NCBI GenBank assembly: GCA_046292385.1
Contig: JBKBRF010000002.1
Coordinates: forward strand, 267,824 to 331,823
Direction of reading: 5' to 3'
DNA length: 64,000 bases
DNA from: Armatimonadota bacterium
GTDB lineage: Bacteria > Armatimonadota > SYMT01
Shown here: piece by piece, positions 1 to 64,000 of the stretch
Layout of the letters: every line of letters begins with the position of its first letter
Position numbering within the stretch: the first letter of the stretch is position 1
Made by a program: the position numbers and the translations under genes
The notes under the pieces: generated by a model
Database searches by the model: none
What the model saw: only the letters and a program-made list of their open reading frames with translations
Told to the model about the DNA's origin: nothing

Positions 1-818
1 CCGGGCCGGTACTCCAGCTCGGAGCCCTTGACCACCACCAGGCGCGGCTCCCCGTCGATGGTGTAGACCGTGGCGCCGAGACGGGGGTCGCCGCCGTACT
101 CCCGCAGGTTGCGGAGCTCCGTAATGGTCCCGCCCGCGTCGTCTGCCGGGAGCTCCAGGTTGCCGTCCACTACCACGCCGGCGCCGGTCAGCACCGGGGA
201 GCTGTCGGCGAGGACCACCCGCAGCGGGCCCCGGATCTGCGGAGAGGTGATCTCCGCGCGGGTGCCGGTAACGCGCATCCGGATCTCGTCCTGGTCCCCC
301 AGGTGGAGCCCCGGCACCGGCGCGTTTCGGGTCGCCTCCTCGCGAGTCCACGCTCCCTCCGTGGTGAGCGTCAGTACGGGGCGGTCGTCGACCAGGAGCT
401 GCGGCGGCACCACCTTCACCGTGTCGCCCGGCGTGCCGATGACGCGCTTGATGAAGTCCTTCTCCTCCGGCGACGCCTCCGGGGGCGCCTTGAAGACGAT
501 GATGTGCCCGCGCTCGGGGTCGAAGAACCGGTACACGAGCTTGTTCACGAGGAGCCGGTCGCCGACCGGGTGCTCCGGCGGTCCGTGGAGGGTCGGCTCC
601 ATGGAGCCGGAAGGGATGTAGAACGCCTGGAACAGGAACGGCCGGATGACGAGGAAGACCACCACCACCACGGAGAGAACGACCTGCACGTTCTCCACGA
701 TCCAGACGGAGAGACTGTCTCTCGCGGGCCCGGGAATCCGCACCAGCGCCAGAAGCAGGGCCATCACGCCGACGGCGATCAGCACGTTCTTGGCGCCCAG
801 GTTTGCGAGGTAATCCAT
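1..818 (-). CDS. lepB: Signal peptidase I (S26), paralog 2; truncated by window edge
   Basis: Not in the ORF track. Manual translation from ATG at 818: [23 protein letters not shown]...[15 protein letters not shown]...[13 protein letters not shown]...[15 protein letters not shown], containing the catalytic Ser and Lys boxes. Confidence 0.93.
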
Positions 819-844
819 CTAGGAGTTGGGGGGAGACGGAGGGG

Positions 845-2026
845 TTAGCGACTCAGGAAGCGCTGCGTCAGATTATAGACCACCAGCAGCCCCGCCACCG
901 CCAGCACGAGCCACCATTTGAACAGGGTGGCCCGGTGCATCGGCCAGAACAGGATCTCCGCCCGGCCGATGATGCGGTCTCGCTTGAGCGGGCCCCAGCT
1001 ATGGCTGTCGTTGCTGTTGTTCCGGTTGTCGCCCATCATGAAATACTCGTCATTGCCGAGCTTCCGGGGCGCCATGGTGTATTCCGGGGCTTCCTTGAGG
1101 TAGGGCTCCGGCAGCGGCTCGCCGTCGATCCGGACGTGCGGCTCGCGGACTTCGAGCTTCTTACCCTTCGCCACGAGCAGGCGCGGCTCGCCGTCGATGG
1201 TAAAGGTCCAGCCTTCCAGGCCGTCTTCTCCGCCGTAGGGAGAGAGGCTCGGCTCGGCGAGGATCCGGCCGCCGGCATCGCGCAGCAGCGTCTTACCGTT
1301 CACCGTCACCTGGTACCGCGTCTGCCGCACGTCCAGCTTCGGCGCGGCGAAGACGGTGAGCGGCTCCGTGTAGCTGGAGAGCTCCACCACCGCGCGGCTC
1401 CCCTTCACGCGCACCGATCCCTCGCCCTCTTCCGCGATCACGCCGTTCGGCTCCGTACTGAGCTTCACCACCGTGCGGCCGTCGACCACCATCTCCCGGC
1501 CCACCACTTCGATCGTCTCGCCCGGGAGGCCGATCACCCGCTTGATGAACTCCTTCTCCTCCACGGACGCCTCCGCCGGAGCCCGGAAGACGGCGATATC
1601 GTAGCGGCTCGGATCGGTGACGCGATAGATCAGCTTGTTCACCAGCAGCCGGTCGCCGGTCGCCTTTCCGGCCATGATCGGGTTCGGACGCAAGTCGTCC
1701 GCCTGCGCGCCGCCTAGGGTGCTGCCGTTCATGTCGGCATCCGGCGGGCCCATCAGGGTCGGCTCCATGGAGCCGGAGGGGATGTAGAACGCCTGGAACA
1801 GGAACGGCCGGATGAGGAGGAAGACCACCACCACCACGGAGAGAACGACCTGCAGGTTTTCGACCCACCAGCTCCCGGAGCGGTCCGAAGGCCGCGTCGT
1901 GAGACGCGCCACGGAGAGCAGCAGCGCCATCACCCCCACCGCCAGCAAGACCTTGGCGGTGGTGAGATTCGCCAGCCACTCCGTTACCTGCGAGAACCAA
2001 TCCCAGAACTGCATCGAATACTCCAC
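845..2026 (-). CDS. lepB: Signal peptidase I (S26), paralog 1
   Basis: [28 protein letters not shown] and MMGDNRNNSNDSH boxes. Alternative ATG start at 2014. Confidence 0.95.
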   Translation of the reverse strand: MEYSMQFWDWFSQVTEWLANLTTAKVLLAVGVMALLLSVARLTTRPSDRSGSWWVENLQVVLSVVVVVFLLIRPFLFQAFYIPSGSMEPTLMGPPDADMNGSTLGGAQADDLRPNPIMAGKATGDRLLVNKLIYRVTDPSRYDIAVFRAPAEASVEEKEFIKRVIGLPGETIEVVGREMVVDGRTVVKLSTEPNGVIAEEGEGSVRVKGSRAVVELSSYTEPLTVFAAPKLDVRQTRYQVTVNGKTLLRDAGGRILAEPSLSPYGGEDGLEGWTFTIDGEPRLLVAKGKKLEVREPHVRIDGEPLPEPYLKEAPEYTMAPRKLGNDEYFMMGDNRNNSNDSHSWGPLKRDRIIGRAEILFWPMHRATLFKWWLVLAVAGLLVVYNLTQRFLSR

Positions 2027-2030
2027 TTTT

Positions 2031-2211
2031 TAGGGTCTAGGGTCTAGGGTTTAGGGGGTAGGGTGTAGGGCTGGCGATCGGCCTATTTGCCATTCGGGAA
2101 CCACAGCCCTGACCCGTTTGAAAAACCTAGGCATTTGAAAGCAGAACCTGTTTGCGGAAGGCGCAGCGCCAGCCGGACGAGCTACACCCTACCCCCTAGA
2201 CCCTAGACCCT
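2031..2211. repeat. Inverted pair of TAGGGTN heptamer arrays flanking a ~90-bp core
   Basis: tagggtc tagggtc tagggtt taggggg tagggtg tagggctggcg (2031-2076) against cgccagcc...ctacacc ctacccc ctagacc ctagacc (2167-2211). Confidence 0.9.
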
Positions 2212-2223
2212 GGCGAAGCCCAA

Positions 2224-3549
2224 TCAGCGACTCGCCGCCAGCGCCTGGTCGGACTTCCTCTTCAGCTCCAGGGCGGCGGCGCGCGGCTCCATTTTACCAC
2301 TCACCACGGCTCGTGCAGAGTCCTCGAGCAAGCTGCGGACTTCCTGCCAGCCAATCACGTTCGGCTCCGGGCGGGCGACCGGCAGCGTGTGCCAGATCGT
2401 GAGCGCCCGCGGGTTATCCCGGTAGAACTCCCGCATCTCCGGCAGCTCCACGGCGGAGCGCCGGATCGGCAGGTAGCCGGTCTCCCGCGCCCACCGGGCG
2501 GTGACCGGCGGCGAGACGAAATACTTCACAAACTTCCAGGCCTCCCGCTCCTGCTCCGGCGAGCCCCGGAAGAGGCAGACGTTCGGCCCATACATCACGG
2601 TAGCCGGCTCCGCCGCCTGCGCGTGCGGCAGCAGCGCCACGTCCCACCGGAACCGGTCCCCCACCTGCTCCTCCATGAAGCTGCGCATGGAGCTGGTCTC
2701 CGTGGCGAACGCGCAGCGCTGCGCCAGGAAGAGCGATCCCACGTCGTCCGCGGGCGCTTCCAGCAGCGTGCCCGCCTGCCGCATCCGCTGCAGCATCGCC
2801 AGCGTCTCCACCATCGGCGGCTCGTCGAAGCGGGTCCGCTGCCCGTCTTCCGTGAGCGGGTGCCCGCCGCGGGAGAAGAGCATGCCGTCCAGCGTCGACG
2901 CATCCGCGGTGAAGCCGTAAGCGGGCGCGCCGAGCTGCCGCGAGATCGCCGCCGCCTGCCGCTCCAGCTCCTCCCAGGTGACCGGCGGACGCGAAAAGCC
3001 GGCCTTCTCCAGCAGCTCCTGGTTGTAATAGAGCACCAGCGTGCTCTTGGTGAACGGGAACGAGAGCAGCTTCCCCTCGAACTCGGGATACCGGTTCGAT
3101 TGTAGATACGGCTCGGGGATGTCCGACAGTTCACTTTCGCTGAAACCGATCTCCGGATCGGCGATCAGGTCGTCGAGCGGGCGGACCACGCCGCTGCGCA
3201 TGTACTCCGTCACGTGCGCCTCGTAGGCCATCGTCATGGCGGGGAGACGCTTCGCCTGGACTGCCGCGCGCGCCTTCTGGAGGAGGTCGTTGTAGCCGGA
3301 CTGGAACACCGGCACGATCTCCACGCCCGGGTTCTCCCGGGAGTACTCCTCCGCGATGCGCCTGAGCGCCGCTTCCTGCTCGTCGCGGCGCGTGTGCCAC
3401 AGCTCCAGCCGCAGCCTGCCGGCCGCAGAGCCGTTGGCGGCGCCCCCGGCGCCGGTGCAGCCGGCGCCGGCGCAGAGCAGGAGCAGCCCCACCACGGCAC
3501 GGCGCGTGAGGCGTGTGAGGCGCACAGCAGACGGGACCGGAACGCTCAT
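2224..3549 (-). CDS. Carbohydrate/G3P-type ABC transporter substrate-binding protein (family 1), probable lipoprotein
   Basis: N-terminal hydrophobic segment ending AGC; FPFTKSTLVLYYNQELLEKAG and WARETGYLPIR motifs. Confidence 0.9.
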   Translation of the reverse strand: MSVPVPSAVRLTRLTRRAVVGLLLLCAGAGCTGAGGAANGSAAGRLRLELWHTRRDEQEAALRRIAEEYSRENPGVEIVPVFQSGYNDLLQKARAAVQAKRLPAMTMAYEAHVTEYMRSGVVRPLDDLIADPEIGFSESELSDIPEPYLQSNRYPEFEGKLLSFPFTKSTLVLYYNQELLEKAGFSRPPVTWEELERQAAAISRQLGAPAYGFTADASTLDGMLFSRGGHPLTEDGQRTRFDEPPMVETLAMLQRMRQAGTLLEAPADDVGSLFLAQRCAFATETSSMRSFMEEQVGDRFRWDVALLPHAQAAEPATVMYGPNVCLFRGSPEQEREAWKFVKYFVSPPVTARWARETGYLPIRRSAVELPEMREFYRDNPRALTIWHTLPVARPEPNVIGWQEVRSLLEDSARAVVSGKMEPRAAALELKRKSDQALAASR

Positions 3550-3571
3550 GCGAGACTCCTCTTCCCCGGGC

Positions 3572-4396
3572 TCAACCCTTGATCCCGGCGGTGACGCCCT
3601 CGATGAAGGTGCGCTGCGCCAGCAAGAACAGGAGCAGGACCGGCAGCATCGCCAGGGTCGACGCCGCCATCAACAGGTGCGGGCGCATCGCCTGGTCGGC
3701 CAGGAACACCTGCAGCCCTACCTCAATGGGACGGATCGCTTCCGTCTGGGTTACCAGCAGCGGCCAGAGCAGCGCGTTCCAGCTCCCCAGGAAGGCGAAG
3801 AGACCGGCCGTAGCCAGCGCGGGCCTCACCAGCGGCGCCGCCACGCTCCAGAGGAACCGGAGGTGCCCGCAGCCGTCGAGCTGGGCCGCCTCCAGGTAGT
3901 CGCGCGGCAGCGAGCGCAGCGACTGCGTCACCAGGAACACCGCGAAGACACTGGCGCCCCACGGCACGATCATCGCCCAGTAGGTATCGTACCATCCGAG
4001 CTGACTCACCGTCACAAAGTTGGGAATCAGCACCACCTCGAACGGGATCATCAGGGTGGCCAGGTAGAGACCGAAGAGCAGCCGGCGGCCGGGAAACTCC
4101 AGCAGCGCGAACGCGTAGGCGGCGGGAAGTGAGGTGGCGACCACCGAGGCGAGCACCGACCCCGCCACCAGCAGCGTGTTCCCGAAGTAGCGCGCGAACG
4201 GCGCCGCCTGCCACGCCTCCGGAAAGTTCCCCCACCGCGGGCTCTCCGGGAAGAGCTGGGGCGGGTACGCCAGCGCCTCCGCGGGAGACTTGAGCGCCGT
4301 CAGCAGCATCCAGACGAACGGAAACGCCACCAGCAGCGCCAGGCCGGCGAGCACCGCGTGCGCGGCGACGGAGCCGATTAGCTTCCTCGCGCGCAT
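3572..4396 (-). CDS. Carbohydrate ABC transporter permease (MalG/UgpE-like)
   Basis: True start MRARKLIGS at ATG 4396, overlapping the upstream stop (TGATG). EAA loop DYLEAAQLDGCG. Confidence 0.9.
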   Translation of the reverse strand: MRARKLIGSVAAHAVLAGLALLVAFPFVWMLLTALKSPAEALAYPPQLFPESPRWGNFPEAWQAAPFARYFGNTLLVAGSVLASVVATSLPAAYAFALLEFPGRRLLFGLYLATLMIPFEVVLIPNFVTVSQLGWYDTYWAMIVPWGASVFAVFLVTQSLRSLPRDYLEAAQLDGCGHLRFLWSVAAPLVRPALATAGLFAFLGSWNALLWPLLVTQTEAIRPIEVGLQVFLADQAMRPHLLMAASTLAMLPVLLLFLLAQRTFIEGVTAGIKG

Positions 4397-5403
4397 CACT
4401 GGTAGTGGACCCGCCGGCCCAGCACCCGGAACTGGAGCAGGGTGAGCGCCAGGATGATCAGGAAGAGCAGCAGCGCCACCGCGGAGGCGTAGCCTAGACC
4501 GAGCCGCGCCTGGTTCTGGTAGGCACTCAGGAAGATATACAGGGTGATGTTCTGGGTGGTGCCGTCCGGTCCGCCCCGGTGGTCCGGCGACAGGACGTAG
4601 AGCTGCGTGAAGTTCTGGAACGCGCGGATGGTAAGGATCACCATCAGCATAAAGAGTGTGGGGGTGATGAGCGGCAGGCGCACCGAGCGCATCAAGCGCC
4701 AGCCGCGTGCGCCGTCGAGCCGGGCCGCCTCGAGCACGCCCTCCGGCAGGGCCCCCAGGGCCGCGAGCAGGATCACCACCGCGAAGCCGAGGTTGTGCCA
4801 GACGGTGACCGCCATGATGCAGACGAGCGCCAGGCTGGGGCCGGCGGCCCACTTCGGCAGGCCGAGTCCCAGCGCCTCCGCCGCAAGCCGGAAGACACCC
4901 TGCTCCTCCCGCAGCCATTCCGGACGCGCCCCGAAGAGGCCGGCGGCGGCGGTCGCCAGCCCGAACTGCGGGTTCAGCAGCCAGAGCCAGACCGCCGCGG
5001 CGGCGACGGGCGAGACGACGTAGGGCGTGAAGAAGAGCAGCCGGTAGAAGGCGAGCCCGCGCAGGCGGCGCTGGAGCAGCTCTGCCAGCAAGTAGGCGAG
5101 CGCCAGGGTAGTCGGCACCGTGCCGAGCACGAACCAGAGGGTGACGCCGAGAGAGCTCCAGAGCTCCGGCTCGCGGAAGAGCGCCTGCCGGTAGTTCTCC
5201 AGCCCCACGAACGGCCCGGGCGCCAGCTTCCACTCCTGCAGGCTGAGCTGCGCGGCGCGGAAGAGCGGCAGAAAGCCGAAGGCGCCGACGATGACGAGGC
5301 TCGGCAGCAGGAACAACAGCGCCACCGGCGCGTCCCGCCACTTCTTTCCGAATCGGGCAGGGGTAGGCTTGCTTGCCTGCTCTGGCGGTGCGGGGGGAGC
5401 CAT
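4396..5403 (-). CDS. Carbohydrate ABC transporter permease (MalF/UgpA-like)
   Basis: Start MAPPAPPEQ at 5403; FVGLENY and VLEAARLDGA EAA loop. Confidence 0.9.
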   Translation of the reverse strand: MAPPAPPEQASKPTPARFGKKWRDAPVALLFLLPSLVIVGAFGFLPLFRAAQLSLQEWKLAPGPFVGLENYRQALFREPELWSSLGVTLWFVLGTVPTTLALAYLLAELLQRRLRGLAFYRLLFFTPYVVSPVAAAAVWLWLLNPQFGLATAAAGLFGARPEWLREEQGVFRLAAEALGLGLPKWAAGPSLALVCIMAVTVWHNLGFAVVILLAALGALPEGVLEAARLDGARGWRLMRSVRLPLITPTLFMLMVILTIRAFQNFTQLYVLSPDHRGGPDGTTQNITLYIFLSAYQNQARLGLGYASAVALLLFLIILALTLLQFRVLGRRVHYQ

Positions 5404-5413
5404 CGGTTGTTGT

Positions 5414-5422
5414 ATTTTAGCA
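5414..5422 (-). promoter_or_regulatory. Possible extended -10 promoter (TGCTAAAAT) with a very short leader for the ABC operon
   Basis: Minus strand reads gaaTGCTAAAATacaacaaccgATG. Confidence 0.45.
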
Positions 5423-5580
5423 TTCCGGCAGCCCGAACGCTCGATTGGTTGTGAAAGCGTTGGGTTGCTCGGTAGTCCGTGCCGATAATCCCGAATGATC
5501 AGCCGTGCGCCGGCTCCTGCCGGACTCCCCCTCGCATCCGGTCGCCTGGACCGCGGGCTCCCACCCCGCGGACTCTTTTT

Positions 5581-6516
5581 ATGCAGACTACCGCGCTCGT
5601 CCGTATCAGCTCTCCTGGACCGACCTCCCACGCCCACCTTCGCGCCCTGCGGGAGGCGACGCGGTGGGCAAGCCGGCAGCCCGGCTTTCGCGGCTGGCAG
5701 ACGTTCCGCGCCATGGATCCCTCCGGGGCGATCCTGGCGCTCATCGACTGGGACTCCGGCACCTCCCTGGAGAGAGCGGCGGCCGATCCCTGGCTGCAGG
5801 ATATCCGGAACCGGATCGCGCGGAACGGCTCCGTGGTGAGCCCGGTCGAGGTGCTGCCGCAGGTCTTCGACCGCCGGATCAGCCCCGGCGACGCAGCGGC
5901 GACGCTGATCCGCGTGAGCCGCACCGTCCGGCCGCAGCGAGCGAGCCTGCGGGATCGAGAGTTCGCGCTCCAGGCGCTGGCCGCTCCGGGAAGCGTGGCG
6001 ACCCGCGGCGCGCAGGACGCGACCGCCGGAGTGAGCGTGTGCCGGCTCGACTTCGAGCTGGAGGATGGCCTGTGGCACTTCCTCGAGTCGCCGCTGCGGA
6101 TGCGGTGGTCCGGCGCGGCACAGGGCGAAGAAGAGGAGACCTGGGCGATCAACCTCCCCCGGTTCGAAGAGCTGCCGCTGCGACCCCGGCCCGGGCTCAC
6201 CCCCGTGACGCCGCTCGCGATGCAGCTTTCGGTCGACGAGCGGTCTCACCGGGCCCGGGTGCGGCTCGAAGGCCGGATCGATCTCCGCGGCTCGGAGCAC
6301 TGTGAAAAGGTGTGCCGCTCGCTGCTGGAGGGCGGCTGCCGCACTCTAGAGCTCGACCTCTCGGAGCTCCAGGGGATCTCCGCGGAGGCGCTGGCGATGC
6401 TCACCCGGACTGCCCGCTACCTGAAGCAGCACGGCGGCGAGTTCATTGTTATCGACAACGCGACCCGCGTCCGACGCGTGGCCCGCACCAAGCACCTCGA
6501 AGCGTCGCTCGGTTAA
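5581..6516 (+). CDS. Two ABM-like (dimeric alpha/beta barrel) domains fused to a C-terminal STAS domain
   Basis: QPGFRGWQTF...LIDWDS and APGSVATRG...LDFELEDGLWHFLESP resemble ABM. VRLEGRIDL...LELDLSELQGISAEALAML...GGEFIVI resembles STAS. Confidence 0.7.
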   Translation: MQTTALVRISSPGPTSHAHLRALREATRWASRQPGFRGWQTFRAMDPSGAILALIDWDSGTSLERAAADPWLQDIRNRIARNGSVVSPVEVLPQVFDRRISPGDAAATLIRVSRTVRPQRASLRDREFALQALAAPGSVATRGAQDATAGVSVCRLDFELEDGLWHFLESPLRMRWSGAAQGEEEETWAINLPRFEELPLRPRPGLTPVTPLAMQLSVDERSHRARVRLEGRIDLRGSEHCEKVCRSLLEGGCRTLELDLSELQGISAEALAMLTRTARYLKQHGGEFIVIDNATRVRRVARTKHLEASLG

Positions 6517-6612
6517 GTCGCGCCGGCAGAGAACGTGGGAATCTCCGCGTTTGGACAGGATTCCGGCGCGGCGGGTAAACTAAGTTCGTCTCTTACGGAA
6601 GGCGAGCGGACG

Positions 6613-7296
6613 ATGATGACCCGGCGGAACCGAAGTGCCATCTTCCTGATGTGCGGAGCCCTGGTACTGGGCTCCGTGGCTCCCGCCCTGGCGGGGAAGG
6701 GCGGCGGGGGCGGCCGTGGCGGCGGCGGAGGCGGCGGCCGCTCCGGCGGCGGTCTTCGGAACCCGTTCCAGCGCCGGGGGCAGCCCAATCCGCCGCGCAC
6801 CGGGCGTCCCCACCACCGGCCTGGAGACGGAGGCGGGAACCGGGGCGGGGGTCGTGGACGCGACCGCCACCACCATCACCCGGGCCGCCGGTTCTATCGC
6901 TGGTCGCCCTGGTCGCTCGGCCTCTTCGGCGGCTACGGCGGCCTGGGGCTCGGCTTCGGCTACTACCGGAGTCCGTTCTACGACCCGTTCTACAGCCCGT
7001 ACTACTACTCCGGCATGGACCGGGAGTCGCGGGAGGATGAGGTCGGCTCCGGCAACGTGATCGTGAACGTGAAGCCGAGCAACGCCTCGGTCTACGTGGA
7101 CGGCCTGCTCTACAGCAGCAAGGGCAAGACGCGGTTCAACCTGCCGGTCGGCACCTGGAAGCTGGAGCTCCGCGCTCCCGGCTATCTGCCGCAGACGATC
7201 GAGCTCCGCGTCGAACAGGGCGTGGAGTACAAGATCGAGCGGAAGCTGGAGAAGGAGCCGGCACTGGAGCAGCCGCGCCGGAAGGAACGCGTCTAG
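6613..7296 (+). CDS. Exported Gly/Arg-rich protein with C-terminal PEGA domain
   Basis: Signal peptide ending APALA; VKPSNASVYVDG...LPVGTWKLELRAPGY PEGA pattern. Confidence 0.8.
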   Translation: MMTRRNRSAIFLMCGALVLGSVAPALAGKGGGGGRGGGGGGGRSGGGLRNPFQRRGQPNPPRTGRPHHRPGDGGGNRGGGRGRDRHHHHPGRRFYRWSPWSLGLFGGYGGLGLGFGYYRSPFYDPFYSPYYYSGMDRESREDEVGSGNVIVNVKPSNASVYVDGLLYSSKGKTRFNLPVGTWKLELRAPGYLPQTIELRVEQGVEYKIERKLEKEPALEQPRRKERV

Positions 7297-7369
7297 TCGG
7301 CTTCCGGTGCCGCCAGGATGGCAGCGGGTCAGGGCGGGGCGTTACGCCCCACGCTGGGACCGGGGAGCG

Positions 7370-8938
7370 TCAGCTGCTCGGCTCTCCCCACCCGCCGCCG
7401 CCGGGGGTCTCGATCGAGAGGCGGTCGCCAGGGGCGAGGGAAACCTCCGCCTTGCCGGGCAGGTCTCTCCACTTGCCGTCCCGGCAGACCCGGTTCCGCC
7501 CGCGGCTGCCCGGACCTCCCCCCTGCAGGCCGTAAGGAGCCCGGTCGCGCCGCTCCCCAATGAGCACGGCCCGTGCGGATCCGGTCGCCTCCAGCTCTCG
7601 CACCACCCCGTCCCCACCGCGGTGCCGCCCCTCCCCACCGGAGCCCTCACGCAAGGCGTAGCGCCGGACGCGCAGCGGGTAGTGGTACTCCAGCGCTTCC
7701 GCCGGGGTGTTGCGGGTGTTGCTCATGTGGCAGTGGATCCCGGAGACGGCGTCGCGGCCCGGACCGGCGCCCGCGCCGCCGCCGAGCGTCTCGTAATAGG
7801 CCCACGGCTCCCCGTGTCGCGGATCGATCCCGCCGAGCGTCAGGTTGTTCATGGTGCCCTGGCTCGCCGCCGGCAGGCGGTCCGGGAATGCCTGCGCCAG
7901 CGCGCCCAGGACGACGTCGGTGATCCGCTGGCTGGTCTCCACGTTGCCGGCGGCGACGGAGGCGGGAGGGCGGGGATTGACGAGCGATCCTTCCGGGGCG
8001 ACGATCCGGATCGGCTCCAGCGCCCCCTGGTTCAGCTCGACGTGGCGCGGGAGCAGGCAGATCAGGGAGTAGTAGACGGCGGAGCAGGTGACGGCGAACG
8101 GCGCGTTGACTGACCCCGGCTGCTGCGCCGCGGTCCCGGTGAAGTCGACCACCACACCCCGGCCGGAGCGCTCCACGGATACCCGGACCGGAAGCGGTCC
8201 GCTCCCCCGGCCGTCGTCGTCCAGCACGTCTTCGAACCGCAGGGTCCCGGCGGGTAACCCGGCAATCACGCGCTCCACGGCGCGAGCGGTGCGCCGGCGG
8301 GCCGCCGCCGCGCGGGCGCGCAGCTGGGCGGCGCCGTAGCGCTCCAGCAGCTCTCCGAAGCGCCGAAGGCCGGTCTCGTTGGCGGCGAGCTGAGCGTCGA
8401 AATCGCCGCGGCGCTCCCGAGGCGTGCGAACGTTCCGGCAGATCAGCTCGAGCAGCTCTTCATTGAGACGGCCGCGCTCCAGCAGCCGGAGGGGCGGGAT
8501 GATCACGCCTTCCTGGTAGATCTCCGTGGTGGCGGAGAGGGAGCCGGGGCTGGCCCCTCCCACGTCGGCGTGGTGCGCGCGGTTTGCCACGAAGCCGACC
8601 AGGCGGCGGGAGGCGGTGAAGACGGGGGAGACGAGGCTGATATCCGGGAGATGCGTGCCGCCGACGAACGGATCGTTGCAGATCACGGCGTCGCCGGGTC
8701 GCCACCGGAATCGCGGCACCAGGTGAGCCATCAGGATGGGGAAGGCGCCGAGGTGCACCGGGATGTGCTCCGCCTGCGCCAGGAGGCGACCGGCGGCGTC
8801 GAAGATGGCGCAGGAGTGATCGCGGCGCTCCTTGATGTTGGGCGAGAAGGCGGTCCGCTCCAGCGTGACCCCCATCTCCTCCGCGATGGAGGCGAACAGG
8901 TGGCGGAAGACTTCGTCGGCGACGGGATCGGCGGGCAT
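7370..8938 (-). CDS. Hydantoinase B/5-oxoprolinase subunit B
   Basis: [39 protein letters not shown] and TPGGGGWG motifs. Confidence 0.95.
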
Positions 8939-8959
8939 CAGTCTGAAGGGCTAAGCGGC

Positions 8960-8994
8960 GAGGGCCCCGGGCGGATCACTCCGCCGGGGCCCTC
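8960..8994. terminator. GC stem-loop between the secreted-protein cluster and hydantoinase B
   Basis: gagggccccgggcgga-tcac-tccgccggggccctc; no clear U-tract. Confidence 0.5.
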
Positions 8995-9022
8995 GACTCC
9001 TCTTTCGACGGAACGGCGCAGC

Positions 9023-10216
9023 CTAGAGGAGGAAGCTGACGCCGACCAGGAAGGCCGCGAGGCCGAGCCAGGACGGGATTTTGATGCCGGAGCGATCCCG
9101 TCGCTCCCGCACTTCCGCCTTGGCATAGCCATACGGCACCGGCTCTCCGGCCTGGTCCGCCACCGCCTTCACGGCGTTGGGGTCGGGGGCAGGCGCCGGG
9201 GCTACGGTCTCGCCGGGAGCAGCGGGGGCAGCCGGCGGCTGCGCGACCGCTTCACCGGCCGGGGCCGCGGTCTTCACATCGGCGTCGCGCCCGTTCTCTA
9301 CCGCCGCCGCACGCTCCGGAGCAGCCTGGCGCCGCTCGCGCGGGGTGCGCCGACCGCCGCGTCGCCGAGAATCCTCGTCGGTGGCGGCAGGCGGGGGCGG
9401 AGTAACGAGCTGAATGCCGAGCGCCGGGTAGAGCCGATGGGCGGCGTCGGTGACGGCGCGGTCGATCACCAGCGTCTGGGCTACCCCTTCGGTGCCCTGA
9501 GCGGCGCCGGAGACGACACCGGCGCGGATCACGTCGGCAGTGGTGCTATTGACGAGCTGTGCGTCGATCGTCACCTCCGCGCGGTTGGCCGCGGCATCGA
9601 TGTTCGGCTCGATCGTGCCGATGAGGACCGCCTGAATCCCCAGCCGGTGCGCGATGAGGCGCGCCTTCTCCGGATCGATCTCACCGGAGGCGGAGTAGAG
9701 ATCCTGCAGATGCGCCGGCTCCAGCACCCCCTGGTTGCGGCCGCGCACGACGAGCGCCGAGCGAGGATGATAGGTCTGCACCTCGTAAGCCGGGGTGGCC
9801 AGGAGCGCCGCCTTGACCGCCGCCGTGGCGCGGGCGGCGAGCTGCCGCTGCTCCGTGGTGAGCGTGGTCGATTCTTCCGGCGGGGCGCCCTGCACGGTCA
9901 CGCGGTGCTGCAGAGCGCCTTCCGGCGCCGGCTCCGGAGCCGCATCGCTCGGGAAGCCGAAGGGGAACACCATCACGGAGATGGGCTGCCCCGGAACGAT
10001 GGGCGTCGGCGGAAGGTAGGTGCCGACGGGCCCCGCGGGACCACCGCCGAGGCCGCCGAAGGGGCTGCCCGGAGCGGGCGCGGGGGCGGCGGGGGTGCCG
10101 CCCGCAGGCGGGGACAGCGGTCCCTCTGAAGGCGGCTGCTGCGCGCGGCCGGCCGTCGGTGCGAAGAGCACCGCTCCGATTGCGCCGGACAGCAACCACC
10201 GATGCGCGATCCTCAT
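9023..10216 (-). CDS. Exported protein with CsgG/FlgO-like domain, Pro/Ala linker and C-terminal hydrophobic tail
   Basis: Start MRIAHRW with signal peptide ending GRA-QQ; ARLIAHRLGIQAVLIGTI...VTIDAQLVNSTTADVI; tail IPSWLGLAAFLVGVSFLL*. Confidence 0.7.
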   Translation of the reverse strand: MRIAHRWLLSGAIGAVLFAPTAGRAQQPPSEGPLSPPAGGTPAAPAPAPGSPFGGLGGGPAGPVGTYLPPTPIVPGQPISVMVFPFGFPSDAAPEPAPEGALQHRVTVQGAPPEESTTLTTEQRQLAARATAAVKAALLATPAYEVQTYHPRSALVVRGRNQGVLEPAHLQDLYSASGEIDPEKARLIAHRLGIQAVLIGTIEPNIDAAANRAEVTIDAQLVNSTTADVIRAGVVSGAAQGTEGVAQTLVIDRAVTDAAHRLYPALGIQLVTPPPPAATDEDSRRRGGRRTPRERRQAAPERAAAVENGRDADVKTAAPAGEAVAQPPAAPAAPGETVAPAPAPDPNAVKAVADQAGEPVPYGYAKAEVRERRDRSGIKIPSWLGLAAFLVGVSFLL

Positions 10217-10286
10217 TGTGAGTCTCCTGGGGAGTTTTCGGATGCCGGCGGCTGTCCGCGATCGAACGGCCGCCGGCACCCGGGAT

Positions 10287-12341
10287 TTATTGTTGATTGA
10301 AGTTCACGCCCGGACCCTCTGGCTGAGGCCAGCGGATCCGCCGCTCCGTGTTGGCATAGATCCAGACGCCGCGGCCGGGCTGCAGGATCGAATCCGCTCC
10401 CAGCTGCTTGTACTCACGGCGGACGAAGTCCCACTCGTACAGGCTCGGCCGGATGTCTCCGTTTCGCACCGCCTCCGCATAGCTGCGGAAGCCGGTCGGA
10501 GAGAGGATCTGCAGATCCGCCACCCGCACCGCGTACGGGCTGGGGTTGCCGATTTGGTTCCAGCCGCGCCGGATCGTCGTCAGGGTATTCTGCGTCGTAC
10601 CCACTTGCAGCGGGGTTGCGCCCTGGAGATCGACGAACTGCGTCGGGAGACCGTTCATCCGAACCCAGTAGGACTGTCCGGGCACGATCTCGTTCACCGT
10701 CTCATACTGGTTGATGAGCGGGTTGTAGCGAAATGCCTGGAAGCTGGTCCGGGGCAGGTTGAACGCGCTCGTCACGCTGTTCTGTCCGCCGTTGAACGTG
10801 AACGGGAACGTGAGCATCCGATACTGCGTGTCGAACTGGTAGCGCCGGCCCTGCGGCACGTTGATCTTACGGACCGCTCGGGCGGAGTCGCCGAACTCGT
10901 TCGAGAAGTCGACACTCAGCTCCAGCAAGCCGGAGACGATGCCGTTCGGCCGCACCTCCCACTGCGCGCGCCGGTTGCCGGTCCCGTCACCGTTCTCCAG
11001 GCCGTTCACGAAGCCAATATCCTGGGCCGGAGACTGCTCGGGATCAACCAGCTCGAGGCCGGTCGGCAGGTTCAGAAACGCGACGGCATTGTAGATCGGG
11101 CGCGCATCGAGGTTGTAGACGTCCGCGGAGACGGTGTCGGAGACCAGGTGGACGTCGCCGCCGTTCACCGGCAGGCCGAAGTCGGTCTGGAGACCGCCGA
11201 CGTAACCTTCGCCCTCGAGCTCGCCGTCGGGCTTGGACTGGTAGAACAGGCTCATGCCGTGGTCCACCACTCCGATTCCCGCGTAGGTGACGAAGCTCTT
11301 GGTCTGGTTGGTGCTGATCAACTCCGGCTCGAAGTACATCAGAGTACCGATATCGGAGATGTCGAGCCGCTGCGCCGGCCGCGTGGGCCAGTCGTACTGC
11401 GCATTCGCGATCGCCCACGGGAAGATGTCGAGCATGTTCCCGAAGATCACCTTGCTGGGGGTGGTGGCGTCGTTACCCCGCAAAATGCCCTTGGCGACGA
11501 AGATCGGGTCATCGCGAAGGTCGAGCACCAGGTAGTCGTTGGGGATCTGGGCACCGCGGAGCTCCGTCTCAAACCGAATGCGCTGGCGCGTATCCGGAAT
11601 GAAGACCGAGCTGTCCGAGATGCTGGTCGACGGCAGGGGGTTCGGGTTGCTCCGGCGGCCGCCGGCGTTGTCCGTGTAGGGCGCGATGATCAGCCGGGCG
11701 CCGACGCGGCGGCTGGAGCCGAGGTTGCGAACCGCTACCTCCACCCGCACCATGTCCCGGGCGAACTGCACGATCTGGTTCACTTCCAGGTTGATGCCGC
11801 TGGCCGAGGGGCCGCCCGATGGGAAGGTGTAGGGCGTCCAGAAACCGGGTGCGTTGCCTTCGATCGGCGGCAGCGGGATCACCGGCGGGAAGTAGACCTG
11901 GTCGCCGTCCTCAGGGAACTGATAGTCCGTGAATCCGTTTGCCGAGGCGGGGTCCTGGACGTGCAGCGTCAGGTGATTCGCGTACATCCGCTCTTCACCC
12001 GAGTTACCAATGCGCTGGTTGGGCCGCAGCCCGTTCAGAACCATGCTGCCCCACGGCCAGACGAGGTTATTGTCGTTGTCTACAGCGAAGGCGAGGTCAT
12101 CGCGCTCGTCTTCGAGGTTCCCCTGGTTGGTCCAGAGCTGGAAACGCGAGATGTCGTCTCCGGAGTGGTACATGAAGAGGACAACGTACGGATTGACGAG
12201 TGGGGGAAAGGAGTCGTCCCACCAATCCGGGTTGTTGCCGCCTCCCTGGGCCCGGGCGCTCTGCGCCAGCGGCACGAGCGCTACCAGCGCCAGGGCCGCC
12301 GCGGCAAAGACGCGGCCTAGCTTTCGTCGCCTGGGACTCAT
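10287..12341 (-). CDS. Secreted beta-rich protein with Ig-like domain and C-terminal shared 'GWN' module
   Basis: Signal peptide ending ARA-QG; IRRGWNQIGNPSPY...LQPGRGVWIY. Confidence 0.85.
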   Translation of the reverse strand: MSPRRRKLGRVFAAAALALVALVPLAQSARAQGGGNNPDWWDDSFPPLVNPYVVLFMYHSGDDISRFQLWTNQGNLEDERDDLAFAVDNDNNLVWPWGSMVLNGLRPNQRIGNSGEERMYANHLTLHVQDPASANGFTDYQFPEDGDQVYFPPVIPLPPIEGNAPGFWTPYTFPSGGPSASGINLEVNQIVQFARDMVRVEVAVRNLGSSRRVGARLIIAPYTDNAGGRRSNPNPLPSTSISDSSVFIPDTRQRIRFETELRGAQIPNDYLVLDLRDDPIFVAKGILRGNDATTPSKVIFGNMLDIFPWAIANAQYDWPTRPAQRLDISDIGTLMYFEPELISTNQTKSFVTYAGIGVVDHGMSLFYQSKPDGELEGEGYVGGLQTDFGLPVNGGDVHLVSDTVSADVYNLDARPIYNAVAFLNLPTGLELVDPEQSPAQDIGFVNGLENGDGTGNRRAQWEVRPNGIVSGLLELSVDFSNEFGDSARAVRKINVPQGRRYQFDTQYRMLTFPFTFNGGQNSVTSAFNLPRTSFQAFRYNPLINQYETVNEIVPGQSYWVRMNGLPTQFVDLQGATPLQVGTTQNTLTTIRRGWNQIGNPSPYAVRVADLQILSPTGFRSYAEAVRNGDIRPSLYEWDFVRREYKQLGADSILQPGRGVWIYANTERRIRWPQPEGPGVNFNQQ

Positions 12342-12444
12342 TCAAGCATCTCCAATACCGGAAGCTCCGCTGCGGAGGGAGCTGGAGGGCGAGCCTCCGG
12401 GGGGAGACCCTCCGCAGCGAGTTGTGTGCGGGTGATGGTGTGGA

Positions 12445-15249
12445 TCAGGCGCCCTTCGCTACCACAGAGAGGCGCTGCACGCCGCTTTGTGCCGGCGTGA
12501 GCTCGACGGACCCTTTGCGCGTCAGCTTGTGAAGCTTCGAGCTACCGGGGACCTTCAGATAGGCTTCCGTGTGGGCGGGGAACGCATCCCACGTCAGTTT
12601 GACGGGGGTACCGGGCTCAGAAGTTTCCACCTCTACCGTCCACGACTGGGTCTTTTTGCTGCGGTCCCGCAGGTCCCAGGCGTAGTGGCCGCTGTGCGCT
12701 CCCCAGTCGCGGTTCGCGATCCGGATGTTCGCGGGCGCCAGGGCGGGGGGGGGCGTCTCCACGTCTTCGGGTCCGAAGCCGTTACGAGCCCTGGCGGCCG
12801 CCCCCACCTTAACCTCGCCGGCGACGGCGCCGTCCGCGACCAGCTGGAGGTCGGCGGACCAGCCGCGGCCGAGGTTGGAGGCCATGGTCTCGACCTTACC
12901 GGTGGAGCTCGTCCGACTGGCGGACGGGACCCGCGGCACGATCAGCTCGAGATCCTGGAAGCTCAGGAGCCACTGGCTCTCCCAGTCGATCAGCTCCGCG
13001 GTCTCGTAGCGCTGGAACTGGTAGCGCCCTTCGAGGTAGCGCCACAGCATCGGGCGCATCCAGCCGCGCTCGGCCGCCTCGGCGACGGAGAGCACCTCGT
13101 TGCCGCGGCGCACGCTGACCGCTTTCCAGGAGACCCGGAACGGATACGGGTTACCGAGCATATTCCAGCCGCGGCGCACCGGGATCACGTAGAAGCCGGC
13201 CCGTTCCGACTCGCCGAGAAGCTGCGTCTGGGTGGTGTTCACCACGCGCGCCCAGTAACCAATGCCGATCGGCGGCCGGGCGACGCCGGCGCTATCGGTG
13301 GTGAGCGACGCTTCCGGATCCTGCGGAGAGCCGACGATGTCCCAGATCGCGTAGCGGTTGCGCACCGGCAGCCAGCGGGCCAGCCGCACCAGGTTGCCGC
13401 CGAACAGGAACGCCAGGCTGTCGGAGCCTTCCGTCAGCTCGTACGGGACGCTGAACATCTTCAGGCCCGGATACTCGATGTGCGGCCGCACCTGGAAGGT
13501 GAAGGATCGGGCAGGGATACGTCCCTCCGCGGGCCCTTCGAAGCTGCGGATGGCGCCGTCCAGGACCGGGTGCTCGATCTGGAGATCCAGGGAGTTGACG
13601 CCGATCTGGTAGGCGGTCTCCGCCTCCGGGCGGTAGAGAATGGTCCCCGCCCCCGCATCCAGGATTTCGGCGTCGAAGATCTCTTCGCCGTTCTGGATGA
13701 TTACGAAGTCGTCTTCGGTCAGATCTCCGGGCGCCGGGCGCACGATGCGCGCGCGGAACGGCTCGCCGAAGCTGGCGGTGATCTCGTTCGGCTCGGGCGA
13801 AGTGATGTCGGCCCACTGGGTGACGCGCTTCAGCGCGGCATCGGCGCTGACCACGCCGAACCCGTACTGCTTGGTGAAACGCCCGAACGGATTGCGGGCG
13901 GTTCCGGTCAGCACGCTGCGGAGAAAGTCGACGCGGTCGCTGGGCACCGCCGTCGGGTCTTCGTCGAGCGCCTCGACCGCTCCCTGGGAAATCAGCGTCG
14001 CCAGCAATCCACTCACATAGCCGGCGGAAAGGCTCGTCCCTTCGGCGTAGGCATAGCCGGGGCCTGCCGGGTTGAAGATGTTGCCGGAGGAGGTGTCGGC
14101 GACGAGCACCCGGTTGTTCGGATTGAGGAACGTGGGATCGTTGCCTCCCGGCGCCATCAGGTCGAGCTCCGGCCCACCGTTGGAGTAGTAGGCGCGCTCT
14201 CCGTTTCGGCCGACCGCACCCACCACGATGACGGGGCTGTCCAGGCTGCCGGGGAAGCTCACCGCCGGATCATCAAAGCTCGGGCTGCCGGGGATCCGAT
14301 CGTTTCCTGCCGCGGTAACTACGACGACTCCGTCGTTGTACACCTCGTTGATCGCGGCGGCGACCTGCGCGTCCGGGGTCGGGAGCGTGAAGCTCAGGTT
14401 GATGATGTCGGCGCCCTGGTCGCGGCTGTAGTAGATCGCGTCTACCACGGCGCTGGCGACGAAGACCGGCACCGGAACGTTGTTCACGACTACGAAGTCG
14501 CCCACGTTGCACGGCAGGAGCGTGACCGCCTCCCAGGGGAGGCTGGCAATACCGGTGCCGTTGTTGTTGACGGCGGCGATGCAGCTCGCCACCTGAGTGC
14601 CGTGGCCATACAGCAGGGAGACGCCGCTGTCCCCGTCGTAGGGCTCGTCAGCCACGAAGTCGTAGGCGTTGGCGGTGTCGAATACCGGTTGGAGATCCGG
14701 GTGATCCAGATCGGGTCCGAAGTCGACCAGCCCCACGAGCACGTCTTTGCGGGGGCCGTCTACGAAGCGCTCGCCGACGGTGATCCCCCAGACGTTGCGC
14801 GCTCCGAGCTGGCTCAGCGCCCACTGCTCGTTTAGGGCCGGGTCGTTCGGCTCCACTACCGGTAGGGCGGCGGGACGGAAATAGTGGTTGGGCGACGCGA
14901 TCTGAACGCCGGGCGTCTGCCGCAGCACGGCGACTGCGTGCTCCAGCGAGGTGCGCACGCCGGAGAGCACGTGCGTGTTCGGCGCGTGGCGAAGCGTCTT
15001 CTTTACGGTGAGTCCATGCGCCTGAGCGATGGAGCTGATGGATGCGTTCGGAACGAGCCGAACGATGACTTCCCCCGCTGCGGCGAGGGGAATGGCACTC
15101 TCCGGCACGGGAGGGTGCTGCGCCTGCCGGGAGGCCGGCGCGGCGGCGCGCCCTCCGCTCTGCGCCTGGGCACCGATGGAGGTGCAGGCGAGGGTGGCGG
15201 CGCCAAGGAGAGCTAGCGAAGATAGATATTTAGTGTAAGAGATAGACAT
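12445..15249 (-). CDS. Secreted S8 (subtilisin-like) serine protease with 'GWN' module
   Basis: Catalytic triad VDFGPDLDHPDL / GHGTQVAS / EGTSLSAGYVSG; oxyanion AAGND; prodomain; VRRGWNMLGNPYP. Confidence 0.92.
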   Translation of the reverse strand: MSISYTKYLSSLALLGAATLACTSIGAQAQSGGRAAAPASRQAQHPPVPESAIPLAAAGEVIVRLVPNASISSIAQAHGLTVKKTLRHAPNTHVLSGVRTSLEHAVAVLRQTPGVQIASPNHYFRPAALPVVEPNDPALNEQWALSQLGARNVWGITVGERFVDGPRKDVLVGLVDFGPDLDHPDLQPVFDTANAYDFVADEPYDGDSGVSLLYGHGTQVASCIAAVNNNGTGIASLPWEAVTLLPCNVGDFVVVNNVPVPVFVASAVVDAIYYSRDQGADIINLSFTLPTPDAQVAAAINEVYNDGVVVVTAAGNDRIPGSPSFDDPAVSFPGSLDSPVIVVGAVGRNGERAYYSNGGPELDLMAPGGNDPTFLNPNNRVLVADTSSGNIFNPAGPGYAYAEGTSLSAGYVSGLLATLISQGAVEALDEDPTAVPSDRVDFLRSVLTGTARNPFGRFTKQYGFGVVSADAALKRVTQWADITSPEPNEITASFGEPFRARIVRPAPGDLTEDDFVIIQNGEEIFDAEILDAGAGTILYRPEAETAYQIGVNSLDLQIEHPVLDGAIRSFEGPAEGRIPARSFTFQVRPHIEYPGLKMFSVPYELTEGSDSLAFLFGGNLVRLARWLPVRNRYAIWDIVGSPQDPEASLTTDSAGVARPPIGIGYWARVVNTTQTQLLGESERAGFYVIPVRRGWNMLGNPYPFRVSWKAVSVRRGNEVLSVAEAAERGWMRPMLWRYLEGRYQFQRYETAELIDWESQWLLSFQDLELIVPRVPSASRTSSTGKVETMASNLGRGWSADLQLVADGAVAGEVKVGAAARARNGFGPEDVETPPPALAPANIRIANRDWGAHSGHYAWDLRDRSKKTQSWTVEVETSEPGTPVKLTWDAFPAHTEAYLKVPGSSKLHKLTRKGSVELTPAQSGVQRLSVVAKGA

Positions 15250-15353
15250 CCACCAACTCCTGGTCTAAACGGCGGCGGTGGGGAGCCGAGGGGGAGAAGG
15301 GGTACCCGCCGCCCCGGGGTGCGGGGCGGCGGGACAGCGGGGAGAGGGAGCAA

Positions 15354-17438
15354 CTACTTCGGCCGGATCCCTCCGCGCTCCAGACGAAGCTTCCCGTCGC
15401 GGTCCTTGCCGCCGCGATCGTTCTTCTTCTGATTCTGCGGGCGCGCGCTGGGCGGTCCGGGAGGACCACTCTCCGGTCGCACCTGAACGGCGGGTCCGAA
15501 CATGGCGCCGAACGGCTTCGGCTGGGTCCGGTCGCCGGAGTTCCGGGCGCCGACGGTGATAAAGATCGGCTCCCGAGCCCGGTTCGCCAGGCCGCTGATG
15601 TTGATCGTGCGGCTGACGGACATGGGACCGCCCTGATCGGAGGGCACCACGCGGAACGGACCGAACGTGCGGCGGCTTCCGCGACCGAAGTTCGGGTTGC
15701 GGCTCGCCCAGATCACGTAGGTGTCCGCCCCGGGCGTCTGCTGCCAGGTTACGTCGACAGCGCGCGGATCGACCTCCTGGTTCGCTACCACCGGCTCGCC
15801 GTCAATCGCGATTACGTTCGGCGGCACGATAGCGGTCACCCAGGGAGTCGACTCGGAGAGCGGAGACATGATCTCGTCGCCCACGACAGGATCGGTGGGC
15901 AGATCTGAGTCGTCGTCTTCCCAGTTGTTCTGGTAGACGAAGGCGGTCGCCACTTGGTAGCGATAGGAGACGCCCGGGACGATGCCCGGGACCGCGGGGA
16001 ACGTGGTGCGGCTGCCCGCGTCGCTTCCTGGCTGCCCGTCATAGGCGACGACGTCCCTCGTGGCTTCGGTATCGATGAAGCAGCGAGTGGAATCTGCGTC
16101 CACGCCGCCGACTACCTCGAAGGCACCCGTGGAGCTCAGGCGCCAGATGACGTAGCCGAGCACGTGGCTGCTGCTGAGCGACTTGGGGCGCTCCCAGCAG
16201 GTCCGGATCCGGGCGCCGGGGACGCCGAGGTCGGGCTGGAAGTTGAAGGCCGTGGAATCGTGCGGGCGGGTAGCGTTCTCACCGCCGCGTCCGCCGAGGG
16301 CCAGGAGACCGAGAAGCAGAAGGCCTCCTGCCGCAAGCTTCACGGCGTTGTTGCCCAGGATGCCGCGGCCCCGGCTGCTGCTCCGTTCGACGGCGGGCTC
16401 GTCGACGTCCACCACCACGGGCGGGGGAGTCTGGGGAGCATTCTGGGAGAGCACCAGGTCGGCATCCGCCGGCGCCCGCAGGTTTACGAAGCCGGCGTCC
16501 CGCTGCACCTTCGCCACGCGGGCGGGGCCGTCCGCTTCCGCGGCGCCCGGACGGGCGGCGGCGGGAAGCGGCGCCTCGGCGCTGGAGCGAAGCTGCGCGC
16601 GGGTCATCGGGAAGTCGGCGAAGTTGAAGATCGCCCGCACCCGATCTTCCGGCTGCACGCCCTGAATGTTCTGGATGATCCGCCCGCGGCTCAGGTCGGC
16701 GTCGACCTGGGTGACGCGCACCCGGGCGACCGGCTGGCGCAGCCGGGTGACGATCATCTCCATTCCGGGGCGCACGCCCTGGCGGGCGCCGATATTCATC
16801 AGCACCTCGAGGTCACCCTCTTCCACGTTCCGAACGGTGGTGTTGAGCACCGTACCGGACGGCAGGCGGAAGCGGTCCATGAACTCGCGCGCCTGGTAAG
16901 CGGCTTTGCCGATCGCTTCTTCCAGGAGGATGTCGGCGTTACCGGAGAAGCCCATCCGGGCCGTGCTGCGTCCGCGGCCGATGGCGCCGCTGATCGGCAC
17001 GCCGGTAGCGATGTCTTCCACGATCACGCGGACGGTCGCTTCCGCGTACGGGGTGGTGCCGTCCACCACGCGGGCTTCGGTAACGGTGCCGTAGAGCACC
17101 GCGGTGGCGTCCACGCCGCGAGCGATCGCCACCCGGTCGGGGCGATCGAAAGGAGGCTCCAGTCCGAGATCCTGGATCTGTCGCTGAACAAGCGATTCCG
17201 GAACCACCTCCCAGTTGGGGGATTCGGCGAGCTGCAGCGACACTTGCGCCGCGGCCGTCTTGCCCAGCAGCGCCCCGCCCACCGTCGTGCTGTTGTTGAA
17301 GTCCAGCACGTAGATGAGGGGGGTGGTCTGCTGCGCCTGCACGGGGGTGGCGGCGACGCCGAAATACGGCGCCACCATCAGCCCGGCCAGCACCCGGGCG
17401 AACCAGGTTCGCCGGATGCTACAGCGGAAGTACTTCAC
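15354..17438 (-). CDS. Exported protein: CsgG-like + FlgT-C-like domains, internal hydrophobic helix, FN3-like domains
   Basis: GTG start after AGGAGG; IYVLDFNNS...VDATAVLYGTV...VEDIATG; LMNIGARQGVRPGMEMIV; LAAGGLLLLGLLALGG; GIVPGVSYRYQVAT. Confidence 0.75.
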   Translation of the reverse strand: MKYFRCSIRRTWFARVLAGLMVAPYFGVAATPVQAQQTTPLIYVLDFNNSTTVGGALLGKTAAAQVSLQLAESPNWEVVPESLVQRQIQDLGLEPPFDRPDRVAIARGVDATAVLYGTVTEARVVDGTTPYAEATVRVIVEDIATGVPISGAIGRGRSTARMGFSGNADILLEEAIGKAAYQAREFMDRFRLPSGTVLNTTVRNVEEGDLEVLMNIGARQGVRPGMEMIVTRLRQPVARVRVTQVDADLSRGRIIQNIQGVQPEDRVRAIFNFADFPMTRAQLRSSAEAPLPAAARPGAAEADGPARVAKVQRDAGFVNLRAPADADLVLSQNAPQTPPPVVVDVDEPAVERSSSRGRGILGNNAVKLAAGGLLLLGLLALGGRGGENATRPHDSTAFNFQPDLGVPGARIRTCWERPKSLSSSHVLGYVIWRLSSTGAFEVVGGVDADSTRCFIDTEATRDVVAYDGQPGSDAGSRTTFPAVPGIVPGVSYRYQVATAFVYQNNWEDDDSDLPTDPVVGDEIMSPLSESTPWVTAIVPPNVIAIDGEPVVANQEVDPRAVDVTWQQTPGADTYVIWASRNPNFGRGSRRTFGPFRVVPSDQGGPMSVSRTINISGLANRAREPIFITVGARNSGDRTQPKPFGAMFGPAVQVRPESGPPGPPSARPQNQKKNDRGGKDRDGKLRLERGGIRPK

Positions 17439-17494
17439 GGACGGATCCTCCTTCGCGATCAGCACGCGTGATGGCCGCGGGGAAGCGGAGCTCC

Positions 17495-20400
17495 TTACAG
17501 GAGCCGCGTACGCGCGGGCCGAGTTTCATTCTGTTTCGGTTGTGCGGCGAGCGCACGGTGCCCTGGCGTACGGCTGCTGGGGCGGCGGCGGCCGGGGTTG
17601 CGGCTGCCGGAGAGCGAAGCCGCGGCCGTGGCCGCCGCACCCGGGAAGGTGCGGCGGACGGCGGTCGCGGTAGTGGAACGGGATCGGACGGCTGCCGCCG
17701 CCGGGGAGCCCGGCAGCGGAGAGTCGACCTGCGGGAGACGCGCCGTGCGGTTGCCGGTGAGGCCCGCGTCGGCCATACCGTTGGCCGGCGGCACGATCAG
17801 GGTGACCGCCTGGAACGCCCGCATGAAGTAGCCGGCAAACGGCTCCATGTAGTCGGACAGGTAGTACCGGTCCGAGTAGCCCCAGAGGCCGTTCTGGATG
17901 ATGCCGTCGTCATACGCCTGCTGCATCGTCCGGATCGTGCCGTCCGGAGACATCACCTTCACGCGAAGCCACTCGACGCGGCGCTCCCGCACGCTGCCGA
18001 TCATGTTCCAACCCGGCCGGACGGAGATATTCACGTCTTCGTCCGGATCCGCCTGCGCGCCGCTGTTGGTGAAGGCGGTCGGGCGAGCGAAGCGGACGAA
18101 CATCGCCCGTCCGAGGCGGAACTCGGCCGCGTCGCGATCCGGGTAGATCGCGTAGCGCCGGGAGTCGGGGAGCCAGTAGGCCGAGCGGAACTGGTTGCTC
18201 GGGATGCCCATCACCGAGGCCGCATCCTGGCCGCGGAAGTCATCAGGCAGCGAGACGAGGTGGAGTCCGGCGCCGAAGACGTGTCGGGGATCGAGCACGA
18301 AGTTCTGCGTCTGGCTCTGCTGCGGATTCACGGTGATCGTGCGGGTCAGCGGCTTCCAGCCAGGCTTGCTGACGCGGAGGACGAAGGTCCCGAACCGATC
18401 CGTGAAGACCTCGTAGTTCACGACCGGGTTGCCGCTGCCGGTGTCGTTCGACTGGGCGGTGGCCACCGCGGGGCCGCCGTTCTGCGGCAGCACCTCGACG
18501 GTCACGCCGCCGATGAACGCCCCGTCGACGCTGCTCCGGATCGTGCCGCTGATGCGGGACGGCGGAACGCGCTGCAGGAGGATCGTCGGCGCGGTGACGT
18601 TGTTCTCGACGAACACCTGGGTCCCGCCCGGCTGGTAGCCGAAGGCGGTGGCCTGGATGTCGTACAGCCCGCCCGCGAGCTGCGCGGTGGTGTAGCGGCC
18701 GTTCTGGTCCGTGCTGACGGTAGCCACCACGTTGCCGCCGGGGTTGGCGGTGACGGTCACCGTCGCGTTGGCGATGAAGTCGCCGGGCGTATTGTCCGGC
18801 TTCAGCTCGCGCACAATACCGGTGATCGTGCCGGGCAGCGGCACCAGGTCGAAGTCCAGGCGGGTCGCCTGGCCTCCGGTGACGGTGAACGATTGCGTCA
18901 CCGCCTGGTAGCGCGGATCGTTGACCCGCACTTCGTAGGTGCCCTCCGGCAGATGCTCGTCCTGCTGGTTCGTGCCGCCGACGGTGTAGTTCATCTGGCC
19001 GCCGTCCGGCGCGCCGACGCTCGCCGCGAGGGACGGCGCGCTCTCGGCGATCTTCATGCTGCCGAACGGCGAGCTCGCCGGAGTCCAGAACTCCACCACC
19101 ACTCCGCTGCGCAGCGCGCCGTCGATGGTGCGGCGGGTGAGGCCGAAGACCTGCCCGCGCGCGGCCCGGATCAGGACGATGTCGTCCAGGGTGGTGTCGC
19201 CGGCGACGAAGACGCCGCTGATCGTCCGCTCCGTGTGGCCGAACTTGCGCACGGTCACGGTATAAACGTCGCTCGGGATCGTCGGCGTGGCGTAGGTGCC
19301 GTCGGCGCCGGTGAGGACCGTGACGATCGCCACGCCCGGCTGCAGGCGCTCTGAGGTCACCACCACGGTAGCGCCTTCGAGCGGCCGGATCTGACCGTTG
19401 CCCGGATCCTCCAGCACGCGTCCACTCAGCTTGCCGTCCTTACCTTCCAGGAGAAGGACCGGGGCGGTAATAGGCGGGTCGCCCGTCACGTCCACGTTGA
19501 CCTGCGCGTCTTTGAAGCGCGGGTGGTTGCGGAGCGCGATGGTGAACTCACCTTCCTGCGCGTCGGCGAACTTGTAGTTGTGGCGCACCGGCACGTCGAG
19601 GCCGGGGGCGAACACGTTGGTGTTCAGCCCCACCGCGAGCTGGCTGGACCGCCGCAGGAGCTGCAGGGTGACCGGGACTTCCAGATCGCGCGTCTGCAGC
19701 TCGACGTTGTCGATCTTGCGCAGCGCGCGGCCGTAGATGTCGACCCGCTCCGCGGCAGCGAGGAGGATCTCCACGCTGCTCTGCTGCGGGATGTTCACCT
19801 GGGCCACGCCTTCCTGGCGGCCGAACTTGAACGCGGTCACCTGGTTGGGGCCCGCGGGCACGTTCTGCGCCACGTCGGCGTTCGGATCGTCGGCGGAGAA
19901 GAGCACTTCACCGTCGGCGCCGGTCGTGCCGGTCAGGCCGGCGATGACCGCCCCGTTCGGGTCGAGGATCGTCACCTCGGCGCCTTCCACGGGGTTCCCC
20001 TTCGTTCCGTCGGGCTTGGCTTCGAACACCTTGACGGTGAGCGGACCGGACTGGCCCTCGATCTGGAAGTCGACGTTGGGCGTAGCCTGGGCCGGGTTCA
20101 CCACTTCGGTGCGCGTCGGGCGGGTGCCGTTGATGAAGCCGAACCGTTCCGGCAGCGGATCCTCAATGGTCACCTCGTAGGTGCCCACCGGAGCGCTGGG
20201 AATGTTGTAAGTGCCGTCGGCGACCGTGGTGGCGCGGAATTCGCGCTGGCCAGTGTAGAGCGGCGAGGCCTGGAGCGTGGCCAGGATCTTCACGTCCGGC
20301 ACCGGGCGGTTGAACTGGTCCGTCACCTTACCGGAGATGGAGCCGGGCGCCGCCGGGGTGAGGAAGACGTCTTCCGATACCTGGTCGAGACCGTGCGCGC

Positions 20401-23400
20401 CATTACCGGTCGACTTCTGGAAGGCGAGGAAACCGGGATTCTCTACCGTAATGTTCCAGCCGCCCACCGGGAGACCGCGGATGGCGTAGGTGCCGTCCGC
20501 CCGGGTGAAGGCACTGCCGACGATGGTGTTGCCTCGCATCGCCTTGACGAAGGCTCCGGCAATCGGCGCTCCGCCGCTCAGGTTTCGCACCTGGCCCACC
20601 AGGTCCACGCTGAACATCCAGCAGAACATGGCGTGGCTGACCTTCTGCCGGTAGTTCATGCTGACGAGCGCACCGTCCTCGTCCGGAGCCGAATAGCGGC
20701 GCCCGAAGCTGGCGAGGCTGAACGACATGAACACCGTCTTGGACCGGCTTCCTGCGTCGTCCCGTGCGACCATGCGTTGGGGCGCGATCTCTTCCCAGCC
20801 GGCGCGCGCCTGAATGGCGTCCTGGGTCCGGAACGGCGTGCTGTCGGTGGCCGTGTGCGAATCGTGGCTGAATCCGTTGAAGAACGGGTTAGGAACCGTG
20901 GCGTACCAGCTCGTGGGCGTACCCAGAATCGCGGGTTGATAGATGCCCGTCCACCACGGGGGCCCGACGCCGGGACGGAAGTTCTGATCCGCAGCGTCCA
21001 TGATGATCGCCTGGGCCAGCGGTCCGCCCAGGTTGAACGCCTGGAAGTTGCCGTACGTCTCGTCCGCAAGGAAGTTGACGCCGAGTACGTCCTGGACGAA
21101 CTGCTGCTGTACCTGACCGTTGACGGTAAGCGCCCATACAATATCCCCACCCGCGATCACGAGGCGTCCACCGCGATTGCGATACTTGGTGATCTCCTGC
21201 TGAGTCGCCTGGTCGAGAATGCTGCCGGAGCCCATGAAGATGTCGCCGGTGTAGGGCGAATTCCACACGATGGCCCGGCGGGGCACCGGCTGCTGCTCCG
21301 TCACGCTGCCCGTGATGGTACGAGGCTGCTCGTCGAAGGTCGGCAGATAGGAGTTGAAGACGGTTTCCGGCACCGCGCCCTTGGCAAGCACACGCCAGAA
21401 GTCGTAGGTGTAAATCGACAGATAGCCGCGGTTTTCGACCCCGCCCACGTACTGGATGCGCCGATAGGGGGTAGCGGCGCCCGCCAGGAAGGGGTGTACC
21501 TGGTTCGTAACCTCGAACGCCGTCGCGCCAGGATCCGCGATGTCGAACAGGTCGTACGGCGGCAGCGGATTGCCGTTCGCATCTACCTGCGTATGCCTTA
21601 CCTCGCGGGTGTAGTAGGTCAGGTCGCGGTCGATTACTTCGGACTCGGTGCCATACCGGAACTCGGCGAACGGGCGGAAGGCGCCCTTCAGCCCGCGCGG
21701 CCACTTTTGGCCAGGACCGTAGTCATCCACATAGAGCACCGGATTCGTGGAAACGAACGGTTGGGTGCTGAAGCCCCAGATGTTGTCGTAGATGATCCAG
21801 TTGTGCTTGAAGGTCGGGTTCTGCGGATTCTCGGCCTTGTCGTAGGCGATCAGGTCGACATAGTAGTCGCTCGGATCGTTCGGTGTGACCCACGAGGCGG
21901 AGAAGATGCCGTCGCCGGCAACCTGGTCCGGAGCGCGTCCGTCGTCTTCCAACTTCAGCCAGCGAGCATTGCCGTTCGCGTCGACTGGGGGCTGGTTGAA
22001 TACGCCGGACCAGCGCACGGCGTCGTCGACGCCGGGATTGTAGCTGGCGTAGCGTGCACGGGAAAGGGCTACGAAGTCGTCCACCACCGGCTGGCGGAAG
22101 TACTGGTAGTCGCTTACTCCGACGCCGTCGTAGTCAGTTTCGAAGGCCTGGTGCAGCCAGTGAACGGGCGCATTGTTGTTGAACGTCGCCGGGTAAGTGT
22201 TGTTCAGCCGGGTGCGGGTCGGAGACGGGAAGCTGCCAACGCCGTACAGCTTGTGGTTGATCCCACGGGCGTCGGTGCTGGGGCCGTCCGGGTCCTTGAT
22301 CTGGATCCAGACCGACTCTACCCCGTACTGGAGGTCCTTCACCTTGGCGTAGAAGTAGAACGTGTCCCCCGCGGTGCCGAGGCGCCGACCCGGATTCGGC
22401 AGCGGCGCGTTGGCGATATGGAGCGTTTCCCCCGTCTCGACGCCGGCATCGATGTAGGACGCCTTCTCGTCACCGATCGGGAAAAGGGTGGGCGGGGTGA
22501 TGTCGGTCACCTCCGCGGCCCAGATGTCGGTGTCCCCCGCGGGAGCAACGAGCGGCGCCTGCAGATCGTTAACGTTGTTGTAGCGATTGCTCTGGAACGC
22601 GATGCGGTCGATCGGGTTCTGCGGCGGCAGACCGGCGGACCAGGTAGGGAACCGTTCGTCGGTCTGGTTCAGCGGCACGGCGCCCGCGTTGGTGTCCGGC
22701 GTGAAGAGCCGGATCGGCACGTTGAACGCGCTCTCCTGCTGACCGTTATTGAAGTAGATGTCGTAGGTGATGCCGCCGTTCCGGTTCTTGGACGCCCACG
22801 CTACCCAGCCGCTGAAGCCGGCGGAGCCGAGGTTGATCGCCGGCTCCACGTCGTCCGCCGTGCTGGTGGTCACCTGGAAGGCGGCGCCGGTAAGCGGGAG
22901 GATGTAGAAGAGGTTGTGGTCCGTAACTGCGGTGGGCGCAGCGAGGTTCACCTGGCCACCCGCCACGCCGGCGGAGTTGGCTGCGACAATGATGCGCGGG
23001 TTGGCGGCGGTGCTGTTCGGGTCCACAAACGGGTCGATGAACTCCACGCCGTTGGCGGGAGTGCCGTTGGTCACCTTGGTGACCACGCCGCTGATCAGAT
23101 TGACCTTGTAGACGTTGCGGACGTCGTTCGCTACGCGCCGGTCCCGGGCCGCGAAATAGATGTGCCCATCGCCGGCCTCGAAGGTCGGCCGCTCCACGTT
23201 GACGATCTCGGCCGCCAGCGGGTTATTCAGCACGTTGATGCCGGTGTACTGGCGCCGCTGCCCGGTGAGGAAGTCGAGCACGAAGAGCTGGTACGGCTCG
23301 GCGAGCGAGGCCCGGCTCACGTAGGCCATCAGCGTCTGACCGAAGCTCAGGGCCGGGAAGAGCTGGCTGTTCGGTGCTTCATCCGGGTAGTTGGCATTTA

Positions 23401-23923
23401 CGCCGGTGATGCGCTGGATGAAGGCGCCGTCGCTCGTCATCCGGTAGATGTGGTACGGAGCGTTCCCGGGAGGCGCGGTCTTGCCATGCTCGGCCACGGC
23501 GTCGATGTTGTTCGACGCGAAGAAGATGTACTGCTGGTCCCAGCTCCAGAACGGGTGCACTTCCTGCGACTTGGTGGAAGGGCCGACGAGCGGGGGACGG
23601 GGCAAGGTGGTGAGGTCGATGAACTGCGGCTGCGTCTCCGGCGGCTGCACGTTGGCGGGCCGAATCTTGCCCTCTAGCTCTGCCTGCTTGCTCGCCAACA
23701 GCGCATCGAACTCCTTCTGGGAGTAGCGCTGCAGCGGCAGGTTCGACAGCTCGTAGGAGCTCAGCGGCTTATCGCCGCGCCCCCGGACGGGTGCGGCGGG
23801 ACCGCGCCCGCCCCTTCCCGCGGTCTGGGCGGCGGAGGCACAGATCAAGATGCCGGAAAAGAGGAGGGCAGCAATAAAGAGCGCAAGCGCGCGGCCCAGT
23901 TGGACAGAAGGACCCCGTTTCAA
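17495..23923 (-). CDS. 2142-aa secreted protein: TolB/PD40-like propeller, choice-of-anchor-X-like motif, carboxypeptidase-regulatory-like repeats, 'GWN' module
   Basis: GAGGAGG RBS and signal peptide; HPFWSWDQQYIFFASN; LEDDGRAPDQVAGDGIFSASW; repeated G-x-I-x-G-x-V...T-x-ADG-x-Y units; VRPGWNMIGSV. Confidence 0.88.
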   Translation of the reverse strand: MKRGPSVQLGRALALFIAALLFSGILICASAAQTAGRGGRGPAAPVRGRGDKPLSSYELSNLPLQRYSQKEFDALLASKQAELEGKIRPANVQPPETQPQFIDLTTLPRPPLVGPSTKSQEVHPFWSWDQQYIFFASNNIDAVAEHGKTAPPGNAPYHIYRMTSDGAFIQRITGVNANYPDEAPNSQLFPALSFGQTLMAYVSRASLAEPYQLFVLDFLTGQRRQYTGINVLNNPLAAEIVNVERPTFEAGDGHIYFAARDRRVANDVRNVYKVNLISGVVTKVTNGTPANGVEFIDPFVDPNSTAANPRIIVAANSAGVAGGQVNLAAPTAVTDHNLFYILPLTGAAFQVTTSTADDVEPAINLGSAGFSGWVAWASKNRNGGITYDIYFNNGQQESAFNVPIRLFTPDTNAGAVPLNQTDERFPTWSAGLPPQNPIDRIAFQSNRYNNVNDLQAPLVAPAGDTDIWAAEVTDITPPTLFPIGDEKASYIDAGVETGETLHIANAPLPNPGRRLGTAGDTFYFYAKVKDLQYGVESVWIQIKDPDGPSTDARGINHKLYGVGSFPSPTRTRLNNTYPATFNNNAPVHWLHQAFETDYDGVGVSDYQYFRQPVVDDFVALSRARYASYNPGVDDAVRWSGVFNQPPVDANGNARWLKLEDDGRAPDQVAGDGIFSASWVTPNDPSDYYVDLIAYDKAENPQNPTFKHNWIIYDNIWGFSTQPFVSTNPVLYVDDYGPGQKWPRGLKGAFRPFAEFRYGTESEVIDRDLTYYTREVRHTQVDANGNPLPPYDLFDIADPGATAFEVTNQVHPFLAGAATPYRRIQYVGGVENRGYLSIYTYDFWRVLAKGAVPETVFNSYLPTFDEQPRTITGSVTEQQPVPRRAIVWNSPYTGDIFMGSGSILDQATQQEITKYRNRGGRLVIAGGDIVWALTVNGQVQQQFVQDVLGVNFLADETYGNFQAFNLGGPLAQAIIMDAADQNFRPGVGPPWWTGIYQPAILGTPTSWYATVPNPFFNGFSHDSHTATDSTPFRTQDAIQARAGWEEIAPQRMVARDDAGSRSKTVFMSFSLASFGRRYSAPDEDGALVSMNYRQKVSHAMFCWMFSVDLVGQVRNLSGGAPIAGAFVKAMRGNTIVGSAFTRADGTYAIRGLPVGGWNITVENPGFLAFQKSTGNGAHGLDQVSEDVFLTPAAPGSISGKVTDQFNRPVPDVKILATLQASPLYTGQREFRATTVADGTYNIPSAPVGTYEVTIEDPLPERFGFINGTRPTRTEVVNPAQATPNVDFQIEGQSGPLTVKVFEAKPDGTKGNPVEGAEVTILDPNGAVIAGLTGTTGADGEVLFSADDPNADVAQNVPAGPNQVTAFKFGRQEGVAQVNIPQQSSVEILLAAAERVDIYGRALRKIDNVELQTRDLEVPVTLQLLRRSSQLAVGLNTNVFAPGLDVPVRHNYKFADAQEGEFTIALRNHPRFKDAQVNVDVTGDPPITAPVLLLEGKDGKLSGRVLEDPGNGQIRPLEGATVVVTSERLQPGVAIVTVLTGADGTYATPTIPSDVYTVTVRKFGHTERTISGVFVAGDTTLDDIVLIRAARGQVFGLTRRTIDGALRSGVVVEFWTPASSPFGSMKIAESAPSLAASVGAPDGGQMNYTVGGTNQQDEHLPEGTYEVRVNDPRYQAVTQSFTVTGGQATRLDFDLVPLPGTITGIVRELKPDNTPGDFIANATVTVTANPGGNVVATVSTDQNGRYTTAQLAGGLYDIQATAFGYQPGGTQVFVENNVTAPTILLQRVPPSRISGTIRSSVDGAFIGGVTVEVLPQNGGPAVATAQSNDTGSGNPVVNYEVFTDRFGTFVLRVSKPGWKPLTRTITVNPQQSQTQNFVLDPRHVFGAGLHLVSLPDDFRGQDAASVMGIPSNQFRSAYWLPDSRRYAIYPDRDAAEFRLGRAMFVRFARPTAFTNSGAQADPDEDVNISVRPGWNMIGSVRERRVEWLRVKVMSPDGTIRTMQQAYDDGIIQNGLWGYSDRYYLSDYMEPFAGYFMRAFQAVTLIVPPANGMADAGLTGNRTARLPQVDSPLPGSPAAAAVRSRSTTATAVRRTFPGAAATAAASLSGSRNPGRRRPSSRTPGHRALAAQPKQNETRPARTRLL

Positions 23924-24068
23924 TTAATGAACCTCCTCGCCCTTGGGGAATTAGGACGAACCGAGATAGTGCGGAGTAATGCGGCCGGCGCCTGGCGCCC
24001 GGGCACGTAAGCACGCGCGGGGGCGCCAGCACCGGGACCGGCGTCTAAGAACCTCGTTAAGTTACCGC

Positions 24069-24776
24069 TTAGGACGCGGGTCTCCTCCTCGGTTTTGCCT
24101 GAGCACCGTGGGAGATGGGACTTTTTTCGGTTGGCGGTCGCCGGGACGCTGGGGAGACAAGCTCCCGCAGGGCGCTCCAGACCTCCCGAACCTCGGCCTG
24201 GGTCTGTAAAAGAGGAACGTCGCCGCGAATTACATAGTCGGCGTGGGACAGCCGTTTAAAAAGTGGGATCTGGGACTTAATTCGGGCTTCTGCTTCGGCG
24301 GCGGACAGGCCTCGCTCGTGCGTTAGACGATCAAGCTGCGATGAATGTTGCGTGGATACGACCAGGATTCTGTCAACTTGCGCTGCCCAGCCGGCTTCCA
24401 GCAGGACTGCGGCTTCCACTACTACCAGTCGGCTGCGGGGAGGCCGCTTCTGCAGCTCTCGCAGCTTCCCCCGCAGGCGCTCCGCGATCCGCGGGTGGGT
24501 GATCCGGTTCAGCGCCGCCAGAGCGGTCCGGTCCCCGAACACCCGGGCGCCCAGGGCCTTGCGATCCAGCTCTCCCGCCGGAGTCAGGAATCCGGCCCCG
24601 AACTCCCGCACCACCTCCGCCAGTCCGGGCTCTCCCGGCGCCAGCACTTCGTGCCCCAGCCGGTCGGCGTCGAGCACCACCGCGCCGAGCTCCGCGAAGA
24701 GCGCCGCGATGGTGCTCTTGCCGCTCGCTATTCCTCCGGTCAACCCGGCGACTACCAGGGGAGGAAAGCGGAGCAT
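24069..24776 (-). CDS. coaE: Dephospho-CoA kinase
   Basis: GLTGGIASGKST P-loop, LDRKALGARVF and ITHPRI motifs. Confidence 0.95.
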   Translation of the reverse strand: MLRFPPLVVAGLTGGIASGKSTIAALFAELGAVVLDADRLGHEVLAPGEPGLAEVVREFGAGFLTPAGELDRKALGARVFGDRTALAALNRITHPRIAERLRGKLRELQKRPPRSRLVVVEAAVLLEAGWAAQVDRILVVSTQHSSQLDRLTHERGLSAAEAEARIKSQIPLFKRLSHADYVIRGDVPLLQTQAEVREVWSALRELVSPASRRPPTEKSPISHGAQAKPRRRPAS

Positions 24777-24810
24777 CTTTCTACGCAGCCCAACCAAGCG
24801 TTAGATCTAT

Positions 24811-24849
24811 AAAAAGGATGGACGTACCGGTCTGCCGGACGTCCATCCT
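24811..24849 (-). terminator. Intrinsic terminator after rpsA
   Basis: Minus strand aggatggacgtccgg-caga-ccggtacgtccatcc followed by ttttt. Confidence 0.8.
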
Positions 24850-24895
24850 CTCAAGCCGAGCCGCGCCGGGGCGCGACCTCCGAGCCGTGTGCGGG

Positions 24896-26188
24896 CTACT
24901 CTTCGGTCTCGTCGTCCTCGACGTCTTCCTGAGTGTCGACGTCGAGATCGTCGCCGTAGTCGCCCCGCTCCTCCATCGCCTGGCGGATGGAAAGGGTGAG
25001 GCGCCGCTCTTCCGGCCGGATCTCCACTATCTTCACCTCGACCTCGTCTCCGACCTCCACCACGTCCTCCGGTTTGTTGACCCGGCGGACAGAGAGCTCG
25101 TTGTTCGGCACGATGCCTTCGATGCCGCCCTCGAGCTGCACGAAGACTCCGAACGGAACGATGCGGGTGACGCTGCCGTTGACGATGTCGCCCGGCAGGA
25201 ACTTCTCCTGGGCTTCCGTCCAGGGATCCGGCAGGATCTGGCGCAGACCCAGGGAGATGCGGTTCTGCTCCAGGTTGGTCTTGAGGACCATCACCTGGAT
25301 CTCGTCCCCCACCTTCAGCACCTCGCTCGGATGCTTGATGCGGGTCCAGCTCATCTCGCTGATGTGGAGCAGGCCGTCCACGCCGCCGATGTCCACAAAG
25401 GCGCCGTAGTCGGTGATGCGGCGCACCACGCCCGGGCGCACCTGCCCCTCGGCGAGGGTGGCCAGGGTCTCCTGGCGCTGCGCTTCCCGCTCCTCTTCCG
25501 TCGCCAGCCGGTGCGAGAGCACCACCTTGCGGCGGTCGCGGTCGACTTCGATCACCTTCAGCGGCAGCTCGGTGCCGACATACTTCTCCAGGTTCCGCGC
25601 CTGGCCGGTGCCGACGTGAGACGCAGGCACGAAGCCGCGGATGCCGAGGTCGACCACCAGGCCGCCCTTCACGCGCTCGGTGACGCGCGCGTTCAGCTTC
25701 TCGCCCGCCTTCTGGGCCTCGATCACGCGGTCCCACGCCTTTTCGAAGTCGGCGCGCTTCTTGGAGAGGATGAGCTGGTCCGACTCGTCGTCGCCGCTGC
25801 TCAGGACGTACACGTCCACCTCACCGCCCACCTGCACGATCGACTCCGGCCGGCGGGCCGACTCGCGGGAGAGCTCGTTCGGCGGAATCAGCCCTTCGGA
25901 CTTGGTGCCCACGTCCACGAGCACCCCTTCGCGGTCGATGTAGACCACGGTCCCGCGCACCACCTCGCCTTCCTGGAGGTTGCGCAGGGCATCGCCGAAG
26001 TCGATGGCGCGCGCGCGCTCGTTCTCCGTCGGCACGTCCCCGCCCTGAGCGAGAATGGTGCCGACCGGCGGCTTCTTGCGCCCGCGTCCGTCCGCTCCTT
26101 CGGCGGGAGGAACCTGTGAAGCGGAGGACTCCGCTTCCGTGACGGTCGCGGCTGCCGCCCCCTGCTCTTCGGTTCGCTCGTCGGTCAT
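24896..26188 (-). CDS. rpsA: 30S ribosomal protein S1 (four S1 domains)
   Basis: VDVGTKSEGLIP, GIRGFVPASHV, YGAFVDIGGVDGLLHISEMSW and FGVFVQLEGGIEG. Confidence 0.97.
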   Translation of the reverse strand: MTDERTEEQGAAAATVTEAESSASQVPPAEGADGRGRKKPPVGTILAQGGDVPTENERARAIDFGDALRNLQEGEVVRGTVVYIDREGVLVDVGTKSEGLIPPNELSRESARRPESIVQVGGEVDVYVLSSGDDESDQLILSKKRADFEKAWDRVIEAQKAGEKLNARVTERVKGGLVVDLGIRGFVPASHVGTGQARNLEKYVGTELPLKVIEVDRDRRKVVLSHRLATEEEREAQRQETLATLAEGQVRPGVVRRITDYGAFVDIGGVDGLLHISEMSWTRIKHPSEVLKVGDEIQVMVLKTNLEQNRISLGLRQILPDPWTEAQEKFLPGDIVNGSVTRIVPFGVFVQLEGGIEGIVPNNELSVRRVNKPEDVVEVGDEVEVKIVEIRPEERRLTLSIRQAMEERGDYGDDLDVDTQEDVEDDETEE

Positions 26189-26271
26189 AAAGTACTGGTC
26201 TCCTTCTGGTGGATTTTGCCGGAGGGCCCCGATTCCCGGTCCTGGGATCGGCGGCGCACGCGGCAGCGCAG

Positions 26272-26280
26272 ATTATAGCA
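26272..26280 (-). promoter_or_regulatory. Extended -10 promoter TGCTATAAT for rpsA
   Basis: Consensus TGnTATAAT about 85 nt upstream of the ATG. Confidence 0.65.
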
Positions 26281-26315
26281 TACGGCGCGCGAGAAAAAGC
26301 TACCCTCTTCACTCT

Positions 26316-26777
26316 AAGGATGAATGATGAGGGATCCTAAAGGCTAAAGGCAGAAGGCTAAAGGATGAATCCGAGCCCTCCGTGGGCGGCGGCTCGCACT
26401 CCTTCTCGTTCTCCTTCTCTTTCTCAGAAGCGATGAGGCGGGAGCGGCAGGTGGACCCTCCGGCGCGGCCTAACCCCTCAAACCCTCCCCCGTTCGGGGA
26501 CAAGCCTTCCCTGAGAAGGATCGAGGATGAGGCTCCGTGAGCAGGAGCCGCCGCCGTACTTCTCCAGGCCGCCGGTGACCTGGATGGTCATCGACAACTC
26601 TTACTCGGAGGGGCGGCGGAACCGGCGGGCAATCGGAACGGGAGTCGCCCGGCGCGGTTGAGCTCAAGTGGACGTGCCGGAGAGCGAAGGTCGCCAGCGA
26701 GCAGGAGCAGGAGTAGGAGCAAGAGCAGGACCTCCCGTTGACGGAGGGTCCGGATTTAGCCTTCTGCCTTTAGCCTT
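26316..26777. repeat. Two inverted copies of a composite hexamer-array/hairpin/heptamer-array element
   Basis: Copies at 26316-26426 (reverse) and 26676-26777 (forward). Related copies at 32483, 35085, 52622 and 60919. Confidence 0.85.
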
Positions 26778-29442
26778 CCGTCGTCCCTTCGACGTCTCGC
26801 CAGTTGCAGCCGACCTTCACTTCCACGCGCAGCGGCACGCTCAGCTCGTAGGCTTGCTCCATCTCGCGGCAGACCAGGCGGGTCATCTCCGCTTCCTCTT
26901 CGGGGACGATCTCGAAGAGCAGCTCGTCGTGGACCTGCAGGATCATCCGGCTCCGCAGGCCGGCGGCGCGCATCGCGGCGTCGACGCGGATCATCGCGGC
27001 TTTGATGATGTCGGAGGCGGTCCCCTGCACCGGCGCGTTGACCGCTTCCCGCTCGGCGGAGAGGCGCTCGTTCCGGTTGCCGGCGTGGATTCCGGGAGCG
27101 TAGCGCTTGCGGCGGTAGGGGGGCAGCGTGGTGACGTACCCGAGCTTCCGGGCCTGCTGCAGCGTATCTTCGGTGTAGCCGAGCACGCCGGGGAACCGCT
27201 CGAAGTAGGCCTCGATCAGTCCCTTCGCCTCTGCCACGCCGATCCGGAGCTGGCGGGAGAGGCCGTATTCCTTCTGGCCGTAGAGCACCGCGAAGTTGAC
27301 CGTCTTGGCGCTGCGGCGCTGGTCCGCGGTCACCTGCTCCAGCGGGACGCCGAAGACCCGGGAAGCGGTGGCGGAGTGGACGTCGCGGTTCTCCTGAAAC
27401 GCGCGGACCAGCGCCTCGTCGCGGGAGATGTGCGCCATGATCCGCAGCTCGATCTGGCTGTAGTCGGCGGAGAGCAGCTTCATCCCGGGGGCCGGCACGA
27501 AGGCGGAGCGGATCTCGCGGCCGACCTCCGTCCGCACCGGGATGTTCTGCAGGTTCGGGTCGCTGCTGGAGAGCCGGCCGGTAGCGGCGACAGTCTGGTT
27601 CAGGTGCGTGTGGACGCGTCCGTCGCGAGGGTCGACGAGACTCCGCAGCGCGTCGGCGTAAGTCGACTTCAGCTTGGAGAGCTCCCGGTATTCCAGGATC
27701 AGCGCGGGCAGCGGGTGCGCGACGGCCAGGTCTTGCAGCACGTCGGAATCGGTGGAGTAGCCGGTCTTCGTCTTCTTGCCGGGGGGCAGGCCCTGCTCCT
27801 GGAACAGGATCTCCTGGAGCTGCTTGGGGGAGCCGAGGTTGAACGGGTGCCCCGCCAGCTCAAACGCCTGCACCTCCACCTCCTGGATGCGGCGCGCCAG
27901 CCGCTCCGAGAGGCCGCGCAGCGCCTCCGTGTCGACCGCCACCCCGAGCGCCTCCATGCGGACCAGGATCGGCACCAGCGGCAGCTCCAGCTCGTCGTAA
28001 ACGGTGTCGAGGTCGTCCGCCTTCAAACGCGCGCACAGCGGCTCCCGAAGCGCCCAGACGGCCGCCGCCTCGTGCGCCGAGAGCGCCAGCTCCTCCCCGG
28101 CAGGCGCCCAGCCGAGGTGCTCCCGGGAGAGGTCGTCCAGCCGGTACGCGGCGCGGCCGGGGTTCAGCACGTAGGCCGCCAGCAGCGTATCGAAGCCAGG
28201 CGGCGACTGCGGGTATTCCCCGCCGCTGCCGGCGGCGAGCGCGTGCAGCTCCGCTTTCAGGTCGTGCGCCAGCAGCGCCACGGAGGGGTCTCGCAGCAGC
28301 TCCCGCAGCGGCTCCGGCACGCTCCAGCGCTCCACCTCCGCAAAGAGGTTGCCCTCCCCCGCCGGGGCGCCGCCCAGGAGCACCGTCTCCCCGCCCGCGC
28401 TGAGCGCCACGCCGCGCAGCACCGCCTTTCGCGAGTCGCCGCCGCCCCGGATCGTGCGCAGCGCCACGGCGCCGATCTCTCTCGCGCGCCGGCACCACTC
28501 CGCGATCTCCTCCGGCGCCTCCAGCACGCGCCAGCTCACGTCGGCTTCCCGGGCGGCGGCGACCGGCGCCGGCTCGGCGCTATCCGGCAGGCGGCGCGCG
28601 AGGGTGCGGAACTCCAGGTGCTCGAACAGCTCCCGCGCCTCCGGCGCGTCCGGGCCGGGGTAGGCCCACTCCTCCCACGGCGTCTCCAGCGGGAGGTCGG
28701 TCACCACCGTGGCAAGCTTCTTGTACAGGACCGCCTGCTCCCGCATGCGGCAGAGGTTCTCCCGCACCTTCCCCGCCTTCACCTCTTCCGCGTGCTCCAG
28801 CAGCCGTTCCAGGCTGCCGTAGGTCTGGAGCAGGGTGGCGGCGGTCTTGTCCCCGATGCCCGGCACGCCGGGGATGTTGTCCGAGGTGTCGCCCTTCAGC
28901 GCCTTGAAGTCGGGCAGCAGCTCCGGGCCGAGGCCGAACCGCTCCCGCACCGCCGCCTCGTCGTAGAGCTGCGCGTCGGTGATGCCGCGGCGGTTGACCA
29001 GCACCTTCACGTGCTCGTTCACGAGCTGCAGCGCGTCGAGGTCGCCGGTCACCACCAGCACCTCGTACCCCGCGTCGCGCCCCCGGCAGGTGAGGGTGCC
29101 GATCACGTCGTCCGCCTCGTAGCCGGTGTGCTGGACGATCGGAATCCGGAGCACTCCCGCCACGGCACGGGCGAGCGGCCCCTGCACCGCTAGGTCGTCC
29201 GGCGTGCGGGGACGGTTCGCCTTGTAATCGGCGAAATCGGTATGGCGGAAGGTGCGCCCGCCCTCGAAGGCGAGCAGCAGGATGTCCGGCTTCTCCTCCT
29301 CAATCAGCTTGAGGAGCATCGAGGCGAAGCCGTAGACCGCGTTGGTGGGGGTGCCGTCCGCCGTGGTGAGTGCGGGCAGGGCGAAGAACGCCCGGTACAG
29401 CAGGCTGCTGCCGTCGATCACCACCAGCTTCTTCTGCGCCAC
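26770..29442 (-). CDS. polA: DNA polymerase I
   Basis: IDGSSLLYRAFFA 5'-exonuclease; TGRLSSSDPNLQNIP, ADYSQIELRI and LQVHDEL. Confidence 0.98.
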   Translation of the reverse strand: MAQKKLVVIDGSSLLYRAFFALPALTTADGTPTNAVYGFASMLLKLIEEEKPDILLLAFEGGRTFRHTDFADYKANRPRTPDDLAVQGPLARAVAGVLRIPIVQHTGYEADDVIGTLTCRGRDAGYEVLVVTGDLDALQLVNEHVKVLVNRRGITDAQLYDEAAVRERFGLGPELLPDFKALKGDTSDNIPGVPGIGDKTAATLLQTYGSLERLLEHAEEVKAGKVRENLCRMREQAVLYKKLATVVTDLPLETPWEEWAYPGPDAPEARELFEHLEFRTLARRLPDSAEPAPVAAAREADVSWRVLEAPEEIAEWCRRAREIGAVALRTIRGGGDSRKAVLRGVALSAGGETVLLGGAPAGEGNLFAEVERWSVPEPLRELLRDPSVALLAHDLKAELHALAAGSGGEYPQSPPGFDTLLAAYVLNPGRAAYRLDDLSREHLGWAPAGEELALSAHEAAAVWALREPLCARLKADDLDTVYDELELPLVPILVRMEALGVAVDTEALRGLSERLARRIQEVEVQAFELAGHPFNLGSPKQLQEILFQEQGLPPGKKTKTGYSTDSDVLQDLAVAHPLPALILEYRELSKLKSTYADALRSLVDPRDGRVHTHLNQTVAATGRLSSSDPNLQNIPVRTEVGREIRSAFVPAPGMKLLSADYSQIELRIMAHISRDEALVRAFQENRDVHSATASRVFGVPLEQVTADQRRSAKTVNFAVLYGQKEYGLSRQLRIGVAEAKGLIEAYFERFPGVLGYTEDTLQQARKLGYVTTLPPYRRKRYAPGIHAGNRNERLSAEREAVNAPVQGTASDIIKAAMIRVDAAMRAAGLRSRMILQVHDELLFEIVPEEEAEMTRLVCREMEQAYELSVPLRVEVKVGCNWRDVEGTTEG

Positions 29443-29497
29443 GGCTCCCTCGCTCTCTGCCGCGGCACCCCGGATTGCATGGCGCGGCCGGAGAATC

Positions 29498-30703
29498 TTA
29501 CCGCGCCGACGCGCCCTCCGTCCCTGCCGGTGCCGCCGCGCCCACCGGCGGCGGCGCGGCGGTGAGGGAGCGCTTCAGCTCGTCGCTGCGGGTGCCGAGC
29601 CGGAGGCGCCATTCGGAGGCGGTGCGGCCGCCGGCCGGCTTCAGCTCCATGAGCTGGCCGTCGCGGAACGTCTCCGTCAGCTGGTAATCGCGCATGTAGG
29701 CGGCGTAGAGCGCCAGCGGCTCCAGCTCCGCGCGGGCGGCGGGGCTCCGCAGGCGCTCCTGGTCGAGCGCGTGGGCAAGGGTGGCGAGGCAGACCGCGTA
29801 CTGGCCGCGGTACTCCGTGTTCAACACCCCTTCGGCGCCCTGCCAGCCGAGGTAGCCGAAGACCGCCCAGAAGCCGAGCTTCGAGAGCGCCACGTTCTTG
29901 ATCGCGCTCAGCACCAGCCGGCCCTGGTTCTTCCGGACCGCCTGGCTGATGGTGGGCCAGAGGCCGCGGCGGACCTCCTCGAACTCCGCGCGGGCGAGAT
30001 GATAGCCGTCCCGCATCGCCGGGTCGGTGCCCGGCGCGTCGAGCTTCAGCGCGGCGCCGAGGCGGAGCAGCCGCTGCTCCGCCTCATCGGTGGCGAGCGC
30101 GCGGAGCTGGAGGGAGGCGGCGACCGGCTCCGCGATCAGCTTCACGGCGTCCTCCCCGCCCACACCCGGGATGCCGTCCTGCAGTGCGCGGGTCACCGCC
30201 ACCACGTGGGAGTGACCGGGCATGCCTTTCAGGCGCGCCGTGATTCCGTCGAGCGCGCCGGAGACGCCGGCCGGCAGTCCCAGTCCCGGGATCACCGCCG
30301 GAGGCGCCGGCTCCGCCGCTCCCGGCTTCGCCGGCCCGCCGCCGAGCCACTCGAGCTGCTTCACCAGGGAGTCCCAGGCGTTCGCCCGGGGATGCAGCGT
30401 GGAGCGGGTCGCCAGCTCCAGGAAGGCGTCGCGGTAGAGGTCGCGCCGCCGCTCCCGGCTGTGGAGCGTCAGCGGCCGCCACCCGTAGAGCCGGAACCGG
30501 TTCGCGGGCCGGTGCAGCGCCGCGGGCACCCGCACCGTCACCGCGGCGCCGCGACTGTCTTTGAACGAGACCGCGGGCGCCTCCGCCTCCGGAGACAGCG
30601 CGGCGGGAGCCGCCGGCGACTGCGCCTGGGCCGCCCCCGCGCCAAGCGCCAGCACGGCGCCGGCGAGCCAACTCAGCCGGGTGAAGATCGATGAACGCAG
30701 CAT
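29498..30703 (-). CDS. Exported hypothetical protein, largely helical
   Basis: Signal peptide ending AQA; GC-biased codon usage; fills the gap between flanking genes. Confidence 0.75.
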   Translation of the reverse strand: MLRSSIFTRLSWLAGAVLALGAGAAQAQSPAAPAALSPEAEAPAVSFKDSRGAAVTVRVPAALHRPANRFRLYGWRPLTLHSRERRRDLYRDAFLELATRSTLHPRANAWDSLVKQLEWLGGGPAKPGAAEPAPPAVIPGLGLPAGVSGALDGITARLKGMPGHSHVVAVTRALQDGIPGVGGEDAVKLIAEPVAASLQLRALATDEAEQRLLRLGAALKLDAPGTDPAMRDGYHLARAEFEEVRRGLWPTISQAVRKNQGRLVLSAIKNVALSKLGFWAVFGYLGWQGAEGVLNTEYRGQYAVCLATLAHALDQERLRSPAARAELEPLALYAAYMRDYQLTETFRDGQLMELKPAGGRTASEWRLRLGTRSDELKRSLTAAPPPVGAAAPAGTEGASAR

Positions 30704-30716
30704 AGTTGAGAACCTT

Positions 30717-30911
30717 TAGGGTCTAGGGGATAGGGTCCAGGGTCTAGGGGTCCGGGCCTGCGGATGGGGTGCGGAGTGAACTCCGCGGTTGGCTCCGCCG
30801 GCAGTCAACTGCCGGCGATCTTACGCTGCATACCGGGTGAAAAAGGCGCCGCTCGCACGGCAACTCCCGCTCCCGCAGTACCTACATCCTATCCCCTATA
30901 CCCTAGACCCT
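30717..30911. repeat. Inverted TAGGG heptamer arrays enclosing a double-palindrome REP-like unit
   Basis: Arms at 30717-30750 and 30881-30911; the 30768-30820 unit recurs at 63649-63702. Confidence 0.85.
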
Positions 30912-30914
30912 CTC

Positions 30915-32378
30915 CTATTCGTCGGACACCGCCTGCGGCAGCTTCAGGGCGGGGAGGGCTGCGCGCGCTCCGGCGGTGACGGTCACCTCTACCGGCTTCG
31001 GCTCCTGGGCCGACGGGGTGCCGAGCGGGTCGAGGCGGAAGACCTGTCGGACGCGATAGACTCCCGGGTCCACGTGGAGCAGCCGGCCTTCGCCGCGGGC
31101 GTCGGTCACCACGGAGACCCAGCGCCAGGGGCTCCAGCCAGCGCCGGTTTTGCGGGAGAGCGCCAGGGAGAGCTCTCCTTCCACCGGAGCGCCGCCGCGG
31201 TCGGTCACCTTCGCCACCACGCTGCCTCCCTTCTCCGCGTGGAACGGGTGGTCCGGCGAAAGCACGGGAACCGCGGAGCGGCCGGGCAGCGGAATATCGG
31301 TCACCTGGAACGGAATCCGGCGGTCCGGCTGCTCCTTGAGGAACAGCTCGTAGACCAGCCGCGCGGGCTTCGCCTCCACACCCTCGAAGCGGAAGAGCTG
31401 CTCCCGCTCCACCCGCGCGTCCTGGTCGGTGCTCAGCTTCACCTCGCGCTGCAGCGGGTCGCGGTAGACGCGGCCGTTCGCGTCGACGAGGTAGGGGATC
31501 ACGCGGCGGCTGATGCCCCGGCCCGCCAGGTAGGCGCTGCGCGGCCACGACTGCCGCACCGTCGCGGTGTAGTCTTTCCCCTCGTCGTCCCTCCGCACCA
31601 GCTCCAGCGGCCCGAAGCGCTGCACCGCCATCCGCACGTCCCGCTGCTCCAGCATCCGGCTCCCTTCGGCGACGGCACCGTCGTCCGCGATCGGGAACTC
31701 AAACTTCAGGGGCGTGACCGTGCGGAAGAGCACCAGGCTCCCCTTCATGGAGCGGATCCGCGCGGCGCGGTCGTCCCGCGGGTGCAGCGGAAGCTGGTGC
31801 GTGTACTCGGTGAGCCGCACGCGCGGCCGGGAGGTGGTCCATCCCCCCTCGCCCGGGTCGGCGAGCAGGGAGCGGCGGAAGCTGTCCGAGACCTTCAGGT
31901 CCGCGGCGAGGCCGTGGATCGCCTCCATCCGCTCCTCGTCCGGGGCGGAGAGGCTCACGGCCAGCTCCAGGGTGCCGGAATCGACGGTCGGTCGCGGGGG
32001 AAAGACCTTCAACCGGTAATCGCCCACCGCCACTTCCCGCGCCGGCTGCTTTCCGGGGGGCACGGCAAAGAAGCCGCGGGTCTCGTCGTTGATGAAGTCG
32101 CACCCGTAGAGCTTCGACAGCTCCAGGAGCACGCGGGAGAGCGGCGCGTCCTTCAGGGAGACGTCGCGGCGCAGCGCCTCCGTCTCGTCCTCCACCGCCA
32201 TCCGGAACCGGTAGCCGGTCTGCGGCTCGAGCTGCTCCAGCACCTGCTCCAGCGAGGCCTGCTTCGCCTCCACGGTGATCCCCTGCCCGTAAGCCCCCCG
32301 CGCGAGCGCAAGCGCCGCTGCGAGCAGCAGCGCCGGCAGCACCGCGCGGACGCCAGGCTTCAGCCTCGGGACAGTCAT
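30915..32378 (-). CDS. Exported protein with N-terminal STN-like domain and C-terminal carboxypeptidase-regulatory-like domain
   Basis: ITVEAKQASLEQVLEQLEPQTGYRF...VSLKDAPLSRVL; VTDARGEGRLLHVDPGVYRV. Confidence 0.7.
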   Translation of the reverse strand: MTVPRLKPGVRAVLPALLLAAALALARGAYGQGITVEAKQASLEQVLEQLEPQTGYRFRMAVEDETEALRRDVSLKDAPLSRVLLELSKLYGCDFINDETRGFFAVPPGKQPAREVAVGDYRLKVFPPRPTVDSGTLELAVSLSAPDEERMEAIHGLAADLKVSDSFRRSLLADPGEGGWTTSRPRVRLTEYTHQLPLHPRDDRAARIRSMKGSLVLFRTVTPLKFEFPIADDGAVAEGSRMLEQRDVRMAVQRFGPLELVRRDDEGKDYTATVRQSWPRSAYLAGRGISRRVIPYLVDANGRVYRDPLQREVKLSTDQDARVEREQLFRFEGVEAKPARLVYELFLKEQPDRRIPFQVTDIPLPGRSAVPVLSPDHPFHAEKGGSVVAKVTDRGGAPVEGELSLALSRKTGAGWSPWRWVSVVTDARGEGRLLHVDPGVYRVRQVFRLDPLGTPSAQEPKPVEVTVTAGARAALPALKLPQAVSDE

Positions 32379-32571
32379 CTATCCCATCATACGGAATTCA
32401 CGCCGCACGCGCCGCTCCCGGATCAGGGGCCAGGTTCCAGCAACTCCGAAACGCCCCGCCTGGAATGAGTTGGCGAGGACGCGCCGGAGAGCGAGGGTAG
32501 CCAGCGAGCAGGAGTCAAGAGTAAGAGCAGGGCCGCCGTGCACGGTAGGTTCGGTCTTTAGCCTTTTTCCT

Positions 32572-33654
32572 TTAGCCTTTAGCCTTCAGGAGCGCTCCCG
32601 CACGCTCGTACGCGTCCAGCGTGCCCTGGACCATGGCCGGCACGGTGAAGACCGAGGCCACGCGCTCCCGGGCGGCGCGGCCGAGCCGCTCGCGGAGGGC
32701 GGCATCACCGAGCAGGGTGTCGAGCGCGGCGGCCATGGCGGCGGGGTCGCGGACCGGCACGATCAGGCCGGTCTCGCCGTGCCGCAGGATCTCCGGGACG
32801 CCGCTCAGGCGGGTGCCGATCGCGGGGCGGCCGAGCAGACCCGCCTCCAGCAGCGCGCGAGGAAGCCCCTCTCCCTCGATCGAGGGCAGCGCCACCAGGT
32901 CGAGCGCCGAGTAATAAGGCAGGACGTCCGCCTGGAAGCCGGCGAAGATCAGGCGGTCGATCACGCGGAGCCGCTTTGCCTGGATTCGGAGCGCTTCTTC
33001 CTGGTTCCCCTCCCCCAGGAAGAGGAGCCGCGCGGAGGGGTGCCGGGCCGCAGCCTGCGCGAAGGCGTCGAGCAGCACGGCGTGCCCCTTCTTCGCGCTG
33101 AGGTGAGCGACCACCCCAACGAGGAGTGCGTCCGCCGGGAGGCCGAGCTTCACCCGCGCCTCGTCCCGGGTGCACGGCAGGTAGTACCGGTCCGGGTCGA
33201 TGCCGCTGTAGACGACGTCGATCCGGGAGGCGTCGATCCGCTGGCGGACCAGGTGCTCTTTGACGGCATGCGAGATCGCGATGACGCGGGTGGCCGGCCG
33301 GTACCAGAAGGCGGTGTTCAGCGCCCGGACGTGCGCCACGGAGGGAAGACGGGCCAGCCGCCCCGCGAGTGCCGAGTGGAGCGCCGCGCTGCTCAGGTGG
33401 CCGTGGATCACCCCCGCGCCGATCTCCCGTGCCAGGCCGGCAACCCGGAGCGCGGCCGCCGGGTTCAGCTTCCCGGAGATCCCCAGCGGACGAGCGTCCA
33501 GCCCGGCCTCTCGCATCACCTGGAGCAGCGGGCTGCCCCGTTTGCAGCCCACGACTACCCGGTGACCGGCCCGCTGGAGGTGCTCGCAGAGGCTGGCCGT
33601 CGAGCGCTCGGCGCCGGCGATCTTGGAGGGGGTGATGAGCTGAAGAATCGTCAT
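32572..33654 (-). CDS. Glycosyltransferase family 4
   Basis: IAGAERS, KKGHAVLLDAF, EGLPRALLEA and GETGLIVP. Confidence 0.93.
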   Translation of the reverse strand: MTILQLITPSKIAGAERSTASLCEHLQRAGHRVVVGCKRGSPLLQVMREAGLDARPLGISGKLNPAAALRVAGLAREIGAGVIHGHLSSAALHSALAGRLARLPSVAHVRALNTAFWYRPATRVIAISHAVKEHLVRQRIDASRIDVVYSGIDPDRYYLPCTRDEARVKLGLPADALLVGVVAHLSAKKGHAVLLDAFAQAAARHPSARLLFLGEGNQEEALRIQAKRLRVIDRLIFAGFQADVLPYYSALDLVALPSIEGEGLPRALLEAGLLGRPAIGTRLSGVPEILRHGETGLIVPVRDPAAMAAALDTLLGDAALRERLGRAARERVASVFTVPAMVQGTLDAYERAGALLKAKG

Positions 33655-33740
33655 CCGCGGTTCGGAAGAGAAAGAGAATCATAGCGGAGAGTGCGGCGAG
33701 ACGCCACTGCGTGCACGGGGGTGCGGGTCCCAGAAACGAC

Positions 33741-33768
33741 AAAAGGGACCCGATCTGGTCGGGTCCCC
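33741..33768 (-). terminator. Intrinsic terminator after the 84-aa ORF
   Basis: Minus strand gggacccga-ccaga-tcgggtccc-tttt. Confidence 0.75.
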
Positions 33769-33797
33769 TCCGGAATGCGCGGACTTCAGCCGCCTGC

Positions 33798-34052
33798 CTA
33801 CCGGGTAACGGCGAAGAGGTCGCTCAGCATCTGCACCCGCTGCTCCGGGCAGAGATGCTGCGGCCGGAAGTCGTCGAGGTCCAGCAGCAGCCGGCCGCGC
33901 GCCTCGTAGTCCAGGTGGCGGTCGATCAGCCGGCACACTTCGGAGCCGCGCTTCACCTGTTCTTCCCAGTCCGGCACGACGCGGAGCGGAAGCTCCTCTA
34001 CCTGCTCGTCCGTTCTGCGTCCTGTGTCTACCAGCACCTCGCGATCCAGCAT
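33798..34052 (-). CDS. Small hypothetical protein (84 aa)
   Basis: GGGGG/GGGA-rich RBS, protein-like composition and its own terminator. Confidence 0.65.
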   Translation of the reverse strand: MLDREVLVDTGRRTDEQVEELPLRVVPDWEEQVKRGSEVCRLIDRHLDYEARGRLLLDLDDFRPQHLCPEQRVQMLSDLFAVTR

Positions 34053-34474
34053 CGGTTCCCCCGTTTCCCGTCCCGCTCCCGGGGCGATTATCGATAGGCC
34101 AGGCTCCCAAGGGAGAGTTGGCGTAAGTATTCGGTGTCAGCTACCGGCCATTTGACCGGGTGTGCTTCGATTTACCCTCGGGAGGCGCCTGCAAAACGCC
34201 GACTCGCACGGAAACTTGGCCGGAGCGGAGGCGGCTGACTGATTGACCGAAGGCCCACCCCGCCTTTCCGCCCCAGCTCACGCAGGTGGCAGCTCGCCTG
34301 CTGCCGGGGCAGGCCGATCCGCCGCCCGTCCGCCGGTCGCTCTCTGGAGCTCGACTTCGGACCCACTCATTTGTCAAGAACGCACTCCGCTCCGGAGGCG
34401 CAGTCCTTTTCGGATTGCCGGGGCGGCGGCGAGGGAATGCATGGGGCGAGGCAACGGGAAAGGAGCGCCGACAG

Positions 34475-35044
34475 ATGCGAGTGCTGATCGCCTACCACAG
34501 CGAGGACGGACACACGGAGAAGCTGGCCCAGGCCGTGGGCGAGGGAGCGCGAGAGGTGGGGGACGCGGAGGTGGAGGTCCGCGCGATCGATGCGGTGTCG
34601 GCCGACGACCTTCGCCGGGCCGACGCGATCCTGCTCGGGAGCCCGGTCTACGGCGGCACCGTTTCTCACCAGATGAAGCGGTTCATGGACACCACGATGG
34701 GCGAGGTCTGGATGTCCGGCGAGCTGGCGGGAAAGACCGGAGGCGCCTTCGCCACCTGCGGCGGCGAGCACGGCGGCATCGAGAGCACGCTGGAGACGAT
34801 CCTGCGCGTGATGCTCGGGTGCAGCATGGTGGTGACCGGCCCCTACGTCAAGCAGGAGGAGATCCGCGCCACGGGGGCTGCGTACGGCGCCACCTTCGTC
34901 CCCCGGCCGGGCCACGAGGAGCTGAGCGACGCCGACCGCAAGCTGGCCCGCAGCCTGGGCCGGAGGGTGGCGGAAGTGGCCGGCGCGCTGGCGGGAAGCC
35001 CCGCCGCGGAGCGGCAGGAAGGGCAACTCTCCTACGCCGCGTAG
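34475..35044 (+). CDS. Flavodoxin-like/WrbA family NAD(P)H-dependent oxidoreductase
   Basis: AAGGAG RBS; YHSEDGHTEKLAQAV, LGSPVYGG and GKTGGAFAT. Confidence 0.9.
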   Translation: MRVLIAYHSEDGHTEKLAQAVGEGAREVGDAEVEVRAIDAVSADDLRRADAILLGSPVYGGTVSHQMKRFMDTTMGEVWMSGELAGKTGGAFATCGGEHGGIESTLETILRVMLGCSMVVTGPYVKQEEIRATGAAYGATFVPRPGHEELSDADRKLARSLGRRVAEVAGALAGSPAAERQEGQLSYAA

Positions 35045-35232
35045 GTTCCGGGACTGAGTGGGCGCAAGGGAGAGTGGGGGAGCTTGAGGGATGAGGGATG
35101 AGGGATGAGGGATGAAGCCGGGCCTACCGTGCGCGGAGGGTCCTGCTCCTGCTCTTGCTCTTGCTCTTGCTCGCTGGCGACCCCCGTGCTCCGGCACGGC
35201 TTCGTCGGCCCGGGCCTTTTTGGTACGGGACC

Positions 35233-35317
35233 GCAGGTTAACAGGTTACAGGTTCAGCCACCGGGGCCCGGGTTCGGAACCTGTAACCTGCCAACTTGCA
35301 AACCTGCTAACCTGCTA
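35233..35317. repeat. Inverted CAGGTT-based 7/8-mer arrays around a GC core
   Basis: caggttaacaggttacaggtt...aacctgtaacctgccaacttgcaaacctgctaacctg; related copy at 41414-41502. Confidence 0.8.
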
Positions 35318-35318
35318 G

Positions 35319-36311
35319 CTACCCCCGGCCGGTGACTTCGCGCACCGCCGCCAGCACCTGCGCGTGGATGCTGGGGGGCGCGGCGAGGATGCCGCGGTTC
35401 TTTTCCAGGCGGCGGCCGCGGGAGAAGTCGAGCGGGTTGCCCTCCGCGTCGGTAACGGTGCCGCCCGCTTCCTGGACCACGATGGCGCCGGCGGCGTGGT
35501 CCCAGATCTTCTCCCGGTACTCCGCGCTGGGGGAGAGCCGGAGGTAGATCGAGGCGTCGCCGCGGGCGACCGCCCCGTACTTCGCCTGGCTGTCCATGCG
35601 TAGGGAGGGCGCCGTGATTCCCAGCAGCTCGCGCACCCGCTCCGCGTCCCCGTGCGACGAGTGACCCGACTCGACCGATTCGCACAGCACGGCGGCGGTG
35701 ACGCTCCCCACCTCCGCCACCTCGGCGCGGCGCTGCGCGTCGCCTTCCAGGGCGTAAACCGTCACTCCTTCGCCCCGCACCGCGACGAAAAGACAGCCGC
35801 TGCTCTCCGTGCCGTCCTCACCGCGGAACGGCAGGTTCGGGCAGCCGAGCACGCCCAGCACCACCTGCCCGTCCTGGAGCAGGCCGAGGGCGATGGCGTA
35901 CTGCTCTTTGCGGAGGAACCCCTTGGTGCCGTCGACCGGGTCGAGCACCCAGAAGCGCCCTTCCGCGCCGCCCTCGCTGCTGCCGGAGCCGATCGCCGCC
36001 ACCACCTCCGCCTCGGAGACGCCCGGCAGGAACCGGCTCACGAGACCGAGCAGCCGCTCCCGCAGCGCGGTGTTCTCCTCCGACTGCAGGTCCGCGCAGT
36101 CCTCCTCCGCCACGATCCCGTCGTCCGGGAACGCGGCGCGGAGCCGGCGCAGCACCAGCGCCTGGGCGCCGTAGTCGGCGACCGTCACCGGGGAGCGGTC
36201 GCGCTTGGTCAGGGTGTCCTCTACCTGAAATGTCTCCTGAACGGCGCGGCAGTAGAGGGCCGCCTGCCGGACAGCCTCAATCGCCGCCTGGCGCTCGGCG
36301 TGGTAAGTCAT
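35319..36311 (-). CDS. 3'(2'),5'-bisphosphate nucleotidase, HAL2/SAL1-like (inositol monophosphatase superfamily)
   Basis: SPVTVADYGAQA, WVLDPVDGTKGFLR, MDSQAKY and EKIWDHAAG. Confidence 0.93.
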   Translation of the reverse strand: MTYHAERQAAIEAVRQAALYCRAVQETFQVEDTLTKRDRSPVTVADYGAQALVLRRLRAAFPDDGIVAEEDCADLQSEENTALRERLLGLVSRFLPGVSEAEVVAAIGSGSSEGGAEGRFWVLDPVDGTKGFLRKEQYAIALGLLQDGQVVLGVLGCPNLPFRGEDGTESSGCLFVAVRGEGVTVYALEGDAQRRAEVAEVGSVTAAVLCESVESGHSSHGDAERVRELLGITAPSLRMDSQAKYGAVARGDASIYLRLSPSAEYREKIWDHAAGAIVVQEAGGTVTDAEGNPLDFSRGRRLEKNRGILAAPPSIHAQVLAAVREVTGRG

Positions 36312-36503
36312 CTCGAATCTTCCTGAATCACGAGCCGCCGGCCAATACGGCAGTGCGGGAGCCGGTCCATCTTATCAGAAGCAGTCCGGCCGATTGTCCG
36401 CGCCGCCGCTGGTGACGCCCGCGCCCGGCCGTGCGTATAGGAGGATAGCGGGAGCCTGCCCGGCCCCCGTGCCGTCTTGCAATCCAACGAAGGAGATCAC
36501 GCC

Positions 36504-36923
36504 ATGTCCCGGTTTGCCGCCCTCGCCCTCGCCGCGCTGAGCCTCTTCTCCGCCGCCGGCGCCCTCGCCGCCCCGAAGGCCGACGGCAGCACCTGTGAAG
36601 CAGGCGTCGGCAAGCAGGTCTGCTGCAAGGCCGGCACCGCCCACGGCTGCGACCTCGGCACGAGCTGCTGCGAGGTGGGGAACAAGGGGTTCTTCAAGGC
36701 GAGCACCTGCTCCGCCAGCCAGGCGCACCGCGCCGCCGCCGCCAAGGCATGCGCCGCCCCCGCGGCCGAGAAGGAAGCAGGCTCCCAGGCCGCGCACGCG
36801 GGCCACACCGCCGCGAAGCTGGGAACGAGCTGCTGCGAAGTGGGCAACAAGTCGTTCTTCAAGAGCGCCGGCTGCTGCGCGTCCAAAGGCGCCAAGACGG
36901 CGTCGGCCTGCTGCGCCAAGTAG
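36504..36923 (+). CDS. Exported Cys-rich protein (139 aa, 14 Cys) with internal duplication
   Basis: AAGGAG RBS and signal peptide; LGTSCCEVGNK(G/S)FFK occurs twice. Confidence 0.8.
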   Translation: MSRFAALALAALSLFSAAGALAAPKADGSTCEAGVGKQVCCKAGTAHGCDLGTSCCEVGNKGFFKASTCSASQAHRAAAAKACAAPAAEKEAGSQAAHAGHTAAKLGTSCCEVGNKSFFKSAGCCASKGAKTASACCAK

Positions 36924-37142
36924 AGGCCGGAGTGAAGAGGCCGGAGTGCGGGGTCTTCCTGGAACGGAAACCCCGCGCTCCGGCCACCTCCGCCCGCACC
37001 AGATCGCGGCTGGGGTAACGGGGGTGGGAAGGCGTTGGCTGCCGCGTCTTGACGACAGCAGCACGCCGTGGGGCCTTGCGGGAGCGTTGAGATTGCCCTC
37101 CGGGCGGCATCTTGCCCGCTATCCTGCGATAGTACGTCCGGT

Positions 37143-38321
37143 ATGAAGCGGTTCGTGTGGTATCGACCCCTGCTCACCCGGCGCGCGCTCCTGTTCTCCC
37201 TGCCGCTGCTGCTCGGCGCGTCGGCCGCCCCGGCGGCGAGCCCCCTGACCCTGGCGGGGGTCAACGAAGCGGCTCCGGACCCGAAAGCGGCGGCTCGCAA
37301 GGGGCCGGACCCGGTCATCGTGCGGCTGCAGGTGCTGCTCGACCGCGCTCACCTCTCCCCCGGCACCATCGACGGGGTCGCCGGCAGCAACGTGGCGAAG
37401 GCGCTCCGCTGCTTCCAGGAGCTGCGCGGCCTGAAGCCGACCGGCTCCCTCGATCCCCAGACCTGGAAAGCGCTGACGGAGGCCGATCCGGAGCCGGCGC
37501 TGGTGGAGTATGCGCTGACGAAGCCGGACGTGGAAGGACCGTTCACGCCGGAGATCCCCGCACGGTTCGAGGACCGCGCGAAGCTGGAGCGCTCCGGCTA
37601 CACCTCCCCGCTGGAGCTGCTCGGCGAGAAGTTCCACATGGAGCCGCGCCTGCTGCAGGCGCTGAACCCGGGCGCCCGGTTCGACCGGGCCGGCGAGAAG
37701 CTGGTGGTCGCCGACGTGCGGCGGCATCGTCCGCGCGGCCGGGCGGCGGCGCTGGTGGTCGACAAGGAAGCGCGGACCCTGAAGGCGCTGGCGGCGGACG
37801 GCAGCCTGCTGGCGTTCTACCCGGTCAGCATCGGCGCCACGGTCTCCCCGGCGCCGGACGGCGAGTACCGGGTGCGCGCCGTGGCGGAGAACCCGGTCTA
37901 CTACTACAGCCCCGAGCTTGCCTTCGAGGGAGTGGAGACCAAGAAGCCGTTCCAGATCGCGCCGGGTCCCAACAACCCCGTCGGCAGCGTCTGGATCGCG
38001 CTCACGAAGGACCACTACGGCATCCACGGGACTCCGGATCCGTCCCGGATCAGCAAGACCTACTCCCACGGCTGCATCCGGATGACGAACTGGGACGCGG
38101 AAGAGCTGGCGCGGCTGGTCCGCGCCGGCATCGCGGTGAGGTTCGACGCGCCCGGCGCCCCGAAGAGCGCCGCCACCCGGCCCGCGAAGCCGGCCCCGAA
38201 GAGCACCCCCGTGGAGGCGAAGGCAGAGCCCGCGAAGAGCGACCCGGTGCCCGCCGCCGAGGGAGAGCTGATCCTGCGCCCGGTCGGCCCGGAGCCGACG
38301 CAGCCTCAGCGCCGGCCGTAG
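37143..38321 (+). CDS. L,D-transpeptidase (YkuD) with peptidoglycan-binding domain
   Basis: RLQVLLDR...FQELRGLKPTGSLD; IHGTP...SHGCIRM. Confidence 0.93.
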   Translation: MKRFVWYRPLLTRRALLFSLPLLLGASAAPAASPLTLAGVNEAAPDPKAAARKGPDPVIVRLQVLLDRAHLSPGTIDGVAGSNVAKALRCFQELRGLKPTGSLDPQTWKALTEADPEPALVEYALTKPDVEGPFTPEIPARFEDRAKLERSGYTSPLELLGEKFHMEPRLLQALNPGARFDRAGEKLVVADVRRHRPRGRAAALVVDKEARTLKALAADGSLLAFYPVSIGATVSPAPDGEYRVRAVAENPVYYYSPELAFEGVETKKPFQIAPGPNNPVGSVWIALTKDHYGIHGTPDPSRISKTYSHGCIRMTNWDAEELARLVRAGIAVRFDAPGAPKSAATRPAKPAPKSTPVEAKAEPAKSDPVPAAEGELILRPVGPEPTQPQRRP

Positions 38322-40063
38322 ATCCGGATCAACGGCATGAAGTAGCGCCAGTCGTGCGGCGGAATGCCGTGCTTCCACCAGGTGAAGCCGAGAAGCCGCG
38401 GCCGGGGCCGGAGCTCCTGGACCACCTCGTATCCCTCTTCCGCGAGCGCCGCTTCCAGCGCCAGGATCGGGTGCCGGAAGCCCGGCTCCGCGCGGCGGAT
38501 CCGCTCCGGGTCCTCGTACTCGAAGTCGGCCATCACCACGTAGTCCGGCCGGTACTGCCGCAGCTTCTCCGGGGAGAGCGGCCCTTCCGGCGGGACGGAG
38601 CCCGGCGCGAGCATCCGGAAGCTCTCGAGCTGCACCACGTCCGGCCGGCCCTGGGTACGGTCCCACTCCGGCGGGCCGCCGTAGCCGAGCGAGATCTTGA
38701 CGCTTCCGGTGGTCGGATGGACCGGCGGCGTGTAGTACCAGGGGTCGGCCGCGAGCGCGATCAGGTCGTCGCGCTCCGCGTGCTCCCGCAGCCACTCCGC
38801 CGCGCGATCGCGCGCATCCGGCGCCGCCATCACTCCCAGGTGAGCGATGCTGGACGCGAGGGCGGCCGCCGCCGCGATCCCGGCCCACGCGGCCCAAACC
38901 GGGGCCGGCCCGCGCCGCAGCCCCCGGTCGACCAGCGCCGCGGCGAGCAGCGCCAGGACCGGGACCAGCGGCGCCACGTACCGGACGAATTTGCGCTCGG
39001 CCGGGGCCAGGGCGAGGAAGAACGGGACCAGGAAGAGGAGCAGCAGCGCCTCCTCCGCGCGCCGGCGCCAGAGCGCCCAGGCGGTGCCGGCCAGCGCGAG
39101 CAGGTAGAGCGGCCATTCCAGCCCGACCGGCAGGGAGATTCCGAGGTGGTAGAGCGGGGCCGGCGGGGTAGCGCGGAAGACGAGGCCCTGCCCCTCCCGG
39201 TTGCGACCCAGCTCGTAGGTGAGGTCGCCCAGGAAGGTCTGCGTATCCAGGAGCACGCCGGGGGTGGAGACCACGAACGCGGCGGCCGCCGCCGCGGCGG
39301 CGCAAACCACAGACGCTCCGATCCACGGGAGCGAGCGGCCCTCTGCTCGGCGGAAGCTCCAGAGCGCCGGCAGAACCGCCAGGCCGGCCAGCACGCCGTT
39401 GTACTTCGTCCCGGCGGCCAGGCCCGCCACCGCGCCGGCCGCCGCGATCCAGAGCAGCTTCTTCCGCGGCAGCTCCGCTCGCAGCGCCAGCGCGGCGCAG
39501 AGCAGCGTGAGCGTGGTGAAGAAGGTGGTCGGCACGTCGACCGTCAGGTAGTGCCCCAGCACCACCAGGATCGGCGCCACCGCGGTGAAGCCCGCCGCCA
39601 GCCAGCCGGCGCGCGGCCCGTAGAGCACCCGCCCGAGCCCCCACACGAGCGCGACGGTCCCCACGCCGAAGAGCACGGTGATCCACCGGCCGAGCAGCAG
39701 CAGGCGGGAGAAGTCTTCCACCCACATCGGGAACGGCTGGTCGAGCCGCGGGACAGTACCCCAGCCGAGGAACGGCGAGAGCAGGTCGTATGCGAGCCGC
39801 GTCACCAGGATGGTGAGGGAGCCGTAGTTGTAGAAGCCGGGATCGGCCAGGCCGGGCGTGAAGTCGCCCCAGAGCGGGTTGGTGCCGGCGACCGCGTCGA
39901 GCAGCACCGCCTCATCCGGGTGGTAGGGATAGTAGCGGCCGGCATCGGGCAGCCCCCAGGTGAGCGCCCACGCCCGCAGCAGGAGCGACAGCAGCAGGAG
40001 CGCTCCCAGCCCGAGCCAGCGCCGCGCCCGGCCACCGTTCGCCCGCGCCTTCGGCTCGTCCAT
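38306..40063 (-). CDS. Membrane glycosyltransferase, GT39/ArnT-like
   Basis: YHPDE loop, multiple TM segments, HYLTVDVP and GTKYNG. Confidence 0.85.
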   Translation of the reverse strand: MDEPKARANGGRARRWLGLGALLLLSLLLRAWALTWGLPDAGRYYPYHPDEAVLLDAVAGTNPLWGDFTPGLADPGFYNYGSLTILVTRLAYDLLSPFLGWGTVPRLDQPFPMWVEDFSRLLLLGRWITVLFGVGTVALVWGLGRVLYGPRAGWLAAGFTAVAPILVVLGHYLTVDVPTTFFTTLTLLCAALALRAELPRKKLLWIAAAGAVAGLAAGTKYNGVLAGLAVLPALWSFRRAEGRSLPWIGASVVCAAAAAAAAFVVSTPGVLLDTQTFLGDLTYELGRNREGQGLVFRATPPAPLYHLGISLPVGLEWPLYLLALAGTAWALWRRRAEEALLLLFLVPFFLALAPAERKFVRYVAPLVPVLALLAAALVDRGLRRGPAPVWAAWAGIAAAAALASSIAHLGVMAAPDARDRAAEWLREHAERDDLIALAADPWYYTPPVHPTTGSVKISLGYGGPPEWDRTQGRPDVVQLESFRMLAPGSVPPEGPLSPEKLRQYRPDYVVMADFEYEDPERIRRAEPGFRHPILALEAALAEEGYEVVQELRPRPRLLGFTWWKHGIPPHDWRYFMPLIRIYGRR

Positions 40064-40066
40064 CGG

Positions 40067-40693
40067 TCAGGCGCCCTTCTCCGCGCGGACCCGGTCGCGC
40101 AGCTCCGTGATGCGCGCCATCACCTCCTGCGCCGCGGCCTGGTAGTCGTCCCGGTCCGGCCGCTTGCCCTCCGGAGTCTGGAACCGCAGGGGAGCGCCGT
40201 ACGCCACCCGGACCGGCACCATGCGGATCCCGCCGGACCGCGGCAGGGCGTGGTGGGTGTTGTCGACGTAGACCGGCACCACCGGCGCGCCAGAGCGGTA
40301 CGCGATCATGCCGATGCCCATCTCCGGCGGCTGCAGCTCACCGTCCGGGCTGCGGGTCCCCTCCGGAAAGATCAGCAGCGACTCCCCGGCGGCAAGCGCG
40401 CCGAAGGCATGCTTCAGCGCGCCCCGGTCTCCCGCGCCGCGCTTCACGGGGAAGGCTCCCAGCCTGCGGATGTACCAGGCGAAGAGTGCGTTGCGGAACA
40501 GCTCTTCCTTGGCCATCACCACGGTCCGGCGCCAGACGCCGACCGCCACCACCGGCGGATCGAGCATGCTGGTGTGGTTGGAGGCGAGGATCACCGGGCC
40601 GGTGGCGGGGACGTGCTCCGCTCCTTCCACGCGGTAGCGGAAGAGCAGCATGAAGAGGCCCCGCAGCAGCAGCCAGGTGATCCGGTGGATCAT
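40067..40693 (-). CDS. plsC: 1-acyl-sn-glycerol-3-phosphate acyltransferase
   Basis: SNHTSMLDP and IFPEGTRS. Confidence 0.93.
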   Translation of the reverse strand: MIHRITWLLLRGLFMLLFRYRVEGAEHVPATGPVILASNHTSMLDPPVVAVGVWRRTVVMAKEELFRNALFAWYIRRLGAFPVKRGAGDRGALKHAFGALAAGESLLIFPEGTRSPDGELQPPEMGIGMIAYRSGAPVVPVYVDNTHHALPRSGGIRMVPVRVAYGAPLRFQTPEGKRPDRDDYQAAAQEVMARITELRDRVRAEKGA

Positions 40694-41370
40694 TCCCGCT
40701 CCCGCTTCCGGACCAGCTCCTCGAGGCAGTCGACGACCTGCTCGATCGTCAGGCCGTCGGTCACCACCTCCACGGCGTCGTCCGCCTTCCGCAGCGGCGA
40801 GTGCTCCCGCTCCATGTCGCGGCGGTCCCGCTCCCGCACCTCGCAGAGCACCTCGGCCTCGTTCGCGGCGGCGCCCTTCGCCGTCAGCTCCAGGCAGCGG
40901 CGCCGCGCCCGCTCCTCTTCCGTGGCGGTGAGGTAGATCTTGACCCGCGCGTGCGGGAAGACGACGGTCCCGATGTCCCGCCCCTCCATCACCACACCGC
41001 CCGCCTCGCCCATCCGCCGCTGATGCGCCACCAGCGCCGCGCGGACCCCCGGCCAGACGCTCACCTGCGAGGAGCCGCGGCTCACCTCCGGCGTGCGGAT
41101 CGCCTCGGAGACATCCTCGCCCTCCACGAAGAGGCGCGCGCTCTCGCCGTCCGGCCGGAACTCGAAGCGCAGCGACTCCGCGAGTCGCGTCAGCCCCTCC
41201 GGATCGTCGAACGGAACGCCGCGGCGCTGCGCGAAGAGGGCGACCGCGCGGTACATCGCGCCGGTGTCGATGAAGACGTAGTCGAGCCGCCGCGCGAGCC
41301 GCCGGGTAATGGTGCTCTTACCGGCGCCCGCCGGCCCGTCGATGGCGACAATCGGTCGAGGAGAGGACAT
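40690..41370 (-). CDS. cmk: Cytidylate kinase
   Basis: IDGPAGAGKST, DTGAMYR and EGRDIGTVVFP. Confidence 0.97.
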   Translation of the reverse strand: MSSPRPIVAIDGPAGAGKSTITRRLARRLDYVFIDTGAMYRAVALFAQRRGVPFDDPEGLTRLAESLRFEFRPDGESARLFVEGEDVSEAIRTPEVSRGSSQVSVWPGVRAALVAHQRRMGEAGGVVMEGRDIGTVVFPHARVKIYLTATEEERARRRCLELTAKGAAANEAEVLCEVRERDRRDMEREHSPLRKADDAVEVVTDGLTIEQVVDCLEELVRKRERE

Positions 41371-41569
41371 GCAGTACTGGTGAGCCGCTACTTCTAATGA
41401 GTCGGTGTGCGGCGGTTAACAGGTTCGCAGGTTGCAAGTTCCAGGTTCCGAACCGCGCCGGCCGCGGGGCCAACCTGAAACCTGCCAAGTTGCTAACCTG
41501 CAACAGTCTGAAACCGCAGGCGCTGTTAGATTACCTCTCCCGGCGTGGGAAGAGGTAGTGCCGAAGAGG

Positions 41570-42058
41570 CTACGCGCCGGAGGGACGCTCGCGTTCCGAG
41601 GGGAGCCGGCAGGCGGCGGCCCGGGTGGGGCCCAGCTCCGCTCCCAGGGCGGCGAGCTCGGCGGGCGGGAGGGTCGCCTCCACGTAGGGGAACAGCACCC
41701 GCTCTTCGAAGCGGATGTGGTCGTCCAGCGCCTGCCCGATCTCCGCCGCGAGGAGGCGGCACGCCTCGCCCTTGGCGGCGGCGAGGGCCCGCACCGCCCG
41801 CCGCAGCGCCACGTGCTCCACCAGCGTCCGCACGATCAGCGGATCGTCCGCGGGCACGAACCGCGCCAGCTCCGGCAGGAGCAGCTCCTCTTCCGCGCGG
41901 AAGTGCGGCTCCAGCTCCGTCTCCCACGCGGCGAGGAGGTCGGAGACGGCGCGCTGCAGCGGGCGCTCTCCGCGGGCAGCGCGGCGGAGGGCGCGGGCGA
42001 GCACCAGTCCCCGGTTATGATCGTGGGAGAGCCCGTGCAGCTCCGGGGCGCGCTTCAC
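41570..42058 (-). CDS. Hemerythrin-domain protein
   Basis: GTG start overlapping the upstream TGA; LSHDH, HFRAEE, EH and HIRFEERVLFP. Confidence 0.85.
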   Translation of the reverse strand: MKRAPELHGLSHDHNRGLVLARALRRAARGERPLQRAVSDLLAAWETELEPHFRAEEELLLPELARFVPADDPLIVRTLVEHVALRRAVRALAAAKGEACRLLAAEIGQALDDHIRFEERVLFPYVEATLPPAELAALGAELGPTRAAACRLPSERERPSGA

Positions 42059-42672
42059 CGATCGTCGTCCCGGGGCGCAAAGCGGGTGGGGTCGGTCCAG
42101 GGCCGGGAATGGAGCTTTGCGACGATCTCCCGCTGCTCGCTCCAATCGATGCCCCGGCGCGCCGCCATCTCCGCGCCGACCTCCTGGAGCACCTCCGCGG
42201 CGACGGTCCGCTCGGCGAGCGGGAACAGCTCCTCGTCTTCCCGGCGGATATGGCCCCCGTAGATCGCCTGCAGCCGGTCCGCGAGCTCACCCAGCCGCTC
42301 CCGCTCCGCGGCGTTGGCGCAGCGGCCGGTCTCCACCAGCCGCCGGCCGATCCGGTCGAGCTCGTGGTGCAGCGTCTCCAGGGCGGCGTGCTCTTCCGCG
42401 ATGGTCGCGACTGCCTCGCCCGCCAGCTCACTCCGGAGGCGTGGGAAGAGCGACTCGTCCTCGTCCGCGGAATGGCGCGGGACACCGATCGCGAAGTAGT
42501 CGAGCACCTGCCGCAGGGCGGTCCGCGCCGGCTCGGGAAGCTCGCCTTCCCGCTCCAGCTCCACCACCCGCCCCAGGCGCGTCAGCGCCGCCTCGATTCG
42601 CCGGTGGCAGGCGCGCAGCATCCCGAGCGGGTCATCGAAGGTCGGCGCGGTCTGGAAGGGATCGTTCAACAT
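42055..42672 (-). CDS. Hemerythrin-domain protein
   Basis: MLRACHRRIE, HSADEDESLFP, EEH and HIRREDEELFP. Confidence 0.88.
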   Translation of the reverse strand: MLNDPFQTAPTFDDPLGMLRACHRRIEAALTRLGRVVELEREGELPEPARTALRQVLDYFAIGVPRHSADEDESLFPRLRSELAGEAVATIAEEHAALETLHHELDRIGRRLVETGRCANAAERERLGELADRLQAIYGGHIRREDEELFPLAERTVAAEVLQEVGAEMAARRGIDWSEQREIVAKLHSRPWTDPTRFAPRDDDR

Positions 42673-42929
42673 CGACTTTAGAGTTCGGAGTGCAGAGGAC
42701 CGGACCCGAGCTGTTACCGCTAGTGTGAGGCCTGATTCGGGCGTAGACGGTTTCCGCTTACGGGGCCTCACCCTCGGTCCCTCTCCTGAGAGGCGAGGGA
42801 AGCTACCGGTGTTAGGCGGCGCGTGATTCCGAACCAGAGAAAGAGAAGGAGAAGGAGAAAGAGTAGGAGGCTGGGTTCGGTTGGCTGCCCATCCCCACTA
42901 TCTCCGGTTCCCCATCCCCCCATCCCCTT

Positions 42930-43511
42930 TTACTCGTTCGGAGCCTTGACGGGAAACTCGAAGCTGATTGCCGCGAGGCTCTTCTCTCCGTTCGGAGCCC
43001 AGTGGCAGGCGAAGCAGCCGCCGCCGAGGGAGACCGGTTTCGCGATGCGGAGGCGGTCGCCTTCCCGGCGCTCCAGATCCTCCGCCCCCATCTTGATGAC
43101 CTTAATCGCTTCCTTCTCGAAGGCATCCTGCGGCTGGTGGTCCGGGTTCATCACGATCGCGTTCACCGCCAGGAAGCGGGTGGTCGGCCAGCCTTTGCGG
43201 TTCATCTCCTGCTGCACGTCGCGCACGACTTTCGCGGCGACCACCGGCTGCCCCGTGCGGTTGGGGTACCAGTCGTGGATCTCCTGCAGGAAGAGCTGGT
43301 AGGCGTCGTCGAGCATGGCGGCCGCCACGCGCGCCTCTTCCTCCGTCATCTTCGGGGCCGGAACGGGCTTCTTTGCGGCGGGCTTCGGAGCGGGCTTTCT
43401 GGCCGGCTTGGGTGCGGGCTTCCGGGCCGGCTTCTTCGGAGCCGCAATGGCGAGGCTGCCTCCGGCGAGCAGCGCCAGGGTGCAGACGGCAAGCATGGGG
43501 CGGGAGATCAT
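42930..43511 (-). CDS. Exported monoheme protein, DUF3365/Tll0287-like
   Basis: Signal peptide, KPA linker, NPDHQPQDAFEKEAI and CFACH. Confidence 0.8.
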   Translation of the reverse strand: MISRPMLAVCTLALLAGGSLAIAAPKKPARKPAPKPARKPAPKPAAKKPVPAPKMTEEEARVAAAMLDDAYQLFLQEIHDWYPNRTGQPVVAAKVVRDVQQEMNRKGWPTTRFLAVNAIVMNPDHQPQDAFEKEAIKVIKMGAEDLERREGDRLRIAKPVSLGGGCFACHWAPNGEKSLAAISFEFPVKAPNE

Positions 43512-44848
43512 GACGCGTCTTCCTCCGCAGTGGCGGGCCGCGCAGCCGCGAAGCCCGGTTTCGTCTCGAGCAAAATCTCCCGGATCGCCTGGCGGTCGGC
43601 GTCGGTCAGGCGGGCGAACTCCTCCGACTGGTCCCGGCCGTCCAGCACCTCCCAGAGGCGGCGATAGACATAGTCCCGCGCCTGCGGCGGAAGCTGATCG
43701 AACGCCTCGGAGTAGATGAGCGGGCTGCAGGGGTAGCGCAGCAGCCGGGTGCGGAGGTCGAGCTGTCGGAGCGAGCGGCCCTTCGCGTCCCGCGGCCCCT
43801 TGGCGGAGTACTCTTCCGTGAAGCCGCTGGTGCCGACGATCGGGCCCTTCAGCGGCGCTTCTTCCGTAAAGAGCAGCCCCTTCACCAGCGGCTCGCAGCC
43901 GCTCTTGATGCGGCTCAGCGTGCTCTCCGAGTGGCCTTCCTGCTTGCGGCCGAGCTCCTTATTCAGGAGCTGCTCGAAGTGGAGCGCCTTCCGCGTCTCG
44001 TAGCCGGCGCGGGTGATCAGGTTGTGCAGGTCCGCCTGGTGCTGCAGCATCATCAGCGCCACGAGGTCGCTGTGTGGCGTCGGATACGGCGAAGGGTCGA
44101 AGAAGCGGCGGAGGTCCTTGATGTTGGCGCCGCGGGAGCGGTCCATGTTCTGCGCCGCCTCCGCGTTCCCCACCATCTGGTTGCCCATGTGCCGCATCTC
44201 GCCGTGGGTGCCGGTGACGTACCAGCCGCCCCAGCGCTCCTCCATCGGGCTCGCGTCACGCGTGATGAAGGTGCCGGCGTTGAAGATCGGCTGGCCGTCC
44301 CGCGCGGGATAGACGGAGCGGACCGTGTGCCCCGGCACGCTGCGGGTAAGGGAGGAGCTGTGGCAGGAGAGACACTCGTGCGTCTGCCGCACGAACTTCG
44401 GCTTGGCGGCGGGGGTCTGGTCCAGCACGTAGAAGACCGCGCCGAGCTGCGGGTCGGTGGTGGAGATCTCCAGCACGTCGCCGCCCTGCACGTACCCGAT
44501 GTAGGTGTGGTCGTTGAAGTAGAGCGCGCGCGGCCGCAGCGGCGAGATGCGGTCGCGCTGGAAGCTGGTCTTGGCAAAGACGAGGGTCTGCGACGAGACG
44601 GGAATGCCGAGCGCCTTGAGCACCGGGTCGAGGTAGCCGCGCCGGAGATCGCGCCGGAGGGAGACCTCCCCGCGGTCGATCTTCGCCTGCAGCTTGGCAA
44701 TCGGGTCGGTGGGAGTGGAGGCTGAATAGCGGATCGGCTCTTCTTCGAAGTCGTCCCCCGGGAGCGCCAGCGCGGCACCGACCAGCGGCACTGCCAGCGC
44801 GAGCGCCGCCCAGACGGTCCGGCGCGAGCGAGCTCGTGATCCTCTCAT
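43508..44848 (-). CDS. Exported CxxCH-containing protein of unknown function
   Basis: Signal peptide; ECLSCH; ERWGGWYVTG; ATGA overlap with the next gene. Confidence 0.8.
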   Translation of the reverse strand: MRGSRARSRRTVWAALALAVPLVGAALALPGDDFEEEPIRYSASTPTDPIAKLQAKIDRGEVSLRRDLRRGYLDPVLKALGIPVSSQTLVFAKTSFQRDRISPLRPRALYFNDHTYIGYVQGGDVLEISTTDPQLGAVFYVLDQTPAAKPKFVRQTHECLSCHSSSLTRSVPGHTVRSVYPARDGQPIFNAGTFITRDASPMEERWGGWYVTGTHGEMRHMGNQMVGNAEAAQNMDRSRGANIKDLRRFFDPSPYPTPHSDLVALMMLQHQADLHNLITRAGYETRKALHFEQLLNKELGRKQEGHSESTLSRIKSGCEPLVKGLLFTEEAPLKGPIVGTSGFTEEYSAKGPRDAKGRSLRQLDLRTRLLRYPCSPLIYSEAFDQLPPQARDYVYRRLWEVLDGRDQSEEFARLTDADRQAIREILLETKPGFAAARPATAEEDAS

Positions 44849-45054
44849 TCCCCCATCCTCTTTTTAAATTGGTAGACCTCGTACCTATTTACTAGGATAC
44901 CCGCCGCGTCCACCGGTGGCCTGAGAATTTCCCGGACCGCTGCTCAGTACCCCAGCAACAAGCGCCGCGGCGCAGGGAGAGCAGCCGAGCACGCCCGTGC
45001 CAGGACCGTTTGAAATCCCGCAGATCTTGCCATGCTCCACCAGGGGGAGAGAGG

Positions 45055-45891
45055 ATGGCGGAGAGAAAGGATTTGCATCGAGAAGACAGGCCGAGCCGCG
45101 GCCCTCGCTGGCTGAACACGGGATTCTACGTCCCGGCGTGGCTCCTGGTTCTCGCGCTCGTGCTCGTTCCGGCGGTGGTGGCGATTGGGATCAGCCGGAG
45201 CCTGATCCGAGTCGCGGCGGAGCCGACCGCCCGCCGGCCGGCGGCAGCGCCCGCGCCGGAGCCCGCGCCGCTGCCGGTGGTCCGGATCCGCACCCCGGAG
45301 CCGGAAAAGAAGCCCGCAGCCGCCCCGGTGCGCGAGCAGGAGACAGCGAAAGCCGCTCCCGAGGCGCCGCGGCGGGTGGCGAGACCGGCCGTAAAGCCGG
45401 CGCCGAAGCCGGTCGCCCGTCGAGAAGAGCCGAAGCGGGAGACCCGCCCCCGGCGCACCGCCCGCACCGAGTCCCGTGACGAGTCCCGCGAGGAGGCGCC
45501 GCGCCGGACCGCGCAGGCGGCCGCCCCGAAGCGGGAGACCGTCACGCGCCGGCCGGAGCAACCTTCGCCGAAGCCGAGCGGCAGCGCCGTCGCGCTGAAC
45601 GGACGCGCCTACCGGCTGCAGAAGCAAGGGCGCCACCGGGAGGCGGAGCGTCTGCTGCGCCAGGCTCTGGAGGCAAAGCCGAACTACCCGTATGCGGAGT
45701 ACAACCTCGGCTGGAGCCTCGTGGAACAGGGCCGCGCGAAAGAGGCGATCGAGCCGCTCCGCAGCACCGCCGCCAAGCAGCCGAACCGGCCGGAGCCGCA
45801 CCTGCGGCTGGCGGAGGCGTACGAGAAGCTGGGGAACGAGAAGAAGGCGGCGGAGCACCGCGCCAAGGCGCGGCAGCTCTCGAGGCGGTAG
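45055..45891 (+). CDS. Single-TM protein with Pro/Ala/Arg linker and C-terminal TPR domain
   Basis: WLLVLALVLVPAVVAIGI TM; PNYPYAEYNLGWSL and PEPHLRLAEAY. Confidence 0.85.
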   Translation: MAERKDLHREDRPSRGPRWLNTGFYVPAWLLVLALVLVPAVVAIGISRSLIRVAAEPTARRPAAAPAPEPAPLPVVRIRTPEPEKKPAAAPVREQETAKAAPEAPRRVARPAVKPAPKPVARREEPKRETRPRRTARTESRDESREEAPRRTAQAAAPKRETVTRRPEQPSPKPSGSAVALNGRAYRLQKQGRHREAERLLRQALEAKPNYPYAEYNLGWSLVEQGRAKEAIEPLRSTAAKQPNRPEPHLRLAEAYEKLGNEKKAAEHRAKARQLSRR

Positions 45892-46263
45892 GGCGCCACG
45901 CTCTCGTGACTACAGCCCATCGTATGTTTGACGGAATGCCGCGTCAGAACCGCGGACCCGACCCCGCGCCCTCGTTCCGGGATTCAGCCCTCCCGCGACG
46001 AAGGCCCTCCGCTGGCCCTCCCACGCCCTTCGGGCTAACGGGCCGCTCCGGGAGTGCGCATCGGCGCGCCCATCCCGCGCCACCACAGTGATCTCCCCAC
46101 CGGCTCGGTTCACGGGCTGAATCCCGGCCCTTCGAGCGAACCCCCCTGCGCCCAGGGGGGTTCACAAGTGTCGCCTTCCGGCTCAGCCTCCGGCTGTGCC
46201 TCCAGGCGCCTCGGCTGCGGCCTGGCATCCTGGCGAGTCGCTCCTCGCGTAACGGAAGAAGTC

Positions 46264-47040
46264 TTACTCGGTGGCCTGCACCAGCTCCAGCCGGTTCATT
46301 GCCGGATAGGAATCGTCGGAGAGCAGCTCCCGGCGGGACTCGCCGCCCTCGTCCACCCGCACGCGGTAGGTCACCACGCGGCAGCCGCGCTTGCCGGGAT
46401 TCCGCACCCGCCGCGCTGGAAGGCCTGGCCGCCACGGCTGCTGCACCCGTGCCGGCTCCGCGACCGATTCGACTCGCTGCCGGATCTCCCAGCGCGCGGC
46501 CGGCTTCCGGGCGCCGACGACCCGGAACTCGACGAGCTGCCCCCGCACCTCCGCCTCCAGGCGCACCGGCCAGGGGTAGTCGTTCCGGAGCTTGAGGTCG
46601 ATGTTCCGGTACGCCACCGCCGCGTCCCGCCCCGGCGCGATGTAGCGCGGCAGCCAGCGGTGCCGGTGCCGCTCCACGGGGGTGAGACCCGCCAGCAGTC
46701 CGGCGTTGTAGAGCGTGCTGGAGGCCTGGCAGACCCCGCCGCCCCAGCTCGGCACCAGCTCCCCGTCGTAGCTGACCGGCGCGATCTTGAACCCGGAGGC
46801 GCTGGACCACGACCCGACCGACTGGTTGAACGAGAAGACCTCCCCGGTCTTGAGCCAGCGGCCGTGAATCGACCGCGCCGCCAAGGCCACGTTGTGACCC
46901 TGGTTCGGCGTCCGCCCCCGCAGGCTGGTCACGAACCGCGCCAGCACCACCTCCCGCTTCCGCGGCACCGCCGCCCACCCGACGAGGCCGAGCAGCGAGA
47001 GGGCGGCGATGGAGAGGAAGAGGCGGTCGAGACGAGTCAT
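46264..47040 (-). CDS. VanW family protein with G5-like C-terminus
   Basis: GEVFSFNQSVG, GGGVCQASSTLYNA, PGRDAAV and DLKLRN. Confidence 0.9.
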   Translation of the reverse strand: MTRLDRLFLSIAALSLLGLVGWAAVPRKREVVLARFVTSLRGRTPNQGHNVALAARSIHGRWLKTGEVFSFNQSVGSWSSASGFKIAPVSYDGELVPSWGGGVCQASSTLYNAGLLAGLTPVERHRHRWLPRYIAPGRDAAVAYRNIDLKLRNDYPWPVRLEAEVRGQLVEFRVVGARKPAARWEIRQRVESVAEPARVQQPWRPGLPARRVRNPGKRGCRVVTYRVRVDEGGESRRELLSDDSYPAMNRLELVQATE

Positions 47041-47229
47041 TTCGGGGAGGGGTCTAGGGTTTAGGGGATAGGGTGTAGGCAGTCGCTGAGTTGGTGCCGC
47101 TTGTGCGGACTGGAGTTCGTCGGCGGTTGGCGGCGAAGCGCAGGGAGCTCGGTTCGCAGCGGCCAATGATTGAAGTGTAGCGGAGTTTACGGGATCGCTC
47201 CTACTTCTCTCTGGCCTGGTGGAGCTCAC

Positions 47230-48183
47230 ATGGATTCCGATTTCTTGATCCCTTCTGACGAGGACCGGATCGGTGATCTGGTCCGCCGAGCCGATCGGTT
47301 GAATTCCCGCGGCAGCGGCGCGGAGGCGATCGCACTGCTGGGCGAGGCCTGGAGCCTGCTGTCGGAGCCGAAAACCGCGCAGCACGCGGCGATCTCGATC
47401 GCGGGGGCGCTGGGCGACCTCCTCTGCGAGAGCGAGCGCTACCAGGAAGGCGCCGCCTGGATGGAGACGGCCCTGCGGTGCCCCGGCGGGTCGGAGAACG
47501 CGATGGTGCATCTCCGGTTGGGCCAGGCGCTCTTTCAACTCGGCCGCCACGATGAGGGAGTCGACGAGCTGGTGAAGGCCCACGAGCTGGGCGGAAGAAA
47601 GGTGTTCCGGTCGGTACCCCCGGCGTACGGGATTCTCTTGAACCAACGGCTCCGCGGGACCGACCTTAGCGACCTCCTGCCGGAGGAGTTCCGCTATACG
47701 CCCCGCGCCGGCGCCGCGCCTCCGAACCCTACCCCCGCTCCTGCCGCGCCCACGGAGGGAAGGGAGCTACCAGACGCGATCCACGCCGAGATCGAGCGCC
47801 TCTCCGAGAGGGGCAACGCGGAGATGGACGAGGAGCGTTTCTCGGAGGCGTACGGGCTGTTCGCACAGGCGTGGCAGCTCCTGCCGGAGCCGAAGCTGGA
47901 GTGGGAAGCGGCAGTCTGGCTCCAGGCGTCGCTGGGTGACGCGACCTTCTTCCTGGAGCGCTATGCGGACGCGCTCTACCACATGGACCAGGCCCTCCTG
48001 GGCGAGGCGCTGGATAACCCGTTCATCCATCTCCGGCGAGGCCAGGCGCTCTTCGAGCTGGGTGACCGGACCCGCGCGCTCGATGCGCTGATGCGCGCCT
48101 GGATGCTCGATCCGGAGATCTTCGAGGATGAAGACCCGAAGTATCTCCGCGCCCTCCGTGCCGTAGCCAGGCTGGATCAGTAG
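47230..48183 (+). CDS. Protein with two tandem copies of a ~140-aa TPR-like domain
   Basis: AWSLLSEPK...HLRLGQALFQLG and AWQLLPEPK...HLRRGQALFELG. Confidence 0.85.
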   Translation: MDSDFLIPSDEDRIGDLVRRADRLNSRGSGAEAIALLGEAWSLLSEPKTAQHAAISIAGALGDLLCESERYQEGAAWMETALRCPGGSENAMVHLRLGQALFQLGRHDEGVDELVKAHELGGRKVFRSVPPAYGILLNQRLRGTDLSDLLPEEFRYTPRAGAAPPNPTPAPAAPTEGRELPDAIHAEIERLSERGNAEMDEERFSEAYGLFAQAWQLLPEPKLEWEAAVWLQASLGDATFFLERYADALYHMDQALLGEALDNPFIHLRRGQALFELGDRTRALDALMRAWMLDPEIFEDEDPKYLRALRAVARLDQ

Positions 48184-48280
48184 CGCCCGGCGGACCCCAC
48201 TGGCGAGATCCTGTTGGCGGAATCAGCGGGGCAGGAGGATGACCGGCGGCCGAGCCCTCCGGCGAGATTCCCCTGCCGGG

Positions 48281-48376
48281 GAAGCGGTGGCGAGCCACCG
48301 CACTCCACAGACTGCACCGAGTCCGTCTCCCTTTCGGCGAGAGGGAATCCTCACCGAGCGGGCTTGTGGAGTGCGA
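48281..48376. repeat. REP-like palindrome with partial inverted partner
   Basis: gcggtggc-ga-gccaccgc-actccaca at 48284-48309; inverted tgtggagtgcg at 48366-48376. Confidence 0.6.
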
Positions 48377-48679
48377 ATGCTTGCCCCCAGTACGGGGGCT
48401 TGCTTTCGCGCCCCGCGTCAGCGGGGCATCCGGAGCGGCCTTCCGGTTGCGCCGACAGTATCTGGCGAGGGCCGCTCCGTTCGGGGAGGGCGGGGGGTGG
48501 AACAGCGGGGAGATGTAGACACGGGAGCCGCTAACCAAATCGGCTGGCGCAGGCGACCAGCCGGAGGGCCCTCGCCAACCTCTTCGGAATCTTTGTGTGC
48601 TTGTAGCGTTAGCCGGTTCGGGAAGGTTGTCCGGGCGGCAGGGGCGTAGGTGACTGCGGCACGGAGCCGTCTCTCACCT

Positions 48680-51325
48680 ATGCACACTCCCCCACTTCCC
48701 CCCCATCTTACCCGCCCGCTCGCCCGCCGGCCGCTCCTGGCGCCGGTGCTGGGCCTCCTCCTCGCGCTCGGCGCGGCCGCTTCCGCGCAGCAGATCCCCA
48801 CGCGCACCGACGCGCCGTCCGGCGATACCGCGCCGCTCCTCGACCCGCTGCGGCCGGTGACGCGGATCTCGCGGGACAGCTTCACGCTGCGCTACTTCAC
48901 CGCCGAGCCGTGCGAGACGCGCGTGCAGGTGCGGGAGGGAGAGCTGCCGATGGTCGCGTGGCGGCCGGCAGACCGGAAGGTCGACTTCTGGGCCGGCCCC
49001 GGCGTGCGCGTGGTGGAGGGGCCCGCCGGGAAGCGGACCTGGCACACCGTCACGGTGAGCGGCCTCAAGCCGGGCCGGCGCTACTTCTACCGGATCAGCG
49101 AGCCCGCCGCGCGGCCGACCCCGCAGGAGGCGAAGTGGGGCGCGGCGCCGCCGTGGCGGCGGGAGTTTGCCGTCTCCACCCAGGCGCCGCGCGGGCGGAA
49201 GACGATCCTCCACCTGCCGGTGAAGGTGCTGCTGATGCCGAACGTGATCAACGTCGCCTCCGCCCACGGGCCGAACGGCCCGATCGCGGCGCAGCCGCCG
49301 AAGCTCACCGAGGAAGAGCTGGAGCTGATCCGGCGGGAGTATGCCACCACCTCCCGCTTCTTCTGGGTGAACAGCGGGATGCGGCTGTGGGTCGACTACC
49401 AGATCCAGGTCGATCCCCGCTGGCAGCGCTGGGGCGACGAGTCGGCGAACGCGGACGCCTTCTACCGCGGCTGGCCGGTGAGCCGCAGCTACGCGGGAGA
49501 GGACTTTAGCGGCCCCGGCGGCGGCGACTTCACGATCGTCGACACCGCGGACCCGCTCCGCGTCGGCAAGCGGCCGGTCTTCGAGGAGCGCCCCTACTCC
49601 GCCCAGATCGAGCAGGCGTTCGTCCGCCGCTGGAACCCGGGCGCGAAGAAGTGGGAGTTCTACAACAGCGGCGGCGGCACGTTCGGGGTCGACCAGTTCC
49701 CGGACGGCATTCCCGGCCGCTCGCAGTACCTGGGCGGCGGCGACACCGCCTGGCTCGCCTGCCACGAGCTGCACCACAACCTGGAGTCGCACGGCGCCTT
49801 CTCCCTCAGCAACCGGGAGGACGAGCGGATCGTCTTCAACCACTACGAGCCGCGGCGGCGCGTGGTGCAGCCGAACGGCGAGACGGCGGAGATGGCCTGG
49901 ACCACCAGCTCCCGCCACGGCGAGCACTGGGACGGCATGGCCTACTGGGACCGCCAGCTCTCCGACGCGCAGTGGCTGCGCATGTACTTCGGCTACACGC
50001 TGACGGTGGCCGACGCCGACGGCGACGGCTTCCCGGACGCGGACTCCCGCCTGCCGCTGGACGAGAAGCGGTTCGGGAGCGATCCGAAGCGGGCCGCCAC
50101 CGACGGGAACCTCGGCGACCTCCGCAAGGTGATGCTGAGCACCTGGGTGCCGAGCTGCCTGCAGGCGAGCTGGAACAAGCCGCCGTTCCAGGCGATCCGG
50201 CCCGACCCACGGAACCCCGACACGGATCGGGACGGCCTGACCGATGACGTGGACCCCTATCCGCTCTACGCGTGGGAGCCGTTCATCTGGCCGCTGCGGG
50301 CGGCGGTGGACGGCAACGCGGAGGAGTGGTCCGGCATTCCGGTCGGCGGCGAGACCCGCGAGGGCGGGATGGACGTGGTCTTCAAGCAGGCCCACGACGA
50401 GAGCGCCTACTACGGCCTCTTCACGCTGCGCGGACCGTGGCGGCGGGTCTACGTGACGCTCGACGGCGAGGGGCACGGCTTCTTCTCCCTGAACGGCGTG
50501 CTGGGCTTCGAGGTGCTGAACGGGCCGGAGGTGCAGGTGCGCCCGGTCTCCGTCCCCGGCCGCCAGAATGCCCCCGGCCTGAAGTGGAAGGCGGCGCGGG
50601 GTACTGACGGCACCACGACGGTAGAGCTCAGCCTGCCGAACCGGGGTGAAGGGATCTGGTTCTGGGACCGCGCCGGCCGGGAGATCGGCGCCTCAATCGA
50701 CGTCTTCGCGGAAGACGGCAAGGGCTACTCGATCTACGAGCCGTACCGCGCCTTCTACGCGCGCATGCTCGAGCCGCACGGTCGCGCGCCGATGCCGCCC
50801 GGCGCCCCCGCCGAGCTGACCGCCGAGCGGGCGGAGCTGGTGCTGCGCCCCGGCGACCCGCGCCTCCGCCTCCAGGGTCAGGGATGGCGGCAGGACGGTG
50901 CGGTACTCCGCCACGCCGGGAACGACGAAGCGGCGGTCTACGTGCCGGTCGACGCCACGGAGTTCGACCTCTGGATCGACTTCGAGGCGAAGCAGGACGC
51001 CATCCTCGGCGCCTTCCAGCCCGGCACCCGCCGCCTCGGCGCCGGCAGCGACTACATCGCCTTCCTGGGCGGCTACGGGAACACCGTGACCCGGTTCCGG
51101 CTCTTCGGGCGAGAGGCAGGCGACAGCGAGGCGCTGGTCACCCCCGGCCGCCACACCCTCCAGCTCTCCCGCCGCGGCGGCAACCTCTGGCTCCTGCTCG
51201 ACGGCAACCCAGTCCTCTGGGCCGCCGACCCGCAGCCGACCCGCAAGATCGACCGCCTCGCCTTCATCGGCGGCTACGGAGGAGCGCAGGTGCTGCACGA
51301 GATGCGGATCAAGACCGGTCCGTAG
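48680..51325 (+). CDS. Large exported protein: FN3-like domain, HExxH motif, DxDxDG motifs, beta-sandwich C-terminus
   Basis: HTVTVSGLKPGRRYFYRI; CHELHHNLESH; DADGDGFPD; DTDRDGLTDDVDPYP. Confidence 0.8.
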   Translation: MHTPPLPPHLTRPLARRPLLAPVLGLLLALGAAASAQQIPTRTDAPSGDTAPLLDPLRPVTRISRDSFTLRYFTAEPCETRVQVREGELPMVAWRPADRKVDFWAGPGVRVVEGPAGKRTWHTVTVSGLKPGRRYFYRISEPAARPTPQEAKWGAAPPWRREFAVSTQAPRGRKTILHLPVKVLLMPNVINVASAHGPNGPIAAQPPKLTEEELELIRREYATTSRFFWVNSGMRLWVDYQIQVDPRWQRWGDESANADAFYRGWPVSRSYAGEDFSGPGGGDFTIVDTADPLRVGKRPVFEERPYSAQIEQAFVRRWNPGAKKWEFYNSGGGTFGVDQFPDGIPGRSQYLGGGDTAWLACHELHHNLESHGAFSLSNREDERIVFNHYEPRRRVVQPNGETAEMAWTTSSRHGEHWDGMAYWDRQLSDAQWLRMYFGYTLTVADADGDGFPDADSRLPLDEKRFGSDPKRAATDGNLGDLRKVMLSTWVPSCLQASWNKPPFQAIRPDPRNPDTDRDGLTDDVDPYPLYAWEPFIWPLRAAVDGNAEEWSGIPVGGETREGGMDVVFKQAHDESAYYGLFTLRGPWRRVYVTLDGEGHGFFSLNGVLGFEVLNGPEVQVRPVSVPGRQNAPGLKWKAARGTDGTTTVELSLPNRGEGIWFWDRAGREIGASIDVFAEDGKGYSIYEPYRAFYARMLEPHGRAPMPPGAPAELTAERAELVLRPGDPRLRLQGQGWRQDGAVLRHAGNDEAAVYVPVDATEFDLWIDFEAKQDAILGAFQPGTRRLGAGSDYIAFLGGYGNTVTRFRLFGREAGDSEALVTPGRHTLQLSRRGGNLWLLLDGNPVLWAADPQPTRKIDRLAFIGGYGGAQVLHEMRIKTGP

Positions 51326-51536
51326 TTGTGTAAGAAAAGGAGATATGGAGATGGGGAACGGGGATGAGGGGGATGGGAACCTTCCGAACTCTGCTCCTTC
51401 TCATTCTCCTTCTCGTTCTCTTTCTCCTGAGGCCAGCCGAACTGGAGCAACCCGACGTAAGCGACCGGATCCGTCGTCCCAGGGGCTCGGAATTCCGCAC
51501 TCCGTCCTCTGCACTCCGAACTGAGGTCTACCTGCG

Positions 51537-52562
51537 ATGAAGCTCTCACGACGGACGGTTCTGGGCGCGCTGGCGGCTGCGCCGGCGGTGGCGCGCCCCG
51601 CCGCGGCGCAGCCGGCGGGGATCGACGCCTTCGCGTACAACCGGCTGCTGGGCCGCGGCATCAACCTGGGCAACGCGCTGGAGGCGCCGAAGGAAGGCGA
51701 GTGGGGCGTGACGCTCCGGGAGGAGTACTTCGAGGAGATCCGCAAGGCGGGCTTCGACTCCGTGCGCATCCCGGTGCGCTGGTCGGCCCACGCCGCTGCC
51801 GAGCCGCCGTACCGGATCGAGCCGGAGTTCTTCCGGCGGATCGACTGGGCGCTCGACCAGGCGCTCTCGCGCAGGCTCGCGGTGGTGCTGAACGTCCACC
51901 ACTACGAGGAGATCTACCGCGAGCCGGACGCGCACCTGCCGCGCCTCCTGGGCCTGTGGGAGCAGATCGCGGAGCGGTACCGCAGCCGGCCGGAGCGGCT
52001 CTCCTTCGAGATCCTGAACGAGCCGAACGGGAAGCTGACCGACGAGGCGTGGCAGCGGATCTTTCCGCAAGTGCTGCGGACGATCCGGGAGTCGAACCCG
52101 CGACGCGTGGTGATCGTCGGCCCCGGCAACTGGAACAACGTTGGCGAGCTCCCGAAGCTGGAGCTTCCGGAAGCCGACCGGATGCTGATCGGCACCTTTC
52201 ACTACTACAGCCCGTTCGAGTTCACCCATCAAGAGGCGGAGTGGGTGGAGAACAGCGCCCGGTGGAAAGGCACCACCTGGACCGCCACGCCCGCGCAGCT
52301 GGAGGCGGTGAAGAACGACTTCACGAAGGCCGCCCAGTGGGCGGAGCGGCACCGCCGGCCGGTCTACCTGGGCGAGTTCGGCGCCTACTCGAAGGCGGAG
52401 CTGCCCTCCCGCGTGAAGTGGACTGCCGCCATCGCCCGCGAGGCGGAAGCGCGCGGCTTCTCCTGGGCCTACTGGGAGTTCTGCTCCGGCTTCGGCGCCT
52501 ACGACCCCGCGGCAAACCGCTGGCGAGCGCCGCTGCTGCAGGCATTACTTCCGAGCGGGTAG
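51537..52562 (+). CDS. Glycoside hydrolase family 5 (endoglucanase-like), Tat-exported
   Basis: SRRTVLG signal; GINLGNALE, ILNEP acid/base and LGEFG nucleophile. Confidence 0.95.
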   Translation: MKLSRRTVLGALAAAPAVARPAAAQPAGIDAFAYNRLLGRGINLGNALEAPKEGEWGVTLREEYFEEIRKAGFDSVRIPVRWSAHAAAEPPYRIEPEFFRRIDWALDQALSRRLAVVLNVHHYEEIYREPDAHLPRLLGLWEQIAERYRSRPERLSFEILNEPNGKLTDEAWQRIFPQVLRTIRESNPRRVVIVGPGNWNNVGELPKLELPEADRMLIGTFHYYSPFEFTHQEAEWVENSARWKGTTWTATPAQLEAVKNDFTKAAQWAERHRRPVYLGEFGAYSKAELPSRVKWTAAIAREAEARGFSWAYWEFCSGFGAYDPAANRWRAPLLQALLPSG

Positions 52563-52712
52563 CGTTCAGGGTGCAGCGTGTAGGGCTGGCGAAGACGGTC
52601 TGAGCCGTTCGCAAGCTGCCATTCCTGCTCCTGCTCGCTGGCGACCTCCGGTGCTCCGGCGCGCCCCCTGACTGCTCCTGTCGTTCCACACAGTCCCCGG
52701 CGGAGCCCAACG

Positions 52713-54449
52713 ATGCTCGACGACGCAGCGATCTACTTCGACTTCTCCCGCTCCCTGGACGACCTGACGGGTCAAGGCCGGCCGCTGCAGCTCCGCGGCG
52801 CGCGGTGGGAGGCGGGGAAACCGCTCGCGTTCTCCACGCACCTGCAGCTCGCCGAAGTCGACCCGGAGGGGATGCGGCACCTCTCGCGGCGGCTGCACGG
52901 GATCCGGTCGGCGACGATCGGCGCGTGGGTGCTGCCGAGGCGGGCGGGGGAGCAGCTCTTCCTCTTCCGGGGCGTGCCGGAGATCGCCCCGGGCGGGGAG
53001 CGGCTCTTCCGGCCGAGCGACCGCTACGTCAACTTCCTGCTGGGGACCGATCAGCACGGCTTCCTGATGGGCGCGATCAACGGGAACGGGCGCATGCCGT
53101 TTCCGCACGTCACCCTGAACGAGCTGCGGATCAACCACTGGCACCAGATCGTCCTGGTGAAAGACGAGGCGGGGTACCAGCGCTTCTACGTCAACGGGAC
53201 GCTGGTCCACTCCGACGAGGAGCTGGTCGCGGCGGGGCAGGCGTGGCCGTTCCGAGAGGTAGAGCCGGAGAGCGCGGAGCCGCTGCGCCTCTCCGTCCCG
53301 CTCGGCGGCGAGATCGGCGAGGCGTGGGTCTGTCCCCGGGCGCTCGCGGCAGAGGAGATCCGCGCCGACTACGAGGCGAAGCGGGAGCGCTACCGCCCGG
53401 CGCCGCCCGGTGTGCCGGTGGCCCTGCGAGAGATGAACGCGCACTTCCCGCCCGATATCTGGCGGGAGCCGCCGACCGAGGCGAGCTGGCCAGCGGAGCG
53501 GCGCCGGATCCTGGCGGCGATGCGGGAGGTCTTCGGCGCCCCGCCGGCGGAGAAGCCGCCGCTCGCGCCCGAGGTGGTCTCGGAGGTCGACTGCGGCCGC
53601 TACGTCCGGCGCAAGGTGGTGCTCACCGTCCAGCCCGGCGACCGCATGCCCGCCTACCTGCTGGTCCCGAAGCGGCAGAGGGGGCGCGTCCCCGCCATCG
53701 TCTGCTTCTACGGCACCACCGGCGGCGCGGGAAAGGAGACGACGGTCGGCCTCTCGGGGGGACGACCCGGCTCTCCGCCGGAGAAGAACCGCGGCTTCGC
53801 GGTCGACATGGCGGAGGCGGGCTTCGTCGCCTTCGCGGCGGATTACCTGCGCGACGGCGAGCGGGTGGAGCCGGGGATGCGGCCGTACGACACCACCCGC
53901 TTCTACGAGCAGTTCCCGGAGTGGTCGATCCACGGCAAGGACGCGTGGGACACCTCCCGGGCCATCGACTACCTCCAGACGCTGCCGTTCGTAGACGGCG
54001 AGCGGATCGGGATGGTCGGCCACTCCTACGGCGGCCACAGTACCCTCTTCACCACCGCGCTGGAGCCGCGGATCCGAGCGGCGGTGGCGAACGGTCCGGT
54101 CTCCTCGTTCTGGGACCACGGCATGCACTGGGGCGTCCCGAAAGGCGCCGGCAACAGCCAGTCGCTCCCCCACCTGCGACCCTACCTGCTCGAGCGCCGC
54201 TGGCCCCTACCCCTGGAGTTCCACGAAGTCTGCGCGCTCGCCGCGCCGCGCCCGCTGCTCGTCGGCCAGGCCGTCGGAGAGCGACGCCCGCGAGAAGAGG
54301 AAACCTACGGCGCGGTGCGTCAGCTCTACCAGGCGCTCGGCCACCCGGAGCGGGTCCGCTACCACTGGTACGCCGGCGACCACGACTTCCCACCCGTCGC
54401 CCGCCAGGCCGCGGTAGAGTGGCTCCGGCGCTGGCTGCTCCGAACCTGA
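52713..54449 (+). CDS. LamG/ConA-like domain fused to an alpha/beta hydrolase
   Basis: WHQIVLV...FYVNGTL; GHSYGG nucleophile elbow; GDHDFP. Confidence 0.85.
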   Translation: MLDDAAIYFDFSRSLDDLTGQGRPLQLRGARWEAGKPLAFSTHLQLAEVDPEGMRHLSRRLHGIRSATIGAWVLPRRAGEQLFLFRGVPEIAPGGERLFRPSDRYVNFLLGTDQHGFLMGAINGNGRMPFPHVTLNELRINHWHQIVLVKDEAGYQRFYVNGTLVHSDEELVAAGQAWPFREVEPESAEPLRLSVPLGGEIGEAWVCPRALAAEEIRADYEAKRERYRPAPPGVPVALREMNAHFPPDIWREPPTEASWPAERRRILAAMREVFGAPPAEKPPLAPEVVSEVDCGRYVRRKVVLTVQPGDRMPAYLLVPKRQRGRVPAIVCFYGTTGGAGKETTVGLSGGRPGSPPEKNRGFAVDMAEAGFVAFAADYLRDGERVEPGMRPYDTTRFYEQFPEWSIHGKDAWDTSRAIDYLQTLPFVDGERIGMVGHSYGGHSTLFTTALEPRIRAAVANGPVSSFWDHGMHWGVPKGAGNSQSLPHLRPYLLERRWPLPLEFHEVCALAAPRPLLVGQAVGERRPREEETYGAVRQLYQALGHPERVRYHWYAGDHDFPPVARQAAVEWLRRWLLRT

Positions 54450-54752
54450 TTCACCGCAGAGACGCAGAGGACGCGGAGAGAACCCGAACCGGATGCACCG
54501 CCAAGACGCTAAGAACGCAAAGGCGAACCAGAAGGAGAAACTCCGGGGTCGCAGCACGGGACTCGTGAGGCAGAGCAGGCCCATCCCGCTATTCTCTGGC
54601 TCCCCTCTGCGTTCCCTCTGCGTTCTCCGCGTCCTCTGCGGTGCATCCGGTTCGGACCGGGGCCGCTGTACGGACTCGTCAGGCGGGCCAGGCTCCCCCT
54701 GGTTCGGGTTCTCTCCGCGTTCTCCGCGTCTCTGCGGTGAATCACGGTTCGG
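54439..54752. repeat. Nested long inverted repeat built from 9-mer CGCAGAG-type units
   Basis: 43-bp arms at 54448-54490 and 54701-54743 (2 mismatches); inner arms at 54484-54501 and 54638-54655. Confidence 0.9.
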
Positions 54753-54822
54753 AAGGTTCGTGCAACCGCGGACGGGAGCGGGTATCTAACACCTTCAGCC
54801 GGTAGACCGTCCGAGCGCACGC

Positions 54823-56196
54823 ATGAAGCCCTGTCCTGGTCCGAACCGACGTCGTGTCCTGCAGGTCGGCGCCGCCGCCCTGGGGCTCTCGCTGACGCGG
54901 CTGCTCCGCGCGGAGGCCGCGCCTGCGGCGGCCCTGCCGAAGGCGCGTGCCCGGTCGGTGGTGATCCTCTACCTGAGCGGCGGCCCGTCCCAGCTCGACA
55001 TGTGGGACATGAAGCCGGACGCCCCGGCGGACCTCCGCGGCACCTTCCAGCCGATCCGGACGAGCGTCTCCGGCATCGAGGTGTGCGAGCACCTGCCCCG
55101 GATGGCGAAGCTGGCGCACCTCTACACGATCGTGCGCTCTATGAGCCACCGGGAGGAGGACCACCTCAAGGCGGGCTACTACGTCATGACCGGCGCGCCG
55201 CTCCCGCGCGCCATCGCGCAGCGCTCCGGGATGGAGCGGAACGACCGTCCCCACGCCGGCGCCATCATCTCCCGCGCCCTCGGCAGCGGCCAGGTGCCCG
55301 GCTTCTGCATGATTCCGGAGTTCATCTCGCCGGTCGGCCCCGCTCGCCCGGGCCAGCACGCCGGCTTCCTCGGCGCGGAGTACGACCCATACCTGATCGA
55401 CAGCGACCCGAACGAGCCCGGGTACGACCCGGGGCCGGTCGGCGTCGCCGAAGGATCGCGCGCCACGCGGGCGCTCCGGCTGCGGGCGCTGCTGGAGGCG
55501 GCGGAGCGCGGCGGGCCGCTGCGGGGCGAGCTGCCCGCGGTGCGGGAGTACCAGACCTACCGGGAGAAGGCGCTCGACCTGGTCAGCTCTCCCGCGGCGC
55601 AGCAGGCGTTCGACGTCTCCCGCGAGCCGGAAGCAGTCCGCGACCGGTACGGGCGGCACCACTTCGGGCAGTCGGCCCTGGTGGCGCGGCGGCTGGTGGA
55701 GGCGGGCGCGCGGGTGGTGCAGGTCAACTTCATCCGGCACGACTTCGGCAAGGGCGGCCAGGGCTACGACTCCCACTCCGCCCTCGGCTTCCCGCCGCAC
55801 CTGCCGTGGCTCAAAGACGAGCTGGCGCCCCCGACCGACGCCGCCTTCGCCGCGCTGGTGGAAGACCTCCACGACCGCGGCCTCTTGGATGAGACGCTGC
55901 TCGTGATGATGGGCGAGTTCGGCCGCACGCCGAAGTTCAACAAAGACGGCGGCCGCGACCACTGGGCGAAGTGCTACAGCCTGGTGATGGCGGGCGGCGG
56001 CGTGCCGCGCGGGCAGGTCTACGGCGCCTCCGACGCCACCGCCTCGGAGCCGACCGAGAATCCGGTCTCCCCGGAAGACCTCCTCGCCACCGTCTACCAC
56101 CTGCTCGGGGTGGATCACCGGGCGCTGATCCACGACCTGGAAGACCGCCCGCACCCCACCGTGGAGGGCGAGCCGGTCCGCGGCCTCATCGCGTAG
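54823..56196 (+). CDS. DUF1501 family protein with Tat-like signal
   Basis: NRRRVLQ; LSGGPSQLDMWDMKP, ARRLVEAG, GEFGRTPK and GRDHW. Confidence 0.93.
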   Translation: MKPCPGPNRRRVLQVGAAALGLSLTRLLRAEAAPAAALPKARARSVVILYLSGGPSQLDMWDMKPDAPADLRGTFQPIRTSVSGIEVCEHLPRMAKLAHLYTIVRSMSHREEDHLKAGYYVMTGAPLPRAIAQRSGMERNDRPHAGAIISRALGSGQVPGFCMIPEFISPVGPARPGQHAGFLGAEYDPYLIDSDPNEPGYDPGPVGVAEGSRATRALRLRALLEAAERGGPLRGELPAVREYQTYREKALDLVSSPAAQQAFDVSREPEAVRDRYGRHHFGQSALVARRLVEAGARVVQVNFIRHDFGKGGQGYDSHSALGFPPHLPWLKDELAPPTDAAFAALVEDLHDRGLLDETLLVMMGEFGRTPKFNKDGGRDHWAKCYSLVMAGGGVPRGQVYGASDATASEPTENPVSPEDLLATVYHLLGVDHRALIHDLEDRPHPTVEGEPVRGLIA

Positions 56197-56381
56197 CGTT
56201 CTCTCTCCGAACGAGCGCGAAGGCGCGAAGAGGGCGAAGGACGCGAAGGGGACCGGAAGGGAACAGGCGTGGCCCTCCGTGTCCCGGCTTCGACAGCCCC
56301 GAAAGCTTTCGGGGCTTCGCTCTGAGTAGCGCCGGGTTTACTCGCGCGCGGGCTGACGCGTACTGGAGCGCTGCTCCGGCT

Positions 56382-56603
56382 TCAACTCCCCGCTCTGGGC
56401 TTGCGCGGGGGGAAATCCCGCACCTGCTCCTGGCTCGCCACCGCCGGCGGCTCCACCACCTCGCGGTAGACGCGCACGTGGAGCGTCTTCTCCCGCGTGG
56501 AGAGCTCCTCCGCCTGCATGGCGGCGCTCGGCTCGTCCGGCAGCAGCACCCAGGTCTGCTCCACGCCGTCCTCTCCGGTGGTGGTGATCCGGTATCGCTC
56601 CAA
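56382..56603 (-). CDS. Small hypothetical protein (73 aa)
   Basis: GAGGAG RBS before TTG; GC-biased codons. Confidence 0.55.
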   Translation of the reverse strand: MERYRITTTGEDGVEQTWVLLPDEPSAAMQAEELSTREKTLHVRVYREVVEPPAVASQEQVRDFPPRKPRAGS

Positions 56604-56776
56604 AACGCAGCTCCTCTCTTTCCTCTTACCGAGAACCGCTGCTTCTCAAGGAAATGGAGTGGGCGCAAGGGAGAGTGGGGGAATGGGAGAACCCACTCCC
56701 GTGAGCAGCGTCTCAAGCTCACCCACTCCCCCACTCACCCACTCAATCCCGTGAAGCGGCGGAGGCTCCCCGGCCG

Positions 56777-57799
56777 TTAGTCTTCGTGCCGGCTCAGGCT
56801 GTTGTACAACACCGCCGCCAGAATGAGGAGCCCCTGGATGGCGGGCTGGATCTCGCTCCGGAGTTGGGTGATGCTGCCGACGAAGGTGAGCCCGACCTCG
56901 ATCAGCTTCAGCAGCAGCACCGCGAGGACGGTCCCCAGCACGGTGCCGCGGCCGCCGAAGATGTCGGTGCCGCCGACCACCACCGCCGTGATCACCTCCA
57001 GCTCGAAGCCCGGGGCGATCGGGTGGGAGATCGGGGAGAAGCGGAGCACGTAGAGGAAGCCGGCGATCCCGGTGAGGGCGCCGAGGTAGACGAAGCTGCG
57101 GAAGGTGGTGCCGTTGACCGAGATGCCGGAGAGCTCCGCGGAGCGCGGATTACTACCGACCGCGTAGTGCTGCCGGCCCTTGCGGGTGGCGGAGAGGTAC
57201 AGGTGCGTGCCGGCGGCGACCAGCGCGGCGGCCCACACCAGCACCGGCAGGCCGAGCACCATGCCGGCGCCCGCCTCGTTCAGCGCGGCGGGGACCTGGA
57301 TGATGTCGCCCTCGGTGACCCAGATCATGAGCCCGCGGATAGCGCCGACCGTCGCCAGCGTCGCCACGATCGAGGGGATCTTGAGCCCGGCGGTGAGCGT
57401 GCCGTTCACCGCGCCGAGCAGCGCCCCGGAGCCGGCGCCGACCAGCGCCAGCAGCGGCAGCGGCAGCCCCTTCTGGCCGGAGAGCGCCACCACCACCGCG
57501 GAGACCGCCAGGATCGCGCCGATCGAGATGTCGATCTGCGCGTTGATGATGAGCACGGTCATCCCGGCCGCCGCGACCGTGGGAATGGCGGCGTTCAGCA
57601 GGATGTCGCGCAGGTTCTCCCAGCGCAGGAAGTCCGGCCGCAGCGCCCCGACCGCCAGCGCCAGCAGCACCAGCGCGACGCCGAGCACGAACTCGCGGCG
57701 GCGCCAGAACGGCTCGTCGAACGACTTCGCAGCGCCCTTTTGTGAGGTGAGATCCGCGGAGGCCAGGGTAAGTCTCGAAAGGTATGCCGCCGGCGCCAC
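56777..57799 (-). CDS. Monosaccharide ABC transporter permease (RbsC-like)
   Basis: IDISIGA, IPSIVATL and ELEVITAVVVGGTDIFGGRG. Start uncertain. Confidence 0.9.
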   Translation of the reverse strand: MAPAAYLSRLTLASADLTSQKGAAKSFDEPFWRRREFVLGVALVLLALAVGALRPDFLRWENLRDILLNAAIPTVAAAGMTVLIINAQIDISIGAILAVSAVVVALSGQKGLPLPLLALVGAGSGALLGAVNGTLTAGLKIPSIVATLATVGAIRGLMIWVTEGDIIQVPAALNEAGAGMVLGLPVLVWAAALVAAGTHLYLSATRKGRQHYAVGSNPRSAELSGISVNGTTFRSFVYLGALTGIAGFLYVLRFSPISHPIAPGFELEVITAVVVGGTDIFGGRGTVLGTVLAVLLLKLIEVGLTFVGSITQLRSEIQPAIQGLLILAAVLYNSLSRHED

Positions 57800-57876
57800 T
57801 GCCGGCGGAAGACGCCGCTATGATTGGGCGAGACGCCCCGAGTCTCCTCCCACGGGGCGCGCCGCGCCGCAGAGCG

Positions 57877-58584
57877 TCACGCGGGCTTCACTCCTCCGAA
57901 GACCGCCAGCTCCAGCCACTTGAAGTAGCAGTCCGCGTGCTCGAAGCCGATCTCCCGCAGCCACTGCACCTGCGTCTCCACCCGCTCCAGGATGTTGTCC
58001 GCGCGGTCCGGCCGCTCGCGGAAGCTGCGCGCGACCTCTTCTCGCGGCAGGCCGCGGGACTCGGTGAGGTGGTCGATGTAGCGCTCCTCGAAGAGCCGCT
58101 CCAGCTCCTCGGTCGGCGAGGCGACATGCTCTAGGTTCACGAAGAGCCCTCCCGGGGAGAGCAGCGTGTAGATCTCCTGGTAGAGCGTCTCCTTGCGCGG
58201 ATGCGGGAGGTGATGGATCGCATAGGCGGAGACAACCAGGTCGACGCCGCCCGGCGGCGCGAACGGGTAGATCGGCTCGCAGAGATCCGCCTTCACGATC
58301 CGGACGCGCTCTCCGTAAGGCGCCATCGCCTCCCGCGCGCGGGCGAGCATCGGCTCGGAGAGGTCGATCAGCACCGCCCGGCTCTCCGGCATCAGGTCGA
58401 GCAGTGCCCGGGAGAGGATGCCGTCGCCGCAGCCGAGATCGAGGAAGCAGGCCGGCTCGGGCCGGAAGAAGCGGACCACGTCCAGCATGATCCGGATCTG
58501 GTCCGCGCCGTAGGGGACCGCGCGCCGCCGCTCTTCCAGGAACGCCAGGGCGACATCGGCCCGCTGCCAGGAGGAATCACTCAT
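57877..58584 (-). CDS. Class I SAM-dependent methyltransferase
   Basis: FLDLGCGDG, DLSEPML, SAYAIHHL and LSPGGLFVN. Confidence 0.92.
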   Translation of the reverse strand: MSDSSWQRADVALAFLEERRRAVPYGADQIRIMLDVVRFFRPEPACFLDLGCGDGILSRALLDLMPESRAVLIDLSEPMLARAREAMAPYGERVRIVKADLCEPIYPFAPPGGVDLVVSAYAIHHLPHPRKETLYQEIYTLLSPGGLFVNLEHVASPTEELERLFEERYIDHLTESRGLPREEVARSFRERPDRADNILERVETQVQWLREIGFEHADCYFKWLELAVFGGVKPA

Positions 58585-58719
58585 GATGGTGGGGCCCCGA
58601 GATGGCTCGGGGCAGGGTGGGAACGCCTTTCTCTGCTAACGGTATATCGGACCCCGACCGCCCGCGCCCGGCTCCGGGTAGAGTGGTACGGTAGAGTGTA
58701 CCAGCACGCAGGCAGCATC

Positions 58720-59001
58720 ATGGCAACCGCAACCGGTCACCGTTACATTACTCGCCACGCCGAGATACTCGGTGGAGAGCCGATCATCCAGGACACCCGT
58801 ACCCCCGTGCGGGCGGTAGTGGAGCTGTGGCGGCTCGGCACTCCTCCCGAAGAGATCCCGGTGCGCCTCCCGCACCTCTCGCTGGGCCAGGTATTCGACG
58901 CGCTCAGCTACTACGCGGACCATCAGGAGGAGATCCACCGCTACCTGGAGCGAAACCAGGTCCGCGACGACGAAGTAGATCCACTGGTCCGGGCAGCCTG
59001 A
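58720..59001 (+). CDS. DUF433 family protein
   Basis: ILGGEPIIQDTRTPV...LSLGQVFDALSYY. Confidence 0.9.
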   Translation: MATATGHRYITRHAEILGGEPIIQDTRTPVRAVVELWRLGTPPEEIPVRLPHLSLGQVFDALSYYADHQEEIHRYLERNQVRDDEVDPLVRAA

Positions 59002-59004
59002 TCC

Positions 59005-59847
59005 CTACCGTCCCGCGGCGGCGCGGATGGGGCCGAGGAGGGCCGGGTCCAGGGGACGGTTGCGGTAGACGCGGCCGAGGCGGACGCTGTCTTTCGTGGT
59101 GCCGTGGAAGTCGCTGCCGCCGGTGACGACGAGACTCAGCTCCCGGGCGACGCGCAGGAACCGCTCCGTCTCCTCTTCGGAGTGCTGGCTGTAGTAGCAC
59201 TCCAGGCCGTCGAGCCCGCACTCCTTCAGCCGCGCGATCTCCGCCGCCAGCGACTCCTCCGTATCGAAGCCGAGGTACTTCGGGTGGGCGACCACCGCCG
59301 CGCCGCCGCCCTGGTGCACCAGCTCGATCGCTTCCCGGGGGTCGAGGCGGACCTTCGGGACGTGCAGCGGCTTGCCGTCTCCCACCAGCCGCTCGAAGGC
59401 GTCCGGCAGGCTCGTCGCGTAGCCCTTCCGCACCAGCGCCCGCGCCATGTGCGGCCGGCCGACCTGTCCCTCCCCCGCCTCCGCGAGCACGTCGTCCCAG
59501 GTGACGTCGATCCCCAGCTCCTGCATCCGGCGGACCATCACCTGGTTGCGATTGGCCCGGTTCTCCTGCAGGTAGGTGACGCGGGAGAGGAACGCCTCGT
59601 TCTGGGGGTCGACGTAATAGCCGAGCAGGTGCAGCTCGCCGTGGGGGTAATCGACGCTGATCTCGATCCCCGGCACCAGCTCCAGCCCGGTCTTCTCCGC
59701 GGCGGCGATCGCCTCGGCCACGCCCTCCACGGTGTCGTGGTCCGTCACGGCGAGCGCGGTAAGCCCCACGTCGCGGGCAAGCAGCACCAGCTCGGTCGGG
59801 GAGAGCGTGCCGTCGGAGGCGGTGGTATGGGCGTGGAGATCCATCAT
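59005..59847 (-). CDS. PHP-domain phosphoesterase
   Basis: DLHAHTTASDG, AVTDHD, AHP and GGSDFHG. Confidence 0.95.
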   Translation of the reverse strand: MMDLHAHTTASDGTLSPTELVLLARDVGLTALAVTDHDTVEGVAEAIAAAEKTGLELVPGIEISVDYPHGELHLLGYYVDPQNEAFLSRVTYLQENRANRNQVMVRRMQELGIDVTWDDVLAEAGEGQVGRPHMARALVRKGYATSLPDAFERLVGDGKPLHVPKVRLDPREAIELVHQGGGAAVVAHPKYLGFDTEESLAAEIARLKECGLDGLECYYSQHSEEETERFLRVARELSLVVTGGSDFHGTTKDSVRLGRVYRNRPLDPALLGPIRAAAGR

Positions 59848-60071
59848 GTTCGGGAACGGCTGCTTCTTGCGGAGGGTGAGAGTGATAGCAGGGAGCCTGG
59901 CTCGCTTACATCGCAGGGTATAGGGGTTAGGGTATAGGGTCTTTGGACTCGGTCGATCCTTCCTCGTAGCGTAGCCGAGGCTCGGCGCGGATGACCAGTT
60001 GCTGTAAGAATCGCAAGCGTGAGGACCTGATTCCCCAGGACCTGAACCCGGACCTCTGGAGCCTGAATCCG

Positions 60072-60344
60072 ATGAAGAGCCGAGTCGTATTCTTCCTCGC
60101 CGCGGCGCTCTGCGCCGCGCTGCCGGCAGCCGCCTGGGCCGGAGAGGCCGCGCGTCCGGACCCGGGGCCGGCCCGCTCCACCCCCTTCCCGGACGTCCCG
60201 CGCGACCACTGGGCCTTCGACGCCGTAGAACAGCTCCGCCAGCGCGGCATCCTGCGCGGCTACCCGCCGGCCGCAGCGAAACCGTCGCGCCAGGCCGAAC
60301 CGCGGAAGCGCGGTGCTTCGATCAAGAAGGCCCGCAGCCGTTAG
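60072..60344 (+). CDS. Small exported protein with a single SLH domain and basic tail
   Basis: Signal peptide ending AWA; FPDVPRDHWAFDAVEQLRQRGILRGYP. Confidence 0.85.
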   Translation: MKSRVVFFLAAALCAALPAAAWAGEAARPDPGPARSTPFPDVPRDHWAFDAVEQLRQRGILRGYPPAAAKPSRQAEPRKRGASIKKARSR

Positions 60345-60903
60345 CCTCCGAGGCGCTCCCCGTCTGCAGGCAGACCCGGAAAGGTCTCCAGCCGCCGGGC
60401 GGGTCCCACTCTCCCTGTCCGGAGATGAGACCTGCCTCGACGCGCTCGACCACCACCCCATCGATTCCCAGCTCCTCGGAGACCCATAGGATCTCTCCCT
60501 CTTCCGAAAGCCGGAACAGGCGCGCCGCGGAGGCGACCAGTAAGCAACTCTCGTCCGGGTAGAGTCCGGCGAAGTAACCGCCGAGCTCCACCGTTACGGC
60601 TGGCTCGCCGCTCTGGGACACGAGATAGACCCGGTGCCCGGAGCCGATCACGACCCAACGGTGCCAGACCCGTGCTTCCTGGAACGCAAAGGTTTCACCA
60701 CCCGCGTAGAGATCGACACGGAGCCGCGGTGTGCCGTCCTCTTCCACCGTAACGAAGGAATCCGGAGTGCCGAGCCCGGTGGGAGGCTCGCCCAGCCGGA
60801 GCGGCGTCAGGTGCGTCCACGGTGCGTCGAGGGTCTCTCGAAACCGGGCCTCGATTCTGGCCGTTGAGCCGGTCGAGTGACATTCTGCCATCCGCTCCTC
60901 CAT
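60322..60903 (-). CDS. Hypothetical beta-rich protein
   Basis: Protein-like ORF (LGIDGVVVERV...GEWDPPGGWRPF). Start uncertain. Confidence 0.7.
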   Translation of the reverse strand: MEERMAECHSTGSTARIEARFRETLDAPWTHLTPLRLGEPPTGLGTPDSFVTVEEDGTPRLRVDLYAGGETFAFQEARVWHRWVVIGSGHRVYLVSQSGEPAVTVELGGYFAGLYPDESCLLVASAARLFRLSEEGEILWVSEELGIDGVVVERVEAGLISGQGEWDPPGGWRPFRVCLQTGSASEANGCGPS

Positions 60904-61008
60904 TCCGGAAGGCACCGAGCCGGAGCAAGAGCAAGATTAGAAGCAGGACCTCCCGCCCACGGCCGGTCCCTTTTCATCCTTCTGCCTTCATCCTTCTGCC
61001 TTTAAGAG

Positions 61009-62481
61009 ATGTCCCCTTACCTTCTCGCACTGGACCAGGGCACCACCTCCTCGCGCGCCATGCTGGTGGACGCGCAGGGGCAGCCGGCCGGGGTGGCGGC
61101 GCGGGAGTTTCCGCAGCTCTACCCGCAGCCGGGCTGGGTGGAGCACGACCCGGAGGCGATCTGGGAGAGCCAGCTCGCGGCGGTCGAGGCGCTGCTGGAG
61201 GAGCGCGGCCGGCCGGAGGTGGCGGCGCTCGGCATCACCAACCAGCGGGAGACGACGCTCCTCTGGCGCCGGTCGGACGGCCGCCCGGTCTATCCCGCCA
61301 TCGTGTGGCAGGACCGCCGCACCGCGGCCCGCTGCGAGCAGCTCCGTGCGGAGGGCCGGACCGGCTGGCTGCAGGAGCGGACGGGACTGCTGCCGGACCC
61401 GTACTTCTCCGCCACCAAGCTGGAGTGGCTGCTGGAGCAGGTCCCCGGCGCCCGCGCCCAGGCGGAGGCGGGGGAGCTGGCGTTCGGGACGGTCGACACC
61501 TGGCTGCTCTGGAAGCTGACCGGCGGAGCGGTCCACCGGACCGACCGCACCAACGCCTCGCGCACGCTGCTCTGGAACCTGCGGGAGGAGCGCTGGGACC
61601 CGGAGCTGCTGGAGCTGTTCGGGATTCCGGAGAGCGTGCTGCCGGAGGTGCTCTCCTCCGCCGCCCGCTTCACCGATGCGGGAAGCGGACCCGGCTGGCG
61701 AGGGGCGCCGGCAGCGGGGATCGCGGGCGACCAGCAGGCGGCGCTCTACGGGCAGGCCGGCTGGGAGCCGGGGCTGGCGAAGAACACCTACGGCACCGGC
61801 TGCTTCCTGCTGCTGAATACGGGACGAGAGACGCCGGTCTCCGCCAACGGGCTGCTCACCACAGCCGCCTGCGGCCCGGACGGCGGGGGGGCCTACGCGG
61901 TGGAGGGCTCCGTCTTCGTGGCCGGCGCGGCGGTGCAGTGGCTGCGCGACGGCCTGGGGCTGATCCGCACCGCGGCGGAATCGGAGGCGGTGGCCCGCTC
62001 CGTGCCGGACACCGGCGGCGTCTACCTGGTCCCCGCCTTCACCGGCCTCGGCGCGCCGTACTGGGACCCGCACGCGCGCGGGACGATGGTCGGCCTCACC
62101 CGCGGCACCACGCGCGCCCATCTCGTCCGCGCCGCGCTGGAAGCGATCGCTCTGCAGACCTGCGACGTCGTGGAGGCGATGGCCGCGGATGCGGGAGCCC
62201 CGCTGCGGACGCTGCGGGTGGACGGCGGCGCCAGCGCGAACGACTTCCTGATGCAGCTCCAGGCCGACCTGCTGGGGATTCCGGTGGAGCGGGCCGCGTG
62301 CGCGGAGACGACCGCCCTCGGGGCCGCCTACCTGGCCGGCGTCGGCTGCGGCCTGTGGAGACCCAGGGAGCTGGCCAGCCTCTGGCGGGCCGACCGCGTC
62401 TTCGAGCCGCGGATGAGCGAGGACCAGCGGCAGTCGCTGCGGCACGGCTGGCGGCGCGCGATCGAGCAGACGAGAGCGTAA
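61009..62481 (+). CDS. glpK: Glycerol kinase
   Basis: [34 protein letters not shown] and VDGGASAN. Confidence 0.97.
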
Positions 62482-62532
62482 GACACGGCGGCGGAAGGGC
62501 TCGCCACTCCCGGGCGGGTGGAAGGCGTCGGC

Positions 62533-62538
62533 TATAAT
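62533..62538 (+). promoter_or_regulatory. Possible -10 box TATAAT for rph
   Basis: Perfect TATAAT about 65 nt upstream of the AGGAG RBS/ATG; no clear -35. Confidence 0.5.
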
Positions 62539-62604
62539 CTCTAGCGTGGGCGGGGGCGAGGCGCCGCGCCAACCCCGCTGCCGATTGCTTCCAGAGGAGA
62601 TTTC

Positions 62605-63342
<738 letters not shown>

Positions 63343-63560
63343 CGGGTAGCGTTTAGGGTGTAGCGTTTAGGGTGTAGCGTGTAGGGCTGGCGGGGGGCGA
63401 AGTGCGCCCTCCGCGTACGGCTACTCTTACTCCTTCTCGTTCTCCTACACTTACTCAGAGGCGCTCCGGAGCGGCAGCGCGTCCTCTCGAGAGGCCCGGG
63501 CTTCCGCCGCCCCTCCAGGGCGGGTAACGTTAGGGCGGCTCCGAGGCGGTAGAGGCCGCC

Positions 63561-63702
63561 GATCGCTGACGGTTGACCGCCAGCGGAGCCAACCGCGGTG
63601 CTCGCTCCGCACCGCCGCCGGGGAGCCTCCGGGGCGCGGGGAGAGACAGATCGCCGGCAGTCAACTGCCGGCGGAGCCAACCCGCGGAGTTCACTCCGCA
63701 CC
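63561..63702. repeat. Two tandem REP-like double-palindrome units
   Basis: 63649-63702 is near-identical to the reverse complement of 30768-30820; 63561-63613 is a degenerate copy. Confidence 0.85.
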
Positions 63703-63835
63703 GCTTCCCGAATACTTCTCCCGCCCCTCCGGGGCGGAACGTGGCGGCGGCTCCGAGTCCGGGGGCTGCGCTGCGCTGACCCCCGGCTACCCTCTCGCGC
63801 CCCTCCGGGGCGCCGTCCGCGCTATGCCCGCCGCG

Positions 63836-63882
63836 CTCTGTCCCTCTGTCCCTCTGTCCCTCTGTCCCTCTGTCCCTCTGTC
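63836..63882. repeat. Octamer tandem array (CTCTGTCC) x5.9
   Basis: Read directly; ends exactly at the IS left end. Confidence 0.95.
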
Positions 63883-64000
63883 TGGAGTTACCCCCTGAGA
63901 GCGGACAGGCAATACCCCTCATTTCGACCAACGGGTCGGAGGGAGGTTGCTATGGCTCGCAGGTTCTCAGCCGCGTTCAAGTTCGAAATCGTGCGGCAAC
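63883..64000 (+). mobile_element. Left end of an IS3-family insertion sequence (IRL plus start of orfA at 63952)
   Basis: TGGAGTTACCCCCTGAGAGCGGACA fits the IS3 IR pattern (TG...CCCC...GGACA). GGAGG RBS, then MARRFSAAFKFEIVRQ, which is typical of an orfA HTH start. Confidence 0.75.

What the first reader, a model, noticed from the sequence alone, without database searches (positions are those of the whole stretch)
9023..23923. Candidate undescribed surface export/assembly system: three 'GWN'-tagged cargo proteins interleaved with two CsgG/FlgT-like proteins
Seen: five co-oriented genes, all with signal peptides, in the order giant propeller/repeat protein, CsgG-like+FlgT-C-like protein, S8 protease, beta-rich protein, CsgG-like protein. 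The three non-CsgG proteins share one module at or near the C-terminus. Established: CsgG is the ring-forming curli (type VIII) secretion channel, related folds (FlgT, HfaB) form envelope rings or anchors, and T9SS and cellulosomes use a common C-terminal tag on diverse cargo. No curlin or flagellar genes are present here. Inference: a dedicated ring/anchor that exports or docks tagged cargo, with the protease as maturation enzyme or effector.
Basis: partly seen in the sequence, partly recalled or inferred. Interest (0 to 1): 0.85.

Follow-up and report, generated by a model that had tools for sequence, protein, structure and literature searches.

The report
Conserved Armatimonadota envelope anchor-client operon
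A five-gene cluster found in nearly all sampled bacteria of the phylum Armatimonadota pairs membrane-anchored proteins of the LpoB/PelC/CsgG/FlgT fold with three secreted proteins that share an undescribed but very widespread domain, which suggests an uncharacterised way of holding proteins at the cell envelope.

Summary
Five co-oriented minus-strand genes fill 9023-23923. The 2142-aa repeat protein (A), the S8 protease (C) and the 684-aa beta-rich protein (D) share a ~170-aa 'GWN' module. B has an LpoB/PelC/CsgG-type alpha/beta domain plus a FlgT_C-like barrel, best matching FlgT. E has the same alpha/beta fold on weaker evidence.

New points. The cluster is conserved across Armatimonadota, next to coaE-rpsA-polA. 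B was found in 355 of 401 genomes, and a GWN gene lay beside B in 40 of 40 loci examined. The GWN module is not lineage-specific: 29,067 representative proteins match it, no Pfam or NCBIfam model covers it, and it occurs in archaea and on T9SS cargo. In Marinisomatota, genuine Pfam-CsgG proteins with the same 'basic patch-TM helix-PPxPP' tail as B sit between GWN genes.

Best reading (0.42): B and perhaps E are membrane-tethered docking partners for GWN-bearing proteins. They are not a CsgG-type channel, and GWN is an interaction domain, not a secretion signal. A predicted B-GWN complex gave weak support (0.59; best control 0.27). Mechanism, location and B's topology remain open. I found no description in print.

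The parts
17495..23923 (-). Gene A: 2142-aa exported giant protein. It has an unassigned N-terminal ~1100 aa (choice-of-anchor X motif at 658-689), CarboxypepD_reg/Ig-like repeats at ~1100-1870, a GWN module, and an Ala/Arg-rich tail.
   Evidence: Orthologues lie upstream of B in other Armatimonadota.
17789..18283 (-). GWN module of A (residues ~1881-2045)
   Evidence: BLASTP. Profile hit E=5e-58.
15354..17465 (-). Gene B: signal peptide, LpoB/PelC/CsgG-fold domain, FlgT_C-like barrel, disordered linker, basic patch plus hydrophobic helix, two FN3-like domains, Pro-rich (PPGPP) tail.
16869..17330 (-). B alpha/beta domain (model residues 37-190)
16623..16868 (-). B beta-barrel (model residues 191-272), like FlgT_C and the F1-ATPase N-terminal barrel
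16293..16352 (-). B internal hydrophobic helix (model 363-382), preceded by a basic patch
   Evidence: It aligns with the signal peptide of the paralogue on contig C13.
15468..16283 (-). B tandem FN3-like domains (model 386-657)
   Evidence: Paralogue at G000:C13.
12445..15249 (-). Gene C: exported subtilase with prodomain, GWN module and a C-terminal beta domain
13855..14748 (-). C Peptidase_S8 catalytic domain (residues 168-465)
   Evidence: Pfam E=2.5e-34. PDB subtilisins down to E=2.3e-20.
12934..13482 (-). GWN module of C (residues ~590-772)
12448..12912 (-). C post-GWN C-terminal domain (residues ~780-934). The same domain follows GWN in many relatives.
   Evidence: tblastn C_ct hits in 10 of 40 loci. 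Sequences of P0085, P0087 and P0098. No Pfam hit in this copy. Relatives' clusters carry FlgD_ig in 79-81% of members.
10287..12341 (-). Gene D: exported protein with a galactose-mutarotase-like beta-supersandwich, a further beta domain and a C-terminal GWN module
10992..12224 (-). D N-terminal supersandwich region (residues ~40-450)
10332..10856 (-). GWN module of D (residues ~496-670)
9023..10279 (-). Gene E: signal peptide, Pro/Gly-rich stretch, CsgG/LpoB-fold core, charged linker, PVPYGYA motif, basic patch and a hydrophobic helix that ends the protein
9392..9997 (-). E CsgG/LpoB-like core (P0051 residues 74-275)
   Evidence: Atlas structure search. Only other hit of the B N-domain profile in the genome, E=0.029.

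Best explanation
This is a core envelope gene cluster of the phylum Armatimonadota.

B, and its shorter relative E, are exported and held in a membrane by a hydrophobic helix. Each displays an LpoB/PelC/CsgG/FlgT-type alpha/beta domain. A, C and D are Sec-exported proteins with different working parts: Ig-like repeat array, subtilase, and carbohydrate-binding-type supersandwich. All three carry one ~170-residue beta-rich GWN domain.

Most likely B, and perhaps E, acts as a membrane-tethered docking or organising partner. It would capture the GWN domains and so keep a protease, a glycan-binding protein and a giant repeat protein together at the envelope. The logic is that of scaffold and dockerin. 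It is not a CsgG-type channel, and GWN is an interaction domain, not a secretion signal.

Shown: gene order, the shared module, the folds, the phylum-wide linkage, and its recurrence in a second phylum.

Inferred: physical binding, which domain of B binds, the compartment, and any ring formation.
For: (1) Linkage. The B N-terminal region was found in 355 of 401 genomes of the phylum, 277 of 300 high-quality ones. Five of 5 'negative' genomes tested had it with a profile. In 40 of 40 B loci that I picked for long contigs and different families, at least one GWN ORF lies beside B on the same strand. One copy in 15 loci, two in 16, three in 9; L145's third is a split hit.

(2) Exclusivity in this genome. 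GWN occurs only in A, C and D. The B-type N-domain profile hits only B and, weakly, E.

(3) Recurrence outside the phylum. In Neomarinimicrobiota loci L081 and L118, a 232-236-aa protein sits between two GWN genes that carry T9SS sorting domains. It scores above Pfam's CsgG cut-off (31-40 bits; cut-off 20.8). It has the same layout as B: signal peptide, alpha/beta domain, basic patch, TM helix, PPxPP tail. L063 and Cytophagia L087 are similar. Of 9 further such genes chosen without regard to GWN, 3 are directly followed by a GWN protein.

(4) Shared tail. 23 of 40 B homologues have a PPxPP or PPPP motif in their last 70 residues, often at the very C-terminus. TM-plus-PPxPP-tailed ORFs lie on the GWN strand in 9 of 1063 ORFs, against 0 of 1133 on the other strand.

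(5) Predicted complex of full-length B with D's GWN: weak support. Score 0.59 (runs 0.62, 0.58, 0.59); best of 3 controls 0.27. The mark was reached by 116 of 157 solved complexes and 2 of 215 mismatched pairs. At 0.60 or under it was reached by only 18 of the 157, and by both mismatches that passed. The runs agree in at least 60% of contacts and the partner's pLDDT is at least 83.

(6) Folds.
Against: The complex score is weak and no interface was released.

GWN occurs in archaea and in many phyla. In 49 of 77 GWN loci no B-like or CsgG-like ORF was found in the held flank, even with the broad profile. Six of 9 small CsgG-like genes had no GWN neighbour, although some flanks were short. One Armatimonadota genome has B but no GWN hit (G046).

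B's topology is unresolved. It has an N-terminal signal peptide and an internal hydrophobic helix, but K/R residues are enriched before that helix, not after it: 3.45 against 1.18 per 15 residues in 40 homologues. A paralogue uses the equivalent segment as a signal peptide. So the alpha/beta domain and the FN3 pair may lie on opposite sides of a membrane.

There are no expression, localisation or binding data.
Confidence: 0.42

Rival explanations
1. Co-expressed envelope proteins without direct docking. B and E are LpoB-like or spacer-like regulators or tethers of the wall or outer membrane. The GWN domain is a glycan- or wall-binding module that retains A, C and D on a cell-surface polymer. 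The genes travel together because they serve one envelope process.
Against: The same pairing of a CsgG-fold TM protein with GWN genes in two distant phyla points to more than co-regulation. There is weak complex support. No PBP or wall-synthesis gene is in the cluster.
Confidence: 0.25
2. Dedicated export conduit, the first reader's 'exports' reading. B and/or E oligomerise into a PelC/CsgG/FlgT-like ring that guides or passes GWN-tagged cargo across the outer membrane.
For: The nearest solved relatives (PelC, CsgG, FlgT) all work as rings; this is established knowledge of those structures, whose entries are listed. A, C and D have Sec signals but no export signal recognised by Pfam or NCBIfam. 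Armatimonadota are diderm by cryo-EM of Fervidibacter sacchari (PMC11535203, passages read).
Against: B's domain is the short ~155-residue form, with 136 residues aligned to CsgG. B and E lack a lipobox. GWN proteins in Marinisomatota already carry T9SS type A sorting domains: TIGR04183 26.5 bits, cut-off 23. GWN occurs in archaea. No oligomer was modelled.
Confidence: 0.12
3. Surface-layer or coat system. A is the main building block of an S-layer-like coat, C processes it, D and the GWN domains bind the underlying glycan, and B/E are the membrane anchors.
For: A's repeat region partially matches the anammox S-layer glycoprotein model: NF052345, E=1.4e-15 but 55.8 bits against a cut-off of 1400. 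A is very large and made of CarboxypepD_reg repeats. The cluster is conserved across the phylum.
Against: A-type genes were detected in only 14 of 40 loci with my tblastn probe. The NCBIfam match is a repeat-level likeness far below cut-off. The one paper I read passages of reports no S-layer of the organism itself in the passages that hold 'S-layer'.
Confidence: 0.08

Closest known systems
FlgT of the Vibrio flagellar H-ring (PDB 3w1e, 8z5n)
   Different: There is no flagellar context: no Flagellin_N in a 98% complete genome. Pfam FlgT_C scores only 13.8 bits against a cut-off of 27. B adds a hydrophobic helix, two FN3-like domains and a PPxPP tail. It is linked to GWN-protein genes instead.
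PelC / LpoB / CsgG / GNA1162 outer-membrane lipoproteins (TolB-N-like fold)
   Different: B and E have no lipobox Cys and are held by hydrophobic helices after long linkers. Pfam CsgG and LpoB find nothing in this genome. There are no curli genes. No CsgG-type membrane hairpins were shown.
Shared-module systems: T9SS C-terminal domains and cellulosomal dockerin-cohesin
   Same: One common module sits on otherwise unrelated exported proteins encoded next to a partner. In relatives GWN is often followed by a FlgD_ig or Por_Secre_tail-type domain.
   Different: GWN is about 170 aa and not always terminal; in C about 160 residues follow it. It has no Pfam or NCBIfam model. It occurs in archaea and coexists with true T9SS sorting domains. 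So it is not itself that signal. No cohesin or dockerin is present in these five proteins.
Thermotoga Omp-alpha-type periplasm-spanning tethers (recalled, not checked in any call)
   Same: E has the same layout: signal peptide, globular head, long charged or helical spacer, and a hydrophobic helix that ends the protein.
   Different: The head is CsgG/LpoB-like, not SLH. Which membrane holds the helix is unknown.

Membership tests
CsgG curli channel (Pfam PF03783) | Sequence match above Pfam's gathering score | tested here: not met
   No CsgG hit for B or E at E<=0.1. No PF03783 match in the whole genome at E<=0.01, while 4 of the 14 control genomes rang.
CsgG curli channel (Pfam PF03783) | TolB-N-like alpha/beta core fold | tested here: met
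CsgG curli channel (Pfam PF03783) | Lipoprotein signal (lipobox Cys) | tested here: not met
   By inspection, the mature N-termini follow A-x-A|Q sites with no Cys. No lipoprotein predictor was run.
CsgG curli channel (Pfam PF03783) | Membrane-spanning beta-hairpins that form the oligomeric barrel | tested here: inconclusive
   B's domain spans about 155 residues and aligns to 136 CsgG residues. No oligomer was modelled.
CsgG curli channel (Pfam PF03783) | Curlin subunit genes (CsgA/B) | tested here: not met
   No Curlin_rpt in the genome; the E. coli control rang.
FlgT (flagellar H-ring) | Alpha/beta domain plus FlgT_C barrel fold | tested here: met
FlgT (flagellar H-ring) | Pfam FlgT_C above cut-off | tested here: not met
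   13.8 bits against a cut-off of 27, E=0.082.
FlgT (flagellar H-ring) | Flagellar gene context | tested here: not met
   No Flagellin_N in the genome; 4 controls rang. None in the window.
LpoB (PBP1B activator) | Fold of the globular domain | tested here: met
LpoB (PBP1B activator) | Pfam/NCBIfam LpoB match; outer-membrane lipoprotein | tested here: not met
   No PF13036 match in the genome; E. coli control rang. No lipobox by inspection.
LpoB (PBP1B activator) | Binding to the UB2H domain of a class A PBP | not testable with these tools
   No assay is available here, and no PBP gene is in the cluster.
T9SS type A C-terminal sorting domain (as the identity of 'GWN') | Match to Por_Secre_tail / TIGR04183 at the C-terminus | tested here: not met
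   No such hit in A, C or D. In Marinisomatota relatives the T9SS domain is a separate domain downstream of GWN.
T9SS type A C-terminal sorting domain (as the identity of 'GWN') | Restricted to T9SS-bearing bacteria | tested here: not met
   Structural look-alikes in Methanobacteriota clusters and feature look-alikes in Chloroflexota.
Subtilase (Peptidase_S8), gene C | Pfam match above cut-off and a catalytic Asp/His/Ser | tested here: met
   119.4 bits against a cut-off of 21.8. PDB subtilisins down to E=2.3e-20. VDFG, HGT and GTSLS motifs are seen in the sequence; that these motifs mark the triad is recalled.

The most novel reading that the evidence does not exclude
GWN-domain proteins and membrane proteins ending in 'basic patch-TM helix-PPxPP' form a previously unrecognised, widely distributed two-part envelope system. 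The ectodomain of the membrane partner is most often CsgG/LpoB-fold. It is also Kre9-like Ig, trypsin-like or TPR in Cyclobacteriaceae, KSB1 and Nitrospira loci. The system is seen from Armatimonadota to Marinisomatota, Bacteroidota and KSB1. In Armatimonadota it has become a near-universal core machine: a ring-forming anchor, possibly crossing a membrane in an unusual topology, that assembles or releases a protease, a lectin-like protein and a giant repeat protein at the cell surface.
Probability: 0.15. Interest if true: 0.85.

Novelty: new variant of a known kind. Interest (0 to 1): 0.66.

Why it matters
Armatimonadota are diderm Terrabacteria whose envelope biology is almost unstudied. A five-gene cluster present in roughly nine of ten sampled genomes, next to polA-rpsA-coaE, is a candidate for a lineage-defining envelope structure.

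The GWN domain matches about 29,000 representative proteins at 50% clustering, in bacteria and archaea. It has no Pfam, NCBIfam or solved-structure counterpart that I could find. Naming it and finding its ligand would annotate thousands of large surface proteins.

The repeated pairing with CsgG/LpoB-fold membrane proteins gives that widespread 'CsgG-like, function unknown' class a testable partner.

Tried and rejected
- B vs E by BLASTP (E=2.5) and hhalign (E=0.078): no significant sequence link by these routes.
- E profile against PDB sequences: only low-complexity matches.
- A against PDB sequences: nothing at E<=0.01.
- A N-terminal 90-1100 against Pfam at E<=5: no PD40 or propeller family, so the 'propeller' is unverified.
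- GWN fold against PDB: not tested on its own. I therefore make no claim that the fold is new.
- Promoter and terminator scan: at or below the shuffled expectation, and no minus-strand terminator between the genes.
- RNA evidence: no RNA holder listed.
- T9SS marker SprA_N in the genome: the search had no positive control, so it is uninformative.
- Papers (full-text searches of the held library, listings only unless stated): 'Armatimonadota'+'S-layer' gave 9 papers, none on this cluster (passages of PMC11535203 read). PelC/LpoB/CsgG/FlgT/TolB gave 2 irrelevant papers. Armatimonadetes/fimbriae gave 58 papers, 12 listed; passages of PMC4072686 concern type IV pili only. The strings GWNLIS, GWNLIG, GWNMIG, GWNLVS, GWNQIG and 'GWN motif' gave 0 papers.
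- Earlier findings by place or sequence: none.
- Paralogue of B's FN3 pair on C13: its neighbours are peptidases and DUFs, which is uninformative.
- The listing of cluster members could not be used. The taxonomy of the top GWN hits therefore rests.
Full report
**1. What is there**

The window has about 70% G+C. Five minus-strand ORFs occupy exactly the reported span:
- A 17495-23923 (2142 aa)
- B 15354-17465 (703 aa)
- C 12445-15249 (934 aa)
- D 10287-12341 (684 aa)
- E 9023-10279 (418 aa)

All have coding-type third-position G+C. The gaps between them are 29, 104, 103 and 7 nt. Upstream on the same strand lie coaE, rpsA (S1) and polA. Downstream lies a hydantoinase B gene. The pattern scan found no minus-strand terminator between the genes, but that scan is at chance level.

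**2. The five proteins**

A carries CarboxypepD_reg-type Ig-like repeats: Pfam E=4.3e-53, 6 stretches. It also has a short choice-of-anchor X motif. Its N-terminal ~1100 residues match nothing in Pfam or PDB sequences. The 'propeller' is therefore unverified.

C is a subtilase with a fervidolysin-type prodomain.

B was modelled from 30 homologues, pLDDT 78.9. The model has these parts:
- an N-terminal signal-like helix;
- an alpha/beta domain (37-190);
- a small beta-barrel (191-272);
- a disordered linker;
- a hydrophobic helix (363-382);
- two FN3-like domains (386-657).

Foldseek's top PDB hits are FlgT: 8z5n at 2.3e-12 and 3w1e at 1.1e-11. The Foldseek-independent VIA search gives these matches for the alpha/beta domain:

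|---|---|
| PelC | 13.6 |
| PelBC | 13.4 |
| LpoB | 13.1 |
| FlgT | 12.5 |
| CsgG | 12.2 |
| GNA1162 | 11.8 |
| TolB | 10.1 |

The Atlas's own model of it matches clusters carrying Pfam CsgG, LpoB and FlgT_C, with TM 0.55-0.62 over about 150-165 residues. A phylum-wide profile of B's N-domain finds, in the whole genome, only B and then E at E=0.029. The same profile hits E-like ORFs downstream of B in other loci at 1e-4 to 8e-7. Direct B-E comparisons were not significant.

Neither B nor E has a lipobox.

**3. The shared 'GWN' module**

Pairwise BLASTP links A 1881-2045, C 590-772 and D ~500-645 at E=1e-9, 3e-7 and 1e-5. In this genome the module is confined to these three proteins.

It is not a lineage-specific tag.
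- A 39-sequence profile (A3) matches 29,067 of 1.84 billion representative proteins at E<=1e-3. It matches 10,066 at E<=1e-10 and 1,010 at E<=1e-30.
- In 27 top hits no Pfam family covers it. It is attached to FG-GAP, PKD, Glucodextran_B, PQQ-propeller, CarboxypepD_reg and dockerin proteins.
- NCBIfam has no model for it.
- The only PDB sequence match is borderline: SGBP-B 6e57, E=0.044.
- A scan of species genomes found it in records named for many lineages. These include Armatimonadota, Neomarinimicrobiota, Latescibacterota, Krumholzibacteriota, Calditrichota, KSB1, Bacteroidota, Fidelibacterota and WS1.
- The Atlas adds structural look-alikes in Methanobacteriota and Ignavibacteriota.
- In many relatives GWN is followed by a second conserved domain, like C's residues ~780-934. 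It is then followed by a FlgD_ig or Por_Secre_tail-type domain.

**4. Conservation and linkage**

B's N-terminal ~300 residues were found in 355 of 401 sampled genomes of the phylum. That is 277 of 300 high-quality genomes and 188 of 207 genera. One homologue bears the name 'Armatimonadetes bacterium'. Five 'negative' genomes all had it when searched with a profile. Four of those five have GWN ORFs flanking it.

I fetched 40 B loci, choosing long contigs and different families; this is not a random sample. Results:

| Feature beside B | Loci of 40 |
|---|---|
| GWN ORF, same strand | 40 |
| coaE | 35 |
| rpsA | 31 |
| S8 domain | 23 |
| D-type N-domain | 18 |
| A-type middle region | 14 |
| E core | 10 |

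The minimal form is B plus one GWN protein.

Outside the phylum, the first profile found B-like ORFs beside GWN in 21 of 77 loci. That is 18 of 32 Armatimonadota-named loci, 1 of 26 loci named for other phyla (WS1), and 2 of 19 unnamed loci.

A broader profile (A7) raised this to 28 of 77. The new non-Armatimonadota hits are small proteins in three Neomarinimicrobiota loci and one Cytophagia locus.
- They score above Pfam's CsgG cut-off: 31.1-40.4 bits against a cut-off of 20.8.
- Their layout is signal peptide, alpha/beta domain, Lys-rich patch, Gly-rich TM helix, and a tail ending in PPxPP.
- In L081 and L118 they sit between two GWN genes that carry T9SS sorting domains. A FecR-domain gene and a CHASE2 cyclase follow.
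- Nine further full-length genes of this small family were picked from the phylum without regard to GWN. Three of them are immediately followed by a GWN protein.

**5. A shared tail and a topology puzzle**

Nearly all of the 40 B homologues examined have an N-terminal signal-like segment and a second hydrophobic helix right after the N-domain.

K/R residues average 3.45 in the 15 residues before that helix and 1.18 after it. This is the n-h-c look of a signal peptide. In this genome's paralogue of the FN3 pair (C13, 330 aa), the equivalent segment is an N-terminal signal peptide. E likewise ends in a basic patch plus a hydrophobic helix.

Simple rules would put B's N-domain and FN3 pair on opposite sides of a membrane. 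The charge pattern argues the other way. I cannot resolve this.

23 of 40 B homologues have a PPxPP or PPPP motif in their last 70 residues, often at the very end. The same TM-plus-PPxPP tail is found on GWN-adjacent proteins with other ectodomains: Kre9-like Ig, trypsin-like and TPR. It occurs in 9 of 1063 ORFs on the GWN strand and 0 of 1133 on the opposite strand.

**6. Binding test**

Full-length B (A2) was folded with D's GWN (A3). The verdict was 'weak support': 0.59 (runs 0.62, 0.58, 0.59) against a best control of 0.27. The calibration counts are quoted in the For line. No interface was released.

**7. Reading**

The genes, the shared module and the folds are real, and the pairing is far beyond chance.

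I think the most likely mechanism is docking of GWN-bearing exported proteins onto membrane-tethered B and E. A CsgG-type channel is unlikely on present evidence, for four reasons:
- B has the short form of the domain, with no lipid anchor.
- There are no curli or flagellar partner genes.
- GWN proteins elsewhere use T9SS.
- GWN occurs in archaea.

A reading without direct binding, with GWN as a glycan-binding module, is not excluded.

**8. Earlier notes of this scan**

Two unchecked notes on other Armatimonadota genomes describe other operons that pair CsgG/LpoB- or FlgT/FlgO/FlgP-like proteins with exported proteins sharing a C-terminal module. They fit the theme. I did not test them, and they are not independent evidence.

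**9. Limits**

- There were only two fold jobs.
- The GWN fold was never searched alone.
- Signal peptides and lipoboxes were judged by eye.
- Loci were hand-picked.
- HMMs built from few sequences may miss distant CsgG-like neighbours.
- No RNA, localisation or binding data exist.
- My claim that this is not in print rests on the searches and 88 of the held library only.

Noticed in passing
G000 contig C13:115337-116329 (L128:7338-8330, +): A stand-alone paralogue (330 aa) of B's C-terminal FN3 pair, 55% identical. Its N-terminal signal peptide aligns with B's internal hydrophobic helix. This suggests B arose by fusion of two exported proteins.
   Followed up: partly
L081:4238-4933, L118:2189-2896, L063:804-1517, L087:2612-3271, L115:1647-2426, L083:9394-10293, L121:2626-3363: A recurring C-terminal element, 'basic patch - Gly-rich TM helix - short spacer - (L)PxPPxPP', on proteins with different ectodomains: CsgG/LpoB, Kre9-like Ig, trypsin-like, TPR. 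All are encoded beside GWN-domain genes in several phyla. No NCBIfam model matches it.
   Followed up: partly
L063, L081, L118 (Neomarinimicrobiota): A conserved cluster: GWN/T9SS-cargo gene, small CsgG-family TM protein, GWN/Laminin_G_3/T9SS-cargo gene, FecR-domain protein, CHASE2-adenylate/guanylate cyclase. This hints at a link between these surface proteins and a membrane sensor.
   Followed up: no
window 29498-30703 (-) and 30915-32378 (-): Two coding-type ORFs (401 and 487 aa) just upstream of polA with no Pfam family at E<=0.001.
   Followed up: no
window 5479-6516 (+), 6535-7296 (+): A STAS-domain protein followed by a PEGA-domain protein on the opposite strand, just downstream of the cluster. 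PEGA-like matches also occur inside A.
   Followed up: no
window 3572-5341 (-) and 4396-6300 (-): Two long overlapping minus-strand ORFs both hit BPD_transp_1. The listed starts are probably too far upstream; two adjacent ABC permease genes is the likely explanation.
   Followed up: no
P0085, P0087 (representative proteins): Some non-Armatimonadota proteins carry two GWN modules separated by the 'post-GWN' domain, which has a conserved D-x-x-D-x-x-E-P-P stretch. GWN plus this domain therefore behaves as a repeatable supermodule.
   Followed up: partly
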